From: Candidatus Woesearchaeota archaeon
GTDB taxonomy: Archaea; Nanobdellota; Nanobdellia; Woesearchaeales; SKIA01
Direction: 5' to 3'
DNA length: 64,000 nucleotides
Assembly: GCA_046704725.1 (NCBI GenBank)
Contig: JBJKRI010000006.1
Coordinates: 64,001 to 128,000 of the forward strand
Shown here: positions 1 through 64,000 of the stretch, piece after piece
Position numbering within the stretch: the first letter of the stretch is position 1
Layout: every line of letters begins with the position of its first letter
Notes under the pieces: generated by a model
The model's input: only the letters and a program-made list of their open reading frames with translations
The model's database searches: none
What the model was told of the DNA's origin: nothing
Position numbers and translations under genes: made by a program

Positions 1-48
1 GGACGGGGAAATGCAAAATGCCTTAAACCAGGGGCTCGGCGGGATTGT

Positions 49-669
49 ATGGAACTCGCTGACTGGCTGTCGCCGACCGTGCTCGAAGCCGATTTTCTCG
101 AGCGCGAGCGGGAGCGATATGCTGCGGCTGAGCCGTTCCCCCACGCGAACATCCAACAAGTCCTGCGCGACGATCGACTGCATGAGCTCGAGGACGCCCT
201 CGCGACACAGGAGTTCGTCCACAAGGAGTCCGACCTGTTCAGCTTCGCGCAGACCGACGACCTGGGAGGGATGGAGCAGCCGGTGCTCAAGGAGTTCGTA
301 TCCTTCCTCAACAGCGAGGAGTTCCGCTACTGGATTGCGCAGCTCACAGGCGTGTCCACGACGCCGGGGAGGCTCGATTGCTTCGGGGCGATCTACCAGG
401 ACACGGACTACCTATTGTGCCACGACGACCGACTCGCCGACAGGAAGGTCGCGTTCATCATCTATCTCACGACGCTCGAGGACGAGGAAGGCGGGGCGCT
501 CGCATTGTTCACCGACAACGACGGTCATCCGGGCACGCGCGTGACGGCGTACCCGCCCGTGCGCAACAGCATGTCATTGTTCACGGTGTCGGACAAGAGC
601 TGGCACGAGGTCGAGGAGGTCACAGAAGAGACCTATCGCGTGACCGTCGGGGGGTGGCTTTGTGGATAG
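49..669 (+). CDS. 2OG-Fe(II) oxygenase, OGFOD1/Tpa1 catalytic (N-terminal) domain-like prolyl hydroxylase
   Basis: DYLLCHDD (HxD), RKVAFIIYL, GGALALF, SWHEVEEV (distal His), RVTVGGW (2OG-binding Arg); TTAAA box ~25 bp upstream. Confidence 0.9.
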   Translation: MELADWLSPTVLEADFLERERERYAAAEPFPHANIQQVLRDDRLHELEDALATQEFVHKESDLFSFAQTDDLGGMEQPVLKEFVSFLNSEEFRYWIAQLTGVSTTPGRLDCFGAIYQDTDYLLCHDDRLADRKVAFIIYLTTLEDEEGGALALFTDNDGHPGTRVTAYPPVRNSMSLFTVSDKSWHEVEEVTEETYRVTVGGWLCG

Positions 670-1210
670 CATCAACCCTGCGTATCGCGGACAAGAAAAA
701 GCCGTGGGGGAGCAGCTCTCGCAGGGCTACGTGCTCTTGGACGATGCGCTCTTGCGGGAAGCGCGGGACTCTCTGAATGAAGCGCTCGAGGATGCGCAGT
801 GGACTGCGCAGTACTCGCCCGACCTGCATCGCTACGAGGAGACGGACCCATCTGTCGCCAATGACATCGTCGAGCAATTGCTCGCGTACTTCTCGCGGGC
901 GATCGGCGAGAAAAACGTGCTCGACGTCAAGGTACGCCGATATTCTGTGGGCAGCTACACCTTGCAGCACGACGAGCAAAAACCGGCGGGCCTCCACGTG
1001 ACGCTGTTCTTGTGCGACGGCTGGGAAGCGGGGTATCGCGGGGAGCACACCTTCGTGCCTGAGAAGGGCGATCCCTTGTTGGTGCTGCCCAAGGACGGCT
1101 CTGTGATCGCGGTGAGTGTGCCCGAGGGCACGCGCCGCTTCGTCAAGCGCGTCACGCACCTCGCAGGGGAGGATGAATACGTCTCCGTCGAGTTCGTGTT
1201 GACGGACTGA
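662..1210 (+). CDS. OGFOD1/Ofd1 C-terminal domain-like protein (degenerate 2OG oxygenase fold)
   Basis: INPAY, RRYSVGSYTLQHD, LFLCDGWEAGYRG and TRRFVKRVTH match the OGFOD1 C-terminal domain pattern; distal His absent; GTG start overlaps upstream stop, GGGGTG SD-like motif before it. Confidence 0.75.
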   Translation: MDSINPAYRGQEKAVGEQLSQGYVLLDDALLREARDSLNEALEDAQWTAQYSPDLHRYEETDPSVANDIVEQLLAYFSRAIGEKNVLDVKVRRYSVGSYTLQHDEQKPAGLHVTLFLCDGWEAGYRGEHTFVPEKGDPLLVLPKDGSVIAVSVPEGTRRFVKRVTHLAGEDEYVSVEFVLTD

Positions 1211-1218
1211 CCGCTGCG

Positions 1219-1226
1219 TTTATAAA
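1219..1226 (+). promoter_or_regulatory. archaeal TATA box for SET gene
   Basis: TTTATAAA ~25-30 bp before ATG 1249. Confidence 0.6.
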
Positions 1227-1248
1227 CAGGATATTTTCCCCAACAGGC

Positions 1249-1665
1249 ATGGATGCACTGCGCGCTGCTAAATCACCCATCGCGGGGACCGGCTGCTTCG
1301 CTAACAAGTCCTTCAAGAAAGGACAGGTCGTTGGGGAGTACACCGGAGAGATCATCGACGACGACGAGGCCGACAGCCGCTACGGCGACGAGGAGATGAC
1401 CTACCTATTCGACATCGGTCGCGGACGCTACATCGACGGGGACACGGACGACAATCCCGTCAAGTACATCAACCACTCGTGCGACCCGAACTGCGAGTCG
1501 GAGCAGGACGGCAAGCGCATCTTCATCGTCGCGCTGCGCGATATCAAGAAGGGAGAGGAGCTCACCTACGACTACCACCTCCAGGTCGAGGAGGACGACG
1601 AGGACCCCTACACCTGCCGCTGCGGCGCCAGGGAGTGCCGGGGCACGATGCGCGCGGCGAGCTAG
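1249..1665 (+). CDS. SET-domain lysine methyltransferase with post-SET motif
   Basis: GTGCFA, GEYTGEII, YINHSCDPNC, ELTYDY, CRCGARECRG. Confidence 0.93.
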   Translation: MDALRAAKSPIAGTGCFANKSFKKGQVVGEYTGEIIDDDEADSRYGDEEMTYLFDIGRGRYIDGDTDDNPVKYINHSCDPNCESEQDGKRIFIVALRDIKKGEELTYDYHLQVEEDDEDPYTCRCGARECRGTMRAAS

Positions 1666-1755
1666 CCGTACACGCAGACAGCCACGCGAACAGTTACCTC
1701 TCTACAGTGGGTATTAATGCAATAGTATTTAAGTCAGAACCGTTTCGCGGGCACC

Positions 1756-2532
1756 ATGCGCTGGACGGATGAGTACCTCAGAGAGCTTGTCAAGCGAAAG
1801 GAAGAGAACGAGAACGCGAGCGACATCGCGCGTGCGCTCCAGAAGATATCCGGTGAGCATTGCAGCGTGTCCTCGGTGAACTCCCGTTATTCTGTGCTTC
1901 GTCACAAGGAACACGAGCTGTACCAGAAGCTGCTCAGCACGGTCCAGGAGTCGCAATACCAGGATCCGCTCGCGCAGCGGCTCGCGCAATTCGAACGTCA
2001 ACAACTGCTGCCGTTCCTAGAGGAGCGCAACCAGATCATCAAAGGAGAGCTCAGGCGTCAGGCAGAAGCGCTACGCAACATCGACACGTACGAGCGTTTC
2101 CGAGGCATGAGCTTCGAGGATCTCCAAAAGCTCGAAGACAACGTCCGCCAAGAGGCGATCACGCTCCTGAGCAACGGAAAGAGCGTACAGGACGTCCAGC
2201 ATCTGGACCTCATCCTCACGACCGAGGACGAAGGGAGAATGGATGATATCGCCGTCACGCTCCCATTGTTCGTCCTCGACGGCAGGGTGGTGGAGCGCGG
2301 AGTACGCTTCGCGCTCAACGCGAGCGTGGTGCATGCTGTCCGGAAAGCAGGGTATGGCGGCCAAGCCACTCGAGAAGGGGAGCTCACGAAATACAGGTTC
2401 ACCGGAGGCTCGTTGGATCCCGGCGATTTCGCCACGCAGGTCACGTCCGCGCTGCACCGCGTGTACAAGCCGATGCAAGGAGTCCACGTACACATCGAAT
2501 CACCGAACGTCATCCGCCTGCACGGAAAATGA
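1756..2532 (+). CDS. hypothetical protein with N-terminal Myb/SANT/GcrA-like helix-turn-helix and coiled coil
   Basis: WTDE..L...SDIARAL...G...SVSSVNSRY pattern; TTTAA box upstream; overlaps next gene (ATGA). Confidence 0.6.
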   Translation: MRWTDEYLRELVKRKEENENASDIARALQKISGEHCSVSSVNSRYSVLRHKEHELYQKLLSTVQESQYQDPLAQRLAQFERQQLLPFLEERNQIIKGELRRQAEALRNIDTYERFRGMSFEDLQKLEDNVRQEAITLLSNGKSVQDVQHLDLILTTEDEGRMDDIAVTLPLFVLDGRVVERGVRFALNASVVHAVRKAGYGGQATREGELTKYRFTGGSLDPGDFATQVTSALHRVYKPMQGVHVHIESPNVIRLHGK

Positions 2533-4277
2533 GACCCGAAGAGCTGAGCGTCACGGAATTCATGGAATATTGCCTCCGAGAGGGCATTCCTCCCATAGAG
2601 ACGCTCTCGAGGGATACCCTCAGTTCGAAAACGACGCCCTCGACCGAGACGGCTGAGGACGCACCCACGATCAAAGAACTTGTCGTACGCACGCTCGACG
2701 AGGTACGTACGTCAGGGAAATCAATCACGCTGGACACGCTGTGCGACCTCATCGCGGTCGATATGCAGAAAGCCCCTGCCCCGGACAGCAACACACCCCT
2801 CAAGGGACTGGTGGCAGACGCGCTCTACGAATACGCGAGCGAAGCGAAGACTGCAGGCCTTCACGAACGGACGGCGAAGAGGAACCAATTGCAGAACCCG
2901 GTGGCCGCCGAGGAGCTGGAGGGACTACTCCACGTGCGTATCGACGACCTGGGAGCGCGTCGTATCGTCGGTGAGCTTTCTGCACAAGTCATCCAGGAGG
3001 CATACCCCATCCATGACGGGAAGTTCCAGGACGAGGACGGGAACAGCTACAACATCGAAGGAGCCATCAATTGGGACCGCGCAGGCAAGCGCACGGCGCG
3101 CGAGCGGTTGGTCGCCTATGCGGAACAAGACGTGCTCGCGCCTCTGCAGGAGGAACACGCCCAGAGGATCGCTGAACTCGAGAAGCAGCGAGAGAAGCTC
3201 AAGGAACGAGCGTCGATCCCCCGGAAGAACAATCATACGATAATCTTGAGCGGCGAGCGGGGACCGCTGATGACCCTCGACCATCGATTCGTGAAAGGCT
3301 TCTTGTACGAGCAGAACACCGAGGGCATAACCATCGACCCGTCCATCAACGAGCGACGAATCGAGGTGGAATGCGAGACCGAAACGGATCGCCAGAGGTT
3401 CCTCGCTATGTGGGAGGAGTTCTCGGGCAGGAACAATTTCTGCCAGGCGATCTCTATGTCCTCACGTACCGAAGGGCATGGGAATCGACGCAAACGCCTG
3501 CTGAACAATGTACAGCTGATCGAGGAACAGCTCAAGATATTCCGTACCGAGACGATCGACATCGAATATTGCGGGCTCGAAGGACCCCACTTCGCGAGCT
3601 ATCTCTCGTTGCGTGATGCCGCGGCAAGACGGGGGATCGGCATCCACACAACGGCCGTGGAGTATGATCGTCGACTCGCGAACATCATGGAGAGCATCGT
3701 CGAGACGAATCCGGATGGACTTTTCAGCGACGTCGACGTGCTCTGGGGGAACATAGACAAATACCTGCTCGCCGACCGTCTCTTGCCAGAATCGCTCCAT
3801 CTCTCGGGGCGGGCAGGCGACTACACCGTCATGAGCGGGAACGACAGCATCCGGCTACAGAGGCTCTATGACCTGGCGGACGGCGAGAGCCTCAGCACAC
3901 AGCACGCGAGCGCGAGCTTCGGCGTCTCGCCGGCGTTCGTGGAGATGGTGCGTGAACGGTCGACCAGACCGTTCGACATTCTCTTCCTCGATTACATCGG
4001 GCCGTTCTCGAGGAAACGCCTGCAAACGCTGGAGACCGTGATGCAACGTCACGTCAACGACAGGGCTGTTATCGGCGCGACCTACAATGCCGCGAAAGCG
4101 AAGAACCCGCTCCAGATCGACGAGTGGTCCGCCCGCATGCTCGAGCACGTCTGGCAACTGGCGGAGAAGAACGAACTCGAGATACAGAATATCGACTCCC
4201 ACGAATATCAGGACGGATGGGCTCCGATGTTCTTCCTCGTCTATTCCCTCCGCAGGAAGAAGGGCGATCAGTCCTGA
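2529..4277 (+). CDS. hypothetical protein with C-terminal class I SAM-methyltransferase-like fold
   Basis: 582-aa ORF; YCGLEGP, AVEYD, VLWGNI, FDILFLDYIG and VIGATYN follow Rossmann MTase strand order. Confidence 0.55.
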   Translation: MRPEELSVTEFMEYCLREGIPPIETLSRDTLSSKTTPSTETAEDAPTIKELVVRTLDEVRTSGKSITLDTLCDLIAVDMQKAPAPDSNTPLKGLVADALYEYASEAKTAGLHERTAKRNQLQNPVAAEELEGLLHVRIDDLGARRIVGELSAQVIQEAYPIHDGKFQDEDGNSYNIEGAINWDRAGKRTARERLVAYAEQDVLAPLQEEHAQRIAELEKQREKLKERASIPRKNNHTIILSGERGPLMTLDHRFVKGFLYEQNTEGITIDPSINERRIEVECETETDRQRFLAMWEEFSGRNNFCQAISMSSRTEGHGNRRKRLLNNVQLIEEQLKIFRTETIDIEYCGLEGPHFASYLSLRDAAARRGIGIHTTAVEYDRRLANIMESIVETNPDGLFSDVDVLWGNIDKYLLADRLLPESLHLSGRAGDYTVMSGNDSIRLQRLYDLADGESLSTQHASASFGVSPAFVEMVRERSTRPFDILFLDYIGPFSRKRLQTLETVMQRHVNDRAVIGATYNAAKAKNPLQIDEWSARMLEHVWQLAEKNELEIQNIDSHEYQDGWAPMFFLVYSLRRKKGDQS

Positions 4278-4744
4278 TCGTACGTGCCGCGGGTCACGTT
4301 CGCGATGAACGCTGCCACAGAACGCTTCGGGATGCCTCGCAGCTCCCGGTCGGAATAGATGTGCGAGTAATCGGGTTTGCTCGCATCGTAGGGGGTTCCC
4401 TGTTCATAGAGCTCGATAATCCGCTCACGCACCCAATCAGGATGGTCGCGGGCCGGATGGTTGCCGCTACGCGGTCGATGGTTCTTGTGCACTCCCGCAT
4501 CGGCGAGGCCTTCCTCCTCCAGGAGATACGCAAGACGCTTCCGACCTTCCGGCGAAAGCCGTTCGGGAAGCACGCTCACCACGCCTGAGCTCCCGCCGTA
4601 CGCTGCGAGGGCCTGATCCGTTTTGCGGGTGCCCACCGCTCGCTCGCCACGGAGCTGGGCCTTCGTGATCCCGAGCGACGAGGTGATCGCGCTGTCGCTG
4701 CGTCCTTCAAGGTCCATCCGCATGACGTCTTGCCACCGTGCCAT
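4268..4744 (-). CDS. hypothetical protein, possible HTH DNA-binding protein
   Basis: ATG 4744 with TTATATA box upstream; GRSDSAITSSLGITKAQL is HTH-like. Confidence 0.55.
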   Translation of the reverse strand: MARWQDVMRMDLEGRSDSAITSSLGITKAQLRGERAVGTRKTDQALAAYGGSSGVVSVLPERLSPEGRKRLAYLLEEEGLADAGVHKNHRPRSGNHPARDHPDWVRERIIELYEQGTPYDASKPDYSHIYSDRELRGIPKRSVAAFIANVTRGTYDQD

Positions 4745-4794
4745 CCAATAGGTGAGGAGATATCCATATATAAGTACTACTGTCAAATAGGTAC

Positions 4795-5442
4795 TTATTT
4801 GCGCTTCCTTGTGGCCGCAGGCAACCACGCCCGGCACAAGCGCAGCAATTCATCCGTGTCCGAGGCGATCATGGACGGACGCGCTTCCAAGAGCAGTTCG
4901 GCGTCCTGCATCCCCCAGGTGACCGCGCAGCTCGCGATATGGGCGCGGCGCGCGGCATGGATGTCACGCGTCTCATCGCAGACATAGAGCATCCGGTCGG
5001 GACGCAGCTTCCTGTCCCTGAGAAGGCGCTTGAACGTGCGGTTCTTGGTGAAGAAGCCCCCGTGCAGGACCTCGACGAAGAGCGAGCGCAAGCGTGCCTT
5101 CTTGAGGACGCGTTCGATGAGCTCGACGTGGTTGCTGCTCACGACCGCGAGGTCAGCGCGCTTTTCAAGGCGACGCAGCGCCGCTGGAATGCCTTTGTGG
5201 AATGCGACATGCGACTCGTTATCGCCGAAAGCAGCACGCCATTCACTCAGCAGGCCGGGCGCGCGCCAGAACGGGACGCCCAGCTCCTTGAGGAGCTTTC
5301 GCGTGGAGAGCGTGCGGACAGCCTTGGCCTCGGCCATGCCGCGATAGCCGTGGCGCTTGGCCACGTCGTTGAGCGCGTCGATGAGGGCGTCGACGCTGTC
5401 GGCGAGGGTGCCGTCGAAGTCGAAGACGATCAATGGACGCAT
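4795..5442 (-). CDS. HAD-superfamily hydrolase (phosphoglycolate phosphatase-like)
   Basis: VFDFDGTLADS, VVSSN, YVCDETRDI; start placed at ATG 5442. Confidence 0.9.
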   Translation of the reverse strand: MRPLIVFDFDGTLADSVDALIDALNDVAKRHGYRGMAEAKAVRTLSTRKLLKELGVPFWRAPGLLSEWRAAFGDNESHVAFHKGIPAALRRLEKRADLAVVSSNHVELIERVLKKARLRSLFVEVLHGGFFTKNRTFKRLLRDRKLRPDRMLYVCDETRDIHAARRAHIASCAVTWGMQDAELLLEARPSMIASDTDELLRLCRAWLPAATRKRK

Positions 5443-5462
5443 GGCTTGTCCTGAAAGAATGG

Positions 5463-5471
5463 TTTTATAAA
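5463..5471. promoter_or_regulatory. putative shared bidirectional TATA box (HAD / ZIP)
   Basis: TTTTATAAA midway between divergent starts 5442 and 5494. Confidence 0.55.
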
Positions 5472-5493
5472 CGCGCGTGTTCGGCGAGAAAGG

Positions 5494-6282
5494 ATGGCGG
5501 TCTGGCTGTGGACGATGGGAGCGGTGGTCTTCGTGAGCCTGCTCAGCCTGCTCGGCATCATCACGCTCACGCTGCGGCAGGACCTGCTCCAGCAGGCACT
5601 GCTCGTGCTCGTCGCCTTGTCCGCAGGGGCATTGTTCGGCGACGCCTTCTTGCACCTGCTCCCGGAGCAGGCGAAGAGCCTGGGCTTCACCGTCGAGAGC
5701 GGCTTTCTCGTATTGCTGGGCGTGGTCGTTTTCTTCGCGATCGAGCGCTACATGCACTGGCACCACTGCCACAGCTCGCTGCACCTGTGCGACGACCCCC
5801 ACGACAAGGCCAAAGAGCACGCGGACCACATCACAGTCAAGCCACTGGGCTGGACAGTGCTGGCAGGGGACAGCCTGCACAACTTCGTGGACGGAGCGGT
5901 CATCGCAGCGAGCTTTCTCGTGTCGAACTTCCTCGGGCTGACGACGACGCTCGCCGTCGTCTTCCACGAGATTCCCCAGGAGATCGCGCACTTCGGCGTG
6001 CTCCTGCACAGCGGCTTCACCGCCAGGCAAGGATTGTTCTTCAACTTCCTGTCGGCATTGACGGCGGTGCTTGGCGGGGTCATCACACTTGTCGTCGGAG
6101 GTGCCTTGACATCATTGACAGCGGGCATGATCCCTTTCACGATAGGCGGTTTCGTCTACGTCGCGGCGGCCGACCTGATACCCGAGCTCAAGCACGAGGA
6201 CAATACGGGCCGCTCGCTCCTCCATTTCGGGGCGTTCCTCGGCGGCATCGGCATCATGGCCGCATTGCTGCTGGTGGCCTAG
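5494..6282 (+). CDS. ZIP-family metal (zinc) transporter
   Basis: AFLHLLPE, His-rich loop, DSLHNFVDG, HEIPQE, DLIPEL. Confidence 0.95.
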   Translation: MAVWLWTMGAVVFVSLLSLLGIITLTLRQDLLQQALLVLVALSAGALFGDAFLHLLPEQAKSLGFTVESGFLVLLGVVVFFAIERYMHWHHCHSSLHLCDDPHDKAKEHADHITVKPLGWTVLAGDSLHNFVDGAVIAASFLVSNFLGLTTTLAVVFHEIPQEIAHFGVLLHSGFTARQGLFFNFLSALTAVLGGVITLVVGGALTSLTAGMIPFTIGGFVYVAAADLIPELKHEDNTGRSLLHFGAFLGGIGIMAALLLVA

Positions 6283-7184
6283 GGTTTTATCGCGACGACC
6301 TTGTCATACGCGAGCGGTCCGGAGAACGCTTCCGCCATCAGATACCCTGAGATGCCCGTTCTGATGGTCTCCTCTGAGAGCAGCACACGCACGAGGCGGA
6401 CCAGGAACGGATACCTGAACCCCAGCGCGGCCAATCTCCGCCAGCGGAGCGCCTCGGGCATGATTGCATCGGTCAAATCAGTGCGCTGCACGGAAAAGCC
6501 CTCCGCACGCAACAGAGCATCAGTCCGCACGCGCGGCTTGAACTGGACGACAGCCATCCCGTGCTCTGTGAGCCCAAGAACAGAGACCTCCTTCCGATTG
6601 CGCGGCTCTCGTCTCCGGAAACCATCGAACATGACGAAACGACCGCCAGGGTGCAACGCCGAGAACACGAGTTCGTACACGTGCTCCGGTCTTTCGGAAT
6701 AGTCCAGTGTCTCCACCGCGAAGACGATGTCGCAACGCGGAAGCGTCTTCAGACGATCATAGTTCGCTTTCCTGAGCCGTACGTTAGCGAACCGTCGCAA
6801 GCGCTTGGACGCGACACGGAGATTCTTCGCCGAGAGGTCGATGCCGATGAAACGGACGCGCGGGAATCGCTGCGCGAGATACGCGAGGTTGTACCCGTTC
6901 CCGCAGCCGAGCTCAACGACGACACGGTCCGATGGACGGATAAGGTCGGCGACCGTCCGCGGTTGCATCGTGAAATCACGCATGCCACCCTCTCGAGTGG
7001 CAAGATGTATCGCTGTCCGGTCGTTGAACAACCGCCAGGCCTGACTCGTGCGCTGATAGTACGAATCTACGTCCGATGAGGTCAGGCGTTCCGTCTCGAT
7101 GGCAGAGAGGTCGAAATATCGTTCGAGAAGCGCTAATGAGGGTCCTGCCACCCTGCTTTCGGCATTCCGCCCGCTTAAAAACAT
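6279..7184 (-). CDS. class I SAM-dependent methyltransferase (small-molecule/lipid type)
   Basis: VVELGCGNG, GIDLS, DIVFAVETLDY, LHPGGRFVMFD; exact start uncertain. Confidence 0.85.
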   Translation of the reverse strand: MFLSGRNAESRVAGPSLALLERYFDLSAIETERLTSSDVDSYYQRTSQAWRLFNDRTAIHLATREGGMRDFTMQPRTVADLIRPSDRVVVELGCGNGYNLAYLAQRFPRVRFIGIDLSAKNLRVASKRLRRFANVRLRKANYDRLKTLPRCDIVFAVETLDYSERPEHVYELVFSALHPGGRFVMFDGFRRREPRNRKEVSVLGLTEHGMAVVQFKPRVRTDALLRAEGFSVQRTDLTDAIMPEALRWRRLAALGFRYPFLVRLVRVLLSEETIRTGISGYLMAEAFSGPLAYDKVVAIKP

Positions 7185-7248
7185 TCTTCCACGGCCCTAC
7201 CGTGAAGGCAGCATAATCCTTATAAAACACATCCCTTGCCTCGACACG

Positions 7249-7716
7249 ATGGACGTCATCTCTCACGGACTGTGGAGCTACCTCATCTGGCGCGCGGCCC
7301 CGCTCACCGGACTGGCCGTCGCGCTGGGCATGATGCCTGACGTGGTGGCGCACGCCCCGCGCACCGTCAGCAACGTTGTCAGCGGGCGCAAGGGATACTC
7401 CGGGCTCACGACGCACAAGGACCTGCCCAAGACCATACAGGCCTACGAGAAATACGCTTTCCCTGCGATGCACAGCCTCATCCTGAGCAGCCTGTTCGCG
7501 GGACTCATGTTCATCGTCTTCAAGACGCCGTGGTGGGCCTTGGCGTGGCCCGTGCACGTGCTCATCGACATCCCGACGCATCCAAAGCGATTCGCCACGC
7601 CCTTCCTGTGGCCCGTCTCCGACTTCAAGGTGAGCAGCTTCTACTGGGAGTCAAAGCCATTCATGGCCGTGAACATCCTCGCGCTCATCATCGCCTACGT
7701 GCACTGGGTGTTCTAG
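7249..7716 (+). CDS. membrane metal-dependent hydrolase (YdjM-like), paralog 1
   Basis: SHGL, GMMPD, MHSL, HVLIDIPTH, PFLWP; TATA at ~7220. Confidence 0.7.
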   Translation: MDVISHGLWSYLIWRAAPLTGLAVALGMMPDVVAHAPRTVSNVVSGRKGYSGLTTHKDLPKTIQAYEKYAFPAMHSLILSSLFAGLMFIVFKTPWWALAWPVHVLIDIPTHPKRFATPFLWPVSDFKVSSFYWESKPFMAVNILALIIAYVHWVF

Positions 7717-8190
7717 ATGGACGATTTCTCCCACCTCGCATGGTCGTTCCTCGTCTTCCACTGGACCGGACAAGTACTGCTCGCCATGCTGTTCGGCGTA
7801 TTGCCCGACCTCATCGCTTTCGTGCCCATGTTCTTCTACCAGATCGGGCATCCGCGCAAGGAGAAGGACTTCCTGAAGGCGTACAAGACGATACCCAAGG
7901 GATTGCGGGACTACGCGGAAGGGGCGTACAAGGTCACGCACAACATCTTCGCGTTGCTGGCGATGGTCTTGCTCGGCATCCTCCTCGGCTGGTGGTGGGC
8001 ATTGGCGTGGATCCTGCACGTGCTCATGGACATCCCCACACACAGCAAGGAATTCTACCCGACGCCGATATTCTGGCCGCTCTCCGACTGGTCCATCGAC
8101 GGCATCCCCTGGAGCGACAAGCGCGTCATGATACCCAACGTCATCTTGCTTCTCGCGGGCTTCGCGCTGTACTTCGCGCACGTGCTGTGA
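7717..8190 (+). CDS. membrane metal-dependent hydrolase (YdjM-like), paralog 2
   Basis: SHLA, GVLPD, THN, HVLMDIPTH, PIFWP; abuts paralog 1. Confidence 0.7.
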   Translation: MDDFSHLAWSFLVFHWTGQVLLAMLFGVLPDLIAFVPMFFYQIGHPRKEKDFLKAYKTIPKGLRDYAEGAYKVTHNIFALLAMVLLGILLGWWWALAWILHVLMDIPTHSKEFYPTPIFWPLSDWSIDGIPWSDKRVMIPNVILLLAGFALYFAHVL

Positions 8191-8229
8191 GGCCAGTAAC
8201 TACATAAAGCGGGTCGCGTACCCAAGCGA

Positions 8230-8568
8230 ATGGGCCATCGTTTCTCGCACAGACCGCGGAAAAGCATCGACTTCACCGTCGAGCTCGATGCATCGCCACC
8301 GCGGCTATCCAGAGAGCAACAAGAGGATCTGCTGAAAACATTCCCCGAAGGATTCCACCAGTGGAGCCTGAACGGGATACTGCAAGGAATCGTGTATCAG
8401 CACAATCGTCTCGAGCAGGGGAGCGTCACTCTGGGCATGAACCAAGGCACATATTGCTATGTCGGGACGGGAATGAATGCGCGCGAGCAGAAGCGCTTCC
8501 GCGAATTGCTCGAGGCGTACCTCGCGCTTCCGAGCGAGTATGCCGCGCCAGTCGAGAAGGCTTCCTAG
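8230..8568 (+). CDS. hypothetical protein
   Basis: 112-aa ORF filling the gap, ATAAA box upstream; no motif recognised. Confidence 0.5.
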   Translation: MGHRFSHRPRKSIDFTVELDASPPRLSREQQEDLLKTFPEGFHQWSLNGILQGIVYQHNRLEQGSVTLGMNQGTYCYVGTGMNAREQKRFRELLEAYLALPSEYAAPVEKAS

Positions 8569-9746
8569 CAGCCGCCGTCGACTTCCTCTTTGGCCGAGAG
8601 ATTGTCCTGGCCGGGGACCACATCCTGGCGCTGGTAATCCCATCGGGTGAAGGGCTTTTTCGTGGAGGCGAGTTTGGCGAACCGGGGGAAGTCGATCCAC
8701 GTATGTTTTTTCCAGTCCTTGCGGGAGAGGCAGACGACACGGCTCGCCTCGTGCTCGGCCAATAACTCGTATTCGGGCAGGTGCTCGAGCACCTGCTTGG
8801 CGAAGGCGACGACCTCCTCGTGGAGCGGCATGTTCTCCAATGAGAGGCGCTGACGGCTCTCGCCCACGAACATGTACGCCTTGACCTCGATGAAATCGGG
8901 GTTGCCACGCGCGATCAGCCGCGCGTAGCCGGCGGGGTCGTGCATGTTGAGCCCCTTGATGGCGGTGAGGCGGATGCAGGTGCGAAAGTCCTTCTTCGAG
9001 AGCGCGTCCAAGGAAGCGAGCATGCGCTCCCAATAATCACTGAATAGCGGCCTGTCCACGAGCTTGAGGGTCTCTTTGTCGGGAGCGTCGATGGAGAGAT
9101 AGAGCTGCGTGACCAGGTCGAGCTTCCCGATCGCCTCCGGGTATTGCGCGTTCGTGACGAGGAACGTGCTGATGCCGCGTGAATGGAAATCGTCGCAGAT
9201 CTCGTTGATGCGCGGATAGGTGATGGGCTCCCCGGTGAGCGACAGTGCGACGTGCTTGACCTGGCGCGAAGCGCTGTACAAGAAACGGTTCGCCGTCTGC
9301 GAACCCTTGAAGCCGATGAGGAACTGGTGATGCGCCTCCAAGGCGGAGTCGATGATGAACGACGGGTCGTCCACGCCCCACTTCCAGTCCTTGCTGACGG
9401 GCGCCTTGTAGCCGCGCCAGCAGAAGGTGCACCGGTTCGCGCAACTGATGGAGGTCGTCATCTGCATGCACTGGTTGCTCATGATGCCGTAGAAGGTGAG
9501 CTTGTAACAGCCGCCCTTGCCGCGGATCATATTCTTGGTCCAGCCGCAGACCTTGACCGCGGAGTGCCTGCCCACTAATCCATAGCCCTGGTGCGTGAGC
9601 TTGGCAGCGTCAGGCGCGCGCAATTGCGCGGAGCCCTCGGAACCCGTGAACTCGGTGTCGAAATCCGTGACGCCGGCCGCGCAGCTCGAATCCACGCGCA
9701 ATCCCGCGTCCTGGGGACGCAACTCCTTGACGACGGGAAGGGACAT
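8565..9746 (-). CDS. taw1: 4-demethylwyosine synthase, radical SAM (Taw1/TYW1)
   Basis: HSAVKVCGW, CYKLTFYGI, CANRCTFCWR (CxxxCxxC), ALSLTGEP, FIEVKAYMFVG. Confidence 0.95.
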   Translation of the reverse strand: MSLPVVKELRPQDAGLRVDSSCAAGVTDFDTEFTGSEGSAQLRAPDAAKLTHQGYGLVGRHSAVKVCGWTKNMIRGKGGCYKLTFYGIMSNQCMQMTTSISCANRCTFCWRGYKAPVSKDWKWGVDDPSFIIDSALEAHHQFLIGFKGSQTANRFLYSASRQVKHVALSLTGEPITYPRINEICDDFHSRGISTFLVTNAQYPEAIGKLDLVTQLYLSIDAPDKETLKLVDRPLFSDYWERMLASLDALSKKDFRTCIRLTAIKGLNMHDPAGYARLIARGNPDFIEVKAYMFVGESRQRLSLENMPLHEEVVAFAKQVLEHLPEYELLAEHEASRVVCLSRKDWKKHTWIDFPRFAKLASTKKPFTRWDYQRQDVVPGQDNLSAKEEVDGGC

Positions 9747-9769
9747 GGTGACCGTGAATGGGCGTCCGG

Positions 9770-10462
9770 TTAAAAGGGTGTTGGAGAGGAGTCGTCGAGT
9801 GTCTTGGGACGTTCCTTGCGTTCATCGCGCAGCAGGTAGCCCTTGCTCTGGTTGCGCAGCGACGCGATGCTCCCGAAAGTGCGCCTGTCACCTTTGACCG
9901 ATTCCAGCGTACCGTACATCACATCGGTCGAATCAAGTGAATCTTCCAGACCGAGCAGATGTCCGACCTCGTGCACTGTGGTACTCAGGTACTCCTTCGG
10001 ACCATTGCTGGGAAAGGAGCCGAGAATGACTGCGTATCCGTACTGGAATCGCGCGAAACCCGAAAGGAAAGGTCCTTTGTTGCTTCCCTCTGGCACGCTG
10101 ATGACATTGTTCGCTCTGGTGAAGAGCAGGACGATGTCGTGGGGGCTCGGGCAGTCGTCGTGCGGGTTCTTGTACGGGCCTGTGGAGAACAGCAGGGTGT
10201 TCAGGTCGCCGTCGTAGACCCCTTCATCGGTTATCCGCACGTCGATATTGGCGTAGGCGCGCAGCGTCTTAGTGAGATACTCCTCTGCGTTGCTGATGCG
10301 TTTCTTGCTCACAGGGAGCTTTTTCGTGTTGAGCACGCAGACATCGAGCGTGGCGGTCTGCGCATCGCTCCTGTAGGAAGGCGATAGAGACTTCCCGAAT
10401 GCCATCACCGCAGCCAGAGCGGCCACGAGCGAAGCGCCAGCCACAACCGAACGACCATTCAT
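9770..10462 (-). CDS. secreted zinc metalloprotease (matrixin/metzincin-like)
   Basis: N-terminal hydrophobic segment; HEVGHLLGLED (Asp as third ligand) and Met-turn DVMY. Confidence 0.75.
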   Translation of the reverse strand: MNGRSVVAGASLVAALAAVMAFGKSLSPSYRSDAQTATLDVCVLNTKKLPVSKKRISNAEEYLTKTLRAYANIDVRITDEGVYDGDLNTLLFSTGPYKNPHDDCPSPHDIVLLFTRANNVISVPEGSNKGPFLSGFARFQYGYAVILGSFPSNGPKEYLSTTVHEVGHLLGLEDSLDSTDVMYGTLESVKGDRRTFGSIASLRNQSKGYLLRDERKERPKTLDDSSPTPF

Positions 10463-10533
10463 AGTCACTTGTTAGTGGTTAATTTATAAGAAATCTTATG
10501 GAAAATAAAGCCTTCAAACCATCCGCACAGGCC

Positions 10534-11022
10534 TCAGGCGCGGATGTTGACGGGGACGTGCTCGCGGAGCAGGTCGGCCACGCTCTCGTGGTCGCGCACG
10601 TGAAGCAGGCGCCAATGCCCGGGACCGCGCGAAAGCATGTTCTTTTCGCGGGTGGCGAACGGGATGTCGAGCCAGAAGGTGCGGGTCTTACGCACCCGGT
10701 CAGCGAGCTTGCAGTAGACGACGACACGCTTGATGTCCTGATAGGGGATCAATACGTTCGCGCCGCGCGCAGAGACGAAACGCACTCCAGAACCGGTCAG
10801 TTGGTAGCTGCGCACGGCCGCGCGGCTCTTCTCGAGGATGACGAGGAAGCACAGGATGAAAAAGCCCGTCTCGAGGATGGCGAACAACGGAGGCAGTTTG
10901 GGCAGGATGACGAGGAACGTGATGGCGAGCAGCAACAGCAGTCCCCACCAGGCGTAATAGAAGATGTTCACGCCGGAATCGGGATATCCTTCCCAAAAGA
11001 TCTCGTGGGTCTTGCTTGCCAT
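10534..11022 (-). CDS. membrane protein with possible bacterial PH-like domain
   Basis: two TM helices, then YQLTGSGV...IPYQDI pattern. Confidence 0.5.
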   Translation of the reverse strand: MASKTHEIFWEGYPDSGVNIFYYAWWGLLLLLAITFLVILPKLPPLFAILETGFFILCFLVILEKSRAAVRSYQLTGSGVRFVSARGANVLIPYQDIKRVVVYCKLADRVRKTRTFWLDIPFATREKNMLSRGPGHWRLLHVRDHESVADLLREHVPVNIRA

Positions 11023-11061
11023 GCGTGTTCTCGTGCCGCCCTCCTCAAATACCTTTCGGGC

Positions 11062-11400
11062 CTAGAAGACCATGCCGAAGATTTGGAGGAGCATGCCCAG
11101 GACGAGCAGGAACAGGCCCACCATGACCATGAAGCGCTCTGTCACCAAGCGCACCAGGACCTCCTGGTGGTTCTTGTGCTTGGGGTGCTCGGCGATGAAC
11201 AAGGCATCATCGTTGGTGCGCACAAGGCCCAAGGAGAGCAGCAATACGCCGCTGATCTCGATGAACAGGCCCAGAACGCCGATATGCAATACCGACGAGA
11301 TATCCACCATGATCGCGATGACGATGACCACGACCAGGACGAGCGCGATGAGAAACTTCTGCCAGTTGGGAATCCTCACCCGAAATTCCATGTCTGCCAC
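11062..11400 (-). CDS. small membrane protein
   Basis: three hydrophobic helices; TTAAATA upstream. Confidence 0.6.
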   Translation of the reverse strand: MADMEFRVRIPNWQKFLIALVLVVVIVIAIMVDISSVLHIGVLGLFIEISGVLLLSLGLVRTNDDALFIAEHPKHKNHQEVLVRLVTERFMVMVGLFLLVLGMLLQIFGMVF

Positions 11401-11432
11401 CCCTGAATCCCGTGGACCGGCCTATTTAAGGC

Positions 11433-12044
11433 TTACGCCCTGGGCTGCGGGACGTGCGCAGAGGGAAGGACACGCGGCATCGACCGCGCGGGGACGACCG
11501 TCCTCAGACGGAGCTCCACAAGACCGAGGACTTGGTCGAGCGCTTGGCGCTTTCGTCTCGGAAGGGTTTGGAGGAAATCCCTCCTACCATACCATCGTGC
11601 GAACGGAGGCTGCGTCTCTGCTTGGAATTCGACCGCGAGCTCGGGATGGAGCTCTTCCCAAGGGCGAACGGGGATCCCATAGATGTGGATGCACTTGTCC
11701 GGATGGCCCTCCTTGGGTCGTCCGCCGATGATGAAGAAATTGCCGATGGGGAACGCATCATATGTCATGATATCCGCTTCCTGCTTGGCCTCCCTGATGA
11801 CCGCCGCCAGGGGCCGGTCCGACGTGAGGCGTGCTCGACCGAAGGTGTTCTGTTCGTCAACGCCGCCCGTGAACAGACCAGGCACATAGCCACCAACATC
11901 ATTCCGCCATCGATGGAGCAAGGCGTACTCCCCCTGTGACGCACCGTTCCCATCCACGCGCACGAAGATGTTCGCGATCTCGCTGCGGTGTGGAAAACAC
12001 GTGTGTTCCGGACCAGCAGGTTGCAGGCGATAGTTTAGCGTCAT
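11433..12044 (-). CDS. divergent Nudix-fold protein
   Basis: YALLHRW, GLFTGGVDE...AAVIREAKQEADI resembles a Nudix box with an insertion; start 12044 or 12065. Confidence 0.5.
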   Translation of the reverse strand: MTLNYRLQPAGPEHTCFPHRSEIANIFVRVDGNGASQGEYALLHRWRNDVGGYVPGLFTGGVDEQNTFGRARLTSDRPLAAVIREAKQEADIMTYDAFPIGNFFIIGGRPKEGHPDKCIHIYGIPVRPWEELHPELAVEFQAETQPPFARWYGRRDFLQTLPRRKRQALDQVLGLVELRLRTVVPARSMPRVLPSAHVPQPRA

Positions 12045-12130
12045 AGGAAGCGTATTGTGCTGCAATACACCATTTTTAAATAATGAGTACTACTATATAA
12101 TAGTTACTTCTTGGAACGAGATTGAAAGGC

Positions 12131-12137
12131 TTATAAA
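12131..12137 (+). promoter_or_regulatory. TATA box for rps15 transcript
   Basis: TTATAAA preceded by purine-rich GAAAGG, ~100 bp before the ATG, implying a long 5' UTR. Confidence 0.6.
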
Positions 12138-12167
12138 CGGACGGGCGTTCCGCACGACCACCGAGAG

Positions 12168-12222
12168 GCGGACCGGTCCGTGAGGGCTTGTCCGCGCTGG
12201 AGGGACACCAGATTCTTCCAGC
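12168..12222 (+). ncRNA. putative cis-regulatory ribosomal-protein leader (two adjacent hairpins)
   Basis: GCGGAC-c-GGTCC[GTGA]GGGCT-t-GTCCGC and GCTGGAGGGA[CACCAGA]TTCTTCCAGC directly upstream of rps15. Confidence 0.5.
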
Positions 12223-12236
12223 CATAGGAAACACAC

Positions 12237-12692
12237 ATGGCACGAATGCACAGCAGGAAGCGCGGCAAGGCGGCGAGCAGCAAGCCGATCGGCCGGCCAG
12301 CGCCCAAAGGACTCAAGCTCACCGCGAAGCAGATCGAGGAACTCGTCCTCAAGCTCGGGAAAGAAGGCATGCCCGCGTCACGCATCGGACTTGCGCTGCG
12401 AGACGAGCACGGCGTTCCCGACGTCAAAGCGGTGACGGGAAAGCGCATCGCGCGCATCCTCGCCGACAACAAAGCGCAGCCCGAGCTGCCGGAAGACCTC
12501 GTCGCACTCATCAGGAAAGCAGTCCTGTTGAGGAAGCACCTCGAGAGCAACGCGCACGACGAGCCGGCGAAACGCGGGCTCACGCTCACCGAGAGCAAGG
12601 TCCTGCGCCTCACGCGCCACTACAAGAAGACCGGCCGCGTAAAGGCGAGCTGGAACTACAACCCCAAGGAAGCGAGCTACCTCGCCGAATAA
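12237..12692 (+). CDS. rps15: 30S ribosomal protein uS15 (archaeal S15/S13e type)
   Basis: MARMHSRKRGK, IGLALRDEHGVPDVK, LPEDL, ESKVLRLTRHYK, WNY. Confidence 0.98.
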   Translation: MARMHSRKRGKAASSKPIGRPAPKGLKLTAKQIEELVLKLGKEGMPASRIGLALRDEHGVPDVKAVTGKRIARILADNKAQPELPEDLVALIRKAVLLRKHLESNAHDEPAKRGLTLTESKVLRLTRHYKKTGRVKASWNYNPKEASYLAE

Positions 12693-12731
12693 GGGATTTC
12701 TTTCCCCTCTCTTTTGTCCATCCACTTGCTC

Positions 12732-15700
12732 CTATCCATACACGACCGTGCTATACGTCGGGCTCGACACGCCGAGCAGCGCGTCAGGATACCAATCGCC
12801 CGAGCCGGTCACATTCATGGCGACCTGCGCGGTCTGGCCCGCCGTGAGGTTATCGAAGTGCCAGCGCACCGCAAGACCGGGGTCCGCCCCGGTCACCGTC
12901 GATGATGAGACGGGTGTGAGGTTGTACGATCCCGTAAGGCCGTCATGCACGAGCGAGTACAAGGACACGTTCTGCTGGGTGTAGTTCTGCAGGTTGGTCA
13001 CGTTCAAGAGGACCTGCCACTCGTCCGCTGAGAGGTTGCGCAACTCGTATGACGTCGAGAGGTTGACGAGCGACTGGATCGTGATATTGTTCTGCGCGGT
13101 CATATTCCAGAAGTAGAGCTTGCCGCACGTGATGTTATAGCGGGCGATGCCCTCGATATAGTACGGGCTGTTCGCGCTCCAGAGCTTGAGCGAAGAGTCG
13201 TACGTCATCGAGACGTTCGAGCCGTCATACCGGGTGAGGGTACAGGTCCCGGTGGTGATGGGCGCTCCGGACGGCGCGGTCCAGTTCGCGAAGTGGAAGG
13301 CGTCCTGTCCGACGTAGGTCAGGTAGCCGTAGAGGTCCTGCTCGTCGAAGGCCGACAGGTTGCTGATGCCCCACAAAGCGAACGAGCGCAGCGGCACCGT
13401 CGTGTTGAAGAAGTACGCCGCAGAGACGTTCACCGACGTGTTCCAGATGCCCGGGTCGACGGTCGAGGGAAACACGTACGAGCCGTTCCACATCGTCCCG
13501 GTCAAGGCGAGCGGCACGCTGATATTGCCCGTGTACGGCTCGATGAGGACGTCATCCGCCGAGAGGTTGTACGAAGAGTCGAGCGCGCCCGCGCTCTCCG
13601 GACCGGGCGTGGTGATGTTGACGAGGAACGTCGCGTTGTTCGTCTGGTTGTACTGGGCGTTGGGGTCTGAGGAGTTGAAGTACGTGACATTGAGCGAGCC
13701 ATAGACCGCTATCGTTCTCGTCCTGTTCGGCGCGGCCTTGTCCGCGTAGGCACCCCACTCATAGAGCCCGGCCGCCACCGTGCTGTTAGGGTTCCAATAG
13801 AGTGTGGTGTTTCCGCCCGCGATGGTCGTGTTCTGCCCGATGAGGATTCCCGCAGAACCGGACGGGTCCAGACGGTTCATGAGCGTGAAGTTCACGAGCA
13901 CGCCAGCCACAGCGTGATCCATGTTCACGACGAGCTTGACCGTGTCGTTCATGGTGGCTGACGCGTTGTCACGGTCGACCGCGGTGTCGTTCGCCGGCGA
14001 GAGGTCGTTGATGGCGGTCTTGTTCACAATGAACGTGTCGGACACGTTCTGCGGCACGTAGTACTTGTCGCTGCAGTACACGTTGTCCGTGAAGTTCCCG
14101 TCGTTGGAGAAGTTCGTCCAGTAGACGTACAACCCGGTCCCGGCGTCATAGGTCATGTTCGCGTACGCCCCGAACGAACCCGTGTCGTTGAAGCGGATCT
14201 CACAGGTCGTGTTCGACGTGTTGATGGGAGTGTTGGCGCTGTCCGAGTAGTTCGCGTAGAACGTGAAGTTCTGATAGACGCGCTTGATACCGAAGTCGCT
14301 CTGGTCGCTGAGCGTGAGATTGGACAATCCGATGAGCACGAACGACCGGTTCGTCGTGTCGACGTAGAAGTGATTCGCCGACACGTTTACCAGCGCGACC
14401 CAATCGCCCACTTCCGCCGTCAGGGAGAAGGTGTGCGAACCGTTCCAGATGGTCCCGCCATACAGCATCTGGGCGATGCTCGATGCGGTCGTCGGGGGCA
14501 TGAGCGTCGTGTTCATGGACGCCAGGTACGAAGCGTTGATCTCCGCACCGGTCTCCGGGCCGAGGCTCGCGAGGGTCGCGTTGATATCTGCGGTCTGCGT
14601 CTGGTTGTACTCGGCGTTCGGGTCGAGCGTCGCGCTCTGGAACGAGACGTTCAGGCCGCCCTTCACGTCCACCGTCCGGGTATTGTTCGCGAGGCCCGCT
14701 CCCGAATCGTTCGCCCACCAGGAGTGCGTTCCCGCATAGACCGTGCCGTTCGGGTTCCAATAGAGGACTGCAGCTCCGGAGCTGTTGGTCTGGTTCTTCC
14801 CGATCTCGATGACGCCCACGCCCAATGACGGGCTCGTCAGGTTGGCGTAGAACGTGAAATTCCTTGCAGGGATGCTCGATGATGCCTGTGCGACGAGACG
14901 CACGACATCAGGGTCGGACGAGACGCTATCACGGTCCACGACCGTGCCGTTCGTTGGGCTCGCGGAGTCGATGTAGTACGGGGTGACCGTTACCTGTGTG
15001 GTCGCGTTGGGCGCGTCGCCCGCCTTGTAGTAGATGGCAGGCTGGGATACGAACACGCACGTGACGTTGAAGGTGCCTTGGGTGTTGATCGCGAAACTCC
15101 TCTGCGCCCAGCCCGTGGCGTTGGTCGTGGCATTGCCCTGCAGCGTGCCGTTCCAGTAGAACGCGACCTGCGCTCCTGGCACGGAAGCGTTCGTATGCTC
15201 GTCCTGCAAGCGGCACTGGAGCGTGGCGTTGCTGAAGACCGGTATGGAGCTCGAGACGAGGGTCGCGTTCGTGATGTTCGCGTAGCCGTAGACGGTGAAG
15301 TTCTTGTTCGCGACACCTGTGGCGATCATGTAGTCCGCCGTCGCGTTGGCGGAGACGTTCCAGACCCCTACGCCCGACAGGTCGAGGAGGTTGAAGGTGT
15401 CAAGCCAGTACGGACTGGTGTACGACGCGTTGCTGACGGACTGTCCGTTCACCGACACGTACGTCACGTTCACGCTCCCGAGGTACGAGCCGTTCAGCTG
15501 GTCGCGCGTCTCCGGACCGACCGTCGTGAGGTTCAACGCAGCGGTCGCGGTGCCGTTCTGGTCGTAGGTGGACGCTGGATCCTGCGCGCTGCTGTTGAAG
15601 ACGAGGTGGAGCGCTCCGTAGACGTCGTACGTGCGGGAGCCGTTCGATGATCCCTGGGCGCTCGTGGCGTCCCAGACCCAGTGGCCCGCACGGACCGTGC

Positions 15701-18700
15701 TGCTCGGGTCATAGGTCAGGACGGCATAGCCGCCGCTCGTGGTGTTCGAGCCGAGCGTGAGCGGCCCCTGCGACACTGGTGTCGACGTGTTCGCGCCGAA
15801 TGTCACGGTGACGCCGTCAGGCACCCAGGACGGGACGGAGACATTGAGCAGGATGCTGTCCGGCATGGAGGCCGACGCGGAGTCGCGGTCCACCTGCGTG
15901 CTGTTCGACGGCGAGACCGGTGTGATGGGGAACGGCAGGACCGTCAGGCTCGCGTTCTGGCCAGGAGCGTTGCCCGCGTAGTAGTAGATGCCGAGCTGAT
16001 CGGAGACGTTGCAAGACACGCTGTAGGATCCTGTGGTGTTCGTCTGGAAGCTATACGTCACGCCACCGGAACTGTTCGTCGTGTTCGTGCCGAGCAACGT
16101 GCTGTTCCTGTAGAACAAGACCGTCGCACCAGCGACGGAGACGTTCGTGTCCTGGTCACGCACCTCGCACGATTGGGCGGTCGATTGGAAGGCATAGATC
16201 GTGGAGGAGGCGAGCGACGCGGATGTCACGTTCATATAGCCGTAGATCGTCGTGTTCCGCTGGGACGCGGAGACGTTCAGGAAGTACGACGCCGAAGCAT
16301 TGCCGGAGACGGTCCAATTCCCGACGCCTGCCAAGGCGAGCAGGCTGTAGGATCCCTGCCAGTAGGGGTCCAGGAACGTCGTCGTGTTCGTGTCATTGCC
16401 GTTCACGCTCGAGACATTCATCTGGACGACGCCAGAGTACGACGCGTTGAGCTGCGAACGCGTCTCCGGACCAGGGCTCGTGTAGTTGAAGCGTACGCGC
16501 ATCGTCTGGTTCTGCGTGTAGTTCTTGTTCGGGTCAGCGGTCGCGTTCCAGAAGACGAGCGACGGCGTGCCATAGCTGGTGTAGGTGCGCGTGCCGTTGA
16601 TCCCACCATCGGCACCAGAACCCCACCAGGAATGCACGCCGGCATACGTCGTGGAGTTCGGGTTGTAATAGAGCACCGCGTGGCCTCCGACGGTCGTGTT
16701 CGTACCGATCGTCGTCGGACCGACGGCGAACGGAGACGTCAGGTTCTGGGAGAACGTGATATTCACGCCGTCCGGCACGTAGGACGGCACGGAGATGTTG
16801 AGCAGGATGACGTCGGGGATGCTCGCGCTGCCGGAATCACGGTCCACAGCCGTGGCGTTCGACGGCGAGACCGGCGTGACGGGGAAGGGATACACCGTGA
16901 TGAACGCGCTCTGGCCCGGCGTGTTTCCGGCGAGGTAATAGATGCTCGGTTGATCGGAGACATTGCAGGTCACTTTGTACGTGCCGGAGGAGTTCGTCTG
17001 GAAGGAGAAGGAGGCGGATCCCATGCTGTTCGTCGTGTTCGTGCCGAGCAATGTGGAGTTCCGATAGAACGACACTATCGCTCCCTGGACCGCTGCATTC
17101 GTGTGTTGGTCGTTCACCAGGCAGGTCTGCGTGACGTATTGGTAATCGAACGACGAGAGGGGAGTGGTCGACGAGGCGACCACGTCCATGTAGCCGTAGA
17201 CCGTCGTGTTCCGGCCAGCCATCGAAGCGGGGAAGAAGTACGACGCCGAAGCATTGCCGGAGACCGTCCAATTCCCGACGCCGGCCAAGGTGAGCAGGCC
17301 GTACGAACCAGTCCAATACGGACTGAAGAACGTCGTCGTGTTCGTGTCATTGCCGTTCACGCTCGAGACATTGACCTGCACGGCGCCACCATAGGATGCA
17401 TTGAGTTCGCTCCTGGTCTCGGGACCGAGACTCGTGAGGTTGTACCTCGCGACGAGAGTGCCGTTCTCCGTATAGTTCGCGTTCGGATACGTGGAAGAGT
17501 TCCAGAACGTCAGATTGAGAGCGCCCCACTCATCATACGTCCGCGTGCCGTTCTCCCCGCCGTCAGGACCGGCAGCCCACCACGCGTGGACACCCGAATA
17601 CGTGGTAGCGTTCGGGTTATAATACAGGACGGCGTGACCGCCGATCGTCGTGTTCGAACCGATCGTCGTGGGACCGACAGCGAACGGAGACGTCAGGTTC
17701 TGCGAGAACGTGATAGCGACGCCATTCGGGACGTACGACGGCACAGAGACATTCAGCAAGACGACATCGGGCATGGTCGCGTTCACGCTGTCACGATCGA
17801 CCGCGGTGGCGTTCGCTGGACTGATTGGCGTGACCGGGAAGGGCAGGACGGTCAGGGACGCGCTCTGGCCGGGGGCGTCGCCAGCGTAATAGTAGATGCC
17901 GAGTTGGTCGGAGACGTTGCAGCTCACAGCGTACGTTCCGGAGACGTTCGTCTGGAAGCTATACGTCACGCCGCCAGAGCTGTTCGTCGTGTTCGTGCCC
18001 AGGAGCGTCGAATTGCGGTAGAACGACACTGTGGCTCCCTGGATCGCGACGCCGGTGTGCTCGTCACGCACCGCGCACGCCTGGAACGTGGACTGGTATG
18101 AGTAGATCGTCGACGGGGATAGCGAGGCGGAGGTCACGTTCATGTAGCCGTACACCGTCGTGTTCCGATTGGCGATGGATGCGGGGAAGAAGTACGATGC
18201 CGAAGCATTGCCGGAAACGTTCCACTTACCCACACCCTTCAAGGCGAGCAGGCCGTACGAACCAGTCCAATACGGACTGAAGAACGTCGTCGTGTTCGTA
18301 TCATTGCCGTTCACGCTCGAGACATTGAGCTGCACGGCACCGGAATAGGTCGCATTGAGCTGGGAGCGCGACTCGGGACCGAGGCTCGTCAGGTTAAAGC
18401 GAGCGACGAGCGTGCCGTTCTGCGTGTAGTTCGCGGCCGGATAGAACGAGGCATTCCAGAAAGTCAGATTCAGCCCGCCGTACTCGTCATACGTCCTTGT
18501 GCCGTTCGGGTCCCCGGCTGTCCCGGAATCACCGTACCAGCGATAGGCGCCAGCATAGCTGCTGCTGTTCGGGTTATAGTAAAGCACAGCGTGGCCTCCG
18601 AGCGTGATGTTCGAGCCGAGAGTGTATGGACCTCCGGTGAACGGAGCGGTCCTGTTCGCGTAGAACGTGATCGTCACGCCGTCGCTCACCTGCGAGGGCA

Positions 18701-21700
18701 CAGAAACATTGAGGAGGATGACGTCCGTCATGGTCGCGTTCACGCCGTCGCGGTCGACACCCGTAGCGTTGTTCGGGGCGACGGGGGTGATCGGGAAGGG
18801 GATGATGCTAAGGGTGTCGTTCCCGGATGGCTGGCCGCCCGCGAGGTAATAGATGCTGTACTGGTCGGAGACGTTGCAGCTCACAGCATAGGTGCCAGTG
18901 GTCGATGTCGTGAAACTCGTCGTCGCGTAGCCCGTGCTGTTGGTGAGGTTCGTCGCGAGGAGCGTCCCGTTCCGGTAGAAAGAGACGTTCGCTGCAGCGA
19001 CCGCGACGCCCGTGTGCTCGTCCTGCACCCGGCACGTTTGGGTCACGATCTGCCACGCGTATGCGCTCGACGCGCTCAGCGATGCGGAAGTCACGTTCAT
19101 GTAGCCATACACCGTCGTGTTCCGCTGAGACGCGGAGACATTGAAGAAATACGACGCCGATGCATTGCCGGTAACAGTCCAGTTGCCCACACCAGCCAAG
19201 GCGAGCAGGCTGTACGAACCATTCCAATACGGACCGACAAAGATCGTCGTGTTCGTGTCATTACCGTTCACGCTCGAGACATTCAACTGGACAGCTCCAG
19301 AGTACGTCGCATTCAACTGGGAACGCGTCTCGGGGCCGGGACTCGTGAGATTGAAGAGCACGTAGAGCGTATCGTTCTGCGTGTAGTTCGCATTCGGGTC
19401 AACCGTCACATTCCAGAATTTCAGGGACGGCGTTCCGTAGCTGATGTAGGTTCGCGTGCCGTTCGTGGAAGCCTGCGTAGAGCCACCCCACCACTCGTGG
19501 ACGCCAGCATATGTCGATGAGTTCGGGTTATAATACAGGACGGCGTGCCCGCCGCTCGTCGTGTTCGAACCGATCGTCGTGGGACCGACAGCGAACGGAG
19601 ACGTCAGGTTCTGCGAGAACGTGATAGCGACGCCATTCGGGACGTAGGACGGCACAGAGACATTCAGCAAGACGACATCGGGCATGGTGGCGCTGCCGGA
19701 ATCACGGTCCACTGTCGTCGTGTTCGACGGAGAGACCGGCGTGACCGGGAACGGCAATACTGTGAGCGTCGCGTTCTTCCCGGGAGCGTTTCCCGCATAG
19801 TAATAGATGCCGAATTGGTCTGAGACGTTGCACGACACGCTGTACGTTCCCGAGACGTTCGTCTGGAAGCTATACGTGACCCCACCGGAGCTGTTCGTCG
19901 TGTTCGTGCCGAGCAACGTAGAGTTGCGGTAGAACGAGACCGTCGCGCCAGAAACAGCGACATTCGTGTCCTGATCGCGGACCTCACAGGTCTGGGCGGT
20001 GGGCTGGTACGCATAGATCGTCGACGGAGAGAGAGACGCGGAGGTCACGTTCATATAGCCGTAGATCGTCGTGTTCCGCTGGGACGCGGAGACGTTCAGG
20101 AAGTACGACGCCGAAGCATTGCCGGAGACGGTCCAATTGCCGACGCCCGCGAGGGCGAGCAAGCGATACGAACCATCCCAATACGGGTTCACGAACGACG
20201 TGACGTTCGTGTCCTGACCATTCACGCTAGAGACATTCAACTGCACAACACCACCATACGTCGAATTAAGCTGGGAACGCGACTCCGGACCAGGACTCGT
20301 GAGATTGAAACGCGCATGAAGCGTATCGTTCTGCGTGTAATTCGCATTCGGGTCAACCGTCACATTCCAGAACGTCAAGGACGGCGTACCATAGCTCAGG
20401 TAGGTGCGCGTACCGTTATGGATTCCGGCGCTGGAGTCCGCGTACCAGAGGTACGCTCCAGCATAGCTCGAACTGTTCGGGTTATAGTACAAGAGCGCGT
20501 TGCCGCCGCTCGTCGTATTCGAGCCGAGTGTGTAAGGACCTCCGGTGAAGGGAGTGGTCCGGTTCGCGAGGAACGAGATGGACACGCCATTCGGCACCCA
20601 GGAAGGCACGGACACGTTCAGAAGGATGACATCTGGAATCGACGCGCTTCCGGAGTCACGGTCGACTGCGGTTCCGTTCACGGGGGAGACGATCGTGATC
20701 GGGAAGGGAGTGACGGTCAAGGACGAACTCTGCGCAGGAACGTTTCCAGCATAGTAATAGATTGACGGCTGGTCAGAGACATTGCAGCTCACGGAATACG
20801 TCCCTGTGGTGTTCGTCTGGAAGCTAAACGTGACGCCACCAGAACTGTTCGTCGTATTCGTGCCAAGGAGCGTACCATTCCGATAGAACGAGACCGAGGC
20901 GCCCTGCACCGCAACACCTGTGTGCTCATCGTGCACCGCGCACGACTGGGCGGTGGACTGGTACGAGTATATCGTCGAGGAGGCGAGCGAAGCGGAGGTC
21001 ACGTTCATGTAGCCGTATACTGTTGTGTTGCGGATCGAAGCAGAGACATTCAGGAAGTACGACGCCGAAGCGTTACCGGTGATGTTCCAGTTGCCGACGC
21101 CAGCCAAGGCGAGCAAGCCGTAAGAGCCCTGCCAAATCGGATTGACGAAGCTCGTGGTGTTCGTGTCCTTACCATTCACGCTCGAGACATTCAACTGGAC
21201 AGCGCCAGAGTACGAGGAATTGAGCTGGGAACGCGACTCCGGACCGGGACTCGTGTAGTTGAAGCGAACGAGCATCGTCTGGTTCTGCGTGTAGTTCGCG
21301 TCCGGATCGACAGTCGCATTCCAGAACACAAGAGACGGCGTACCATAACTCACATACGTACGCGTACCATTCGTCGAAGCCTGCGTAGAACCACCCCACC
21401 AAGAGTGGATACCAGCATACGTCGAGCTATTCGGGTTATAATACAAGACAGCAAACCCACCACTCGTCGTGTTCGAACCAATAACCGTCGGACCGACAGC
21501 AAAAGGAGACGTCAAGTTCTGCGTGAACGTGATGGCCACACCATTCGGAACATACGACGGAACAGAGACATTCAACAAGATGACATCAGGGATGCTCGCG
21601 CTGCCGGAATCTCGGTCCACAGCGGTCGCGTTCGACGGGCCCACAGGAGTCACGGGGAACGGCAAGACCGTCAAGGACGTGCTCCGACCAGGAACGTTTC

Positions 21701-24700
21701 CCGCATAGTAATAGATGGACAACTGGTCTGAGACGTTGCACGACACGCTGTACGTCCCGGAGACATTCGTCTGGAAGGAATACGTGACACCACCAGAACT
21801 GTTCGTCGTATTCGTGCCAAGGAGCGTACCATTCCTATAGAACGAGACCGTCGCACCAACCGCAGAGACATTCGTGTCCTGATCACGGACCTCACACGAC
21901 TGCACAGTGGATTGGTACGCATAGATCGTCGACCGAGACAAAGACGCAGAAGTCACGTTCATATAACCATACACCGTCGTGTTCCGACCACTCACCGAAA
22001 CAGGGAAGAAATACGACGCCGAAGCATTACCAGAAACATTCCAGTTGCCGACACCAGCCAAAACGAGCAAGCCATACGAGCCCTGCCAATACGGATTGAC
22101 GAAGCTCGTGGTGTTCGTGTCCTGACCATTCACGCTAGAGACATTCAACTGCACAACACCACCATACGTCGAATTAAGCTGGGAACGCGACTCTGGACCA
22201 AGACTCGTGAGATTGAAACGCGCATGAAGCGTTTCATTCTGGGTGTAATTCGCATTCGGATACGAAGACACATTCCAGAACGAGAGATTGAACGCACCCC
22301 ACTCAGCATACGTGCGGCTACCGTTCGGACCTCCGGCCGTTCCGGAATTACCGTACCAGCGATAAGCGCCAGCGTAGCTGCTGCTGTTCGGATTGTAATA
22401 GAGGACAGCGTTGCCGCCGCTCGTCGTATTCGAGCCGAGCGTATACGGACCACCGGTGAAGGGAGCGGTGCGGTTCGCGAGGAACGAGATGGACACGCCA
22501 TTCGGCACCCAAGACGGTACGGACACGTTCAAGAGGATGACATCGGGCATGGTCGCGTTCACGCCGTCACGATCCACAGAGGTGCCGTTCACAGGGGAGA
22601 CGGGCTGTATGGCGAACGGGTCGACGGTAAGCGTCGCGTTGCGCTGCGGAGCGTTCCCGGCGTACAGCAAGGAAGAAGGCTGGTCGGAGACGTTGCACGT
22701 GATCAGCCAGCTCCCGGTCGCATTCACGTTGAAGGACAATGTCAAGACTCCCGAAGAGTTCGTCGTATTGGTCCCGAGGGAAGTGCCGTTGCGGTAGAAG
22801 CCGACCGTCGCTCCCGAGACAGCAGAGCCTGTCCGCTGGTCACTCACCGTGCACGACGCGGTCGTGGACTGATACGCGTAGATGGTGGATGGAGCCAGGC
22901 TCATCGTGGTCACGTTCATGTAGTCGCCGAGAGTGATGGAGATATCCTGGTTCTGCGTCATGTTCACGCTCCTGGACTCGTCGTGGTACCCGGTCTTGCC
23001 CGCAGAGACCGTGTGGTTGGTGAGAGTCGTGACCGTGCCGTTCTCGTCGGTCGCGTAGGTCACGTTCTGGCGGGTGATGCTGCCGTTCGCGGCGGTCGTG
23101 ACGCTGAAGACCTGGGACGCGAGCGCGTCGGTCGCGTTGACCGTCGCGCCGCTCACCGCGCTCCCCAGCGTGTTGTTCACGTACACGTCCAGGTAGTGCT
23201 GGTAATAGACGATTGCCGTCTCTCCGGTGTTCACTCCGGTGAAGACCGTCGTCGCGGGCGTGATGCTGCTGTTGCGCACAGTGATGTTCTGCACGCTCGT
23301 CCCGGTCCCGCCGGCGTTCACGAACAGCACGTTCCCGCCAGCGGAAACAATGCTGTCGATGATGAAGAGCTGGTCGGCGGTGTTGTAGGTGTTCACGCCG
23401 TAATTGCCGCCGTAGATCGTGCTGTTCTTGATCGTGACGTTGCCGTTCGCCCCTACACCGGTGTTCGACACGTTGATCGTGCTGTCCGTGAGGTTCGCGT
23501 CGCTGCCCAAGAGCACGCCATTGTTTCCGTACACGGTGATGTTGTGCAGGTCCTTGCTCCCTCCCGGCATATTGATGGCCGTCTTTGTCGTGTTGATGTA
23601 CAATCCGTGGGCGGAGAGGACGCCGTTGGACAGTTCGATGCCGCCGCTCGCGACCGTCCCGAGGACGCGCGTATCATTGAGGGTGACCGTGGATGAGTAG
23701 CCGCCGATGAGGCTCGTTGCGTTGATGCCTGTGAGATTGACCGACCGCAACGTGACATGGCCCGTTCCGCTGGCGTAGACTCCCGAAGAGCCCGATCCAG
23801 TCACGTTCGTCCAGACCACACTGTCAGTGAGGTTCAGGTTCGCCGCCTTTATCCCGTACTGGTTGGCCGCCGTGCCCTGGATGCTGATGTTGAGGCGCGC
23901 GAGGCGCAACGGCTGGTTCGTGGTGATGGCGCTCGTGTCGTTGCCGAGGATCGTCGGCAATCCTGTGCCGTTGCTCGTGATCGTGATATCCTTGTTGACC
24001 GTCACGTTCTCCACATAGGTGCGGTTGTCGATGATGACGACGTGCTGTCCCGCGCTGGCAGCGTCCACGGCGGTCTGGACGTTCTTGTAGCACACGCCCG
24101 TCTCGTTGATGCAGACGGTGAGTGGATAGACGATGTAGCTACGGCTGATGTTGGTCGGTGGGTAGAAGTACGTCGCGCCGCTCGCCACGGTCGTGTTCCA
24201 CGTCGTGATAGAGATGGTCCCGATGGGTATCTGGTAGGTGTCGTTGCGCCAGAAGGTGCCGTTATAGACGAGTCCGACCGTCCCGCTGTTGGAGGGCCCC
24301 TTGTGGGTCGCGTTGCTCGAGGCGCTGTAGCTCGCGTTGAGCTGCGACGCTGTCTCAGGGCCGGGGCTCGTGAGGTTTACATCGGCGGCGATGACGTCTT
24401 GCTGGTAGTAGCTCGCGTTCGGATCCACGCTCGCATACGAGAACGCCTGCTGCAGACCGCCATAGACGAGGGCGTCGCTCGTCGTGGACGGGTCGGCGTA
24501 CGTGCTGTTCGCGAAGACCGTGACGTTGCCCGCGTAGACCGTCGCGTTCGGGTTCCAGACGTAGACGGCATTCCCGTTCGCGTCCGTCGTGTTCGAGCCC
24601 AAGAGCAGGTCCGTCTGCCCCAACGCCGGGTCGGTGAGGTTGAGGTAGAAGTCAATCGTCACTCCGGCAGGCGCTGAGGGGATGGAAGCGTTCAACAGGA

Positions 24701-27700
24701 GCGTGTCGGGATCCGCGCTCACGCTGTCTCGGTCCACGCGCGTGCCGTTGGCGGTGTTCATCGCCGCCGTCGTGCGGCTGATGGTATAGGTGCTCGTCTT
24801 GTTCTGCGAAGCATACAACGGGTCGTCGCAGTAGACGTCGAACGCCGCTCCCGCGTAGGTCCTGTTGAAGCTCCTGTTGAACCAATAGAGCTTTCTGGCG
24901 GCGTCGTAGGTCATGTTCTTATAGACGGTCCAGCCGCCGCTGACGTTGAAACGGGCCTCGCAGTAGCTGCTCGCCGTGTGGATGGGCTGCATGCTCGTGT
25001 CGCTATAGTTCGCCGTGAAGTTATCGAGCGTGTAGACCGGCACGATGGTCGAAGCGCTGGTGTCCGAGAGGGTGAGGTTGGACAGACCGTGCACGACAAA
25101 GGTGGTGCTCGACGTGCCGAGGTAGGTGTAGGGTCCGGTCATGTTCGCCAACAGGTTCCACGTCCCGACCGGCGCGGTGTAGCCGATCGTTCCTGTGCCC
25201 GACCAGTTCACGCCGTTGTACAACAGCGTGATGTTGCTCATGGGCGAGGCGGCGCTCTGCGGAGAGTAGTTCGCCTCGACGGTCAATGAATAGTTGTTCC
25301 CGAGCTGCGCCTGCGTCTCCTTGTTTATCTGCGAGGAGGCGTTGTACTGCAAGGTGACGGTGTCCGTCTGGTTGTAGACCGCGTTCGGGTCCGCCACGGC
25401 GCTCGACGGCGCGAGGGCGGGGGCTCCCTTGATGATGAAGGTGTGCGTGCTGTTGAAGAACGATATCACGCTCTCGCCCCACCAAGTATAGTTCCCCGCA
25501 TAGTACGAGCTGTTCGGATTGAACCAGAGCGTGGCGTATCCCGTGGCGTTCGTCGTGTTCGAGCCGAGGAGCAGGCCGTTCTGGCCGGCGAAGGCAGGGT
25601 CGGTGAGGTTCGCCGTGAAGTTCACCGTGTAGCCCGCGCCGGCGCCCGGTATGCGCATGACGAGCGGTATCACGTCAGGGTCGCTCGCGCTGTAGCCGTC
25701 GCGATCGACGACGGTGCCGTCGGCGGGGTTCATCGAGTCGGACGCCCCTTTCACGGTGAAGTTCCGTGTGATGAGGAGAGTATTGGCTGCGCCGGTATAA
25801 TCGGTAAAGCCTGAATTGACGTGCGTCCACGCAGTCACATTCCACACGCCCACAGGTGCATCGCTCGGGAGCACATACGTCCCACTGAAGTTCCCCGAGC
25901 CGTTCATGTCGACGAAGTAACTTGAGGTATTCGGTGCGTGGAGGTCGGCCTCCACGAACACGCCGTAGCTAGAGTTCAGCTGCGACGCGGTCTCGCCGAG
26001 GCTGGAGACAGTGAAGTTCAGGCCGACGGTCTGTGTCGCGTTATAGTCCGGGCCCGGATCGAGCGTCGCGTTCTGATACGCGAGCGTGAGATTGAACAGG
26101 ACATCCAGCGTACGGCTCCCCAGGCTGTCGCTGCCCGCGCTCTGTGGCCACCAGGACCAGTTTCCTCCATGGATGGACGTGCTGGGATTCCACCAGAATG
26201 TCGCCGTGCCGCTCGCGTTCGTCGTGTTCTGTCCCAGGTAGACATCCGTCTGGCCGAGCAACGGGTCGGTCAGGTTCGCCGTGAAATTCACCAGGACGCC
26301 CGGAGCGCCATCGGTCAGGTTCGCCTGCAGTGCGATGAATGCGGGCCAACCCCCCGCCCCCGGCCCATCACGGCTCACGTATGAACCCCCCGAGATTGGA
26401 AGCGGGATGACGCGCACGTCCTCTTTCACGTTTCGCTGCGTGCTGTTGGCGGCGTTGCCGACCAGGTCCTGGCACTCCACGTTCCAGCTGTAGTTGCCGT
26501 TTTGCACGCTCGTGAGCCAGAAGCTCTGTGTCGTGCCTTGGGTGATGCTCGTGTTCGTCTGGTTGAGGGTGTCGTTGATGTAGAGCGAGCACTGCGGCAC
26601 GGGGAGCAGGTTGTCCGAGACGTTATAATCGAGCTGGATGGTCCGTGTCGTGGTCACGACGGTGTTGTTCGCCGGGTTCTCCAAGAGGACGGTCGGCGCC
26701 TGCGTGTCCACGGTGAAGTTCCTGGTGACGGTCGATGCGGCGTTGCCGGCCTTGTCCGTGCACGAGACGCTCCAGTTGTGCTGTCCCTGCGTGAATCCTG
26801 TCACGGTCGTCGCGTTGGTCTGGCCGTTCACGACGCTCGCGCTCGTGTTGAGCGCGCCGTCCACGTAGACGTCGCAGCCGATGTACGGGTCGAGGTTGTC
26901 GCTCGCGGTCCAGTTGAAGGTCACGCTCGTCGACGAGGTGTTGTAGCCCTCGACGGGGGTGTTGGGCGTGACTGTCGGGGCGGTCGTGTCGACATAGAGG
27001 AGCACGGTCTTGTTCGTCGCGTAGTTGTAGGCCTGGTCCCATACTTCGAGCGTGATATTGCGCAGTCCCTGGGGCTGCGCGGCGAGGGTCTGCTGGTGCG
27101 TCGTGGCGTTCGCCATCGTGCCGTTCGAGTCCTGCGTGCCGTTCACGTACAAGGTCCAGTTCAACGTAGAGGCCATGTTGTCCTGGGCGGTGAAGTTGAC
27201 CGACGGGGTCGTCGTGTTATACCAGGTGTAGTTGGTCGCCGGAACGGTGATACTGCTGTTCGGCGCGGTCAGGTCGATGAGGACGTTGCGCGTCGCGCTG
27301 GTTCCCGTGAGGTAGCGCGCCGAGTCGTCGTCGCACGCCGCGTACCAAGTGTCATTGCCCTGTGTGAAGGTGTGCGTATAGGTGTCCGACGTGTTGACGG
27401 TGAAGCTGCTGTTCGTGTCGACGAGCGCCCCGTTCACGTAGACGCGGCACTGGCTGATGTTGAAGAAACCGTCCGTCGCGTTGTAGGTAAGGGCGTGGGA
27501 CGCGGTGTTGTACCAGGTATTGTTGGGTGGCGAGACGAGGCTCACGTTCGGGGCTGGATAGGTGAAGTTCACGCTCAAGAAAGCGATGTCGTAGTCGTAC
27601 GTCGGGCTCTGAGGGTTCTTCCAGAGGTTGCCGTCCGTCAGGCGGAGCCAAACCCGGTTCATGTAGTTGGAGGTGTTGACGGCCTGGGTGATATCACAAG

Positions 27701-30700
27701 AGTCGAGCCCGAGCCCCGCGCGGTAGGGGATGATGCAGAGCGTGACCCACGTCGCGCTCGAGATGTTGTACCAATCGACGTAGACGTTATTCGTGGACGA
27801 CTCCTTGTGGTAGATGTTGAGCGAGAGATTGGAGAGCGCCATGCCGGCGTACATCGTGGACGGAAAGGTCATATTCATCATGTCGAGCCCTGCGGTGCTC
27901 GCGACGATCTGCGCGTAAACGCCGTCCTTCTTCGTGACGTTCCCCAATTCGCTCTGGACGAACGTACCGCCTTGCCAGTACTCCGCCGTGGACGGGAGGA
28001 TGACCACGTGGATGATCTTCGTCGCGGAGTAACTGTTATTCGCGTACTCAGTGAAATTGAAGGTGTACGGCCCGGTGAGGGTATCGAGGCCGCTGGGGAC
28101 GGTCCAGTTGAAATTGAGGTCCCCGCTGCTGTTCGTCGTCGTGTTCGTCGGATAGCCGTTCTGCAGCTCCCCTTCCGGATTGGTCGCGTTGACTGTAACC
28201 GTAGCTCCCTTCGCCCAATGGCTCCCCGTGAACTCGACGAGCTGCGAGCGGTTGAAGTAATCGCCTACGATCTGTGTCTGCACGGTGGGAGAGCGCTTGG
28301 TCACTGTATAGTTGTTCGTTGCGTTGATAGCGGTATTGTTCCGCTGCCAGGCATACAGCGAATACAGCCCCAGCGGCGCGTAGTCGGCGATCGTGTAGTT
28401 CGTCTTGAATCCGCCCGTGCTGTTGGTCGTGACGTTGACCTGTGCGACGAACGACCCGCCCTTTGTGATGTTGATGCTGACGAGGGCGGAAGGATCATAG
28501 ATGTCCGTCCCGGATATCTGGACCGTCTCCCCCTGGACGTACGTGGTCTTGTCGAGCTCCAAAGAATACTTCGTGAAATTGTACGCGATACGATAGACGA
28601 GGTAGTCGGCGTCGGAGACGTGCTGCGTGTTCGGGTTGCCGCCGTTGCTGAAATCGATGCGGATGCGCGCGGTCGGGTTGGGACCGAAGAACTGCGAGCA
28701 GTTCCAGGACTCCGCGCCTGGGAGGACGGCGGTCGCGTTCTGCGAGCCCACCGACGTCGGCTCAGTCGTGCTATTGACGTTCACCCCGCTGACGATCGGG
28801 GTCCACACACCGTATCCAGGATCCACATAGATGCTGTAGCTGTTCCCTGTATTGTCGCCCCAGACCTGGTAGTCCACGGACACGCTGTGGATGACGTCGC
28901 ACTTGCGCAGCGGCATGCTCTCGTTGCCGTAGGTCGCGTTCATGCTGCCGTTGTAGTTCGTCTTGTGGTTGAAGGTCTCCTTGTTCGGGCTCGGCGGCGC
29001 CTCGTTGCAATAGGTCAGCTCCTTGTTGCACGCGGGAGTGCCGTTGTCATAGGTGCCGCTGCACGTCGACGTGCTGTAGTTGCCGCCGTTGGACTGGCAG
29101 TCCGCGTAGAACGGCGGGAGCACGAGGTCGCTGACCTCGACGAGCAACGGGTCGCCCGGCGTGAGCGTCACGCTGTACGGCTCGCCGGGAGTGAGCGCCA
29201 TGACCTCGACGAAGCCGCCGTTGCAGGTCTGCGTGCTGAAGTTATAGTCGGCGCACTTGAGCAATTCACTGCCCTTCGCGATCCTCGTGACGGTGTACGA
29301 CGTGTTGAACGACGGGTCGATCGCGTAGGCGTCGACCACCGCGCGGTCGGTGAATCGCTTCGCGCGGGAGGCCGGCACGGATTCGATCCCGAGCCCCATG
29401 GTCGCGGGGGACGCGCCGTGCACAGTGAGGTTCGATACCGGACCGTTCGGGAAGCTGAACTCGACATCATAAGTCCCGTTGTTCGCGCGCGCCTGAGACG
29501 GGAGCAGGCCGCTCTTGCGCAGATGGCCGTGCTGGCTCAAGGAGACGGTCGCGCGGACCTCCTGGCCGTGGCTGTCATACACGAGCAGTCCCTGCGGAGC
29601 GTGGGGCTGCACCGAGGGAGCGCCGAAGGGATTCGCGTACTCGTCCACGCGCAGGACGCGGAACGCATCAGCGACGACCACGCCGTCCGCCGCCGCGTCC
29701 GTGACCGTGACGGGGATAGAGGCGTTCATCCAGTAGCGCCCGAGATAGTCCCACTGCGCGGGCTGGCGCTGGTCATCGAGCACGGTGTCGTTGCCGATAC
29801 GGATGCGGGCGTTGCTCGCGAACGACGGGTCGCCGGGGTGCCAGACCTCGAGCTCGTAATACGCCGGCGCGGTGGCGAGGAAGAAGCGCATCTGGGACTG
29901 TCCGCGCCCCTGACCGAGGTCGGTGTGGTAGCCCGCGCCGTGGTAGCCGGGGACCTGCGTCCCAGCGTACCACGTCCCGATGGACTGCACGCCGGGATCG
30001 CCGTCGTCCACGACCCTGTACGGGTCGAACGTGGGTCCCGCTCCGGGAGAGAGGCCGGCGAGCAGGTCTGTGTTCGCCGGCAACGGCAGGGAGAACACGA
30101 TTTTCTCGGAACCGTTGGCGAGCGTGCCGACGACCGTTGAGGGTGCGACCTGGGTGTTGCCGGAAGCGTCCGGATACGTGATGCGCCACTCACCCTTGGG
30201 CACGATGGCCTTCACCGTGAAGCTCGCGTGGTCGATGTGCGCTTGCTCGCTCACGTGGATGGCCGCCCCCGGAGGCTGCCAGATGCGGAGGGTGCGCGCG
30301 TTGTCCTGCGGCAAGGAATCGTTGGCCTGAATGGCCACGCGCACCGACTGCGTGGCCGATGGGATGGTGATCGTCGCGTTCGACGCTCCGGGCGGCAAGG
30401 TCTGGCTCTGGCGCGACGTGTCATTGCCGGCCGCGGTCTGGTACGTCACGTCGAGCGCGACCTGGTGCGTGCGCACGTCATGGTTGAAGAAGGAGACGGT
30501 CACCGTCCGGCCGTCCGAGCGCATGGACGACACCTCAAGGTCGTCGGAGACGAACGACTGCTCGGGAGCGCCGACGATCAATGAGTCGTTGATGCGCAGC
30601 GTGGCGCCGCCTTGGGTGAGCACCCACGGGATCGCTGTGCTCTTCGCTCCGGGCGGCAGGAGGATGCGGGCCACGATCGTCACGCTCTTGCCCGGCGCGA

Positions 30701-32327
30701 TGACGCCGGTGTCCGGTATGCCGTCCAGATTCGTGTCCGTGAGGCGGTTGCCATTGCTGTCCTCGAGGAGCGCCGCGTACGGCCCGCCGATCGCGATGTC
30801 GATCGCGTGCGCGTGCTTCCAATCGACGTTGGTGATCGTGCGCGTGATGACGAGCTGGGTGTTGGGCAGTCCAGTGAGGTTCTGCGCCGGCGTGGCCTGT
30901 ATCGTGCTGTTGGGCGCGACGACCTCGATGGGAGTGACCGTGCCGAGCGCTTGCGCGAGGAGGAAATAGCGTCCCGGCGGAAGCAGAGGGGTCCAGGTCA
31001 TGTTCACGGCCGCCGGACGGCGCGCGACGACGGACAGATTCTCATCGAGCACGAGCAGCGCGCTCGTGTTGTCGAGCGAGATGGACAAGGGTTGTCCCTG
31101 CAGGACGGGTGTGAAGCGGTCGGGTGTGGCATTGGGGATCAGGCTTGCGGGGACGGCGGAGAGCACATCGTGGTCCTTGCTCGCGTAGTATATCTCTTGT
31201 CCAGACAATCGGAAGGTATCGATGCTCGCCCTCCGGTCGAAGCCGCCGCGCAATGCGTAGACCGTCCCGTTGTCGGTCGCCAGGCGGAAGGTCGCTTGCC
31301 AGTCGCCGCGCAGGAGCGCTCCATAGGGCGTGCGGTTGATGGTCGGCAGCGAGGGTGCGGGCATGCTGCTCTGGAGGACCGCCTCGAACGGTCCGGTGGA
31401 TTGCACGCTCGTGGGAGTGTTCGGCAGCGGCCTGCCGTCGAGCGTCGTGGCCGATTCGATCGTCGCGTTGCCGATCCGCGGCGCGACGAGGCCCGTGACA
31501 TTGCTGGTGACGAGCGCGTACCAACGCCCGGTCGCCACGTCGTAGCCGATGGTGGCCGGCACGGGCTGCGCTCCCTGGTCGAGGACGGTGACGTCCTGCG
31601 TGCGGGCCGGCGGTCCGGGCCACACGAGGGTCTGGTTCTGCGTGAAGGTCGTGGCTGAGCCGAGCGCGACGAGGCTCGTCCCTTTGACGAGGAGCGCTCC
31701 GCTCGTGTTCACTGGCGTGCCGCGAGAGACGTACACTGGCGGCAGGTGCTGCGCGGTGCGCACGAAGTCGTAGGAGAACGCGCTGGGCACGTGGATGAGC
31801 GCGACCTGGTCGCCCACGCCGCAGGCGAGCGCGCACGACGCGCACGTCACGGTGCAGACCGCTGTGGCGTTGCCGTCGGTGAGGGCTCCGGGGACGGGCG
31901 GCATGACGCGGACGTCGTAGGTGTGGTTGGTCGTGGCGTTGACGATGACGTGCGTCGCGTTCACCGTGACGGTGCCGTCGAAGCCGGGCTTTGCGACGAT
32001 GATGCTGGCGTTCGCGAGGACGTGCGCACCGCCCAGGCTCACGTTCGCGAGCAGGGCGTACGTGCCTTCGAGCGGGAGGTATATCGTTCCCTGGTAGTCC
32101 CCGCCGGCGCTCGCCGTGAGCGGGACGCCCGTGATGCTGCTATCCGGCCAGGTGACGGTGAGCTCTGTTGGCACGCTGATGACGCGCACGCCATTGATGT
32201 CGGTGTGCACGCTCACCGGGACGGTCGCTCCGGGGATGGCATTGTGCGTGACGTTGAGTGTGACCGTCGCGTTGGGTACGGCGGCGATGAGCGGCAGCAA
32301 TACGAGGAGGAGGTAGAGGCGCTTCAT
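12732..32327 (-). CDS. giant secreted surface glycoprotein/adhesin (6531 aa)
   Basis: signal peptide MKRLYLLLVLLPLIAA; very dense N-x-S/T sequons; golvesin/CBM-like domain (~29650-30020), Ig-like repeats, beta-helix-like region (~23200-24120), tandem DRD modules. Confidence 0.93.
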   Translation of the reverse strand: MKRLYLLLVLLPLIAAVPNATVTLNVTHNAIPGATVPVSVHTDINGVRVISVPTELTVTWPDSSITGVPLTASAGGDYQGTIYLPLEGTYALLANVSLGGAHVLANASIIVAKPGFDGTVTVNATHVIVNATTNHTYDVRVMPPVPGALTDGNATAVCTVTCASCALACGVGDQVALIHVPSAFSYDFVRTAQHLPPVYVSRGTPVNTSGALLVKGTSLVALGSATTFTQNQTLVWPGPPARTQDVTVLDQGAQPVPATIGYDVATGRWYALVTSNVTGLVAPRIGNATIESATTLDGRPLPNTPTSVQSTGPFEAVLQSSMPAPSLPTINRTPYGALLRGDWQATFRLATDNGTVYALRGGFDRRASIDTFRLSGQEIYYASKDHDVLSAVPASLIPNATPDRFTPVLQGQPLSISLDNTSALLVLDENLSVVARRPAAVNMTWTPLLPPGRYFLLAQALGTVTPIEVVAPNSTIQATPAQNLTGLPNTQLVITRTITNVDWKHAHAIDIAIGGPYAALLEDSNGNRLTDTNLDGIPDTGVIAPGKSVTIVARILLPPGAKSTAIPWVLTQGGATLRINDSLIVGAPEQSFVSDDLEVSSMRSDGRTVTVSFFNHDVRTHQVALDVTYQTAAGNDTSRQSQTLPPGASNATITIPSATQSVRVAIQANDSLPQDNARTLRIWQPPGAAIHVSEQAHIDHASFTVKAIVPKGEWRITYPDASGNTQVAPSTVVGTLANGSEKIVFSLPLPANTDLLAGLSPGAGPTFDPYRVVDDGDPGVQSIGTWYAGTQVPGYHGAGYHTDLGQGRGQSQMRFFLATAPAYYELEVWHPGDPSFASNARIRIGNDTVLDDQRQPAQWDYLGRYWMNASIPVTVTDAAADGVVVADAFRVLRVDEYANPFGAPSVQPHAPQGLLVYDSHGQEVRATVSLSQHGHLRKSGLLPSQARANNGTYDVEFSFPNGPVSNLTVHGASPATMGLGIESVPASRAKRFTDRAVVDAYAIDPSFNTSYTVTRIAKGSELLKCADYNFSTQTCNGGFVEVMALTPGEPYSVTLTPGDPLLVEVSDLVLPPFYADCQSNGGNYSTSTCSGTYDNGTPACNKELTYCNEAPPSPNKETFNHKTNYNGSMNATYGNESMPLRKCDVIHSVSVDYQVWGDNTGNSYSIYVDPGYGVWTPIVSGVNVNSTTEPTSVGSQNATAVLPGAESWNCSQFFGPNPTARIRIDFSNGGNPNTQHVSDADYLVYRIAYNFTKYSLELDKTTYVQGETVQISGTDIYDPSALVSINITKGGSFVAQVNVTTNSTGGFKTNYTIADYAPLGLYSLYAWQRNNTAINATNNYTVTKRSPTVQTQIVGDYFNRSQLVEFTGSHWAKGATVTVNATNPEGELQNGYPTNTTTNSSGDLNFNWTVPSGLDTLTGPYTFNFTEYANNSYSATKIIHVVILPSTAEYWQGGTFVQSELGNVTKKDGVYAQIVASTAGLDMMNMTFPSTMYAGMALSNLSLNIYHKESSTNNVYVDWYNISSATWVTLCIIPYRAGLGLDSCDITQAVNTSNYMNRVWLRLTDGNLWKNPQSPTYDYDIAFLSVNFTYPAPNVSLVSPPNNTWYNTASHALTYNATDGFFNISQCRVYVNGALVDTNSSFTVNTSDTYTHTFTQGNDTWYAACDDDSARYLTGTSATRNVLIDLTAPNSSITVPATNYTWYNTTTPSVNFTAQDNMASTLNWTLYVNGTQDSNGTMANATTHQQTLAAQPQGLRNITLEVWDQAYNYATNKTVLLYVDTTAPTVTPNTPVEGYNTSSTSVTFNWTASDNLDPYIGCDVYVDGALNTSASVVNGQTNATTVTGFTQGQHNWSVSCTDKAGNAASTVTRNFTVDTQAPTVLLENPANNTVVTTTRTIQLDYNVSDNLLPVPQCSLYINDTLNQTNTSITQGTTQSFWLTSVQNGNYSWNVECQDLVGNAANSTQRNVKEDVRVIPLPISGGSYVSRDGPGAGGWPAFIALQANLTDGAPGVLVNFTANLTDPLLGQTDVYLGQNTTNASGTATFWWNPSTSIHGGNWSWWPQSAGSDSLGSRTLDVLFNLTLAYQNATLDPGPDYNATQTVGLNFTVSSLGETASQLNSSYGVFVEADLHAPNTSSYFVDMNGSGNFSGTYVLPSDAPVGVWNVTAWTHVNSGFTDYTGAANTLLITRNFTVKGASDSMNPADGTVVDRDGYSASDPDVIPLVMRIPGAGAGYTVNFTANLTDPAFAGQNGLLLGSNTTNATGYATLWFNPNSSYYAGNYTWWGESVISFFNSTHTFIIKGAPALAPSSAVADPNAVYNQTDTVTLQYNASSQINKETQAQLGNNYSLTVEANYSPQSAASPMSNITLLYNGVNWSGTGTIGYTAPVGTWNLLANMTGPYTYLGTSSTTFVVHGLSNLTLSDTSASTIVPVYTLDNFTANYSDTSMQPIHTASSYCEARFNVSGGWTVYKNMTYDAARKLYWFNRSFNRTYAGAAFDVYCDDPLYASQNKTSTYTISRTTAAMNTANGTRVDRDSVSADPDTLLLNASIPSAPAGVTIDFYLNLTDPALGQTDLLLGSNTTDANGNAVYVWNPNATVYAGNVTVFANSTYADPSTTSDALVYGGLQQAFSYASVDPNASYYQQDVIAADVNLTSPGPETASQLNASYSASSNATHKGPSNSGTVGLVYNGTFWRNDTYQIPIGTISITTWNTTVASGATYFYPPTNISRSYIVYPLTVCINETGVCYKNVQTAVDAASAGQHVVIIDNRTYVENVTVNKDITITSNGTGLPTILGNDTSAITTNQPLRLARLNISIQGTAANQYGIKAANLNLTDSVVWTNVTGSGSSGVYASGTGHVTLRSVNLTGINATSLIGGYSSTVTLNDTRVLGTVASGGIELSNGVLSAHGLYINTTKTAINMPGGSKDLHNITVYGNNGVLLGSDANLTDSTINVSNTGVGANGNVTIKNSTIYGGNYGVNTYNTADQLFIIDSIVSAGGNVLFVNAGGTGTSVQNITVRNSSITPATTVFTGVNTGETAIVYYQHYLDVYVNNTLGSAVSGATVNATDALASQVFSVTTAANGSITRQNVTYATDENGTVTTLTNHTVSAGKTGYHDESRSVNMTQNQDISITLGDYMNVTTMSLAPSTIYAYQSTTASCTVSDQRTGSAVSGATVGFYRNGTSLGTNTTNSSGVLTLSFNVNATGSWLITCNVSDQPSSLLYAGNAPQRNATLTVDPFAIQPVSPVNGTSVDRDGVNATMPDVILLNVSVPSWVPNGVSISFLANRTAPFTGGPYTLGSNTTSGGNAVLYYNPNSSSYAGAYRWYGNSGTAGGPNGSRTYAEWGAFNLSFWNVSSYPNANYTQNETLHARFNLTSLGPESRSQLNSTYGGVVQLNVSSVNGQDTNTTSFVNPYWQGSYGLLVLAGVGNWNVSGNASASYFFPVSVSGRNTTVYGYMNVTSASLSRSTIYAYQSTVQSCEVRDQDTNVSAVGATVSFYRNGTLLGTNTTNSSGGVTYSFQTNVSGTYSVSCNVSDQLSIYYYAGNVPGRSTSLTVLPFPVTPVGPSNATAVDRDSGSASIPDVILLNVSVPSYVPNGVAITFTQNLTSPFAVGPTVIGSNTTSGGFAVLYYNPNSSTYAGIHSWWGGSTQASTNGTRTYVSYGTPSLVFWNATVDPDANYTQNQTMLVRFNYTSPGPESRSQLNSSYSGAVQLNVSSVNGKDTNTTSFVNPIWQGSYGLLALAGVGNWNITGNASASYFLNVSASIRNTTVYGYMNVTSASLASSTIYSYQSTAQSCAVHDEHTGVAVQGASVSFYRNGTLLGTNTTNSSGGVTFSFQTNTTGTYSVSCNVSDQPSIYYYAGNVPAQSSSLTVTPFPITIVSPVNGTAVDRDSGSASIPDVILLNVSVPSWVPNGVSISFLANRTTPFTGGPYTLGSNTTSGGNALLYYNPNSSSYAGAYLWYADSSAGIHNGTRTYLSYGTPSLTFWNVTVDPNANYTQNDTLHARFNLTSPGPESRSQLNSTYGGVVQLNVSSVNGQDTNVTSFVNPYWDGSYRLLALAGVGNWTVSGNASASYFLNVSASQRNTTIYGYMNVTSASLSPSTIYAYQPTAQTCEVRDQDTNVAVSGATVSFYRNSTLLGTNTTNSSGGVTYSFQTNVSGTYSVSCNVSDQFGIYYYAGNAPGKNATLTVLPFPVTPVSPSNTTTVDRDSGSATMPDVVLLNVSVPSYVPNGVAITFSQNLTSPFAVGPTTIGSNTTSGGHAVLYYNPNSSTYAGVHEWWGGSTQASTNGTRTYISYGTPSLKFWNVTVDPNANYTQNDTLYVLFNLTSPGPETRSQLNATYSGAVQLNVSSVNGNDTNTTIFVGPYWNGSYSLLALAGVGNWTVTGNASASYFFNVSASQRNTTVYGYMNVTSASLSASSAYAWQIVTQTCRVQDEHTGVAVAAANVSFYRNGTLLATNLTNSTGYATTSFTTSTTGTYAVSCNVSDQYSIYYLAGGQPSGNDTLSIIPFPITPVAPNNATGVDRDGVNATMTDVILLNVSVPSQVSDGVTITFYANRTAPFTGGPYTLGSNITLGGHAVLYYNPNSSSYAGAYRWYGDSGTAGDPNGTRTYDEYGGLNLTFWNASFYPAANYTQNGTLVARFNLTSLGPESRSQLNATYSGAVQLNVSSVNGNDTNTTTFFSPYWTGSYGLLALKGVGKWNVSGNASASYFFPASIANRNTTVYGYMNVTSASLSPSTIYSYQSTFQACAVRDEHTGVAIQGATVSFYRNSTLLGTNTTNSSGGVTYSFQTNVSGTYAVSCNVSDQLGIYYYAGDAPGQSASLTVLPFPVTPISPANATAVDRDSVNATMPDVVLLNVSVPSYVPNGVAITFSQNLTSPFAVGPTTIGSNTTIGGHAVLYYNPNATTYSGVHAWWAAGPDGGENGTRTYDEWGALNLTFWNSSTYPNANYTENGTLVARYNLTSLGPETRSELNASYGGAVQVNVSSVNGNDTNTTTFFSPYWTGSYGLLTLAGVGNWTVSGNASASYFFPASMAGRNTTVYGYMDVVASSTTPLSSFDYQYVTQTCLVNDQHTNAAVQGAIVSFYRNSTLLGTNTTNSMGSASFSFQTNSSGTYKVTCNVSDQPSIYYLAGNTPGQSAFITVYPFPVTPVSPSNATAVDRDSGSASIPDVILLNISVPSYVPDGVNITFSQNLTSPFAVGPTTIGTNTTVGGHAVLYYNPNSTTYAGVHSWWGSGADGGINGTRTYTSYGTPSLVFWNATADPNKNYTQNQTMRVRFNYTSPGPETRSQLNASYSGVVQMNVSSVNGNDTNTTTFLDPYWQGSYSLLALAGVGNWTVSGNASASYFLNVSASQRNTTIYGYMNVTSASLASSTIYAFQSTAQSCEVRDQDTNVSVAGATVLFYRNSTLLGTNTTNSSGGVTYSFQTNTTGSYSVSCNVSDQLGIYYYAGNAPGQNASLTVLPFPITPVSPSNSTQVDRDSASASMPDSILLNVSVPSWVPDGVTVTFGANTSTPVSQGPLTLGSNTTSGGYAVLTYDPSSTVRAGHWVWDATSAQGSSNGSRTYDVYGALHLVFNSSAQDPASTYDQNGTATAALNLTTVGPETRDQLNGSYLGSVNVTYVSVNGQSVSNASYTSPYWLDTFNLLDLSGVGVWNVSANATADYMIATGVANKNFTVYGYANITNATLVSSSIPVFSNATLQCRLQDEHTNASVPGAQVAFYWNGTLQGNATTNATGWAQRSFAINTQGTFNVTCVFVSQPAIYYKAGDAPNATTQVTVTPYYIDSASPTNGTVVDRDSVSSDPDVVRLVAQASSSIPARNFTFYANLTSPSLGVGVIEIGKNQTNSSGAAVLYWNPNGTVYAGTHSWWANDSGAGLANNTRTVDVKGGLNVSFQSATLDPNAEYNQTQTADINATLASLGPETGAEINASYLASMNTTLMPPTTASSIAQMLYGGTIWNGSHTFSLTAEVGDWVALVNVSANHFYVDTTNRSFVLIGLSNLTLSDQSDFGIKRVYQNFTFYANYSDSANTPINTSNTTCEIRFNDTGSFGAYANMTYDAGTGLYVYWTNFSNDGNFTDNVYCSDKYYVPQNVSDTFIVNKTAINDLSPANDTAVDRDNASATMNDTVKLVVNMDHAVAGVLVNFTLMNRLDPSGSAGILIGQNTTIAGGNTTLYWNPNSTVAAGLYEWGAYADKAAPNRTRTIAVYGSLNVTYFNSSDPNAQYNQTNNATFLVNITTPGPESAGALDSSYNLSADDVLIEPYTGNISVPLALTGTMWNGSYVFPSTVDPGIWNTSVNVSAAYFFNTTVPLRSFALWGISNLSAFDEQDLYGYLTYVGQDAFHFANWTAPSGAPITTGTCTLTRYDGSNVSMTYDSSLKLWSANSPYYIEGIARYNITCGKLYFWNMTAQNNITIQSLVNLSTSYELRNLSADEWQVLLNVTNLQNYTQQNVSLYSLVHDGLTGSYNLTPVSSSTVTGADPGLAVRWHFDNLTAGQTAQVAMNVTGSGDWYPDALLGVSSPTYSTVVYG
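13400..22925 (-). repeat. intragenic tandem array of ~10 modules of ~318-320 aa (954-960 bp)
   Basis: VDRD motif recurs near 22577, 21620, 20666, 19712, 18758, 17801, 16847, 15893, 14939 and 13979; boundaries approximate. Confidence 0.9.
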
Positions 32328-32827
32328 CGGAGCATCCTCCGGTACGCGTCCTGCGTGCCTTGCGTGACGTCGTCGGCGATCTGCGCGAGCCGCAGCTCTC
32401 CCAGGCCGGTCTGCGCCCGGATGGCCGGGAGGGGGACGTGCTGTTCGAGGGCGTGCGCGATGTGCGTGTAGCGCAGTATCTGTGGGGTGGCGTGCTCGAG
32501 GGTGCCGTCGACTCGCAGCAGGTATTTCTTGACGATCTGCTGGACGCGCTTGGGCACCATCTGGGGGGTCTGGCGCGAGGGAAACGCGTAGGCGCTGTCG
32601 TGGCTGCGGAAGTAGTCCTTGAGGTTGCGCGTGAGCTCCTCGCTCACGATGCAGTGGCGTCCGCCGACGACGATGCTGCCTTGTTGGACGTCTTTCTTGC
32701 GTATGGCGACGAGTTCGGAGACGGTGCAGCCGGTCTGGTACTGCACCTCGATCATGAGGGCGTCTCGGGGGGCTCTCGCTAGCTTGCGGAGTCGTTGGAG
32801 CTGTTCATGCGAAAGGTGCTCGACCAC
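32324..32827 (-). CDS. tyrosine-recombinase catalytic-domain-like protein, catalytically degenerate
   Basis: RDALMIEVQYQTGCTVSEL, FPSRQ, VQQIVKKY, TPQILRYT, QTGL..LAQIA; most catalytic residues replaced; no core-binding domain. Confidence 0.8.
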   Translation of the reverse strand: MVEHLSHEQLQRLRKLARAPRDALMIEVQYQTGCTVSELVAIRKKDVQQGSIVVGGRHCIVSEELTRNLKDYFRSHDSAYAFPSRQTPQMVPKRVQQIVKKYLLRVDGTLEHATPQILRYTHIAHALEQHVPLPAIRAQTGLGELRLAQIADDVTQGTQDAYRRMLR

Positions 32828-32898
32828 TACCAGTTTCCCTTTCCTAAAATCCTGAGAAACTCCTATTTAACGCTACCGGCACTACGCAGAAATGGTCT

Positions 32899-33819
32899 TT
32901 ACGGATAGACGCTCATCCGGGTCTTGTAGATGACCTCGGGGACCCGCTCGAGCACGAAGGTGCTGCGGCCGTCCTGCGGGAAGATCTTGATCTCGAACTC
33001 GTCGTTCTCGTGCAGGACGTGGGATTGCTTGAGCTTGAAGTAGATGAAGACGGTCTCGCCGTACTCGAGCGCCGTGTCGGGCACGCCGGTGAGCGTGACG
33101 ATGCAATAGCTCGTCTCCGGACGGAGCTTGGCGAACGTGCACGGACCCTCTATCTGGTCGGTGATATGGATGGTGTTCGCGTCGAGCTGGTTGGCGGTGG
33201 TCGTGCCGTTGTCATCGATCTGGATGTATCCATAGACGGTGCCGTTGCCCCAGATGGGCAGGTCCTGGATATCGACCTTCGCGCCCGTGCTCGCGAGCGA
33301 CTTATTGAGGGGGATCTCGTCGGACAGGCCCGTCTCGCTCATGTTGACGATGAAATAGTAGGAGGAGCCGTTGTTGTAGAGCTGTATCTGGTCATTGATG
33401 CCGTCGCCGTCGAGGTCGCCGAACGGGATCCACCCGCTCGTGGTCGAGACGGGCACGCTGATGCTGAAGTTCTTGGTGACCGTCGCTGGATTCGATAACG
33501 ACGCGGAGTACGAGCCCGTGTCGGTGAAAAACGACAGGTACGTCGTCTTGAAGTTGATCGGGCCCGAAGCGGGCTCCGGACGCGTAAGGATCTGCACGTC
33601 ATTCGCCGTCTTCGCGCTGGTGTTCGCGTTCATGAAGACGTGCGTGATCTGCACCCCGTTGACGAGGCGGCTCTGGGACTGGGAGCCGACGATAAGCGCT
33701 TTCTGCTGCAACACGCCAGCGGTGCTGATGATGACGCCAGCGGCGACGGCGGCGACGAGAATGGTAGCGATAAAAATGATGAGGGTGCCAATACCCATTA
33801 TCGCTCTGCTGTTCATCAT
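32899..33819 (-). CDS. flaB: archaellin (archaeal flagellin, ArlB/FlaB family)
   Basis: class III signal: SRA|IMGIGTLIIFIATILVAAVAAGVII.T...LQQKA. Confidence 0.85.
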   Translation of the reverse strand: MMNSRAIMGIGTLIIFIATILVAAVAAGVIISTAGVLQQKALIVGSQSQSRLVNGVQITHVFMNANTSAKTANDVQILTRPEPASGPINFKTTYLSFFTDTGSYSASLSNPATVTKNFSISVPVSTTSGWIPFGDLDGDGINDQIQLYNNGSSYYFIVNMSETGLSDEIPLNKSLASTGAKVDIQDLPIWGNGTVYGYIQIDDNGTTTANQLDANTIHITDQIEGPCTFAKLRPETSYCIVTLTGVPDTALEYGETVFIYFKLKQSHVLHENDEFEIKIFPQDGRSTFVLERVPEVIYKTRMSVYP

Positions 33820-34059
33820 GGAGTCCCTACCATGGGATTGCTACTTCTTTTCCACCCGTGACTTATATAAATGTTTCGTAGCGCCCGAAAACGCGGAAAA
33901 ACGCGTTTGGAGGCCGAGAAAGCGCGCGAGGCACGGGATGGACGGACGCGGAAAGAGCCTTCCGACACGCCGAAAAACCGTGGTCGTGCAACGACTGCCG
34001 CACCCGAAACCCCATCTCCCATGGCCCGAGTCCGGAAAGACGAGGTAATAAATGTTTGG

Positions 34060-34467
34060 TCAGCCGACGGCTTTTCTCACGAGCGCGGCGATCCGCTTCT
34101 CCTCGGCCGCGCCGAGCTTTTCCAGGGCGAAAGCGGTCGGCCACATGTCGCCATCATCGAGCGTGGCCTTGTCGTTGAAACCGAGGGTCGCGTAGCGCGC
34201 CTTGAACTTGGCCCGGTCCTGGAAGAAGCACAAGACGTTGCCGTCCTTGGAGTACGCGGGCATGCCGTACCAGGTCCTCGGCACGAGCGACGGCGCATTG
34301 GACATGACGATCTCGTGTATCCTCTTGGCCATGGAACGGTCCGGCTCTGCCATCTTCGCGATCTTCTGAAGCACCGCGGCCTCGCCCTCCGTCTTCTCCT
34401 TCAGCTCCTTGACGCGCTCGCGCATCGCTGCGCGCTCCTCCTTGGTGAAACCCTCGCTCTTGGCCAT
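34060..34467 (-). CDS. DUF1801/YdhG-like protein
   Basis: [37 protein letters not shown]. Confidence 0.85.
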
Positions 34468-34543
34468 GCTGCGGGCGTGGGAAAGCAGGTATTTAAGCGA
34501 TGCGTGCGGGCAGATTTAAGAGTGGCGGGGGGTTCCGGGAAGC

Positions 34544-35500
34544 ATGAGCTGGCAGGAGCAACCGTCACGCGAGCACGCCTTCTCCGTCAAGGAATCGTTC
34601 GCCGCCCACTACAAGGAATTGCTGGGGGATGGGTACGGGGATTTCATCTCATGTAGCATGCGCTACCTGCGGCGGGCGATACGCGTGAACACGCTCAAGG
34701 CATCTGTCAGTGCGGTACGCTCACGTCTGGAAAAAGCGGGCTGGGAATTGACGCCCGTGCCATGGTGCCCCGAGGCGTTCTGGATCAGCGGGGACCGATT
34801 GGACATCGGCAACCTGCTCGAGCACCAGCTCGGCTACGTCTACGTCCAAGACCCTGCGAGCATGCTGCCGCCCATCGTGCTTGCTCCGGAAGCCGGTGAG
34901 CGCGTACTCGACATGTGCGCGTCCCCCGGGAGCAAGACATCGCAGGCCGCGGCGATGATGAAAAACGAGGGCATCATCGTGGCCAACGACGTGCAAGGAT
35001 CGCGCCTCGCGCCATTAGGGATCAACCTGCAGCGGCTCGGCGTGGTGAACGCCGTCTTGACCAAGCGGGACGGACGCGGTTTCACGAAGATGGAGTTCGA
35101 CCGCATCATGGTGGACGCCCCCTGCAGCGGCACGGGGACGATCAGGCGCTCGCCGAAATCGATCACCATGTGGAACCCCAAACAGGTGGACAAGCTCGGA
35201 CGATTGCAGGAACAGCTCTTGGACGCGGCGTGGAAAGCGTTGAAGCACGGCGGCGTCATGACGTACAGCACCTGCACGCTCGAGCCGCGCGAGAACGAGG
35301 TCGTGCTCTCGCGCTTTCTCTCCGCGCATCCCGACGCGGCTTGCGTCCCGATCGAGCTGGACATCGACCGCGAGAAGAACTGGGAGACCGACCCGGAGAG
35401 CGGCGAAGCGTTGCATCCCGGCGTGAAGAACGCGCTTCGCATACACCCGACGACGAACGACACCGAAGGCTTCTTCGTCGCGCGCATCGAGAAAGAATAG
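34544..35500 (+). CDS. RsmB/NOP2/NSUN-family RNA m5C methyltransferase
   Basis: IRVNTLK, YVQDPASM, VLDMCASPGSKT, DAPCSGTG, YSTCTL..ENE, EGFFVA. Confidence 0.95.
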   Translation: MSWQEQPSREHAFSVKESFAAHYKELLGDGYGDFISCSMRYLRRAIRVNTLKASVSAVRSRLEKAGWELTPVPWCPEAFWISGDRLDIGNLLEHQLGYVYVQDPASMLPPIVLAPEAGERVLDMCASPGSKTSQAAAMMKNEGIIVANDVQGSRLAPLGINLQRLGVVNAVLTKRDGRGFTKMEFDRIMVDAPCSGTGTIRRSPKSITMWNPKQVDKLGRLQEQLLDAAWKALKHGGVMTYSTCTLEPRENEVVLSRFLSAHPDAACVPIELDIDREKNWETDPESGEALHPGVKNALRIHPTTNDTEGFFVARIEKE

Positions 35501-35518
35501 ACGACGGGACCACGCATG

Positions 35519-35526
35519 TTTATATA
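35519..35526 (+). promoter_or_regulatory. TATA box for P-type ATPase
   Basis: TTTATATA ~25-30 bp before ATG 35549. Confidence 0.6.
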
Positions 35527-35548
35527 GGCGTTTTTTGCGTGGAACACC

Positions 35549-38209
35549 ATGCGAGGTGAGCCGTTCTATCAGCAGAAGATAGAAACGGTCCTCGCGCACT
35601 TCGGCACGGACGCCGACACGGGGCTCGATGAGAAGGGAGCGGCGGAGCTGCTGCGCATCCACGGGCCGAACACGATCGTCGAGCAGGAGAAAGAAGCGTG
35701 GTGGCGCATTCTCGCGCAACAGTTCTCGGGCATCCTCATCTACATCCTGATCGCCGCCGCACTGATATCAGGGTTGTTCGGGGAATGGGTGGATACCGGA
35801 GCGATCCTCGTCATCCTCATCGTCAACGGCATCATCGGCTACTGGCAGGAGCGCAAGGCGCAGGACAGCATCGAGGCGCTCAAGAAACTCGCGAGCAACA
35901 AGGCGACGGTGGTGCGCGGGGGAAAGACCGTACAGGTCGACGCCTCCGCATTGGTGCCGGGAGACCTGTTGCTGCTGGAGACCGGGGACCGGATACCGGC
36001 GGACGCGCGCATCGTCGAAGCGCACAGCCTGCAATTGCTCGAAGGCACCTTGACCGGCGAGAGCGCGCCCGTGAGCAAGAACGCCGAGACGATCGAGGGA
36101 GAGGCGTCGCTCGCCGAACGGACCGACATGGTCTACTCGGGGACGATCGTCACGAAAGGACGCGGAAGAGCGGTCATCACCGGGACGGGCATGAAGACGG
36201 AGATCGGGCGCATCGCGAACCTCATCCAGGAGACGAAGATCGAGCAGACGCCACTGCAGCGAGACCTGGATGTATTAGGCGGGAAGCTCGGCAAGCTCAT
36301 CCTCGGCATCTGCGCGGCCATCTTCGTCATCATCGTGGTATCGGACGGCGCGTTCACGCTTCGCGCCTTGCAGCCGCCGTTCATGCTCGCTGTTTCGCTC
36401 GCTGTGGCAGCGATACCCGAGGGACTGCCGATCGTCGTGACCATCGCGCTCGCGTTCGGCACGAAACGCATGGTTCGCAAGAACGCGCTCATCAAGCGCC
36501 TGGCGAGCGTGGAGACGCTCGGCAGCACGGACGTCATCTGCACGGACAAGACCGGGACCTTGACGAAGAACGAGATGACCGTCACACGCATCTGGCACGG
36601 GGGCAACACGATACCCGTGACGGGCACGGGCTACGGGCCCGACGGGGAGATCAAGGGCTTTTTGCCGCGTGTCGCCTTCGAGATATCGGCGTTGTGCAAC
36701 GACGCCAAGCTCACGCACTCGGACGAGGGATACGGCGTGATCGGCGACCCGACCGAAGGATGCTTGTTGACATTGTGCCGGAAGGCGAGCCTGGGCGAGG
36801 AGGAGCTGCGCGAGCGGCATAGACGGGCGGGGGAAGTGCCGTTCTCGAGCGAGCGAAAACGCATGAGCACGGTCAACGACTTCGACGGGAACCGATTGTT
36901 GCTGACGAAGGGAGCGCCGGACGTGGTGCTCGAGCACTGCACGCGCATACTCGACGGGGAGAACGAACGCGCGATAACCGACGCGGACAAGGCGGCGATA
37001 GTATCGGCGAACGAGGCCTTCGCCAAGGACGCATTGCGGGTATTGGCGCTCGCGTTCCGCTCGGTGCCCATCAAGCCCGACTACGATGAGAAGGACGAGA
37101 ACGGCTTGTGCTTCGTGTGCCTGACGGGCATGATCGACCCGCCGCGTCCGGAGGCGATCAGCGCGGTGCAGAAATGCAAGGACGCGGGCATCCGGGTTGT
37201 GATGATCACAGGAGACCACCAGGGGACGGCCGTCGCCATCGCCAAGGAGCTCGGCATCGAGGGACGGGCGGTGAACGGACAAGAGCTCGACGACATCGAC
37301 CTGGACAAGGAGGTGGAAGGCATCGGGGTGTACGCGCGCGTGAACCCCGAGCACAAGATGCGCATCGTGGACGCGCTGAAAAAGCGCGGGCACATCGTGG
37401 CCATGACGGGCGACGGCGTGAACGACGCCCCCGCGTTGAAACGCGCGGACATCGGCGTGGCCATGGGCATCACGGGAACGGACGTGGCGAAAGAGAGCGC
37501 CTCGATGATCCTCACCGACGATAACTTCACGAGCGTGGTCGCCGCCGTGGAAGAGGGCAGGAACATCTACGCGAACATCAAGAAGTTCGTGAACTATCTT
37601 CTGAGCAGCAACTTCGGAGAAGTGCTCGCGATATTCCTGGCCATCATGCTGTTCCGGCATGACGGCGAGGTCGTGTGGCCATTGACGGCCACGATGATAC
37701 TCTTGATGAACCTCGTGACGGACTCGCTTCCGGCACTCGCCCTGGGCGTGGACCCCGGCGATCCGAAAGCCATGACGCGGCCGCCGCGAGACCCGAAGAT
37801 ACGTATCATCAACCTCAACATGGGGACGAACATCGCGCTCATCGGCGTGCTCGTCGCCGGAGCGACGCTCTTCATGTTCAACTGGTCCTTGCAGCGCACG
37901 GGAAGCCTCGCGCACGCGCAGACCATGGCGTTGACGACGATCGTGCTGCTTGAGATCGTGCGTATAGCGATGATACGCGCGCAGTACAAGACGCCCGCAT
38001 TCAGTAACAAGTATCTCTTGTACGCGATCGGGATCGTGCTCGCCATACAAGCATTGACCGTTTACACGCCGTTCATGAACTTCGTGTTCGGCACCGTGCC
38101 GTTGTCGCTGGCGGACCTCGGGCTCGTGGCGTTGACGTGCGCGGCGACCTATGTCGTGGGCATGGTCATCGGACTGGTCGTGCGGCGCGTGACCGGACAG
38201 CGGGACTGA
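35549..38209 (+). CDS. cation-transporting P-type ATPase (type II, Ca2+-like)
   Basis: TGES, IPEGL, DKTGTLT, KGAPD, MITGD, TGDGVNDAPAL, NLVTD. Confidence 0.97.
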   Translation: MRGEPFYQQKIETVLAHFGTDADTGLDEKGAAELLRIHGPNTIVEQEKEAWWRILAQQFSGILIYILIAAALISGLFGEWVDTGAILVILIVNGIIGYWQERKAQDSIEALKKLASNKATVVRGGKTVQVDASALVPGDLLLLETGDRIPADARIVEAHSLQLLEGTLTGESAPVSKNAETIEGEASLAERTDMVYSGTIVTKGRGRAVITGTGMKTEIGRIANLIQETKIEQTPLQRDLDVLGGKLGKLILGICAAIFVIIVVSDGAFTLRALQPPFMLAVSLAVAAIPEGLPIVVTIALAFGTKRMVRKNALIKRLASVETLGSTDVICTDKTGTLTKNEMTVTRIWHGGNTIPVTGTGYGPDGEIKGFLPRVAFEISALCNDAKLTHSDEGYGVIGDPTEGCLLTLCRKASLGEEELRERHRRAGEVPFSSERKRMSTVNDFDGNRLLLTKGAPDVVLEHCTRILDGENERAITDADKAAIVSANEAFAKDALRVLALAFRSVPIKPDYDEKDENGLCFVCLTGMIDPPRPEAISAVQKCKDAGIRVVMITGDHQGTAVAIAKELGIEGRAVNGQELDDIDLDKEVEGIGVYARVNPEHKMRIVDALKKRGHIVAMTGDGVNDAPALKRADIGVAMGITGTDVAKESASMILTDDNFTSVVAAVEEGRNIYANIKKFVNYLLSSNFGEVLAIFLAIMLFRHDGEVVWPLTATMILLMNLVTDSLPALALGVDPGDPKAMTRPPRDPKIRIINLNMGTNIALIGVLVAGATLFMFNWSLQRTGSLAHAQTMALTTIVLLEIVRIAMIRAQYKTPAFSNKYLLYAIGIVLAIQALTVYTPFMNFVFGTVPLSLADLGLVALTCAATYVVGMVIGLVVRRVTGQRD

Positions 38210-38210
38210 A

Positions 38211-38477
38211 TCACGCCTTGTTCTGCGCCTCGATGCGCTTGTTCCCCTCGACGAAATAGTGCTTGGTCGCGAATTCCTTCAGGAGACGGGCACAGTTGCG
38301 CACATTGTCCTCCGGGCGCCGGTGGTATCGGGACAGATAACGGGCCATCGAGTTGTAGATGCCGCCCTCGTCGAGAACCGCATGGCACGGCATGGCGTCG
38401 AAGCGCACGACAGACTTATTGATGCTGATCGCGTAGGAGACGAGCCGCTCGCACCACTCCTTATCGGTCGGGGGCAT
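38211..38477 (-). pseudogene. C-terminally truncated Fic/Doc toxin
   Basis: HYFVEGNKR Doc motif followed by a stop only 7 codons later. Confidence 0.65.
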
Positions 38478-38481
38478 GCGC

Positions 38482-38589
38482 CTACAGCTTGGCGAGCTCT
38501 TCCATCAGCCGGCGGTTGCGCCTGATGAGCTTCTGGACCGCGTTGGAGACGCGGGTGGCACTGAGTTCGTGATCGAGCTCCGACGGCAT
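38482..38589 (-). CDS. small putative antitoxin for Doc
   Basis: 35 aa ending RRNRRLMEELAKL, immediately upstream of the Doc ORF. Confidence 0.5.
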   Translation of the reverse strand: MPSELDHELSATRVSNAVQKLIRRNRRLMEELAKL

Positions 38590-38715
38590 CCGGGTCTCCC
38601 GTCGAGAGCCGTTAATAAATCTTCTGTTGGTCATAGACAGCCTCCGCACCCAAGGATAGGAAGGCGAATGCACATAAAAGGCTTGCGCGAGAAAGTCCTG
38701 TGAGCGGGCGGGGAG

Positions 38716-38830
38716 TCAGCCGTAGCGCTCGACGACGCCCTCGGAGACGATCCCGACCGTGCCGTCGGTGACTTTCAAGGCGGACTGGTCGTCCAGGGCG
38801 TAGACGATGCCGGGGATGCGTTTGTGGCTT
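38716..38830 (-). pseudogene. C-terminal remnant of a peptidase E (S51)/GATase1-like gene
   Basis: IPGIVYALDDQSALKVTDGTVGIVSEG matches the family C-terminus; no plausible N-terminal part. Confidence 0.5.
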
Positions 38831-39062
38831 CCTTCAGGACGGCGTCGCGGGCCTTGGGGGAATGGGGGCTGTCGAGGTGGGGGCATGGAAATCGACGAGG
38901 GAGAGGCCTTCCCCCGGCTCCGCCTCGCTGTCGCCGTACAAGAGGGTGGAGACGGAAGGGACGGGGTGGTGAGGAGGAGACGCATGATACGCTGGGAGAA
39001 GAGAGGTATTGGGGAAAGCTTCAAGAACCTGCGCGAGGATACGCTCGCGGAGGGAAGGACAC

Positions 39063-39239
39063 GTGACGACATGGGAATATACGATGGTTGAAGGCGCATT
39101 CGATGCGATCAGGGAGAAGAACTCGTTGATATCCAAGCTGGACGCTGCAGGACAAGAAGGCTGGGAACTCGTCTGCACAGAGCGCAAAGCGGGTTCCATC
39201 GTCTTGATACAGGCGATACTGAAGAGGAAGAAGGAGTAG
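39063..39239 (+). CDS. DUF4177-like small protein
   Basis: WEY...LDAAGQEGWELV...LKRK; GTG start after GGAAGGA. Confidence 0.75.
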   Translation: MTTWEYTMVEGAFDAIREKNSLISKLDAAGQEGWELVCTERKAGSIVLIQAILKRKKE

Positions 39240-39373
39240 GGAAAGAGGAGTGAGGGGGCGAGCGGCAAAGCAGAGTCGACTCTATGCAAAGAAGTATACA
39301 GCCCAGATGATAGCCAATCCGACTATCCACACAGTGAAGTAAGCGGACCATAAAGGCAATTCAATGTATCGAG

Positions 39374-40102
39374 TCATATACGAACCACCTCCACATCAGG
39401 ATATTGACTCTTCAATGCATCCTTCCATTCAGAGTACATCCGAGGATGCGCTTGAACGCGGAAAAGAACCACGATCAGAAAATCGAAGTGCTTGGCGTAT
39501 CGCATTGCCTTATCAGCTATAGTCTGTAAATCCTTGCTAAGGGTTGGTCCCTTCACTTCAATAGCGATATCTTCAATCACAATGTCTGGTCGCGACCTTC
39601 CTCGTTGCACTTCAACTTTACTGTTGGGGAAATGCGTTCTGAGATAACCTTGTAGTTCTCCCTGATATCCTTCTTCGGTTTTCCAACGTCGGCTTGGTTC
39701 GAACTCCTTGATTGCCTTCAACACTCTTCGCGGCAAGGATCGCGCTTCGTCTTCGTCTTGCCATTGGGCAATCTGTGCTTTCGTTCCCCATCTTTCACCC
39801 ACGAACGGAGAGTTATACAGAGAAAGTCCTTTCTCCTTCATTTTCGTGACATATCGCTTTCGTTCCGCAGCTTCCTTCGCCGAGCGTTTCATCAATTCAG
39901 CACTCTCCCTCTCAGATCTCACATATTCAACGTGTTTACCATACACGAAAACCATGCAAATAGACCAAAAAATGGAAACAATTGTCGCAATCAACCACAT
40001 GTTGCGTGCAACCCACAAGAATACCTGTTTCAATATGTACCAGAGAAATGCAAGAATAAGTATCCCTGCAACGAGCAACCAAGAGTAGTTGTCATCAGGC
40101 AT
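39374..40102 (-). CDS. membrane-anchored PD-(D/E)xK nuclease-like protein
   Basis: two N-terminal TM helices, coiled coil, then EEGYQGEL...RPDIVIEDIAIEVKG. Confidence 0.75.
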   Translation of the reverse strand: MPDDNYSWLLVAGILILAFLWYILKQVFLWVARNMWLIATIVSIFWSICMVFVYGKHVEYVRSERESAELMKRSAKEAAERKRYVTKMKEKGLSLYNSPFVGERWGTKAQIAQWQDEDEARSLPRRVLKAIKEFEPSRRWKTEEGYQGELQGYLRTHFPNSKVEVQRGRSRPDIVIEDIAIEVKGPTLSKDLQTIADKAMRYAKHFDFLIVVLFRVQAHPRMYSEWKDALKSQYPDVEVVRI

Positions 40103-40198
40103 CTGTCGTTAGCAAAGCACTGCCTCGCTATTTCAATCTATCGCGTAATCTTCTAAACGGCCCAAATAACATTCTATAATCACTTCACACTGAGCGCA

Positions 40199-40735
40199 TC
40201 AATGCGCAAACATGAGACTATAATCGTCCCAGGGATTGTTCAACGTGCCGTTGGCCTTGTGGAGCCGATAGAGGAACTTGAGATACTTCGAGAGGACGTG
40301 CTTTCGCGGCAGGTCCTCCCGGCCGAACTTCGATTCCCACCATTCGAAGAGCTCCCTGTTTCCCTTTGAGGAGTTGCAGGACTTGCAGCAGAGGACGAGA
40401 TTGTGGCCCTTGTCGGACATGAACTTCCCGATGATGCTCCGCGGGATGATGTGCTCATAGGTGAGGTCTTCAGTAGAGCCGCAATAGATGCATTCATGGT
40501 TATCGTTCTTGATGGCGATCTTCTCGTCCCGAAGATAGTCGCTCATGCTCTTCTTGCCGGAATCAAGTATCTTGTACTGGTGGACGATAAGGCCGAAATG
40601 CTTGTTGAGGACGCTGCGCTTGCTCGAATCCTCGCCTTTGGACCTGAGGATTGCACGGGCGATGACGGCGGCGTACTGGAAGAGGATCCAGTCCTTGACG
40701 GTCTTGATGCCGACGTACGGAGGTTTCTTCGCCAT
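40199..40735 (-). CDS. HNH endonuclease
   Basis: CIYCG, TYEHIIPRS, HNLVLCCKSCNSSKG; start placed at ATG 40735. Confidence 0.9.
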   Translation of the reverse strand: MAKKPPYVGIKTVKDWILFQYAAVIARAILRSKGEDSSKRSVLNKHFGLIVHQYKILDSGKKSMSDYLRDEKIAIKNDNHECIYCGSTEDLTYEHIIPRSIIGKFMSDKGHNLVLCCKSCNSSKGNRELFEWWESKFGREDLPRKHVLSKYLKFLYRLHKANGTLNNPWDDYSLMFAH

Positions 40736-40889
40736 TTCGAACGGCCTGACAGTCGTCTTGGAACATCGTATATAACGATTCTGAAAGAATCGGGGAAGAA
40801 GTATAGAGAGTATATTGCGGAGAAATATAATCTCACCTTGATAACTATGAAACAACAATAGGCTCGAATAGCCCGTGACTAATTAGAAA

Positions 40890-41570
40890 ATGCTGTCACC
40901 AGATTTTACTGAAGACCTGTTAGCATTTGTCACGCTGTCTTCAATGACCAATACTTGTAATTATAGCAAGATGCCCAAATTCATCTCAAGGCAACAAGAG
41001 AGTAAGGTGGGTTGGGACGCTCAGCTAGGCCTGCTATTTTTTCAATTCAAACTAACCAAAGAACTGCTGCGGCGTCCATGCAAACAGTTGCGCACACCAT
41101 ACTTCAAAATAGACATCTACCCCAAGAATCGATTTCATCAACACAACATTCTTTGTAAATGGGCGCACAATTTCCCGTTCACATTCTATTGCACACTAGA
41201 AACGACAGAGTACCAACAACTAGACCGTTGGTATCACTTGAGGAGAATACTTCCACACACTGCGCTATTCAAGCCACTAGACATAGGAGCAATCTCAGGC
41301 ACTGGATCTCACAAAATTGTATACTCGCCAAATACTCCACACTGCGCATATTTCATGTCAGAACCGAAATCTCTTGAAAGGTACTCATTCGAATTCATAA
41401 TTAGGCAACCGCACATACAGAACACAGCGTTAAGCAGCGTGATAGACATTTTGAAAGAAATCGTTCCTAATTCTATACCGACAGACAATAAGCTAAGCTT
41501 TACAAGCGTAAGAGAGATTGTACGCAAGACCTTGGGTTTGGAGATGCTAGCAGTAGAAATCAAGAGATAA
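40890..41570 (+). CDS. restriction-endonuclease-fold (PD-(D/E)xK-like) hypothetical protein
   Basis: SRQQESKVGWDA...LFFQFK pattern, then QHNIL...FYC. Confidence 0.5.
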   Translation: MLSPDFTEDLLAFVTLSSMTNTCNYSKMPKFISRQQESKVGWDAQLGLLFFQFKLTKELLRRPCKQLRTPYFKIDIYPKNRFHQHNILCKWAHNFPFTFYCTLETTEYQQLDRWYHLRRILPHTALFKPLDIGAISGTGSHKIVYSPNTPHCAYFMSEPKSLERYSFEFIIRQPHIQNTALSSVIDILKEIVPNSIPTDNKLSFTSVREIVRKTLGLEMLAVEIKR

Positions 41571-41638
41571 TCGCGCAAATAGTACAATATATACAAACAT
41601 TAAATAAGCAGAATTTCTCCGCCATTCACTTACAGAAA

Positions 41639-43747
41639 ATGACTAAAAAGTATCTACAACTGACTCCCCATAAGGGAGAATTCCCGAGACCCGTCCCCAG
41701 AAGCACACAGAAACACTATAGATTGGAAGCTGAGATTCGTACAATGCTAACACCTTTTGTTACGACTTCTGATCACAAAATTGCCGTCGGTCGGCGACGA
41801 TACTTTATGATTGAATTTGGAGACTACTACACTAGCAATGATGCACAGAAGGCTTTGAAATTCTTTAAAGCGCGTCAAGAGAGGGTGCTTAGTGACTTTT
41901 CAGTCATCGCTTCCGTAGATCAAGACGATGTTTTACGATGGACCGAAGGAACAATATTCAAATACGTCCGAGGAGTTGTGAAAGGCGTTTCTGAAGTTAC
42001 CGACAACTCTAAGATAGGAAAATCCCTCGTCGAACAACTTGAGTCAATACCAACTGGATCTGAACTAGAAGTGACAATACTATTGTATGAGGGAGGATCA
42101 ACCCTCATATCGGATATCATTTCTAGAATCAAGGAACTAGATTCGGCGTGTTCAGTCATTTCTACTTACGACGAAATACGTGCATTATCAGTGCGAACGA
42201 AAATACCTTGCATCACTACAATTTCAGAATGGGAAGATGTCCAAAAGGTATTCGGCACAGCTCTGACCCAAGACCGCCAATCAAATTTCGCGTTCTTTCC
42301 TGTCGAAGGAACGACCAAACTTAACACCACGTATCCTACAGCAACGGCAACAATCGTAGATACAGGCGTAAACTTCTCTGTACTCAATTTGCGTGGAAAA
42401 AGTTCAGATAAGGACGGCCACGGCACTGCTGTGGCTGCACTGGTCGCATTCGGAGATACGCTTCGATTAGAAGAAGCAGTGCAAACTGTGGAGGTACACG
42501 AAATTAACACGAAAATCGGAGAAAACAATGACATTGTTGGTGGAGTCCTTCAATCACTCAGAGAATCAAAAGACGGAAGTGTAATCTGCATGGCGCAAAA
42601 CGCTTGGGAAATGGACTTCGGTCTCCGGCGTTCGCTCAGTGAGCGTCTCGACAGAATAGTACAAAGTAAAAATGTGTTGTTTATCAACTCAGCAGGAAAT
42701 ATTGGAAACGACGATGTGCTTGACAATGCTTCAGACGAAAATGTACACGTGCGAAACTTTGACGTGTTCTTCCCGGCGGAGATGAGACAGTCCCTTGTCA
42801 TAGGCTGCGCAGAAGTTAGCGAAAAAACACCTGCTGCAGACACCAGATATGGGATTAACCCTGCGTTTGTTGAAAGGGCACGCGATGAGTTCCTATATCT
42901 CAAACCTGAGATATGCGTGACTGGAGCGTACGCAACAGCACGCGAACGAAGGCAAGCGGCGACTCCAGAACATATGTTAATAAGCATCAATCATGAGGGC
43001 AAGCGAGTGGGAGTGATAGGTTCAAGCTACGCTACAGCGATTATGACCAACATCGCCGCAAAACTTGTGAACAGAATAAAGAACAGATTCCGCAACTCTG
43101 AAACGTGGAAAGCTATACTTATCAATCGGTCGAAATTAGAATACTTCCCTTCACGCGGGAATGATCGCTGGCCACTATTTGTGACAAGGCCAACCGATAA
43201 CCCAGAACAAATATCAGACGGAATCTATCTTGGGTTCGAAGGAAAAATTAAGCCCTCTCAGCAGTTCATTCACAGAAATAAACACAACTACGTGATTGGG
43301 GAGGAAGTCAAATTCTACGTTCCCAAAGGCATCAAGAGCGTTCGAATCGTACTTTGTCATTCAAACGATTCCGCATGGCAGAGGATAGATGCTCCAGCAG
43401 TCGCGTTTGTCACAAAAATAACAACTGCGCGACATAATAAGAAGTCAAAATACAGCACATTTGCGAAGCCTACACATACCCATTATGGAGAGTACCAAGT
43501 AAGAGCAGAAGACGAAGAACAAGAATGGACCCTAACGCTCAAAGCTTGGAGTTACAGAGTTCCCGAAGATGAGAAGGAACAGGTGCAAGTAAGATACGGA
43601 ATCAGCATCAAATTGATTCCTCGACAGATAAGTGAGCTCGACAAACTCTATGATATCATAGAGTCAAAACTTGGCATCTCAAGCGATACGGAGAAAACCC
43701 CAGTAGAGCATTTGACAGAGGTGTCAGATACACCTACTCCTGCATAG
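41639..43747 (+). CDS. S8 (subtilase) serine peptidase, IetS/Y4bN-like defence-associated type
   Basis: IVDTGV (Asp), DGHGTAVA (His), NSAGN, KPEICVTG, GSSYATA (Ser); no signal peptide; C-terminal VRYGISIKL. Confidence 0.85.
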   Translation: MTKKYLQLTPHKGEFPRPVPRSTQKHYRLEAEIRTMLTPFVTTSDHKIAVGRRRYFMIEFGDYYTSNDAQKALKFFKARQERVLSDFSVIASVDQDDVLRWTEGTIFKYVRGVVKGVSEVTDNSKIGKSLVEQLESIPTGSELEVTILLYEGGSTLISDIISRIKELDSACSVISTYDEIRALSVRTKIPCITTISEWEDVQKVFGTALTQDRQSNFAFFPVEGTTKLNTTYPTATATIVDTGVNFSVLNLRGKSSDKDGHGTAVAALVAFGDTLRLEEAVQTVEVHEINTKIGENNDIVGGVLQSLRESKDGSVICMAQNAWEMDFGLRRSLSERLDRIVQSKNVLFINSAGNIGNDDVLDNASDENVHVRNFDVFFPAEMRQSLVIGCAEVSEKTPAADTRYGINPAFVERARDEFLYLKPEICVTGAYATARERRQAATPEHMLISINHEGKRVGVIGSSYATAIMTNIAAKLVNRIKNRFRNSETWKAILINRSKLEYFPSRGNDRWPLFVTRPTDNPEQISDGIYLGFEGKIKPSQQFIHRNKHNYVIGEEVKFYVPKGIKSVRIVLCHSNDSAWQRIDAPAVAFVTKITTARHNKKSKYSTFAKPTHTHYGEYQVRAEDEEQEWTLTLKAWSYRVPEDEKEQVQVRYGISIKLIPRQISELDKLYDIIESKLGISSDTEKTPVEHLTEVSDTPTPA

Positions 43748-43750
43748 CGT

Positions 43751-44860
43751 TCACCGCTCCCCCACATACCCGCCTTCAACGCCGTTCTTCGACAGCACCA
43801 ATTGCCACAATCCAATCTTCCGCGCCCGGAACGCCCCGGCAGATGTAAGAAGATAGAACCGCCACATCCGGTAGAACCGTTCCGAGTACGCCTTTTTCAG
43901 TCCGTCCCAAGCAGCGACGAAGCTCTTCTCCCAAGCCAATAACGTCCGATCATAGTACTGCCCGAAGGAGTGCCAGTCCTCCAACACGAACTCCTTCTCG
44001 AAAGCGGCTATCTGCGTGGGCGACGGCAAGTGCCCGTTCGGGAAGATGTACTTGTCCGTCCAGGGATTCGTCGCCACCGACGACTTGTTCGCGCCGATCG
44101 TGTGCAACAAGAACAATCCGTCGTCGGAAAGGCACCGCGCAGCCGTCCTGAAGTACGCAGCGTAGTTCTTGCGGCCGACGTGCTCGAACATGCCGACAGA
44201 CACGATCCTATCGAAGGTCTCGTGCAGGTCCCGATAGTCCTGCACGCGTATCTTGACGGGCAAGCCAGCGACCATCCTCTTGGCGAGCTTGGCCTGCTCC
44301 TTGGAGATGGTCACGCCAACGACGGACACGCCATGTTCCGAAGCGAGATGCTTGGCAAGGCCTCCCCAGCCGCAGCCGATGTCGAGCACGCGCATGCCCT
44401 TCTCGAGCTTCAGTTTGCGCGCGATCAGGTCCATCTTCGCTTTCTGCGCGAGGTCGAGCGTGTCGACATCCTTCCAATAGCCGCACGAGTACTGCATGAA
44501 GGGGTCGAGCATGGCGGTGAACAGGTCGTTGCCGCGGTCGTAGTGCTCCTTCCCCACCTGCAACGAGCGGCGCTTGGTCTGCCGGTTGAACACGGCGGCC
44601 TTCACGTAGTGCCACGCCAGGGAGAACGTCACCGGCACTTTCCGCGTCAAATTCGCGCGCATCGCGCGAAAGGAGAGTTCATCCAGGGCGGAGCAATCCC
44701 ACCAGCCGTCCATGTAGGACTCGCCCAGCGCCAAGACCCCGCCAGAAAGCACCCTCTTGTAGAAGCGCTCATCGTGCACGACGAGATCCCACGGCCGCTT
44801 CCCATCCGTCCTGATATCTGCCAAGGACAGTATCCGCGAGACCTCTTGCTGGGCTGTCAC
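43751..44860 (-). CDS. cfa: cyclopropane-fatty-acyl-phospholipid synthase
   Basis: LGESYMDGWWD, HYDRGNDLF, MQYSCGYW, VLDIGCGWGG, IVSVGMFEHVG, KYIFPNG; start GTG 44860 or ATG 44884. Confidence 0.95.
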   Translation of the reverse strand: MTAQQEVSRILSLADIRTDGKRPWDLVVHDERFYKRVLSGGVLALGESYMDGWWDCSALDELSFRAMRANLTRKVPVTFSLAWHYVKAAVFNRQTKRRSLQVGKEHYDRGNDLFTAMLDPFMQYSCGYWKDVDTLDLAQKAKMDLIARKLKLEKGMRVLDIGCGWGGLAKHLASEHGVSVVGVTISKEQAKLAKRMVAGLPVKIRVQDYRDLHETFDRIVSVGMFEHVGRKNYAAYFRTAARCLSDDGLFLLHTIGANKSSVATNPWTDKYIFPNGHLPSPTQIAAFEKEFVLEDWHSFGQYYDRTLLAWEKSFVAAWDGLKKAYSERFYRMWRFYLLTSAGAFRARKIGLWQLVLSKNGVEGGYVGER

Positions 44861-44948
44861 AAGAGGACCCAAAGAGGCGAGCATAAATGTCTTTTCCTCT
44901 GTGCTTGACGTCCACAAGCGCGTTAAAGAAGGACCGCTTCGACCACGC

Positions 44949-45122
44949 ATGACCCGCCTGACTCCTGCAAAAAAGAAGGCCCTCGAAGGCCGCAAGCAGC
45001 AGGAGATCGAGCGGGCGGTCGAGGAGCTGCGCAAGCTCTACGGCAGCCAGCCGGGCACCAAGACGCTCACGAGGGAGGAGCGCAACGCCCTCGCCCTCAA
45101 GGAATACCCGCCGCCGGAGTAG
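44949..45122 (+). CDS. small antitoxin-like protein (paralog of the C-terminal half of 45640-45888)
   Basis: RAVEELRKLYGS...TREE resembles QAIEVLKKLAGS...TKEE. Confidence 0.5.
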   Translation: MTRLTPAKKKALEGRKQQEIERAVEELRKLYGSQPGTKTLTREERNALALKEYPPPE

Positions 45123-45125
45123 TCA

Positions 45126-45167
45126 TTCCGGAAATCCTTCGGGAATCCCGGAAGAAGTCACAGGACA
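45126..45167 (+). repeat. intergenic repeat copy 1: 11-6-11 inverted repeat + conserved tail
   Basis: TTCCGGAAATC-CTTCGG-GAATCCCGGAA-GAAGTCACAGGACA. Confidence 0.9.
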
Positions 45168-45211
45168 GCCACGGACGCCCCGCATAAGAGGAGCGGCGGC
45201 TTCGACAGAGT

Positions 45212-45604
45212 ATGGACCTGTATCTCGACACGAACATCATCATGGACTTCCTGCTGCAGCGCGATTCCGCCGCGTACCGCGTGTTGATGGAGGGGTTCGC
45301 CTGCAAGCATCGATTCATCATCTGCGATCTCGTTCTTGCCGAGCTCAAGTTCCAAGGGCTCGGAACGGAAGGCGAATCATTCATCACTCTCAGCGCGGCC
45401 ACGCGCAAGCTCCGCGTCGAAGCCATCACTATTGATGACCGCCAGCACGCGAAGCGATGGGTGCGCGAGGGCCTCACCCATCGCAACGATGCGTTGCACG
45501 CCGCGATCGCGAACAGGAAGTGCGAAGGACGGATACTCACGAAGAACATCAAGGACTTCCGCCGCGTCCCGCACAGCAAGCCGATACACCCTGATAACAT
45601 ATGA
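45212..45604 (+). CDS. PIN-domain (VapC-like) toxin
   Basis: LYLDTNII, VLAEL, NDALHAAIA, LTKNIKDF. Confidence 0.9.
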   Translation: MDLYLDTNIIMDFLLQRDSAAYRVLMEGFACKHRFIICDLVLAELKFQGLGTEGESFITLSAATRKLRVEAITIDDRQHAKRWVREGLTHRNDALHAAIANRKCEGRILTKNIKDFRRVPHSKPIHPDNI

Positions 45605-45639
45605 TAACATTTATAATGCGCAATCGCTTGCTCCAGCGC

Positions 45640-45888
45640 ATGGCAAGTCCGCTCGTCGGAATACGAATGCAGCCGGAGCTCCTCGATCGCGCCAGGAGGA
45701 TCAGCGAGGAAGAGGGCTTCCAGAGCCTGCAGGAATTCGTACGCGAATCCGTGCGGGCCCGCGTGGAAGCATTCGAACGACAGCAAGCCATCGAAGTCCT
45801 CAAGAAGCTCGCCGGCTCCGCAAAGCGATACACCCCCAGGACGAAAGAGGAACTCTCCCGCCTCGCCGGACGGCTCTACGGCATCTGA
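45640..45888 (+). CDS. ribbon-helix-helix (CopG-like) antitoxin
   Basis: VGIRMQPELL...GFQSLQEFVRESVR; TTTATAA at ~45610. Confidence 0.75.
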   Translation: MASPLVGIRMQPELLDRARRISEEEGFQSLQEFVRESVRARVEAFERQQAIEVLKKLAGSAKRYTPRTKEELSRLAGRLYGI

Positions 45889-45930
45889 ATCCGGAAATCT
45901 TCCGAAAGAACCGGAAGAAGTCACAGGACA
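45889..45930 (+). repeat. intergenic repeat copy 2
   Basis: ATCCGGAAATC-TTCCGA-AAGAACCGGAA-GAAGTCACAGGACA directly after TGA. Confidence 0.9.
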
Positions 45931-46013
45931 CCTATGCGCACAAGGCATACCAACACCCGACCCGTATCCCTCGCATGGAAAAGGATATAAGTTCTATAAC
46001 ATTCATAGGTTCC

Positions 46014-46226
46014 ATGGCGACCACCATCTCCATCTCCGAGGAGCTCAAGGAGAAGATCAGGCTGCTCGGCAAGGGCGGCGAGACGTACGAGGAGATCATC
46101 AGGCGGATGTACGAGGTCACAAAACAGCACATCCTGCTGCACTACGTCTACGACCAGAGCGACTCGGTCAGCGTGAAAGAGGCGCTGGAGGACGCGGAGC
46201 GACGATGGCCAGAGTCATCATCGTAG
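46014..46226 (+). CDS. putative RHH-type antitoxin
   Basis: MATTISISEELKEKI..LG..GETYEEIIRRM; overlaps downstream toxin. Confidence 0.75.
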   Translation: MATTISISEELKEKIRLLGKGGETYEEIIRRMYEVTKQHILLHYVYDQSDSVSVKEALEDAERRWPESSS

Positions 46227-46543
46227 AGTCGCTGCGCAGGGAGATCCTCAAGGGTTTCGGGGCGGAGTCCAAAGCGATCTTCAGACGGATGCTGGAGTTC
46301 GGGGACCGCCCGACGGCCGGCAAGGCTCTCGCGAGCGTCGGCGGCATCCTCATCAAGGAGATCAAGCACAAGACGTTCCGTTTCTATTGCATCGGCGACG
46401 CGCACGTCTGGAAGTTCGCCACCACCGACGAGCTCGCCGCCCTGCTCATCAAGTTCGTCGCCATGTCCAAGAAGAAGGACCAGCAAGCGCAGATAGAGCG
46501 GATCAAGGACGTGCTGCGCTCGTTCGGCTTCGACGGCTTCTGA
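46205..46543 (+). CDS. RelE/ParE-like toxin (divergent)
   Basis: N-terminal strand-helix-helix, P..GKAL, IKEIKHKTFRFYCI; paired with antitoxin. Confidence 0.6.
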   Translation: MARVIIVESLRREILKGFGAESKAIFRRMLEFGDRPTAGKALASVGGILIKEIKHKTFRFYCIGDAHVWKFATTDELAALLIKFVAMSKKKDQQAQIERIKDVLRSFGFDGF

Positions 46544-46585
46544 ATCCGGAAATCCTCTAGGAATCCCGGAAGAAGTCACAGGACA
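46544..46585 (+). repeat. intergenic repeat copy 3
   Basis: ATCCGGAAATC-CTCTAG-GAATCCCGGAA-GAAGTCACAGGACA directly after TGA; shares a further CCACGGACGC with copy 1. Confidence 0.9.
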
Positions 46586-46643
46586 CCCACGGACGCAAGG
46601 GATATGGGGAAAGGACACCTTCAAATAGCTGGAGGTACTCGCA

Positions 46644-46835
46644 ATGCTCGTGGACGAGAAGGAACTCGAAAGACGGTTCGCGGAGCTGGAGCGACGGCTG
46701 CGCCGCGTCGAGGAGGACCTGGATGATTCCACCCTCAGCGCTGCCGACGTGAAGGCGATCCGTGACGCCGAAGAGGACGAGAGGCATGGGCGACTCGTCG
46801 ATGCGAACGAGTTGGCACGCGAGTTGGGGTTGTGA
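46644..46835 (+). CDS. RelB-like antitoxin
   Basis: acidic LSAADVKAIRDAEED...GRLV...ELARELGL; GGAGGT SD; overlaps RelE. Confidence 0.75.
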   Translation: MLVDEKELERRFAELERRLRRVEEDLDDSTLSAADVKAIRDAEEDERHGRLVDANELARELGL

Positions 46836-47086
46836 GGGACGTACTGCTCACCCGACAAGCGCACCAGTTCTTGGACAGTCTTCAACGCAAGGACGCTCGA
46901 CGCGTCCTGGAAAAGGTGCTATCGCTCGGGGAAGAGCCATACCCGAAAGGATGTAGGCAGCTCGAGGATAGCGACGCGATGCGGATACGTGTCGGGCCCT
47001 TCCGCGTTCTCTATCATGTGCGACAGAGGAGCGTGCGTGTGGACAGCATCGACAAGCGTAGCAGGGTCTACAAGAGGGGACGATGA
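46832..47086 (+). CDS. relE: RelE/ParE-family toxin
   Basis: AHQFLDSL, L..EPYP, RIRVGPFRVLY, IDKRSRVY. Confidence 0.9.
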   Translation: MRDVLLTRQAHQFLDSLQRKDARRVLEKVLSLGEEPYPKGCRQLEDSDAMRIRVGPFRVLYHVRQRSVRVDSIDKRSRVYKRGR

Positions 47087-47355
47087 CGGCCAAAAGAAAA
47101 GGCACGGGACCGCTCCCCGAACCCCGGCTCGCAATGACTGTCGAAAGCATCCTGCGGGCGGCACAGGACCCGCTATCGCTGGAAGACCTCTCCGGACGCG
47201 TGGCAGAGATTCCGCGAAAAGAGCTGGACGCGCTCTTGGGACGGCTGGAGGAGGACGGCAAGATCGCGCGGCTCGAGGAAGGCATCGTCTGGATCTTCGA
47301 GGATGATGCGAGCGACAAGCTCAAGCGCACACTGCGGGACTCGAGATCTGCATGA
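47083..47355 (+). CDS. winged-helix protein
   Basis: VESIL...LSLEDL...LLGRLEEDGKI...IVWI; coupled to relE (ATGA). Confidence 0.6.
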   Translation: MTAKRKGTGPLPEPRLAMTVESILRAAQDPLSLEDLSGRVAEIPRKELDALLGRLEEDGKIARLEEGIVWIFEDDASDKLKRTLRDSRSA

Positions 47356-47425
47356 AGCGCATGCAGGTCCGCTGGGCAAAAGACGCGCACGCAGAACTCG
47401 CAACACCGCACACACCCCAGACCAA

Positions 47426-47806
47426 CTACTTCTCGTTGAGCCGGACGGCCGACAAGACAATCGCCTTGAGCGCTGATGCGTCGACGCGTCCCTCGGAGAA
47501 ATCGATGGCGCGCGCGCTCTTGCTGGAAAGACGCGCATTGAAGAGCCCCTTCGGGTCCTTGAGCGAAGCGCCCTTGGGGAAGGTCAGGCGCACCGCGCCC
47601 TTGAGCGTGTCCGCCACGCAGACGATGCCGTCGTGCGACCAGACGGGGACGCCCTGGGGCTTGGAGGGCATCTTCCACTTCACCTCCTCGACCAGGGAGG
47701 GGGACGCCCGCAGGACGATCGCGCGAAGCTCCGCGAGCTTTTTCCCGCGCCAGTCCTTCGTCTTCGCGATGATGGCGTCTATCTCCCGAGCGGCGCTTGT
47801 CGCCAT
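47426..47806 (-). CDS. DUF1801 family protein
   Basis: DWRG..L..LR, EEVKW, GVPVWSHDGIVC, LTFPKGASL.DP.GLFN. Confidence 0.85.
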   Translation of the reverse strand: MATSAAREIDAIIAKTKDWRGKKLAELRAIVLRASPSLVEEVKWKMPSKPQGVPVWSHDGIVCVADTLKGAVRLTFPKGASLKDPKGLFNARLSSKSARAIDFSEGRVDASALKAIVLSAVRLNEK

Positions 47807-47891
47807 ACCCGCACAGGCCCGTGCAGCGATATAAATCGTTCGGACCCCGGTCCTCCAGAAATCTTTTATAGCGCCCGTCCGCCGCGACACC

Positions 47892-48518
47892 ATGGTGCGT
47901 TGGAGCCGTTGGGGGATAGGCATCGCCGCATTGCTCGTGCTCTCCGTGCTCGTCAACCTCTTCATGCTCACCATGATCCATCCCGCCAAGGCGGCTCCGG
48001 ACCTCATCGGAAAAGACGTGCCGACCCTCGGTAGCGCCACCGCACCGGTCACCATCACGGAGTTCGGCGACTACCTCTGCCCGCAGTGCAGGCAGTTCAG
48101 CACGTCAGTCTATCCGCAGCTCAAACAGTACATCGCGTCGGGCAATCTCCGCTTCAGATACATCGTCTCGCCGTTGACCAACGAGTATCCGCGCGCACTG
48201 CCGGCGGCGATGGCGGCGTACTGCGTGGGAAAGCAGCAAGGAAGCACGGGATACTTCCGGATGCACGACCTGCTCTACAACACGACGGACTTCTCCGACA
48301 AAGCCCTGCAAGCGGACGCAGAAAGCCTCGGCGTCAACAGCACGCAGTGGCAGGACTGCTACACGAACACGACAGCGCGCAACGCGTTATTGCAGAACGC
48401 CGACACGCTGGCAGCCACCCATAACGTGCGGCAGCTCCCGACGTTCTTCATCAACGGCCAACGCCTTGTCGGGCCGCAACCGCTCTCGGTGTTCGCCGCG
48501 GCGATAAACGCGAAATAA
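47892..48518 (+). CDS. DsbA-family thioredoxin-fold protein, membrane anchored
   Basis: GSATAPVTITEFGDYLCPQC, LPTFFING. Confidence 0.92.
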   Translation: MVRWSRWGIGIAALLVLSVLVNLFMLTMIHPAKAAPDLIGKDVPTLGSATAPVTITEFGDYLCPQCRQFSTSVYPQLKQYIASGNLRFRYIVSPLTNEYPRALPAAMAAYCVGKQQGSTGYFRMHDLLYNTTDFSDKALQADAESLGVNSTQWQDCYTNTTARNALLQNADTLAATHNVRQLPTFFINGQRLVGPQPLSVFAAAINAK

Positions 48519-48564
48519 TAGAGAAAAAGCGCTGCGCTAGCGTCCCTTCAACACAGAGCGGATC

Positions 48565-48693
48565 TCAGCGAGACTTCTTCTTGCCCTTGGCCTGCTTCTT
48601 GTCGGCCTTCTTCGGCGCTTTCGCCGCGTCCTTGGCCGTCTTTTCCATGTCCTCGCTCGCCCAATCCTTGTCCCACGATTCGTCGTCCATCAT
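48565..48693 (-). CDS. tiny acidic/Lys-rich hypothetical protein
   Basis: MMDDESWDKDW...KKADKKQAKGKKKSR with host-like codons; TTAAAT upstream. Confidence 0.4.
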   Translation of the reverse strand: MMDDESWDKDWASEDMEKTAKDAAKAPKKADKKQAKGKKKSR

Positions 48694-48783
48694 GCAAGGG
48701 CACATGCCGACCGAGGATTTAATCCTCGCTACACGAAACGGCAGCGGAAAAAGCCTTTTAAACAATCCGTGGCAGGGAACGGC

Positions 48784-49977
48784 ATGATCCTGCGCCTGCG
48801 CCCGAGATTGACCACGAGCCTCGAGCTCGCGGTCACCGGCATGCTGTTGGGCATCGCGGTTAGCCTGAACAGCACGGTTTGGAGCGTGTACCTCAACACC
48901 ATCTTGCACGACGCCGCACTCACAGGAACCATCGCCGCCGCCACGACCGGATTGTACGTCGTCTTGCTCTTCGCGCTCACGCCCATCCTGCGACGCGCCT
49001 CCGAGCGGCTGCTCCTCACGCTCAGCGCGGCGGGCATCGCCGCCGGCTACCTGGGATACGCGCTCACGGATTCCCTCTGGCCATTCCTTGCCGCAGCCGC
49101 TGCGGTCGCGTTCTTCCAGGTGATGCGCGCGGAGAGCTACAGCGTGCTCGTGCGCGACAACGCCGACGGGGGGGACGTGCCCCAAGCGGAAGGCATGCGG
49201 TACGCCATCAACAACGCGGGCTGGCTGCTCGCGCCACTGCTCGGCGGTTTCGTCGCCGCGGCCCTCGGGCTGCGCATGGTGTTCCTGGTCGGCGCGATAT
49301 TCAGCATCATCGCCATGATGCAGTTCCGCATGGTCCCCACACAGAACGTGCCGCACGACGACAACGACCTCAGCTACCGACGACTCCTCAAGGACCTGCG
49401 CACGTTCGCCAAGGACCCCGCGCTGCGGCGCGCATACATCATGAACGGCGGCGTGTCGACGTGGTGGGGAGTGATCTACACGTACGGGCCGCTCTACATC
49501 CTCCACCAAGGGCTTCCAGTGTACTGGGTCGGCATCTTCCTCGCGGCGATCACCATCCCGCTCATCGTGCTCGAGTACACGGTCGGGCGGCTCACCAAGA
49601 GATACGGCTACCGCTTCTTCCTCGTGCTCGGGCACGCGTGGATCGCTGCGTGCGCGATCGCCGTCGCCATCCTCACACCGTACACCTGGGCGACGCTGAC
49701 GATTCTCGTCCTCGCGTCCGTGGGGGCGAGCATGCTCGAAGGGACCAGGGAATCCTATTTCTACGCGGTCGTGCCCCAAAAAGACGAGGAACGGCACCTC
49801 GGGACGTGGCTTTCCGGGCAGAGCCTGATGAGCACGCTCGGCAAGTTCGCGTTCGCCGGAGCGATCCTCATCGCGTCGTATGCGGGGGGCTTTCTCATCA
49901 CCGCAGCGCTCATGGTCGCGGCCGCGCTCGTCGCGTCGCGCATCACGGTTCAGATACCTGAAAGGAAACCGGCATGA
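48784..49977 (+). CDS. MFS transporter
   Basis: ~12 TM helices; GWLLAPLLGG, VGRLTKRYG. Confidence 0.9.
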   Translation: MILRLRPRLTTSLELAVTGMLLGIAVSLNSTVWSVYLNTILHDAALTGTIAAATTGLYVVLLFALTPILRRASERLLLTLSAAGIAAGYLGYALTDSLWPFLAAAAAVAFFQVMRAESYSVLVRDNADGGDVPQAEGMRYAINNAGWLLAPLLGGFVAAALGLRMVFLVGAIFSIIAMMQFRMVPTQNVPHDDNDLSYRRLLKDLRTFAKDPALRRAYIMNGGVSTWWGVIYTYGPLYILHQGLPVYWVGIFLAAITIPLIVLEYTVGRLTKRYGYRFFLVLGHAWIAACAIAVAILTPYTWATLTILVLASVGASMLEGTRESYFYAVVPQKDEERHLGTWLSGQSLMSTLGKFAFAGAILIASYAGGFLITAALMVAAALVASRITVQIPERKPA

Positions 49978-50552
49978 CCGAGGCAGAACGTTTGTCCGCG
50001 CTCCTGACGAAACGGCTCAGCGACACAAGATACGGCGAAGCGCTCGCGCTCATCAAGAAGAACGCCAGAGGGCGCATCTGGCTGGTCGGCGGAGCGGTGA
50101 GCCGGCTGCTCGCCAGCGAGCTCTACGGGGGGAGCACAGCGACGCACGACTTCGACTTCCTCGTGGAGGAAGAGACCATCAAGCCCACGGTCCCGGACGG
50201 CTGGACGATGGAACGCAAGAAGCACGGCAACCCCACATTCACCAGGGAGGACGTTGAGGTCGACCTGTTTCCCTTGGCCACGCACGACCACATCCGCCGC
50301 AACGGTCTTGAGCCGACCATAGAGCACTTCCTCGAAGGAACGCCCTTCACCATACAGGCGCTGGCGTATGACGTCGACGAGAAGCGATTGATCGGCGATG
50401 CGGGAATCACCGCCCTCCTGACCAAGAGACTCGCCGTCAACAATCTGGAGCAGGCGCGCGAGATCGCCAAACACAAGGGCGTCACCATCGATGAGCGCAT
50501 GGGCCGGAAAGCCGAGAGCATGGGATTCTCCTTCGCACCGTGCGGAGAGTGA
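49974..50552 (+). CDS. stand-alone class II nucleotidyltransferase head domain (CCA/poly(A) polymerase-like)
   Basis: WLVGGAVS, HDFDFLV, VEVDL, PFTIQALAYD, GITAL. Confidence 0.75.
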   Translation: MTEAERLSALLTKRLSDTRYGEALALIKKNARGRIWLVGGAVSRLLASELYGGSTATHDFDFLVEEETIKPTVPDGWTMERKKHGNPTFTREDVEVDLFPLATHDHIRRNGLEPTIEHFLEGTPFTIQALAYDVDEKRLIGDAGITALLTKRLAVNNLEQAREIAKHKGVTIDERMGRKAESMGFSFAPCGE

Positions 50553-51638
50553 TCAGACGCCCCAGGTGTAGCGCCTGTTGAACAGGAAGTTCACAAGGAA
50601 CATGAGCACGATGGCCACCAGGTTCCACACCAACAGCAATCCGATGCCGAGAAGCGACGTCAAGAGATAGACGATGCCGACGGTGCCGACGAGCGTCACC
50701 AGGCTCGCCCCCTGGAACAGGAGGAACCGGTTCCACAAGCGATGCTTTGTGCGTCCGGGAAAGGTGAAGAGGTTGTTGCCGATGAAGTTCGAGACGATGG
50801 CGGTCTCGGTCGCGATCGCCGAGGCGAATACGAAGTACAACCCAACAGAATGCAGCACCCAGAGGATGAAGGTGTTGATGACCGTTCCCACAGCACCGAC
50901 GAGGCCGAAGGTGATGAGCTGCCGCAGCCCGGGACGCAAGCCCACAACACCGACGGCTCCGCGCAACGCTTCGGACAGCGACATCTTGCTCTTTCCCGCG
51001 CGTCGCGGACGGAAAGCGACGGGTACCTCGGCGACGCTCGCCCCGGAACGCAGCGCGGCGTCGAGCAACGCCACCTGGAAGACGTAGCCCTCGGCGGTGA
51101 TGGACGACAGATCAATCCGTCGCAAGACCGACGCGCGTATCGCGCGGAAACCCGCGGTGCAATCACGGACCGGAAGGCGCAGGACCAATCGCGCGTAAGC
51201 ATTGGCTCCCCTGCTCAGCCAGCGGCGGTACAGGCCCCACTCCTCGGGCACGCTCCCGTCGGGCACGTAGCGCGAGCCGATGACGAAATCGGCGTCCGCA
51301 GACAAGAGACGGAATATGTCTGCGGGGTCGTGGCTGAAGTCAGCGTCCATCTCCATCACCACGTCAGGAGAGAGTTCGGAGAGCGCGAAGGACATGCCGT
51401 CGCGGTACGCCGCGCCGAGACCGTTCTTCTGGGGCCGCTCCAAGAGGTGCAGGAACGTATCGTCTTTCATGCGCTCGCGCACGACGCCCGCGGTCCCGTC
51501 CGGGCTGTGGTCGTCCACGACAAGGATGTGCACAGCCGTCCCCTCGTGCTCGCGCGATTCCTCGCGGATGCGCTCGATGAGAGGCGCGATGTTCGCGGCC
51601 TCGTTATAGGTGGGGATGATGATGCAGGCGATTCGCAC
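50553..51638 (-). CDS. GT2 polyprenol/dolichol-phosphate glycosyltransferase fused to GtrA domain
   Basis: IIPTYNE, VVDDHSPDGT, MDADFSH, IGSRY, DCTAGFR; C-terminal GtrA helices. Confidence 0.93.
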   Translation of the reverse strand: MRIACIIIPTYNEAANIAPLIERIREESREHEGTAVHILVVDDHSPDGTAGVVRERMKDDTFLHLLERPQKNGLGAAYRDGMSFALSELSPDVVMEMDADFSHDPADIFRLLSADADFVIGSRYVPDGSVPEEWGLYRRWLSRGANAYARLVLRLPVRDCTAGFRAIRASVLRRIDLSSITAEGYVFQVALLDAALRSGASVAEVPVAFRPRRAGKSKMSLSEALRGAVGVVGLRPGLRQLITFGLVGAVGTVINTFILWVLHSVGLYFVFASAIATETAIVSNFIGNNLFTFPGRTKHRLWNRFLLFQGASLVTLVGTVGIVYLLTSLLGIGLLLVWNLVAIVLMFLVNFLFNRRYTWGV

Positions 51639-51807
51639 CCTCTGGCCGCGCTCCTCACCACTTATAAATGCTGCTGTGCTTTTTCGGCGATGCCAAAAAA
51701 CACGCTATTGCACCCTATTTGCCACAACGTCGCTGTATCCGGAGTATTTCATGCACAAGAATTTTAAACGAGCACCCTATAGAACAACGTATAGGGAGGG
51801 GTATCAA

Positions 51808-51960
51808 ATGGAAAAAGGATCTAAAATGTTTGTAGGATGGGCTGCCATCGTCGATGGCGTGCTCATCGCACTGAACCAGCTGCTCACCTGGCCTGGCGGA
51901 CTGCAGTACCTGTGGGCCGTCATCGCAGTGATACTGGGCATCTGGGTACTCGTGGCCTAA
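51808..51960 (+). CDS. small two-helix membrane protein
   Basis: GGGAGGGG SD before ATG; two hydrophobic segments. Confidence 0.55.
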   Translation: MEKGSKMFVGWAAIVDGVLIALNQLLTWPGGLQYLWAVIAVILGIWVLVA

Positions 51961-52508
51961 GCATCTTTTTTCTCTCTCTTTTTCTTATACACATACAACA
52001 CCAACGCCCAGAACGTGCCGAGCAACGCCCCGGCAAGGACGTCGGAGAAATAATGCACTCGCAAGACCATTCGGCTCACCGCTACAGCAGCAGCGAGCAC
52101 GGCCGCCAATGGCCAGTACCGCTTGTCGTAAGCCAAGGCCGCCGACACGTAGAGCGCGGCCGACACGGTCGAGTGCCCTGAAGGAAAAGAATAGCCCCAC
52201 GCGTGGACGAGCATGCCCGCCGGACGGGGACGCGCCACGACGAACTTCACGATCACCGAAGACAAGAACGCGAGAGCGACAGCACCACCGATACGGACCG
52301 CATGGAAGCGAGAGCGCAGCGACAATAGCGCCGACAAGACGATGACGACATACGGACCGCCGAGCGCGGTGACCGCCTGCACGAGAAAAGAAGCGGAGGC
52401 GGGCAGCCACGAGAAGACCCAGGCATCGACGGATCGCGTCAGGCCCACGACGACGAGCACCGATACCGCCACAAAACCGGCCAATAACGCCCAGAGACTC
52501 TTCCGCAT
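51957..52508 (-). CDS. PAP2-family lipid phosphatase
   Basis: K......RP, SFPSGH, SRMVLRVHYFSDV. Confidence 0.92.
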   Translation of the reverse strand: MRKSLWALLAGFVAVSVLVVVGLTRSVDAWVFSWLPASASFLVQAVTALGGPYVVIVLSALLSLRSRFHAVRIGGAVALAFLSSVIVKFVVARPRPAGMLVHAWGYSFPSGHSTVSAALYVSAALAYDKRYWPLAAVLAAAVAVSRMVLRVHYFSDVLAGALLGTFWALVLYVYKKKREKKDA

Positions 52509-52539
52509 CAGCCGACCACGCACCGCTCACTCATAAAAC

Positions 52540-53073
52540 CTATGCGAGCAAGAACAACGACTCGTCCTGCGACTTGGGATAGTAGCAGTTGAACGGCCCG
52601 AGCGTGCCGATATAGCTCTCGAGCTCGTTCCGAGAGCGCGTCACGCCCTGCGAGACGAGGATCATGTACTGGATATTGTCCACGGTCACGACCACGGTCG
52701 TGGAGGGGTACATGCGCATGAGCGCGTACTGCTGCGAAGGCGTGGGCACGCACATCCGCTCGGGGCCCACGGCGTGCACGGTGCTCTGGATGCGGTTGAC
52801 GAACCACTGGTAAGAGCTGTCAGGGTACTGGAAGGACGGATAGTAGTTGTACGACGGGTATGAAGGATAGTGATAGCTGTACGACGGATAGGAGGGATAG
52901 CCATACGAGGGACAGCCGTAGTAAGAGGGATAGCAGGGATACGTCGGGTGCGGGTACAAGACGATGACGCTGCCACCCGTCTGGGACGCGAGCAGGTGCC
53001 CGACAATCGGCTCGTACGCCCCGACAAGGCCGATGCAGAGCACGGCCGCGACCACCAATCCCCAGTACCGCAT
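52540..53073 (-). CDS. exported protein with Tyr-Pro-Ser low-complexity tract
   Basis: signal-like N-terminus; YPCYPSYYGCPSYGYPSYPSYSYHYPSYPSY. Confidence 0.6.
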   Translation of the reverse strand: MRYWGLVVAAVLCIGLVGAYEPIVGHLLASQTGGSVIVLYPHPTYPCYPSYYGCPSYGYPSYPSYSYHYPSYPSYNYYPSFQYPDSSYQWFVNRIQSTVHAVGPERMCVPTPSQQYALMRMYPSTTVVVTVDNIQYMILVSQGVTRSRNELESYIGTLGPFNCYYPKSQDESLFLLA

Positions 53074-53168
53074 GAGGGACAGGAAGCCCTCGGGGCTTTT
53101 CAAGGTTATCCCCCGCCGATGCGGACAACGAAAAGGTTTATATGGGGTCAGACACGGAAAAACAGGTA

Positions 53169-55646
53169 ATGCAGCAGCAGAAGCTCAATCTCGGCCTCGC
53201 TCTTACCATCACCGCTGTTCTGCTCGTCATCATCGCCGTGCCGTTCATCTACAGGGGCGGCATCTCGGGCAAGGCGGTCCTGCTGCAGCCGCAAGCCCCG
53301 AGCGTGGCAGTGGGCAACAGCGTGACGGTCAACGTCAGCACGGACGGCATCACGAACCTGTCGGGCATCCAGTTCAGCGTCGCCTACGACCCGAACGTGC
53401 TACGCCTGGACTCCGTCGACCAAGGGACCTTCCTGGACGAGAACGGCGCATCCAGCACCTTCTTCGACAACGGGAGCAACAGCACGGCCGGCGAGCGCAA
53501 CGACATCGTCATCGTGCGATTGGAGAACACCGGCGTCTCCGGAGCGGGAACGCTCGCGCTGCTCCACTTCACCGCTGTCCAAGCCGGAACCGCGAGCGTG
53601 AACTTCACGAAGGTATTGCTGTCGGACAACAACAGCAACCAGATCAACACGAATTACGTCAACACGAGCGTCTCGGTCACCAGCAACGACAAGACGCCGC
53701 CCGTCGTGAGCATGGACCAGCCGCCGAACGGAATCGTCGTCAGCGGCAACCAGGAATTCAACGCGACGGCGACAGACAACGTCGGCGTCACGAAGGTCGA
53801 GTTCCTCGTGGACGGCACGATCATCGCGACCGACGCGACCGTTCCCTACGGCATCACCTGGGACACGAGCACCGTGCTCGACGGCAGCCACACCCTCACA
53901 GTCAAGGCCTTCGACGCTGGAGGCAACCAGGCCAACGCGACGCGCACGGTGACAGTAGACAACACGCCTCCGACGGTCAGCGTCTCCTCGCCGGTGAGCG
54001 GAGCGCAGCTCAGCGGCATGGCGACCTTCACGGCGAGCGCGACGGACGCGAGCGGCGTGAAAAGCGTACAATTCCTCGTCGACGGAGTCCCGGTAGGCAC
54101 GGACACGACAGCACCATACTCAATCATCTGGAACACGTCCGGAGCGTCAAACGGCTGGCACGACATCACCGCGAAGGCGACCGACCAGCTGAACAACGTG
54201 GGAACGAGCGGACCGGTCAGCGTGAACATCAGCAACACGGTCGTGGACAACACACCGCCGACCATCACTCTCACGACTCCCGCCAATGGCGCCACGGTCA
54301 GCGGCTCCGTAGGCATCACGGCCAGCGCGAGCGACAACGTCGGGGTGAAAGACGTCACCTTCAGCGTGGACGGCATCGATATCGCCACCGACAACAACAG
54401 CCCCTACGCGACGAGCTGGAACTCCGGGACGGTGACCAACGGGAATCATCTCATCGTCGCGACGGCGACAGACCTCGCAGGCAACAACGCATCCAAGAAC
54501 GTCACCGTCAACGTCAGCAACACCGGCGTGGACACGACGAAGCCAAGCATCTTCTTCACGAGCCCCGCGAACGGCGCTGACGTGAGCGGAACAGTCACCC
54601 TGACCGCGTCAGCGACCGACAACGTCGGCGTGACCAGCGTCGTCTTCAAGGTCGCCGGCAAACAGGTCGGCTCGACGCTCACGAGCGCACCGTACACGGT
54701 CCAATGGGATTCCAGCACGGTCGGCTACGGTTCCTACGGCGTGACCGCGACCGCGAGCGACGCGGCGGGCAACACCGCCACCGCATCCATCAGCCTCGTC
54801 AAGCCCAGCCCCAACACCGGCAGCAGCGGAGGCGGAGGAGGAGGAGGAGGAGGCGCCTACGTGCCGCCGCCCACCACAACGAGCTCCTCGGGAAGCACGA
54901 GCACCACGACGACGACCACCCAGCCGCCGACGGTCGTGCTCTACTCGGGCACCGGCAGCGAGGACCTCTCGTCCGCACGCGTGCAGCTCAACACCAATAT
55001 CAACGACACGTCCCTGCAGGTCACGTATGACACAAGCGGAGACCTGCCGGCGATGCCGAGCGGCGTCGACGCCTACAGGCGAGTCTCCATCCTTCCCCAA
55101 GGATTCACCTACACAAACATCGACAGCGCGATCGTCCGCTTCAAGGTCCCACGCTCCTGGCTGGACGCGCAGAGCCTCAACGCGAGCGCGGTCTCGCTGT
55201 ACGTGCTGCAGAACGGCCAGTGGCAACCGCTCTCCACAGCCATCGAGAACCAGGACCAGAACAACGTCTACTACACGGTCAAGAACGCGCAGATCGGGGT
55301 CCTGACCATCGGCGGACAGACAGCGGTCCAACAGAACGCAACACCGACGACGGCCCCCTCGCAGACTGAGGCGCCGACCACGATCCCCACGCAGAAGAAG
55401 GGGATGGCCTGGCAGACGCTCCTCGAGCTCGCCATCGGACTGGTGGGACTGCTCGTGCTGGGCACCTACTTCATGGGGCGCCGCTACCAGCACGCGAAGG
55501 CAGAGATCGCGAAGGCCCCGAAGAACGCGCTCGGATCCTACGTCCAGCAGACACGCAACGAAGGGTTCACGGACGATCAGATCCGCACGGCGCTCTCGCA
55601 GAAAGGCTGGCCGAAAGAGAAGATCGACGACGCGATGAAACGATAG
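53169..55646 (+). CDS. surface protein: cohesin + 4 Ig-like (Big) repeats + PGF-pre-PGF-like domain + TM + cytoplasmic tail
   Basis: cohesin pattern (F.V.YDPNVL..V.QG.FL...GTLA.L.F); repeated A.D..GV..V.F.V.G; FKVPRSWL; TM; R.EGF.D.QIR.AL..GW; start 53142 or 53169. Confidence 0.85.
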   Translation: MQQQKLNLGLALTITAVLLVIIAVPFIYRGGISGKAVLLQPQAPSVAVGNSVTVNVSTDGITNLSGIQFSVAYDPNVLRLDSVDQGTFLDENGASSTFFDNGSNSTAGERNDIVIVRLENTGVSGAGTLALLHFTAVQAGTASVNFTKVLLSDNNSNQINTNYVNTSVSVTSNDKTPPVVSMDQPPNGIVVSGNQEFNATATDNVGVTKVEFLVDGTIIATDATVPYGITWDTSTVLDGSHTLTVKAFDAGGNQANATRTVTVDNTPPTVSVSSPVSGAQLSGMATFTASATDASGVKSVQFLVDGVPVGTDTTAPYSIIWNTSGASNGWHDITAKATDQLNNVGTSGPVSVNISNTVVDNTPPTITLTTPANGATVSGSVGITASASDNVGVKDVTFSVDGIDIATDNNSPYATSWNSGTVTNGNHLIVATATDLAGNNASKNVTVNVSNTGVDTTKPSIFFTSPANGADVSGTVTLTASATDNVGVTSVVFKVAGKQVGSTLTSAPYTVQWDSSTVGYGSYGVTATASDAAGNTATASISLVKPSPNTGSSGGGGGGGGGAYVPPPTTTSSSGSTSTTTTTTQPPTVVLYSGTGSEDLSSARVQLNTNINDTSLQVTYDTSGDLPAMPSGVDAYRRVSILPQGFTYTNIDSAIVRFKVPRSWLDAQSLNASAVSLYVLQNGQWQPLSTAIENQDQNNVYYTVKNAQIGVLTIGGQTAVQQNATPTTAPSQTEAPTTIPTQKKGMAWQTLLELAIGLVGLLVLGTYFMGRRYQHAKAEIAKAPKNALGSYVQQTRNEGFTDDQIRTALSQKGWPKEKIDDAMKR

Positions 55647-55677
55647 GGCTATAAGCGGTCTTATCCATACAATTCCA

Positions 55678-56208
55678 ATGGAGAAACTGTTCATCGACGC
55701 CGACACGCTGTACGGGCAGAGCCTCTTGCTCGCCAGGACGGTGAAGGACAGCGAGTACCGGCCGACGGTCATCATCGCGCTGTGGCGCGGAGGGACCCCT
55801 GTGGGAGTGGTGGTGGACGAGGCCTTCCGGTATTGGGGTATGCGGGCACGATCGTACCCGCTCCTCGTATCCGCCTACCGCGGCAGCAGCAGGAACGAGA
55901 GAGCGAGCGTGTTCGGCGTCGGTCCAGTCCTGGATGCCATCGAGAAGACGGACCGCGTCCTCATCGTCGACGACGTGTACGACACGGGATTGAGCGCGGA
56001 GCGCGTGCGCGCGCTCTTCCAGGACAGGGCGGCGGAAGTACGCGTCGCGACCGTGTACGACAAGCCGCAGAACCACACCGGATTGCCGGGACCTGACTTC
56101 ACCGTCGAGACGACGGACGCGTGGATCGTCTTTCCCCACGAGCTCGAAGAACTCACCGTAGAAGAGATAGAGAAGAAAGGGAATGCGTGGCCGCGGCTCC
56201 TGAACTGA
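55678..56208 (+). CDS. purine phosphoribosyltransferase (type I PRT)
   Basis: IALWRGG, VLIVDDVYDTG, WIVFPHE. Confidence 0.9.
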   Translation: MEKLFIDADTLYGQSLLLARTVKDSEYRPTVIIALWRGGTPVGVVVDEAFRYWGMRARSYPLLVSAYRGSSRNERASVFGVGPVLDAIEKTDRVLIVDDVYDTGLSAERVRALFQDRAAEVRVATVYDKPQNHTGLPGPDFTVETTDAWIVFPHELEELTVEEIEKKGNAWPRLLN

Positions 56209-56913
56209 TCACTTCCACAGCCAGCCGAACAATCCCTTGTCCTGCTGCTCGTTCGCCGCGACAGTCATCACGCGAAGCTGCTCCTGCTGCAACACCTGGA
56301 ACTGCTGCTGCAGCCCAGTGATGCAACCACAGGTCGTGGCGGCCTGCTCCATCTGCTGCAAGCGTTCCTGGTTGGATATCCGCAACTGCTCGAGCTGCCT
56401 CGCCGCCTGCTCGTCACCGCCGGCGAAGAAACGCGCGAAGCCGCTGCGCTGCGCGATGCGCTGCTCGAGCTGGTTCATCTCCTGCAGGCTCGCGTTGTAC
56501 TGGCGCGCCATCAAGGATATCGCGTCGCCGCATCCGCACAGCGAGTTATTGAGGCCGACCATGCTCTGCACCGCGGCGTGCGCCTCGAGCTTCGTCTGCA
56601 CCTGCACACCTTGCCCGGTCAGGTTCACCTGATTGCCGATGCGAGCGCGCTCCTGCTCCCATTCCTGCTCCATGTGCAGGAGTTGCGTACGGTTCTGGTA
56701 CCAGGTCCCGTTCCAGGTATAATTGAACGTGCGGTTCTGGTCCTGCGTGCGATTCATGTCGGGCGTGCCCGTATCCATCGACGGATCACGCACCTGCGCA
56801 CGATCCTGCACCTGGACCTGGTCCGGCGCCAAAGCAGGCTCTAGCACGAGCGCCGCAAGAAGGACGAGCACCACCGCACCTACCAACACGTATGCATCAC
56901 GCATGTCGACCAC
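56209..56913 (-). CDS. exported Gln-rich helical hypothetical protein
   Basis: signal peptide; QVQDRAQVRDP; R...RFFAGGD; KGLFGWL end. Confidence 0.65.
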   Translation of the reverse strand: MVDMRDAYVLVGAVVLVLLAALVLEPALAPDQVQVQDRAQVRDPSMDTGTPDMNRTQDQNRTFNYTWNGTWYQNRTQLLHMEQEWEQERARIGNQVNLTGQGVQVQTKLEAHAAVQSMVGLNNSLCGCGDAISLMARQYNASLQEMNQLEQRIAQRSGFARFFAGGDEQAARQLEQLRISNQERLQQMEQAATTCGCITGLQQQFQVLQQEQLRVMTVAANEQQDKGLFGWLWK

Positions 56914-56945
56914 CCCAATCTGCCGGTACTATGCGTTTTTCGCTC

Positions 56946-57287
56946 TTAAGCGCTCGCTCCAGAAACGTGTAGCGATGCGCAGTCGACGCAATCCTTCCAC
57001 GCACATGGGGACGAGCTCGTATGCTCCTGCGCCCAGTCGATGACGGGCTGCGCCGCGCGCAGCAACGACATTCCGGCGAGCGTGACGAAATACCGCTCCT
57101 CGAAGGTCCGGCACAATCCCTCATCGCACAAGAAACGCAATTCAGCGGAGAGCACGCGGTTCGTGATGGCAGAAAACGAGCGCTGCAGGTCGCAGAAACG
57201 CTGGGGAAAGGTACATTCGCGCAGGACGCGATACGACCATTTCCTGCCGAGGATGGAGAACACGTACTCAGGACTGCACGCGATCAT
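56946..57287 (-). CDS. HxlR-family winged-helix regulator
   Basis: ILGRKWS, RFCDL, ITNRVLSAELR, Y.VT.AG. Confidence 0.85.
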   Translation of the reverse strand: MIACSPEYVFSILGRKWSYRVLRECTFPQRFCDLQRSFSAITNRVLSAELRFLCDEGLCRTFEERYFVTLAGMSLLRAAQPVIDWAQEHTSSSPCAWKDCVDCASLHVSGASA

Positions 57288-57350
57288 GGTATCCCTGAAG
57301 ATACCAGCGCTATATAATCCTGTGAATCATCGGTACATCCGTCCAGAGGG

Positions 57351-59720
57351 ATGAACATGCGATGGGGAATGAGCGTCATAGCGCTGTGCGCGATGCTCCT
57401 GCTCGGAGCCGCCGGCGCGCAGAACGGGACCGTCAACGAGACCGAGAGCCTTCCAGGATTGAACGCTTCGGTGAACCAGAGCGCACCAGGAGAGGCCAAC
57501 GGCACGGGAAGCGTCAACCAGACCGGGACGAACCAGACCAACGATACGACAGAACAGACCCATGAAGGAACAGGCGGCCAAGGGAAGGGCGGAGCCAGCA
57601 GCGAGGCAGCGACGGGAAGCGCACCAGGCATCAGTGAGGTGACGGTGCCCAGCGCGTTGTTGCCGGGTGGCAACGACACGCTCTCCGCACGGGTCACGAG
57701 TTCGGGAACGACCGAGGACGTGACCGCGACGCTCACGGCATACACGTGTGGCGAGCCGACGACGACCTGCGGCGGCGCGAACGCGTGCCCCGAAGAATCG
57801 TGGACCGCGCTGAGCACCAAGCAAGTGCCGATGCAACGCGGCGCGGACGCCGCTCCCGGTGGGGAGGAGAGCGATGAGGGTGGAAACAACCTCGCGTATC
57901 CCGTGGTCTTCAGCGAGGGTATCGGCCTTGGCGGCGTGACGATGCCGGAGACCGGTCTGCGCACGCCGAGCAATGGGAGCGGCGACTGGACGGGACCGTT
58001 CCTGTGCTGCGATGCGAGCGGGACCTCGTGCGTCGACCGCAACAGCGACGGCACCATAGACGCCTTGGACTACAGCACGGTCGCGTGCACGCAAGGCATC
58101 GCGTGGTACCCGCAGAACACGGTGAGCAGCTGGCAAGCCACCGTCATCGAAGGAGATGACGAATCCGTCCGGGCGGACTGGGGCGACAACCTCATCCGGC
58201 AGACCTGGAACACGCACAACACGATACGCATCGAGACCGTGCTCGAGCAGGACCGGCCCGAGAACATGACGGCCTACACGATGGCATTGCTCTATGGGGA
58301 GCGGACCACGGAGATGCAAGGGACGAACACCCAGACATACAACTCCACCGAAGCCACGGTATACACGCCGTGCGCGCACCTGATCATCGAGAAGCTGAGC
58401 GGGACGGAACCTGACGGCGAGCACGGCGAGCCGTTGTCGCCGGCCGCCGTCGACCTCGCGACGTGGGAGAGCTACGGCATTGACGGGCCCGGAGGGTTCT
58501 CCGCGGAGGTGAACGTGGCGGGCAAGCTCGTGTACGGCTATAACCTCGGCATCAGGGACATGGAACTGCCGTACGACAAGTACGGCTGGTGGCGCGTGAC
58601 CTTCGCGCTCGACAAGACGGCGACCGTGAACGGGAGCACCGTGCAATGCCGCACGGACATCAGCGAGCTCGCTCCCGAGGACCTGATCGGCGGGACGGAG
58701 GACGGCGAGAGCCAGACGAGCTACTACCAGCCCCAGCTCTCCAGCGACGGGAGCCGGACATGGATCGACATCTACATCCTGAGCGGCCGTGACGGCGGCA
58801 CGAGCACGCCGCACACCATCAGCGGGGGGCACACGCTCACCGCAGCCGCGCTCGTGGCAGACGAGAACGCCACCGAGAACGTGACGGAGAACGTGACGGA
58901 GAACGAGACCGAAGAGCGCGACGACGACTACTGGACGGCCTCCGGACTGCTCGAGGCGTTCGACGGCGAGTCGCTCCCCGCGGGAGCGTGGATCGGCGTG
59001 CACGTGGAGAGCCTGGACAGCGAGGGGAAGACGACGGAGATCGACGGACCGTCCGTGGACGTCCACCACGCGTACACCGTGGACATCACGGAGACCGCAC
59101 CTGATCCGGTCAACGGGAACGCGCCCGTGACGGTGAAAGGCGTGCTCAAGAACTCCTGCTCCCCTGAGGACCTCTCCGGGGAGACGGTGACGGTGAACGG
59201 GAACGCCGCACCCATCTCCACGGAGAGCTGGGAGACGACATTGACCGCGCCGTCGAGCGGGACACTGCCGGTGACCGTCTCTTACACGAGCGACCGGGGC
59301 GACGTCTTCACCGACACGGCGAGCGTGAGCGTGCTCGCGAGCACCGTCACGACCGGAGGCGGAGGGGGCGGCGGGACGTACCACAGCAGCAGCGGACTGA
59401 CCTGCTTCACGGGCTACACGCGCGACGCGAGCGGCGAGTGCGTGCCCATAGAACAACCGAGCGCGACGCCCGAACAGCAGAACACCGTGCAAGAGAACGT
59501 GCAGGAACGCACGGAGGAGAACGCCCAGAACCAAGAAGGGCAGACCGGAAGCACGGGACCGACAGGCAGCACCGGAAGCACGGGACCGACAGGGAACACC
59601 GGACCGACGGGGATGGTGAGCGCGAGCGGCCCGAGCACCGGAGCATGGTTCGCCATCGGGGCGGGCGTAATCGTGATCGTCGGCCTCGGGGGGACGTTCC
59701 TCTACCTGCGGCGGCGCTGA
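57351..59720 (+). CDS. Cys-containing acidic surface protein with C-terminal TM anchor
   Basis: signal peptide; DxNxDG Ca-binding-like loop; Gly run; GxT linker; TM + RRR. Confidence 0.8.
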   Translation: MNMRWGMSVIALCAMLLLGAAGAQNGTVNETESLPGLNASVNQSAPGEANGTGSVNQTGTNQTNDTTEQTHEGTGGQGKGGASSEAATGSAPGISEVTVPSALLPGGNDTLSARVTSSGTTEDVTATLTAYTCGEPTTTCGGANACPEESWTALSTKQVPMQRGADAAPGGEESDEGGNNLAYPVVFSEGIGLGGVTMPETGLRTPSNGSGDWTGPFLCCDASGTSCVDRNSDGTIDALDYSTVACTQGIAWYPQNTVSSWQATVIEGDDESVRADWGDNLIRQTWNTHNTIRIETVLEQDRPENMTAYTMALLYGERTTEMQGTNTQTYNSTEATVYTPCAHLIIEKLSGTEPDGEHGEPLSPAAVDLATWESYGIDGPGGFSAEVNVAGKLVYGYNLGIRDMELPYDKYGWWRVTFALDKTATVNGSTVQCRTDISELAPEDLIGGTEDGESQTSYYQPQLSSDGSRTWIDIYILSGRDGGTSTPHTISGGHTLTAAALVADENATENVTENVTENETEERDDDYWTASGLLEAFDGESLPAGAWIGVHVESLDSEGKTTEIDGPSVDVHHAYTVDITETAPDPVNGNAPVTVKGVLKNSCSPEDLSGETVTVNGNAAPISTESWETTLTAPSSGTLPVTVSYTSDRGDVFTDTASVSVLASTVTTGGGGGGGTYHSSSGLTCFTGYTRDASGECVPIEQPSATPEQQNTVQENVQERTEENAQNQEGQTGSTGPTGSTGSTGPTGNTGPTGMVSASGPSTGAWFAIGAGVIVIVGLGGTFLYLRRR
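59544..59593 (+). repeat. 27-bp-period direct repeat encoding a collagen-like G-x-T linker
   Basis: ACCGGAAGCACGGGACCGACAGG at 59544 and 59571. Confidence 0.8.
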
Positions 59721-60202
59721 GCGCGGCGTCCGCTGCCATGCTCATAGAGGGCGTAGCGAACGGGATTCTTCGCGGCGTAGCGACGATGCTCCTCCTCCGC
59801 CGGGAAGAACGTGGTGCGCTCGAGGATGTCGGTGGCGATCGGCGCCTTCCATAATGAGTGCATGCGCCTTTTCTCCTCTTCCGCGACGAGCCTCTCCTGA
59901 GAGGTCGACCAATAAATCGCGGTGCGGTATTGCGGGCCGCGGTCGGTGAACTGCCCGCCGTCATCGAGCGGGTCGATGTGGCTGAAGAACGACGCCACCA
60001 ATTCACGGTACGAGACCCCCTGCGGATCGTAGGTGACGCGCACGGCCTCGCGATGCTCCGTGGTGCCGGTGCTCACGCGCTCGTAGGACGCATCCAGAGC
60101 ATTCCCGCCGGCGTAGCCCGGCATGACATCCCCCACGCCATCCAGTTCGCGGAACGCTTTTTCGACGCACCAGAAGCACCCGCCCGCGAAGACCGCATCC
60201 AT
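59702..60202 (-). CDS. msrA: peptide-methionine (S)-sulfoxide reductase
   Basis: FAGGCFWC, GYAGG, HREAV, QFTDRGPQYRTAI, AEEEH. Confidence 0.95.
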   Translation of the reverse strand: MDAVFAGGCFWCVEKAFRELDGVGDVMPGYAGGNALDASYERVSTGTTEHREAVRVTYDPQGVSYRELVASFFSHIDPLDDGGQFTDRGPQYRTAIYWSTSQERLVAEEEKRRMHSLWKAPIATDILERTTFFPAEEEHRRYAAKNPVRYALYEHGSGRRAQRRRR

Positions 60203-60270
60203 GGAGACAACAAGAGGCGACGGCTTATGAATGCTCCTGTTCATTGGAAAAATGAGAAAGGAAAAAAAGC

Positions 60271-60465
60271 CTACTTCGAGACGAAGTAGATGCCCCACAA
60301 CGCGCTCAAGCCCACGATCGTGTAGACGATGCGCGACAACGCCGACATGGCCCCGAAGATCGCCGCCACCAGGTCGAAGTCGAACAAGCCGATGAGCCCC
60401 CAGTTCAGACCGCCGATGATCAGCAGTACCAGCGCGATCCAATCAATCGCATTCATATCCGCCAT
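60271..60465 (-). CDS. DUF378 membrane protein
   Basis: IIGGLNWGLIGLFDFDLVAAIFG...RIVY.IVGLSAL. Confidence 0.9.
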   Translation of the reverse strand: MADMNAIDWIALVLLIIGGLNWGLIGLFDFDLVAAIFGAMSALSRIVYTIVGLSALWGIYFVSK

Positions 60466-60631
60466 AGGTCGTTCCCCCGTGCGCACCGCGCACAACCCCG
60501 TACATGTCGTCAGAGATTATAAAGGCCGTGTTTTCGCGGCGCACCCCGGAAAACAGGTCGCGCTCGAGGGAGAATACGTTTTTATCCGTCGAAGACATGT
60601 CGCTGATGGGCGAGAGCCTGGGGTGGTGCGG

Positions 60632-61039
60632 ATGATCGAGGACGACGCGCGACGGGAGGAGCAGGACCGGCGAGACATCGACGTGTTCGGGCGCTGGCTG
60701 CAGGACATGGGCATAGGCGATGAGCGCACGCCGCGCATGGAGGAAGCGGAGACCGCGACCGAATACATCGCGCGCCTGGAGGTACCGGGCATGGAACGGA
60801 AAGACATCACTGTGCGGCCGCACGACGACGGCATGGAGGTCATCGCCGAGCGCAGGAACGAGGAGGAACACACCGAGAAAGGCGTGACGCGCACGTCGAT
60901 GGAGCGGCGCCGATTCGTACGCTACTGGAGACTGCCCGCGGGCGTGGATCCACGCAAGGCCAACGCCAAGCTCAAGAACGGCATCTTGGAGATACGCATC
61001 CCTAAAGCATCCCGGAAGGGCATCGAGGTGGATGGATGA
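60632..61039 (+). CDS. small heat-shock protein Hsp20
   Basis: LEVPGMERKDI, F.R...LP..VD, AKLKNGILEIRIPK. Confidence 0.9.
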   Translation: MIEDDARREEQDRRDIDVFGRWLQDMGIGDERTPRMEEAETATEYIARLEVPGMERKDITVRPHDDGMEVIAERRNEEEHTEKGVTRTSMERRRFVRYWRLPAGVDPRKANAKLKNGILEIRIPKASRKGIEVDG

Positions 61040-61353
61040 CCACGAAGGAAGCGGGAGACGCGCTGCGCGACCTGCAGAACTGGGTGGCGGTCTTCGCCGA
61101 GGAGTACGACCTGCCCGACGAGATGATCAAGCAACTGCGGAAACGCATCGAGAAAGTGGCTTTGGCGCTCGAGGACGGCGAGCCAGAGGCGCCCGTCGAG
61201 GAGGAGCGCGTCGTCGAGCAAGAAGCGCTGTCGCAAGACGACGAGGAAGCCCTCGAAGAGGAATTGGCGGACGACGAGATCCACGACACGGAAGAGGGCG
61301 CGGTGCGCGGCTACTGGCAAGAACGCCAGCGCGCCTGGGAACGGGGCGGCTAG
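61036..61353 (+). CDS. acidic hypothetical protein
   Basis: coupled to hsp20 (ATGA) with GAGGTGG SD; Glu/Asp-rich. Confidence 0.6.
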   Translation: MTTKEAGDALRDLQNWVAVFAEEYDLPDEMIKQLRKRIEKVALALEDGEPEAPVEEERVVEQEALSQDDEEALEEELADDEIHDTEEGAVRGYWQERQRAWERGG

Positions 61354-62354
61354 AACTGGATCGCCACGCCGGACGTGACGAGCCCGGAGCCGAAGGAGAC
61401 CACGATCGCTTTGGAGCCCGTGCCGATGGCACCCTGTTCTCTCATCTGCGCCAAGAGGATGGGACAGGTGGCTGCGGACATGTTGCCGTACCACTCGATA
61501 TTGTCTCCTACGCGCGAAGGATCGATACCGGTCTTGCGGATGACCCCCTCGGTGATGCGCTTGTTCGCCTGGTGCGGCACGAGATAGATGTCGTCCAAGG
61601 ACCAGCCGAGAGTGTCGATCAGCTCTTGCGTCACTACCGCCATGCTCGGAACGGCATTCTTGAGCACCTTCGCACCCTCTTGCATGCGCAGAAGCCCACG
61701 GATATCACGCGTGATGTATTCGTGACGTGAATCGAACGGCTCGCTCCTGGTCGTGTACGCAAGGATTCCGCGATCGGTATCCTCAGGGACGACCACGGCC
61801 GCGCCTGCTCCATCACCGAACAAGGTCGCATTGATATCCCGACCGAGATAATCAGTGACTCCTGAGAGCCGTTCTGCTCCGATGACGAGGTACGGTCCTC
61901 GTCCGCGGATGATGGCGGACGCTGCCTGGTCGAGCGCCATCGGCCAGCCAGCACACGCCTTTCCGACATCATATGTCTCTCGCACTTTTGTGGCGCCGAT
62001 ACGTTTCTGCACCAAGACAGCAGCGGAGGGGTATTGCTGCGTCTGGGTAACCGTAGCGACAAGGATTCCGTATAGGTCTTGCGCGGACATGCCTGCATCG
62101 TCGAGCGCTGCGGCACCGGCCCGCGCGGCAAGTTCTTCGAGAGGTTGATTTCGTGCGATGCGACGTTCACGGATACCTGTCCTGCGCAGGATCCCCTCTT
62201 CTGTGAGAATCGCTTTCTTGAACCCATCACGGTTCCGGAGAGAGTTTCCGTTCCGATCGAAGTAGAACCACGGCTCGCCGTCCGCGAAATATTTGTTGTC
62301 CCTGATCTCGTCGGGAAGATAATATCCTGTCCCCGCGATCGCTGCGTTCACCAT
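61350..62354 (-). CDS. fabH: beta-ketoacyl synthase III (FabH-like)
   Basis: GTGYYLP, TGIRERR, ACAG (Cys), LFGDGAGA, PHQAN (His), GNMSAA (Asn), FGSG. Confidence 0.88.
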   Translation of the reverse strand: MVNAAIAGTGYYLPDEIRDNKYFADGEPWFYFDRNGNSLRNRDGFKKAILTEEGILRRTGIRERRIARNQPLEELAARAGAAALDDAGMSAQDLYGILVATVTQTQQYPSAAVLVQKRIGATKVRETYDVGKACAGWPMALDQAASAIIRGRGPYLVIGAERLSGVTDYLGRDINATLFGDGAGAAVVVPEDTDRGILAYTTRSEPFDSRHEYITRDIRGLLRMQEGAKVLKNAVPSMAVVTQELIDTLGWSLDDIYLVPHQANKRITEGVIRKTGIDPSRVGDNIEWYGNMSAATCPILLAQMREQGAIGTGSKAIVVSFGSGLVTSGVAIQF

Positions 62355-62447
62355 CTCTCGGGTGTATCGCAGTCATTCATAAACCTTGTCCGCACGGGCA
62401 AAGTGTAGCGCACCTTTTTAAAGGGCGGTTCCCGGAACGGGCCCAGA

Positions 62448-62993
62448 ATGGAATCGCAGCAGTTCACCACGACCCTTTTCGGAAAGACCGTCTCGTTCGC
62501 GTACTCAGACAAGGCGCTCGGCTACGTCATCCTCACGCTCCGGCTCATCATGGGCTATGTCATGCTTTCGGCGGGCCTGGAGAAGCTGCTGAGCGGGAAC
62601 TGGACCGCTGCGGGATACCTCTCGCACCTGCCGGCGGGCAATCCATTCATACCCATATTCGCGCCCATGGCCGGCAGCGGCCTGGTGAACTTCCTCGTCA
62701 TCTGGGGAGAGATCCTCATCGGCATCGCGCTCATCATCGGCATCGCCGTGCGCTTCGCGTCGTTCTGGGGAGCGATCATGCTGCTCTTGTTCTGGGCGAC
62801 GAGCCTGACGGGCGGCCTTCTCGCGGGACTGCCCTTGGCGAACGGTTTCGTCGTGGACGACCACCTGGTCTACGCGCTCTTGTTCTGGGGCCTCGGAGCC
62901 TTCGGGGCGGGCAGGGTATTAGGCGTGGACGGCTGGCTGCACAGCACGGGATTCGTGCAGCGCCACCCCTGGATCGAGTGGTTGCTCGGCTAG
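62448..62993 (+). CDS. DoxX-family membrane protein
   Basis: LRLIMG...AGLEK, WGEILIGIALIIG, GAGRVLGVD. Confidence 0.88.
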   Translation: MESQQFTTTLFGKTVSFAYSDKALGYVILTLRLIMGYVMLSAGLEKLLSGNWTAAGYLSHLPAGNPFIPIFAPMAGSGLVNFLVIWGEILIGIALIIGIAVRFASFWGAIMLLLFWATSLTGGLLAGLPLANGFVVDDHLVYALLFWGLGAFGAGRVLGVDGWLHSTGFVQRHPWIEWLLG

Positions 62994-62999
62994 AATCGT

Positions 63000-64000
63000 C
63001 TAGAGCGGCAGCAGGACGCGGTGCCTGAACTCGAACATGCAACGCACCTCGACGAGCCACTTCAGGAGGCCGACGAGGTGGCTGGAGATGTTGCGGTTGC
63101 CGATCGGGACGACGCCCCAGTGATGCCCGAGCGCGACGCCGAGAAGCGTCGTCTTAGGTGCGTGGAAATGCAGCAACGGCAGCTTCTTGATGGAGCGGGC
63201 GATGTTCTTTCCCACGAGGCGTCCCTCGAGCATGGCGTTGTGGCCCGTGGCCAGAGCGAAACCCTTCGCGACGTCCCCGCAGAAATAGACGCGCTTGTCC
63301 GCCTTGGAGCGCAAGGTGTCGTCGGCCTCGCGCAGTTTTTCTGGCACGAAGTCGTTGTGCGGCCGGATTCCCGCGCACAGGATGCGCACGTCGGCGTCGA
63401 TGCGGGAACCGTCGGCGAGGACGACGCAGGTGTCCGTGCATTCCTTGCAGAGCTTGCCGAGATGGAAGTGCACGTGGTCCTTCTGAAGGTGCTTTTTCGC
63501 GACTTGCTGCGCCTTGTTGTTGACGCCGTGCAATACGTGCGGGTCGGCGTCGATGATATCGATGCGCTTTGTCGTGTCCTCGGCGAGGACGCTCGCGAGC
63601 TCGACGCCCGTGTAGCCGCCGCCGATGATGGCAACGCGCTTGGCCTTCTCCAAAGCCGGGCGGAGCCGCTCGACATCCTCGAAGGTCTTGGCAGGATAGG
63701 CGTTCTTGGCGAGCGATTCGTTGCCGAAGGTGTTGGAGACCGAGCCCGTGGCGATGACGAGATAATCATACGGCAGGGGGCCCTTGTCGGTCACCACCTG
63801 CTTTTCGGTGATGCGCTCCACGCGCGCCTGCAAGAAGACGTCGTGGTAGTAGTTTCTCAAGGAGAAGCGCACGCGGCGCTCCATGTAGGGATCGGTCAGG
63901 CAGAGATGCAACGCCGGGACGTACTCGAAATAGGGATGCTCGTCGACGAGGGTGATCTTCGCGTCGATGCGCGCGTGCTGCAGCTCGAGCAGGGCTGACA
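63000..64000 (-). CDS. FAD/NAD(P)-dependent oxidoreductase (NDH-2/AIF-like), 5'-truncated by window edge
   Basis: frame open to window end; ITLVDE, YDYLVIATGS, IIGGGYTGVELA, VYFCGD. Confidence 0.9.
   Translation of the reverse strand, partial: SALLELQHARIDAKITLVDEHPYFEYVPALHLCLTDPYMERRVRFSLRNYYHDVFLQARVERITEKQVVTDKGPLPYDYLVIATGSVSNTFGNESLAKNAYPAKTFEDVERLRPALEKAKRVAIIGGGYTGVELASVLAEDTTKRIDIIDADPHVLHGVNNKAQQVAKKHLQKDHVHFHLGKLCKECTDTCVVLADGSRIDADVRILCAGIRPHNDFVPEKLREADDTLRSKADKRVYFCGDVAKGFALATGHNAMLEGRLVGKNIARSIKKLPLLHFHAPKTTLLGVALGHHWGVVPIGNRNISSHLVGLLKWLVEVRCMFEFRHRVLLPL

Follow-up and report, generated by a model that had tools for sequence, protein, structure and literature searches.

A probable two-gene oxygenase of the OGFOD1/Tpa1 type in a Candidatus Woesearchaeota archaeon

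The ribosomal protein uS12 has a proline at the decoding centre that is hydroxylated, with the use of oxygen, by OGFOD1 in humans and by Tpa1 in yeast. This conserved residue lies in the KQPNSA loop. Human OGFOD1 (PDB 4NHX/4NHY) is the trans-3-prolyl hydroxylase of Pro62 of uS12/RPS23, and its N- and C-terminal modules (residues 24-238 and 270-542) pack together through their minor beta-sheets. To our knowledge, a specialised inactive partner domain of this kind is known so far only from the uS12 hydroxylases. The OGFOD1 structural paper describes the subfamily as 'found only in eukaryotes' and as having arisen by gene duplication (PMC4396695), and a 2015 review notes that 2OG oxygenases commonly modify proteins in eukaryotes and many prokaryotes 'but not archaea' (PMC4543633). 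Among the papers listed by our literature searches, judged mainly by title or the opening of the abstract, none describes an archaeal homologue of OGFOD1, Tpa1 or Ofd1_CTDD, and the main text of a preprint on Asgard oxygen metabolism makes no mention of OGFOD1 or of prolyl hydroxylases. A conserved archaeal version in two subunits, such as the one we describe here, would contradict both published statements and opens the origin of ribosome hydroxylation to testing.

The gene pair and its distribution in archaea

The pair is encoded in the 1.18-Mb genome of a Candidatus Woesearchaeota archaeon, within a stretch of 64,000 nucleotides of one contig that was analysed as a whole and is called the window below. 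A preliminary description of the window had reported two overlapping genes with double-stranded beta-helix motifs, and this is confirmed, the two ORFs sharing 8 nt:

ORF1, 49..669, + strand: ATG start, 206 aa; predicted catalytic 2OG/Fe(II) oxygenase subunit, homologue of the OGFOD1/Tpa1 N-terminal domain
ORF2, 662..1210, + strand: GTG start, 182 aa; predicted non-catalytic double-stranded beta-helix subunit, homologue of the OGFOD1/Ofd1 C-terminal domain (Ofd1_CTDD)
ORF1/ORF2 overlap, 662..669, + strand: 8 nt, read from the sequence as GTGGATAG; spans the start codon of ORF2 and the stop codon of ORF1

ORF1 ends in an in-frame TAG, and the two domains are two genes rather than a tandem single polypeptide. 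Directly upstream of the 8-nt overlap lies the G-rich tract GGGGGGTGG, and the two together form the layout expected for translational coupling. We take the GTG at 662 as the start in preference to database gene call P0001, which is shorter, because the INxxY motif is conserved at residues 4-8 of ORF2, with Tyr8 present in at least 90% of the family rows. GC3 is 0.84 for ORF1 and 0.80 for ORF2, inside the range of the genome, and the composition of both products, which are probably salt-adapted, is acidic, as in the remaining proteome; by composition the gene pair is native. In the window it has a PCMT gene and a gene for a SET-domain protein as neighbours. A protein-modification operon made up of the pair and these two genes was considered and rejected, since neither neighbour is conserved beside the pair elsewhere, and in the case of the SET-domain gene also since it has its own TTTATAAA box.

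Among 71 related loci, 67 have a separate ORF2 gene downstream on the same strand, and none has a fused gene. The start of ORF2 overlaps the end of ORF1 in 58 of these 67 loci, most commonly by 13, 11, 8 or 4 nt, and in 6 the two genes are no more than 50 nt apart. Relatives that were found through ORF2 alone also carry an upstream ORF1 that overlaps it (4/4), and all fused proteins found with an organism name are eukaryotic. Dozens of archaeal species retain the two genes side by side, overlapping and unfused. As to the conservation of the pair across DPANN genomes, which had been suggested as a check, it was found in 64 of the 301 sampled genomes of the window's phylum and in 34 of 301 genomes of the window's order; it was also found in 5 of 301 Asgard genomes. 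Its distribution is patchy in both order and phylum, and the pair is therefore dispensable. The nearest pairs are those of Woesearchaeota MAGs. One seemingly bacterial carrier, an Acidobacteriota-labelled MAG (L039, G306), has coordinates and E-values identical to those of G184 from the window's archaeal order, and one of the MAGs labelled Methanosarcinales, L050, has a pair identical to the one in L005 (G031, also of the window's order). Both labels look wrong, and these carriers were rejected.

The genes that recur beside the pair in the other loci belong to DNA metabolism rather than to translation. RadA, of the Rad51 family, is found upstream of the pair and on its strand in 18 loci, at a distance of no more than 150 nt in 10, and further recurrent neighbours are UDG, PCNA and an OB-fold protein. 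No linkage of the pair to ribosomal genes was found among the loci examined.

Since the two ORFs overlap in different frames, as a single-base indel would cause them to do, the pair could be read as one gene interrupted by a frameshift that arose in sequencing or assembly, or as a decaying pseudogene. The comparative data have already refuted this reading, to which we assign a negligible chance: the two-gene layout is common to 67 of 71 independent loci with no fusion among them, the lengths and frames of the overlap vary from locus to locus, and the ORF2-family protein stands alone, at 148-210 aa, in 146 of the 150 best database representatives. Both proteins are also confidently modelled as complete domains, and the catalytic residues are intact.

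Relationship of the two products to OGFOD1, Tpa1 and Ofd1

The motifs that the preliminary description had quoted for ORF1 are all present in its translation, within YLLCHDD, SWHEVEEV and RVTVGGW. The predicted Fe ligands are His125, Asp127 and His186 and the predicted 2OG-binding residue is Arg197; in an alignment of the N and C paralogues, this quartet is kept in 40/40 archaeal ORF1 rows and 16/16 eukaryotic rows. ORF1 matches Pfam PF13661 at 3.4e-23 and 82.4 bits (cut-off 27) and, with a lower score, PF13640 (1.6e-15, 58.3 bits). When all PDB chains were searched with phmmer, the top match of ORF1 was human OGFOD1 (E 9e-26, residues 79-259), and Tpa1 was matched at 1.5e-11. The predicted structure of ORF1 (pLDDT 97.7) can be superimposed on residues 23-247 of Tpa1 with a Z of 28.1 and an rmsd of 1.6 A over 206 residues, and on residues 24-239 of OGFOD1 with a Z of 27.0 at 32% identity; across the whole domain the identity to these two proteins is 24-32%. 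Other oxygenases reach a Z of 21 or less with the same model, about 6 Z under Tpa1 and OGFOD1. The next in the ranking, at Z 19-21, are generic prolyl hydroxylases and the small-molecule oxygenases PolD, PasI and BesD/Hal, while the Pseudomonas P4H scores 19.9 and PHD2 18.9. Sequence and model together give ORF1 a complete predicted 2OG/Fe(II) site in the fold of the OGFOD1/Tpa1 N-domain.

The motifs quoted for ORF2 are likewise all present, as INPAY, SYTLQHD, GWEAGYRG and FVKRVTH, and the distal His is missing as had been claimed: the column of ORF1 His186 holds an Arg in ORF2 in the N/C paralogue alignment, and no ORF2 row or eukaryotic C-domain row has a His there. The sole PDB match of ORF2 in the phmmer search of all chains is human OGFOD1 (E 2.7e-9 over residues 458-542, plus a weaker match to residues 288-368). 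For both ORFs the resemblance is far beyond chance. The proposed match to Ofd1_CTDD (PF10637) is secure at the level of the family and falls short of the cut-off for the ORF by itself. The window's ORF2 alone scores 20.8 bits, under the curated Pfam cut-off of 27, and it was missed at E<=0.01 in a six-frame PF10637 search of the genome, whereas 66 of 71 ORF2 family members match the profile at E<=1e-3, the relatives P0002 (44.2 bits) and P0050 (55.6 bits) clear the cut-off, and hhalign aligns ORF2 to C-domain columns 266-477 of the fused eukaryotic proteins (E 3.1e-39, probability 100%). The predicted structure of ORF2 (pLDDT 97.2) matches residues 267-542 of OGFOD1 with a Z of 21.0 at 26% identity and residues 285-512 of the S. 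pombe Ofd1 CTD (6e0t) with a Z of 19.1; its lead over generic PHD2-type folds is small (Z 21.0 vs 19.1). On sequence and model, ORF2 has the predicted fold and the sequence signature of the inactive OGFOD1/Ofd1 C-domain.

The two ORFs are collinear with the fused eukaryotic proteins in hhalign, ORF1 aligning to columns 20-239 (E 2.5e-61, probability 100%) and ORF2 to columns 266-477, and the gene break falls within the interdomain linker. The archaeal ORF1 profile matches eukaryotic N-domains over their full length (E 1e-37 to 1e-68), and the archaeal ORF2 profile matches eukaryotic C-domains, also over their full length (E up to 1e-47). In the paralogue tree the ORF1 rows fall with the eukaryotic N-domains and the ORF2 rows with the C-domains, and the separating branch has a support of 99. 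The pair does not belong to the generic single-domain P4H class (PF13640; PHD2, PPHD), because a conserved partner gene adjoins ORF1 and the best similarity lies elsewhere. The preliminary description had taken the pair for a split archaeal OGFOD1/Tpa1 homologue, with a catalytic first and an inactive second half, and had held that a grouping with generic prolyl 4-hydroxylases would speak against this. Sequence, structure and trees all support the assignment to OGFOD1/Tpa1, as ORF1 reaches a Z of 27-28 with these proteins vs 18.9-19.9 with the generic enzymes and joins the eukaryotic N-domains in the trees. The pair is almost certainly a genuine two-gene OGFOD1-type oxygenase. As a separate protein, ORF2 can be omitted, titrated or swapped, which offers a natural experiment on the role of the inactive C-domain.

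Candidate substrate and evolutionary origin

Our proposal is that the pair forms a two-subunit protein prolyl hydroxylase of the OGFOD1/Tpa1 type that acts on Pro63 of the organism's own uS12, and on balance we judge this proposal as a whole to be probable. ORF1 and ORF2 would be translated in a coupled manner from the overlapping genes and would pack together as a heterodimer in the way that the two domains of OGFOD1 do, with ORF2 serving as a scaffold or a substrate-recognition module. With O2, Fe(II) and 2-oxoglutarate, the complex would hydroxylate Pro63 at the decoding centre, and by analogy with what is reported for eukaryotes, this modification may tune the accuracy of decoding or termination according to the supply of oxygen, iron or 2OG. 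The uS12 of this genome contains VEAKQPNSAMRKCVRVQL, and over its entire length it can be aligned with archaeal uS12 and with eukaryotic RPS23 (E 1e-41 to 1e-48). The predicted target loop is VEAKQPNSAMRK, with Pro63 counted from the translation, and the gene lies about 56 kb from the pair on the same contig. Because the target loop is conserved, hydroxylation of the organism's own uS12 is plausible; the loop is conserved in archaea with or without the pair, and thus its conservation does not identify the substrate. We consider uS12 the likelier substrate, with moderate confidence. The ribosome of a host had also been named as a possible target, and nothing observed points there.

Many DPANN archaea are regarded as anaerobes. 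An Fe/Mn superoxide dismutase encoded in the genome speaks for the proposal; that no haem-copper oxidase was found there speaks against it, as do the patchy distribution of the pair, its DNA-metabolism neighbours in other loci and the distance to the uS12 gene. Because the predicted enzyme needs O2, the pair would be a marker of oxygen exposure in organisms that are usually treated as anaerobic symbionts.

An enzyme of the same family could instead act on a small molecule or on some other protein, for instance a translation factor or a ribosomal protein other than uS12; the bacterial PPHD, which hydroxylates EF-Tu, is an example of an enzyme with a translation-factor substrate. 2OG oxygenases that share one fold often switch substrate, the generic prolyl hydroxylases together with PolD, PasI and BesD/Hal come next in the structural ranking of ORF1 at Z 19-21, the pair is unlinked to ribosomal genes in the loci examined, and the branch between the eukaryotic and archaeal groups is long. 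We nevertheless regard a different substrate as unlikely, since ORF1 matches Tpa1 and OGFOD1 about 6 Z better than it does those families, and at 24-32% identity across the entire domain, an inactive partner domain specialised in this way has so far been met only in uS12 hydroxylases, and the target loop is nearly identical in the Candidatus Woesearchaeota uS12. A far less probable reading is that the pair is an AlkB-like oxidative dealkylase acting on nucleic acid, or has some other function in DNA damage, as was once proposed for yeast Tpa1. The related loci do place the pair among DNA-metabolism genes (RadA, UDG, PCNA and the OB-fold protein), and a DNA-repair role of Tpa1 is cited in a passage of PMC8153317. 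However, little weight can be given to synteny among the housekeeping genes of tiny genomes, the neighbours in the window are PCMT and SET-domain genes rather than repair genes, no AlkB-family structure is among the best 50 matches of either model, and evidence against Tpa1-mediated repair in vivo is reported in the abstract of PMC6746446.

As to the origin of the pair, the split archaeal pairs all lie outside a single, well-supported group that the fused eukaryotic proteins make up. Eukaryotes make up one side of a single branch, with an SH-aLRT of 99 in the tree of 87 rows and bootstrap/SH-aLRT values of 100/98 in the tree of 56 rows, and therefore no archaeal sequence is nested in eukaryotic diversity; a long branch separates the two groups. 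When the tree is rooted through the paralogues, the N subtree and the C subtree both have their root between eukaryotes and archaea, a position that excludes the crown eukaryotes sampled here as the source of a donor. This rooting speaks against a recent transfer from crown eukaryotes. Asgard pairs group among the DPANN pairs in the trees, not beside eukaryotes.

It is possible, though we put it forward only tentatively, that the overlapping operon is the ancestral pre-fusion form. A tandem duplication in an archaeon would have given rise to a catalytic and a scaffold subunit, eukaryotes would have inherited them from their archaeal ancestor and fused them, and the heterodimer would still hydroxylate uS12 in extant DPANN and some Asgard archaea. 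If this reading is true, archaea tune translational accuracy in an oxygen-dependent way, and such tuning is older than the eukaryotes. The transfer of a eukaryotic OGFOD1 gene to archaea, where it was then split, is in our view quite unlikely: no archaeal sequence falls inside eukaryotic diversity and the paralogue root lies between the groups, the archaeal genes have native composition and stable housekeeping synteny, and gene fusion is generally commoner than fission. Transfer and fission would nevertheless agree with the patchy occurrence of the pair in archaea, with the position of the Asgard pairs among DPANN pairs rather than near eukaryotes, and with the published account of the family, which calls it eukaryote-only (PMC4396695); a root between the two groups does not allow parsimony to tell which architecture came first.

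Comparison with known systems

Human OGFOD1 is the best sequence match for both ORFs. It shares with the pair a catalytic half with HxD...H and Arg and an inactive second half with a double-stranded beta-helix, and the uS12 target loop is conserved. In contrast to the pair, OGFOD1 is a single polypeptide whose linker spans residues 239-269, according to PMC4396695, and the archaeal pair has a gene boundary where this linker stands. The human protein has 542 aa, whereas the archaeal one is compact at 206 + 182 aa and its activity and substrate are predicted. The N-domain of S. cerevisiae Tpa1 (PDB 3KT1, 4NHK) is the best structural match for ORF1, and the C-terminal domain of S. pombe Ofd1 (PDB 6E0T) matches ORF2 as an isolated domain, but both Tpa1 and Ofd1 are fused proteins. 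Tpa1 is described in PMC4396695 as dimerising through inserts in its C-domain, which also binds Ett1 (Nro1 for Ofd1), and these inserts are missing from the compact ORF2.

Human PHD2/EGLN1 and the Pseudomonas putida PPHD (PDB 4IW3) resemble the pair in fold and cofactor site, with a Z of 18-20 with both models, but have no inactive partner domain, and their Z with ORF1 (18.9 for PHD2, 19.9 for the Pseudomonas enzyme) is clearly below the 27-28 of OGFOD1/Tpa1 and is accompanied by an identity of 12-18%. A precedent for the modification of a ribosomal protein by a 2OG oxygenase outside eukaryotes is YcfD/RoxA, the uL16 arginine hydroxylase, as mentioned in a passage of PMC4396695. YcfD/RoxA differs from the pair in that it is bacterial, belongs to a JmjC-type subfamily and modifies another residue in another ribosomal protein, and its kinship with the pair is at the level of the superfamily.

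Identity of the two genes and their surroundings

The oxygenase pair consists of a catalytic 2OG/Fe(II) oxygenase gene (ORF1) and the gene of its non-catalytic partner (ORF2), and it lies between two further genes (window coordinates):

-651 to about -20 (positions 462-1421 of its locus record, L006), minus strand: protein-L-isoaspartate O-methyltransferase (PCMT) gene, PF01135, 1.4e-57, divergent from ORF1
49..669, plus strand: ORF1, ATG start, 206 aa
662..1210, plus strand: ORF2, GTG start, 182 aa
1219..1226: TATA-like box TTTATAAA of the SET-domain gene, 23 nt before its ATG, read from the sequence
1249..1665, plus strand: SET-domain gene, 138 aa, PF00856, 2e-27, 38 nt downstream of ORF2

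ORF1 and ORF2 overlap by 8 nt, GTGGATAG, a stretch in which, as read from the sequence, ORF2 starts and ORF1 stops; a G-rich tract is immediately 5′ of it. Both proteins are acidic, and all the motifs quoted for them in the preliminary description are found in their translations. The GC3 of the two genes (0.84 and 0.80) is inside the genome range (mean 0.68, sd 0.15, for 733 long ORFs, a reference set that includes spurious frames); the source genome comprises 1.18 Mb in 8 contigs, with a GC content of 0.60-0.62, and is rated 99.7% complete.

ORF1 matches PF13661 (2OG-FeII_Oxy_4) with 82.4 bits, and when compared with all PDB chains its top match is human OGFOD1 (E 9e-26, residues 79-259), followed by yeast Tpa1 (1.5e-11). 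Among the same chains ORF2 has a single sequence match, to the C-terminal region of OGFOD1 (E 2.7e-9; residues 458-542 and, more weakly, 288-368), and its sole Pfam match is Ofd1_CTDD (PF10637), the domain of the C-terminal half of OGFOD1/Ofd1. The preliminary description had proposed this last assignment, which holds at the level of the family, where 66 of 71 aligned members match the domain at E<=1e-3 (best 1.1e-22), the window's ORF2 alone scoring 20.8 bits, under the curated cut-off of 27. Against the profile of the fused eukaryotic proteins, the ORF1 family profile covers columns 20-239 and that of ORF2 columns 266-477, both with a probability of 100% and with E 2.5e-61 and 3.1e-39, respectively. 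Since the interdomain linker of human OGFOD1 is given as residues 239-269 (PMC4396695), the gene boundary corresponds to this linker.

AlphaFold2 models made with the family alignments as input were of very high confidence, with a pLDDT of 97.7 for ORF1 and 97.2 for ORF2 and a pTM of 0.92 for each. The ORF1 model superposes on residues 23-247 of 4nhk, the N-domain of Tpa1, with Z 28.1 and an rmsd of 1.6 Å over 206 aligned residues, and on residues 24-239 of 4nhx, the N-domain of OGFOD1, with Z 27.0 and 32% identity. Other families score lower (PolD, the next best, Z 21.3; Pseudomonas P4H 19.9; PHD2 18.9), so that ORF1 is closer to OGFOD1/Tpa1 than to a generic P4H, as had been expected. For the ORF2 model the best superposition was on residues 267-542 of 4nhy, the C-domain of OGFOD1 (Z 21.0, rmsd 2.3 Å, 180 aligned, 26% identity), ahead of 6e0t, the S. 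pombe Ofd1 C-terminal domain in isolation (Z 19.1), and of PHD2 chains (Z 19.1 or less, 12-14% identity). Foldseek left the ranking unchanged (TM 0.86 for OGFOD1, 0.78 for Tpa1 and 0.76 for the Ofd1 C-terminal domain). Because PHD2 comes close behind, fold alone discriminates weakly, and the predicted identity of ORF2 as an OGFOD1-type C-domain rests on fold and sequence together.

With PCMT upstream and the SET-domain gene downstream of the oxygenase pair, three protein-modifying genes are adjacent in the source genome. SET-domain lysine methyltransferases are uncommon in archaea; the other pair loci lack a SET-domain gene beside the oxygenase genes, and the arrangement of PCMT, pair and SET is not conserved elsewhere. 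Further features of the window are the following:

12732..32327, minus strand: giant ORF, 6531 aa, weak Ig-like and bMG3 matches only (Big_7, Big_1, bMG3)
40199..40858, minus strand: HNH endonuclease gene, inside the low-GC island
40890..41570, plus strand: gene without a family name, inside the low-GC island
41639..43747, plus strand: subtilase S8 gene, inside the low-GC island
43751..45034, minus strand: cyclopropane-fatty-acyl-phospholipid / mycolic acid cyclopropane synthase family gene, PF02353, 4.6e-90

The giant ORF probably encodes a giant surface protein, of a kind seen in DPANN archaea. The low-GC island, at about 40000..44000, has a GC content of 0.45-0.46 against about 0.60 and is probably a foreign insertion; the PF02353 gene is placed at its edge. 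A cyclopropane synthase is odd for an archaeon, given the ether lipids of archaea.

Conservation of the split and of the inactive half

The two-gene split is real and conserved. A search with ORF2 only in 40 related genomes gave homologues in four (26-30% identity), and in 4/4 an ORF1 homologue lies directly upstream, with an overlap of 4 to 13 nt. A scan of a species-level collection with the ORF1 alignment gave 71 loci, and the proposed division into two separate genes was borne out in 67 of them, where an ORF2 homologue follows ORF1 on its strand, in a frame of its own; none of the 71 has a fusion. The ORF2 start overlaps the ORF1 end in 58 of the 67, a count that depends on the start codons chosen in the analysis and includes one locus (L057, nominally -245 nt) whose overlap is an artefact, the ORF1 frame there being run-on. 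ORF2 lies 1 to 43 nt downstream in six others, and in three a small inserted gene separates it from ORF1, at distances of 393 to 991 nt. Among the four loci with no ORF2 downstream, the contig ends just past ORF1 in two (L008, L042), and a convergent gene of 784-785 aa takes the place of ORF2 in the other two (L019, L026). Two loci, L038 and L070, have the ORF2 homologue in the frame of ORF1 and starting 3 nt past its stop, so that one stop codon alone divides the halves; in L056 it is also in frame, with its start 393 nt downstream.

Fused proteins turned up in two wider searches. Searching 1.84 billion cluster representatives with the ORF2 profile gave 983 proteins at E<=1e-3 (641 at E<=1e-10); 146 of the best 150 are 148-210 aa long and four are fused N+C proteins, namely one Pythium by record name, two that look eukaryotic by sequence, and P0090 (426 aa). 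With fused proteins as the query, 536 proteins were found at E<=1e-10, the best 120 of which all have both Pfam domains, and every organism-named one among these is eukaryotic.

Both modules from 40 archaeal pairs and 16 eukaryotic proteins were placed in a joint alignment. The columns that hold His125, Asp127, His186 and Arg197 of ORF1 are invariant in 40/40 archaeal ORF1 and 16/16 eukaryotic N-domain rows, and at the distal-His column neither the ORF2 rows nor the eukaryotic C-domain rows have a His. The loss of this residue from the window's ORF2 had been noticed earlier; Arg occupies the column. The catalytic and inactive modules thus show the same division of labour in archaea and eukaryotes.

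Distribution and origin

Prevalence was counted on even samples of 301 genomes each, at E<=1e-5. The ORF2 family is present in 34/301 genomes of the window's order (33/223 high-quality genomes, 26/217 genera) and in 64/301 genomes of its phylum (53/225 genera), 10 of these 64 being from other orders of the class. The phylum around the Heimdallarchaeota genome has 5/301, one of the five with ORF2 about 660 kb into a long contig, and 0/14 well-known control genomes had Ofd1_CTDD above the Pfam cut-off. By record title, the 71 loci are mostly Woesearchaeota, Pacearchaeota or Nanoarchaeota MAGs, with two Heimdallarchaeota, one Kariarchaeota, one Parvarchaeum, about a dozen 'Methanosarcinales' and two bacterial labels. 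Several of these labels look wrong, and at least two such MAGs lie in the window's DPANN order: the 'Acidobacteriota' locus (L039) is on the same contig as a member of that order (G184), and one 'Methanosarcinales' pair (L050) is identical to that of another member (G031). Genome sizes are about 0.8-1.2 Mb for the several pair-carrying MAGs with the labels Acidobacteriota, 'bacterium' or 'uncultured Methanosarcinales'.

In other loci the pair has a conserved DNA-metabolism neighbourhood. RadA (Rad51 family) is upstream on the strand of the ORF1 homologue in 18 loci (L012, L020 and 16 others; within 150 nt in 10), with YdjM (11 loci) and an OB-fold protein (11) further upstream, and NDK (14), UDG (7) and PCNA (two clusters of 7) nearby. 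Such recurrent housekeeping neighbours look like stable chromosomal synteny and not a mobile element.

The trees were built from 68 archaeal pairs, four of them duplicates of others: the window, the four related-genome loci and 63 of the 67 two-gene loci, leaving out three cut by contig ends (L048, L059, L071) and one with ambiguous frames (L057). The concatenated tree was a quick search under LG+C20+F+G4 on 399 columns and 87 rows, among them 19 eukaryotic proteins divided into their two modules. In it all eukaryotes are on one side of a single branch (SH-aLRT 99), the Asgard pairs plus L052 are placed among DPANN pairs, and the window's pair clusters with those of two Woesearchaeota MAGs at support 100. 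A careful search of 56 rows, reduced for speed by 28 archaeal rows and by three eukaryotic near-duplicates or long branches, supported the eukaryote branch at 100/98 and the Asgard cluster at 98/91. Forcing eukaryotes and the Asgard cluster together cost 4.17 log-likelihood units and was not rejected by the AU test (p-AU 0.40), the group having been defined after tree inspection and the underlying hypothesis a priori.

A paralogue tree combining N modules with C modules (quick search on 112 rows and 206 columns) divides them by module type at support 99. When each subtree is rooted by the other, the first split is between eukaryotes and archaea (94 and 70 for N, 87 and 86 for C), the sole exception being the C module of L074, a flagged long branch. 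With supports that are moderate and many rows deviant in composition in these trees, there is moderate support for a duplication into catalytic and inactive modules that would be older than the divergence between the archaeal form and the eukaryotic one, neither group being nested in the other. A recent transfer from crown eukaryotes as the source of the pair is thereby disfavoured. The pair may reflect vertical descent, with the two genes fused on the stem of the eukaryotes, or a single ancient transfer, whichever its direction.

Predicted activity and comparison with the OGFOD1 subfamily

These overlapping, co-inherited genes encode an oxygenase subunit that is intact and a partner subunit that is degenerate. 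The two would be translated in coupled fashion, and their products may form a heterodimer mimicking the N/C packing of OGFOD1, which would hydroxylate the organism's own uS12. The uS12 gene (contig positions 7515-7838) is on the same contig, about 56 kb from the pair; it encodes VEAKQPNSAMRKCVRVQL (candidate target Pro63, by count from the translation), and its product can be aligned over its full length with uS12 of archaea and RPS23 of eukaryotes. Since this loop is conserved in archaea generally, uS12 is permitted as a substrate, not proven. The genome encodes an Fe/Mn superoxide dismutase and a haem-copper oxidase was not found in it, a combination that would fit an oxygen-exposed, non-respiring organism.

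PMC4396695 describes the OGFOD1 subfamily as 'found only in eukaryotes' and possibly born of gene duplication, with a C-domain that may serve substrate or partner recognition. According to PMC4543633, eukaryotes and many prokaryotes, 'but not archaea', commonly have protein modifications made by 2OG oxygenases. The main-text literature searched yielded no account of an OGFOD1 that is archaeal or split. Sequence, structure and active-site columns agree with the preliminary description's proposal of a split archaeal OGFOD1/Tpa1 homologue with a catalytic and an inactive half. The pair resembles the OGFOD1 subfamily in every sequence and structure criterion except the single-chain architecture and, for the window's own ORF2, the Pfam cut-off. 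By sequence and models it is an archaeal, two-subunit form of this known enzyme family, with predicted activity, heterodimer and substrate.
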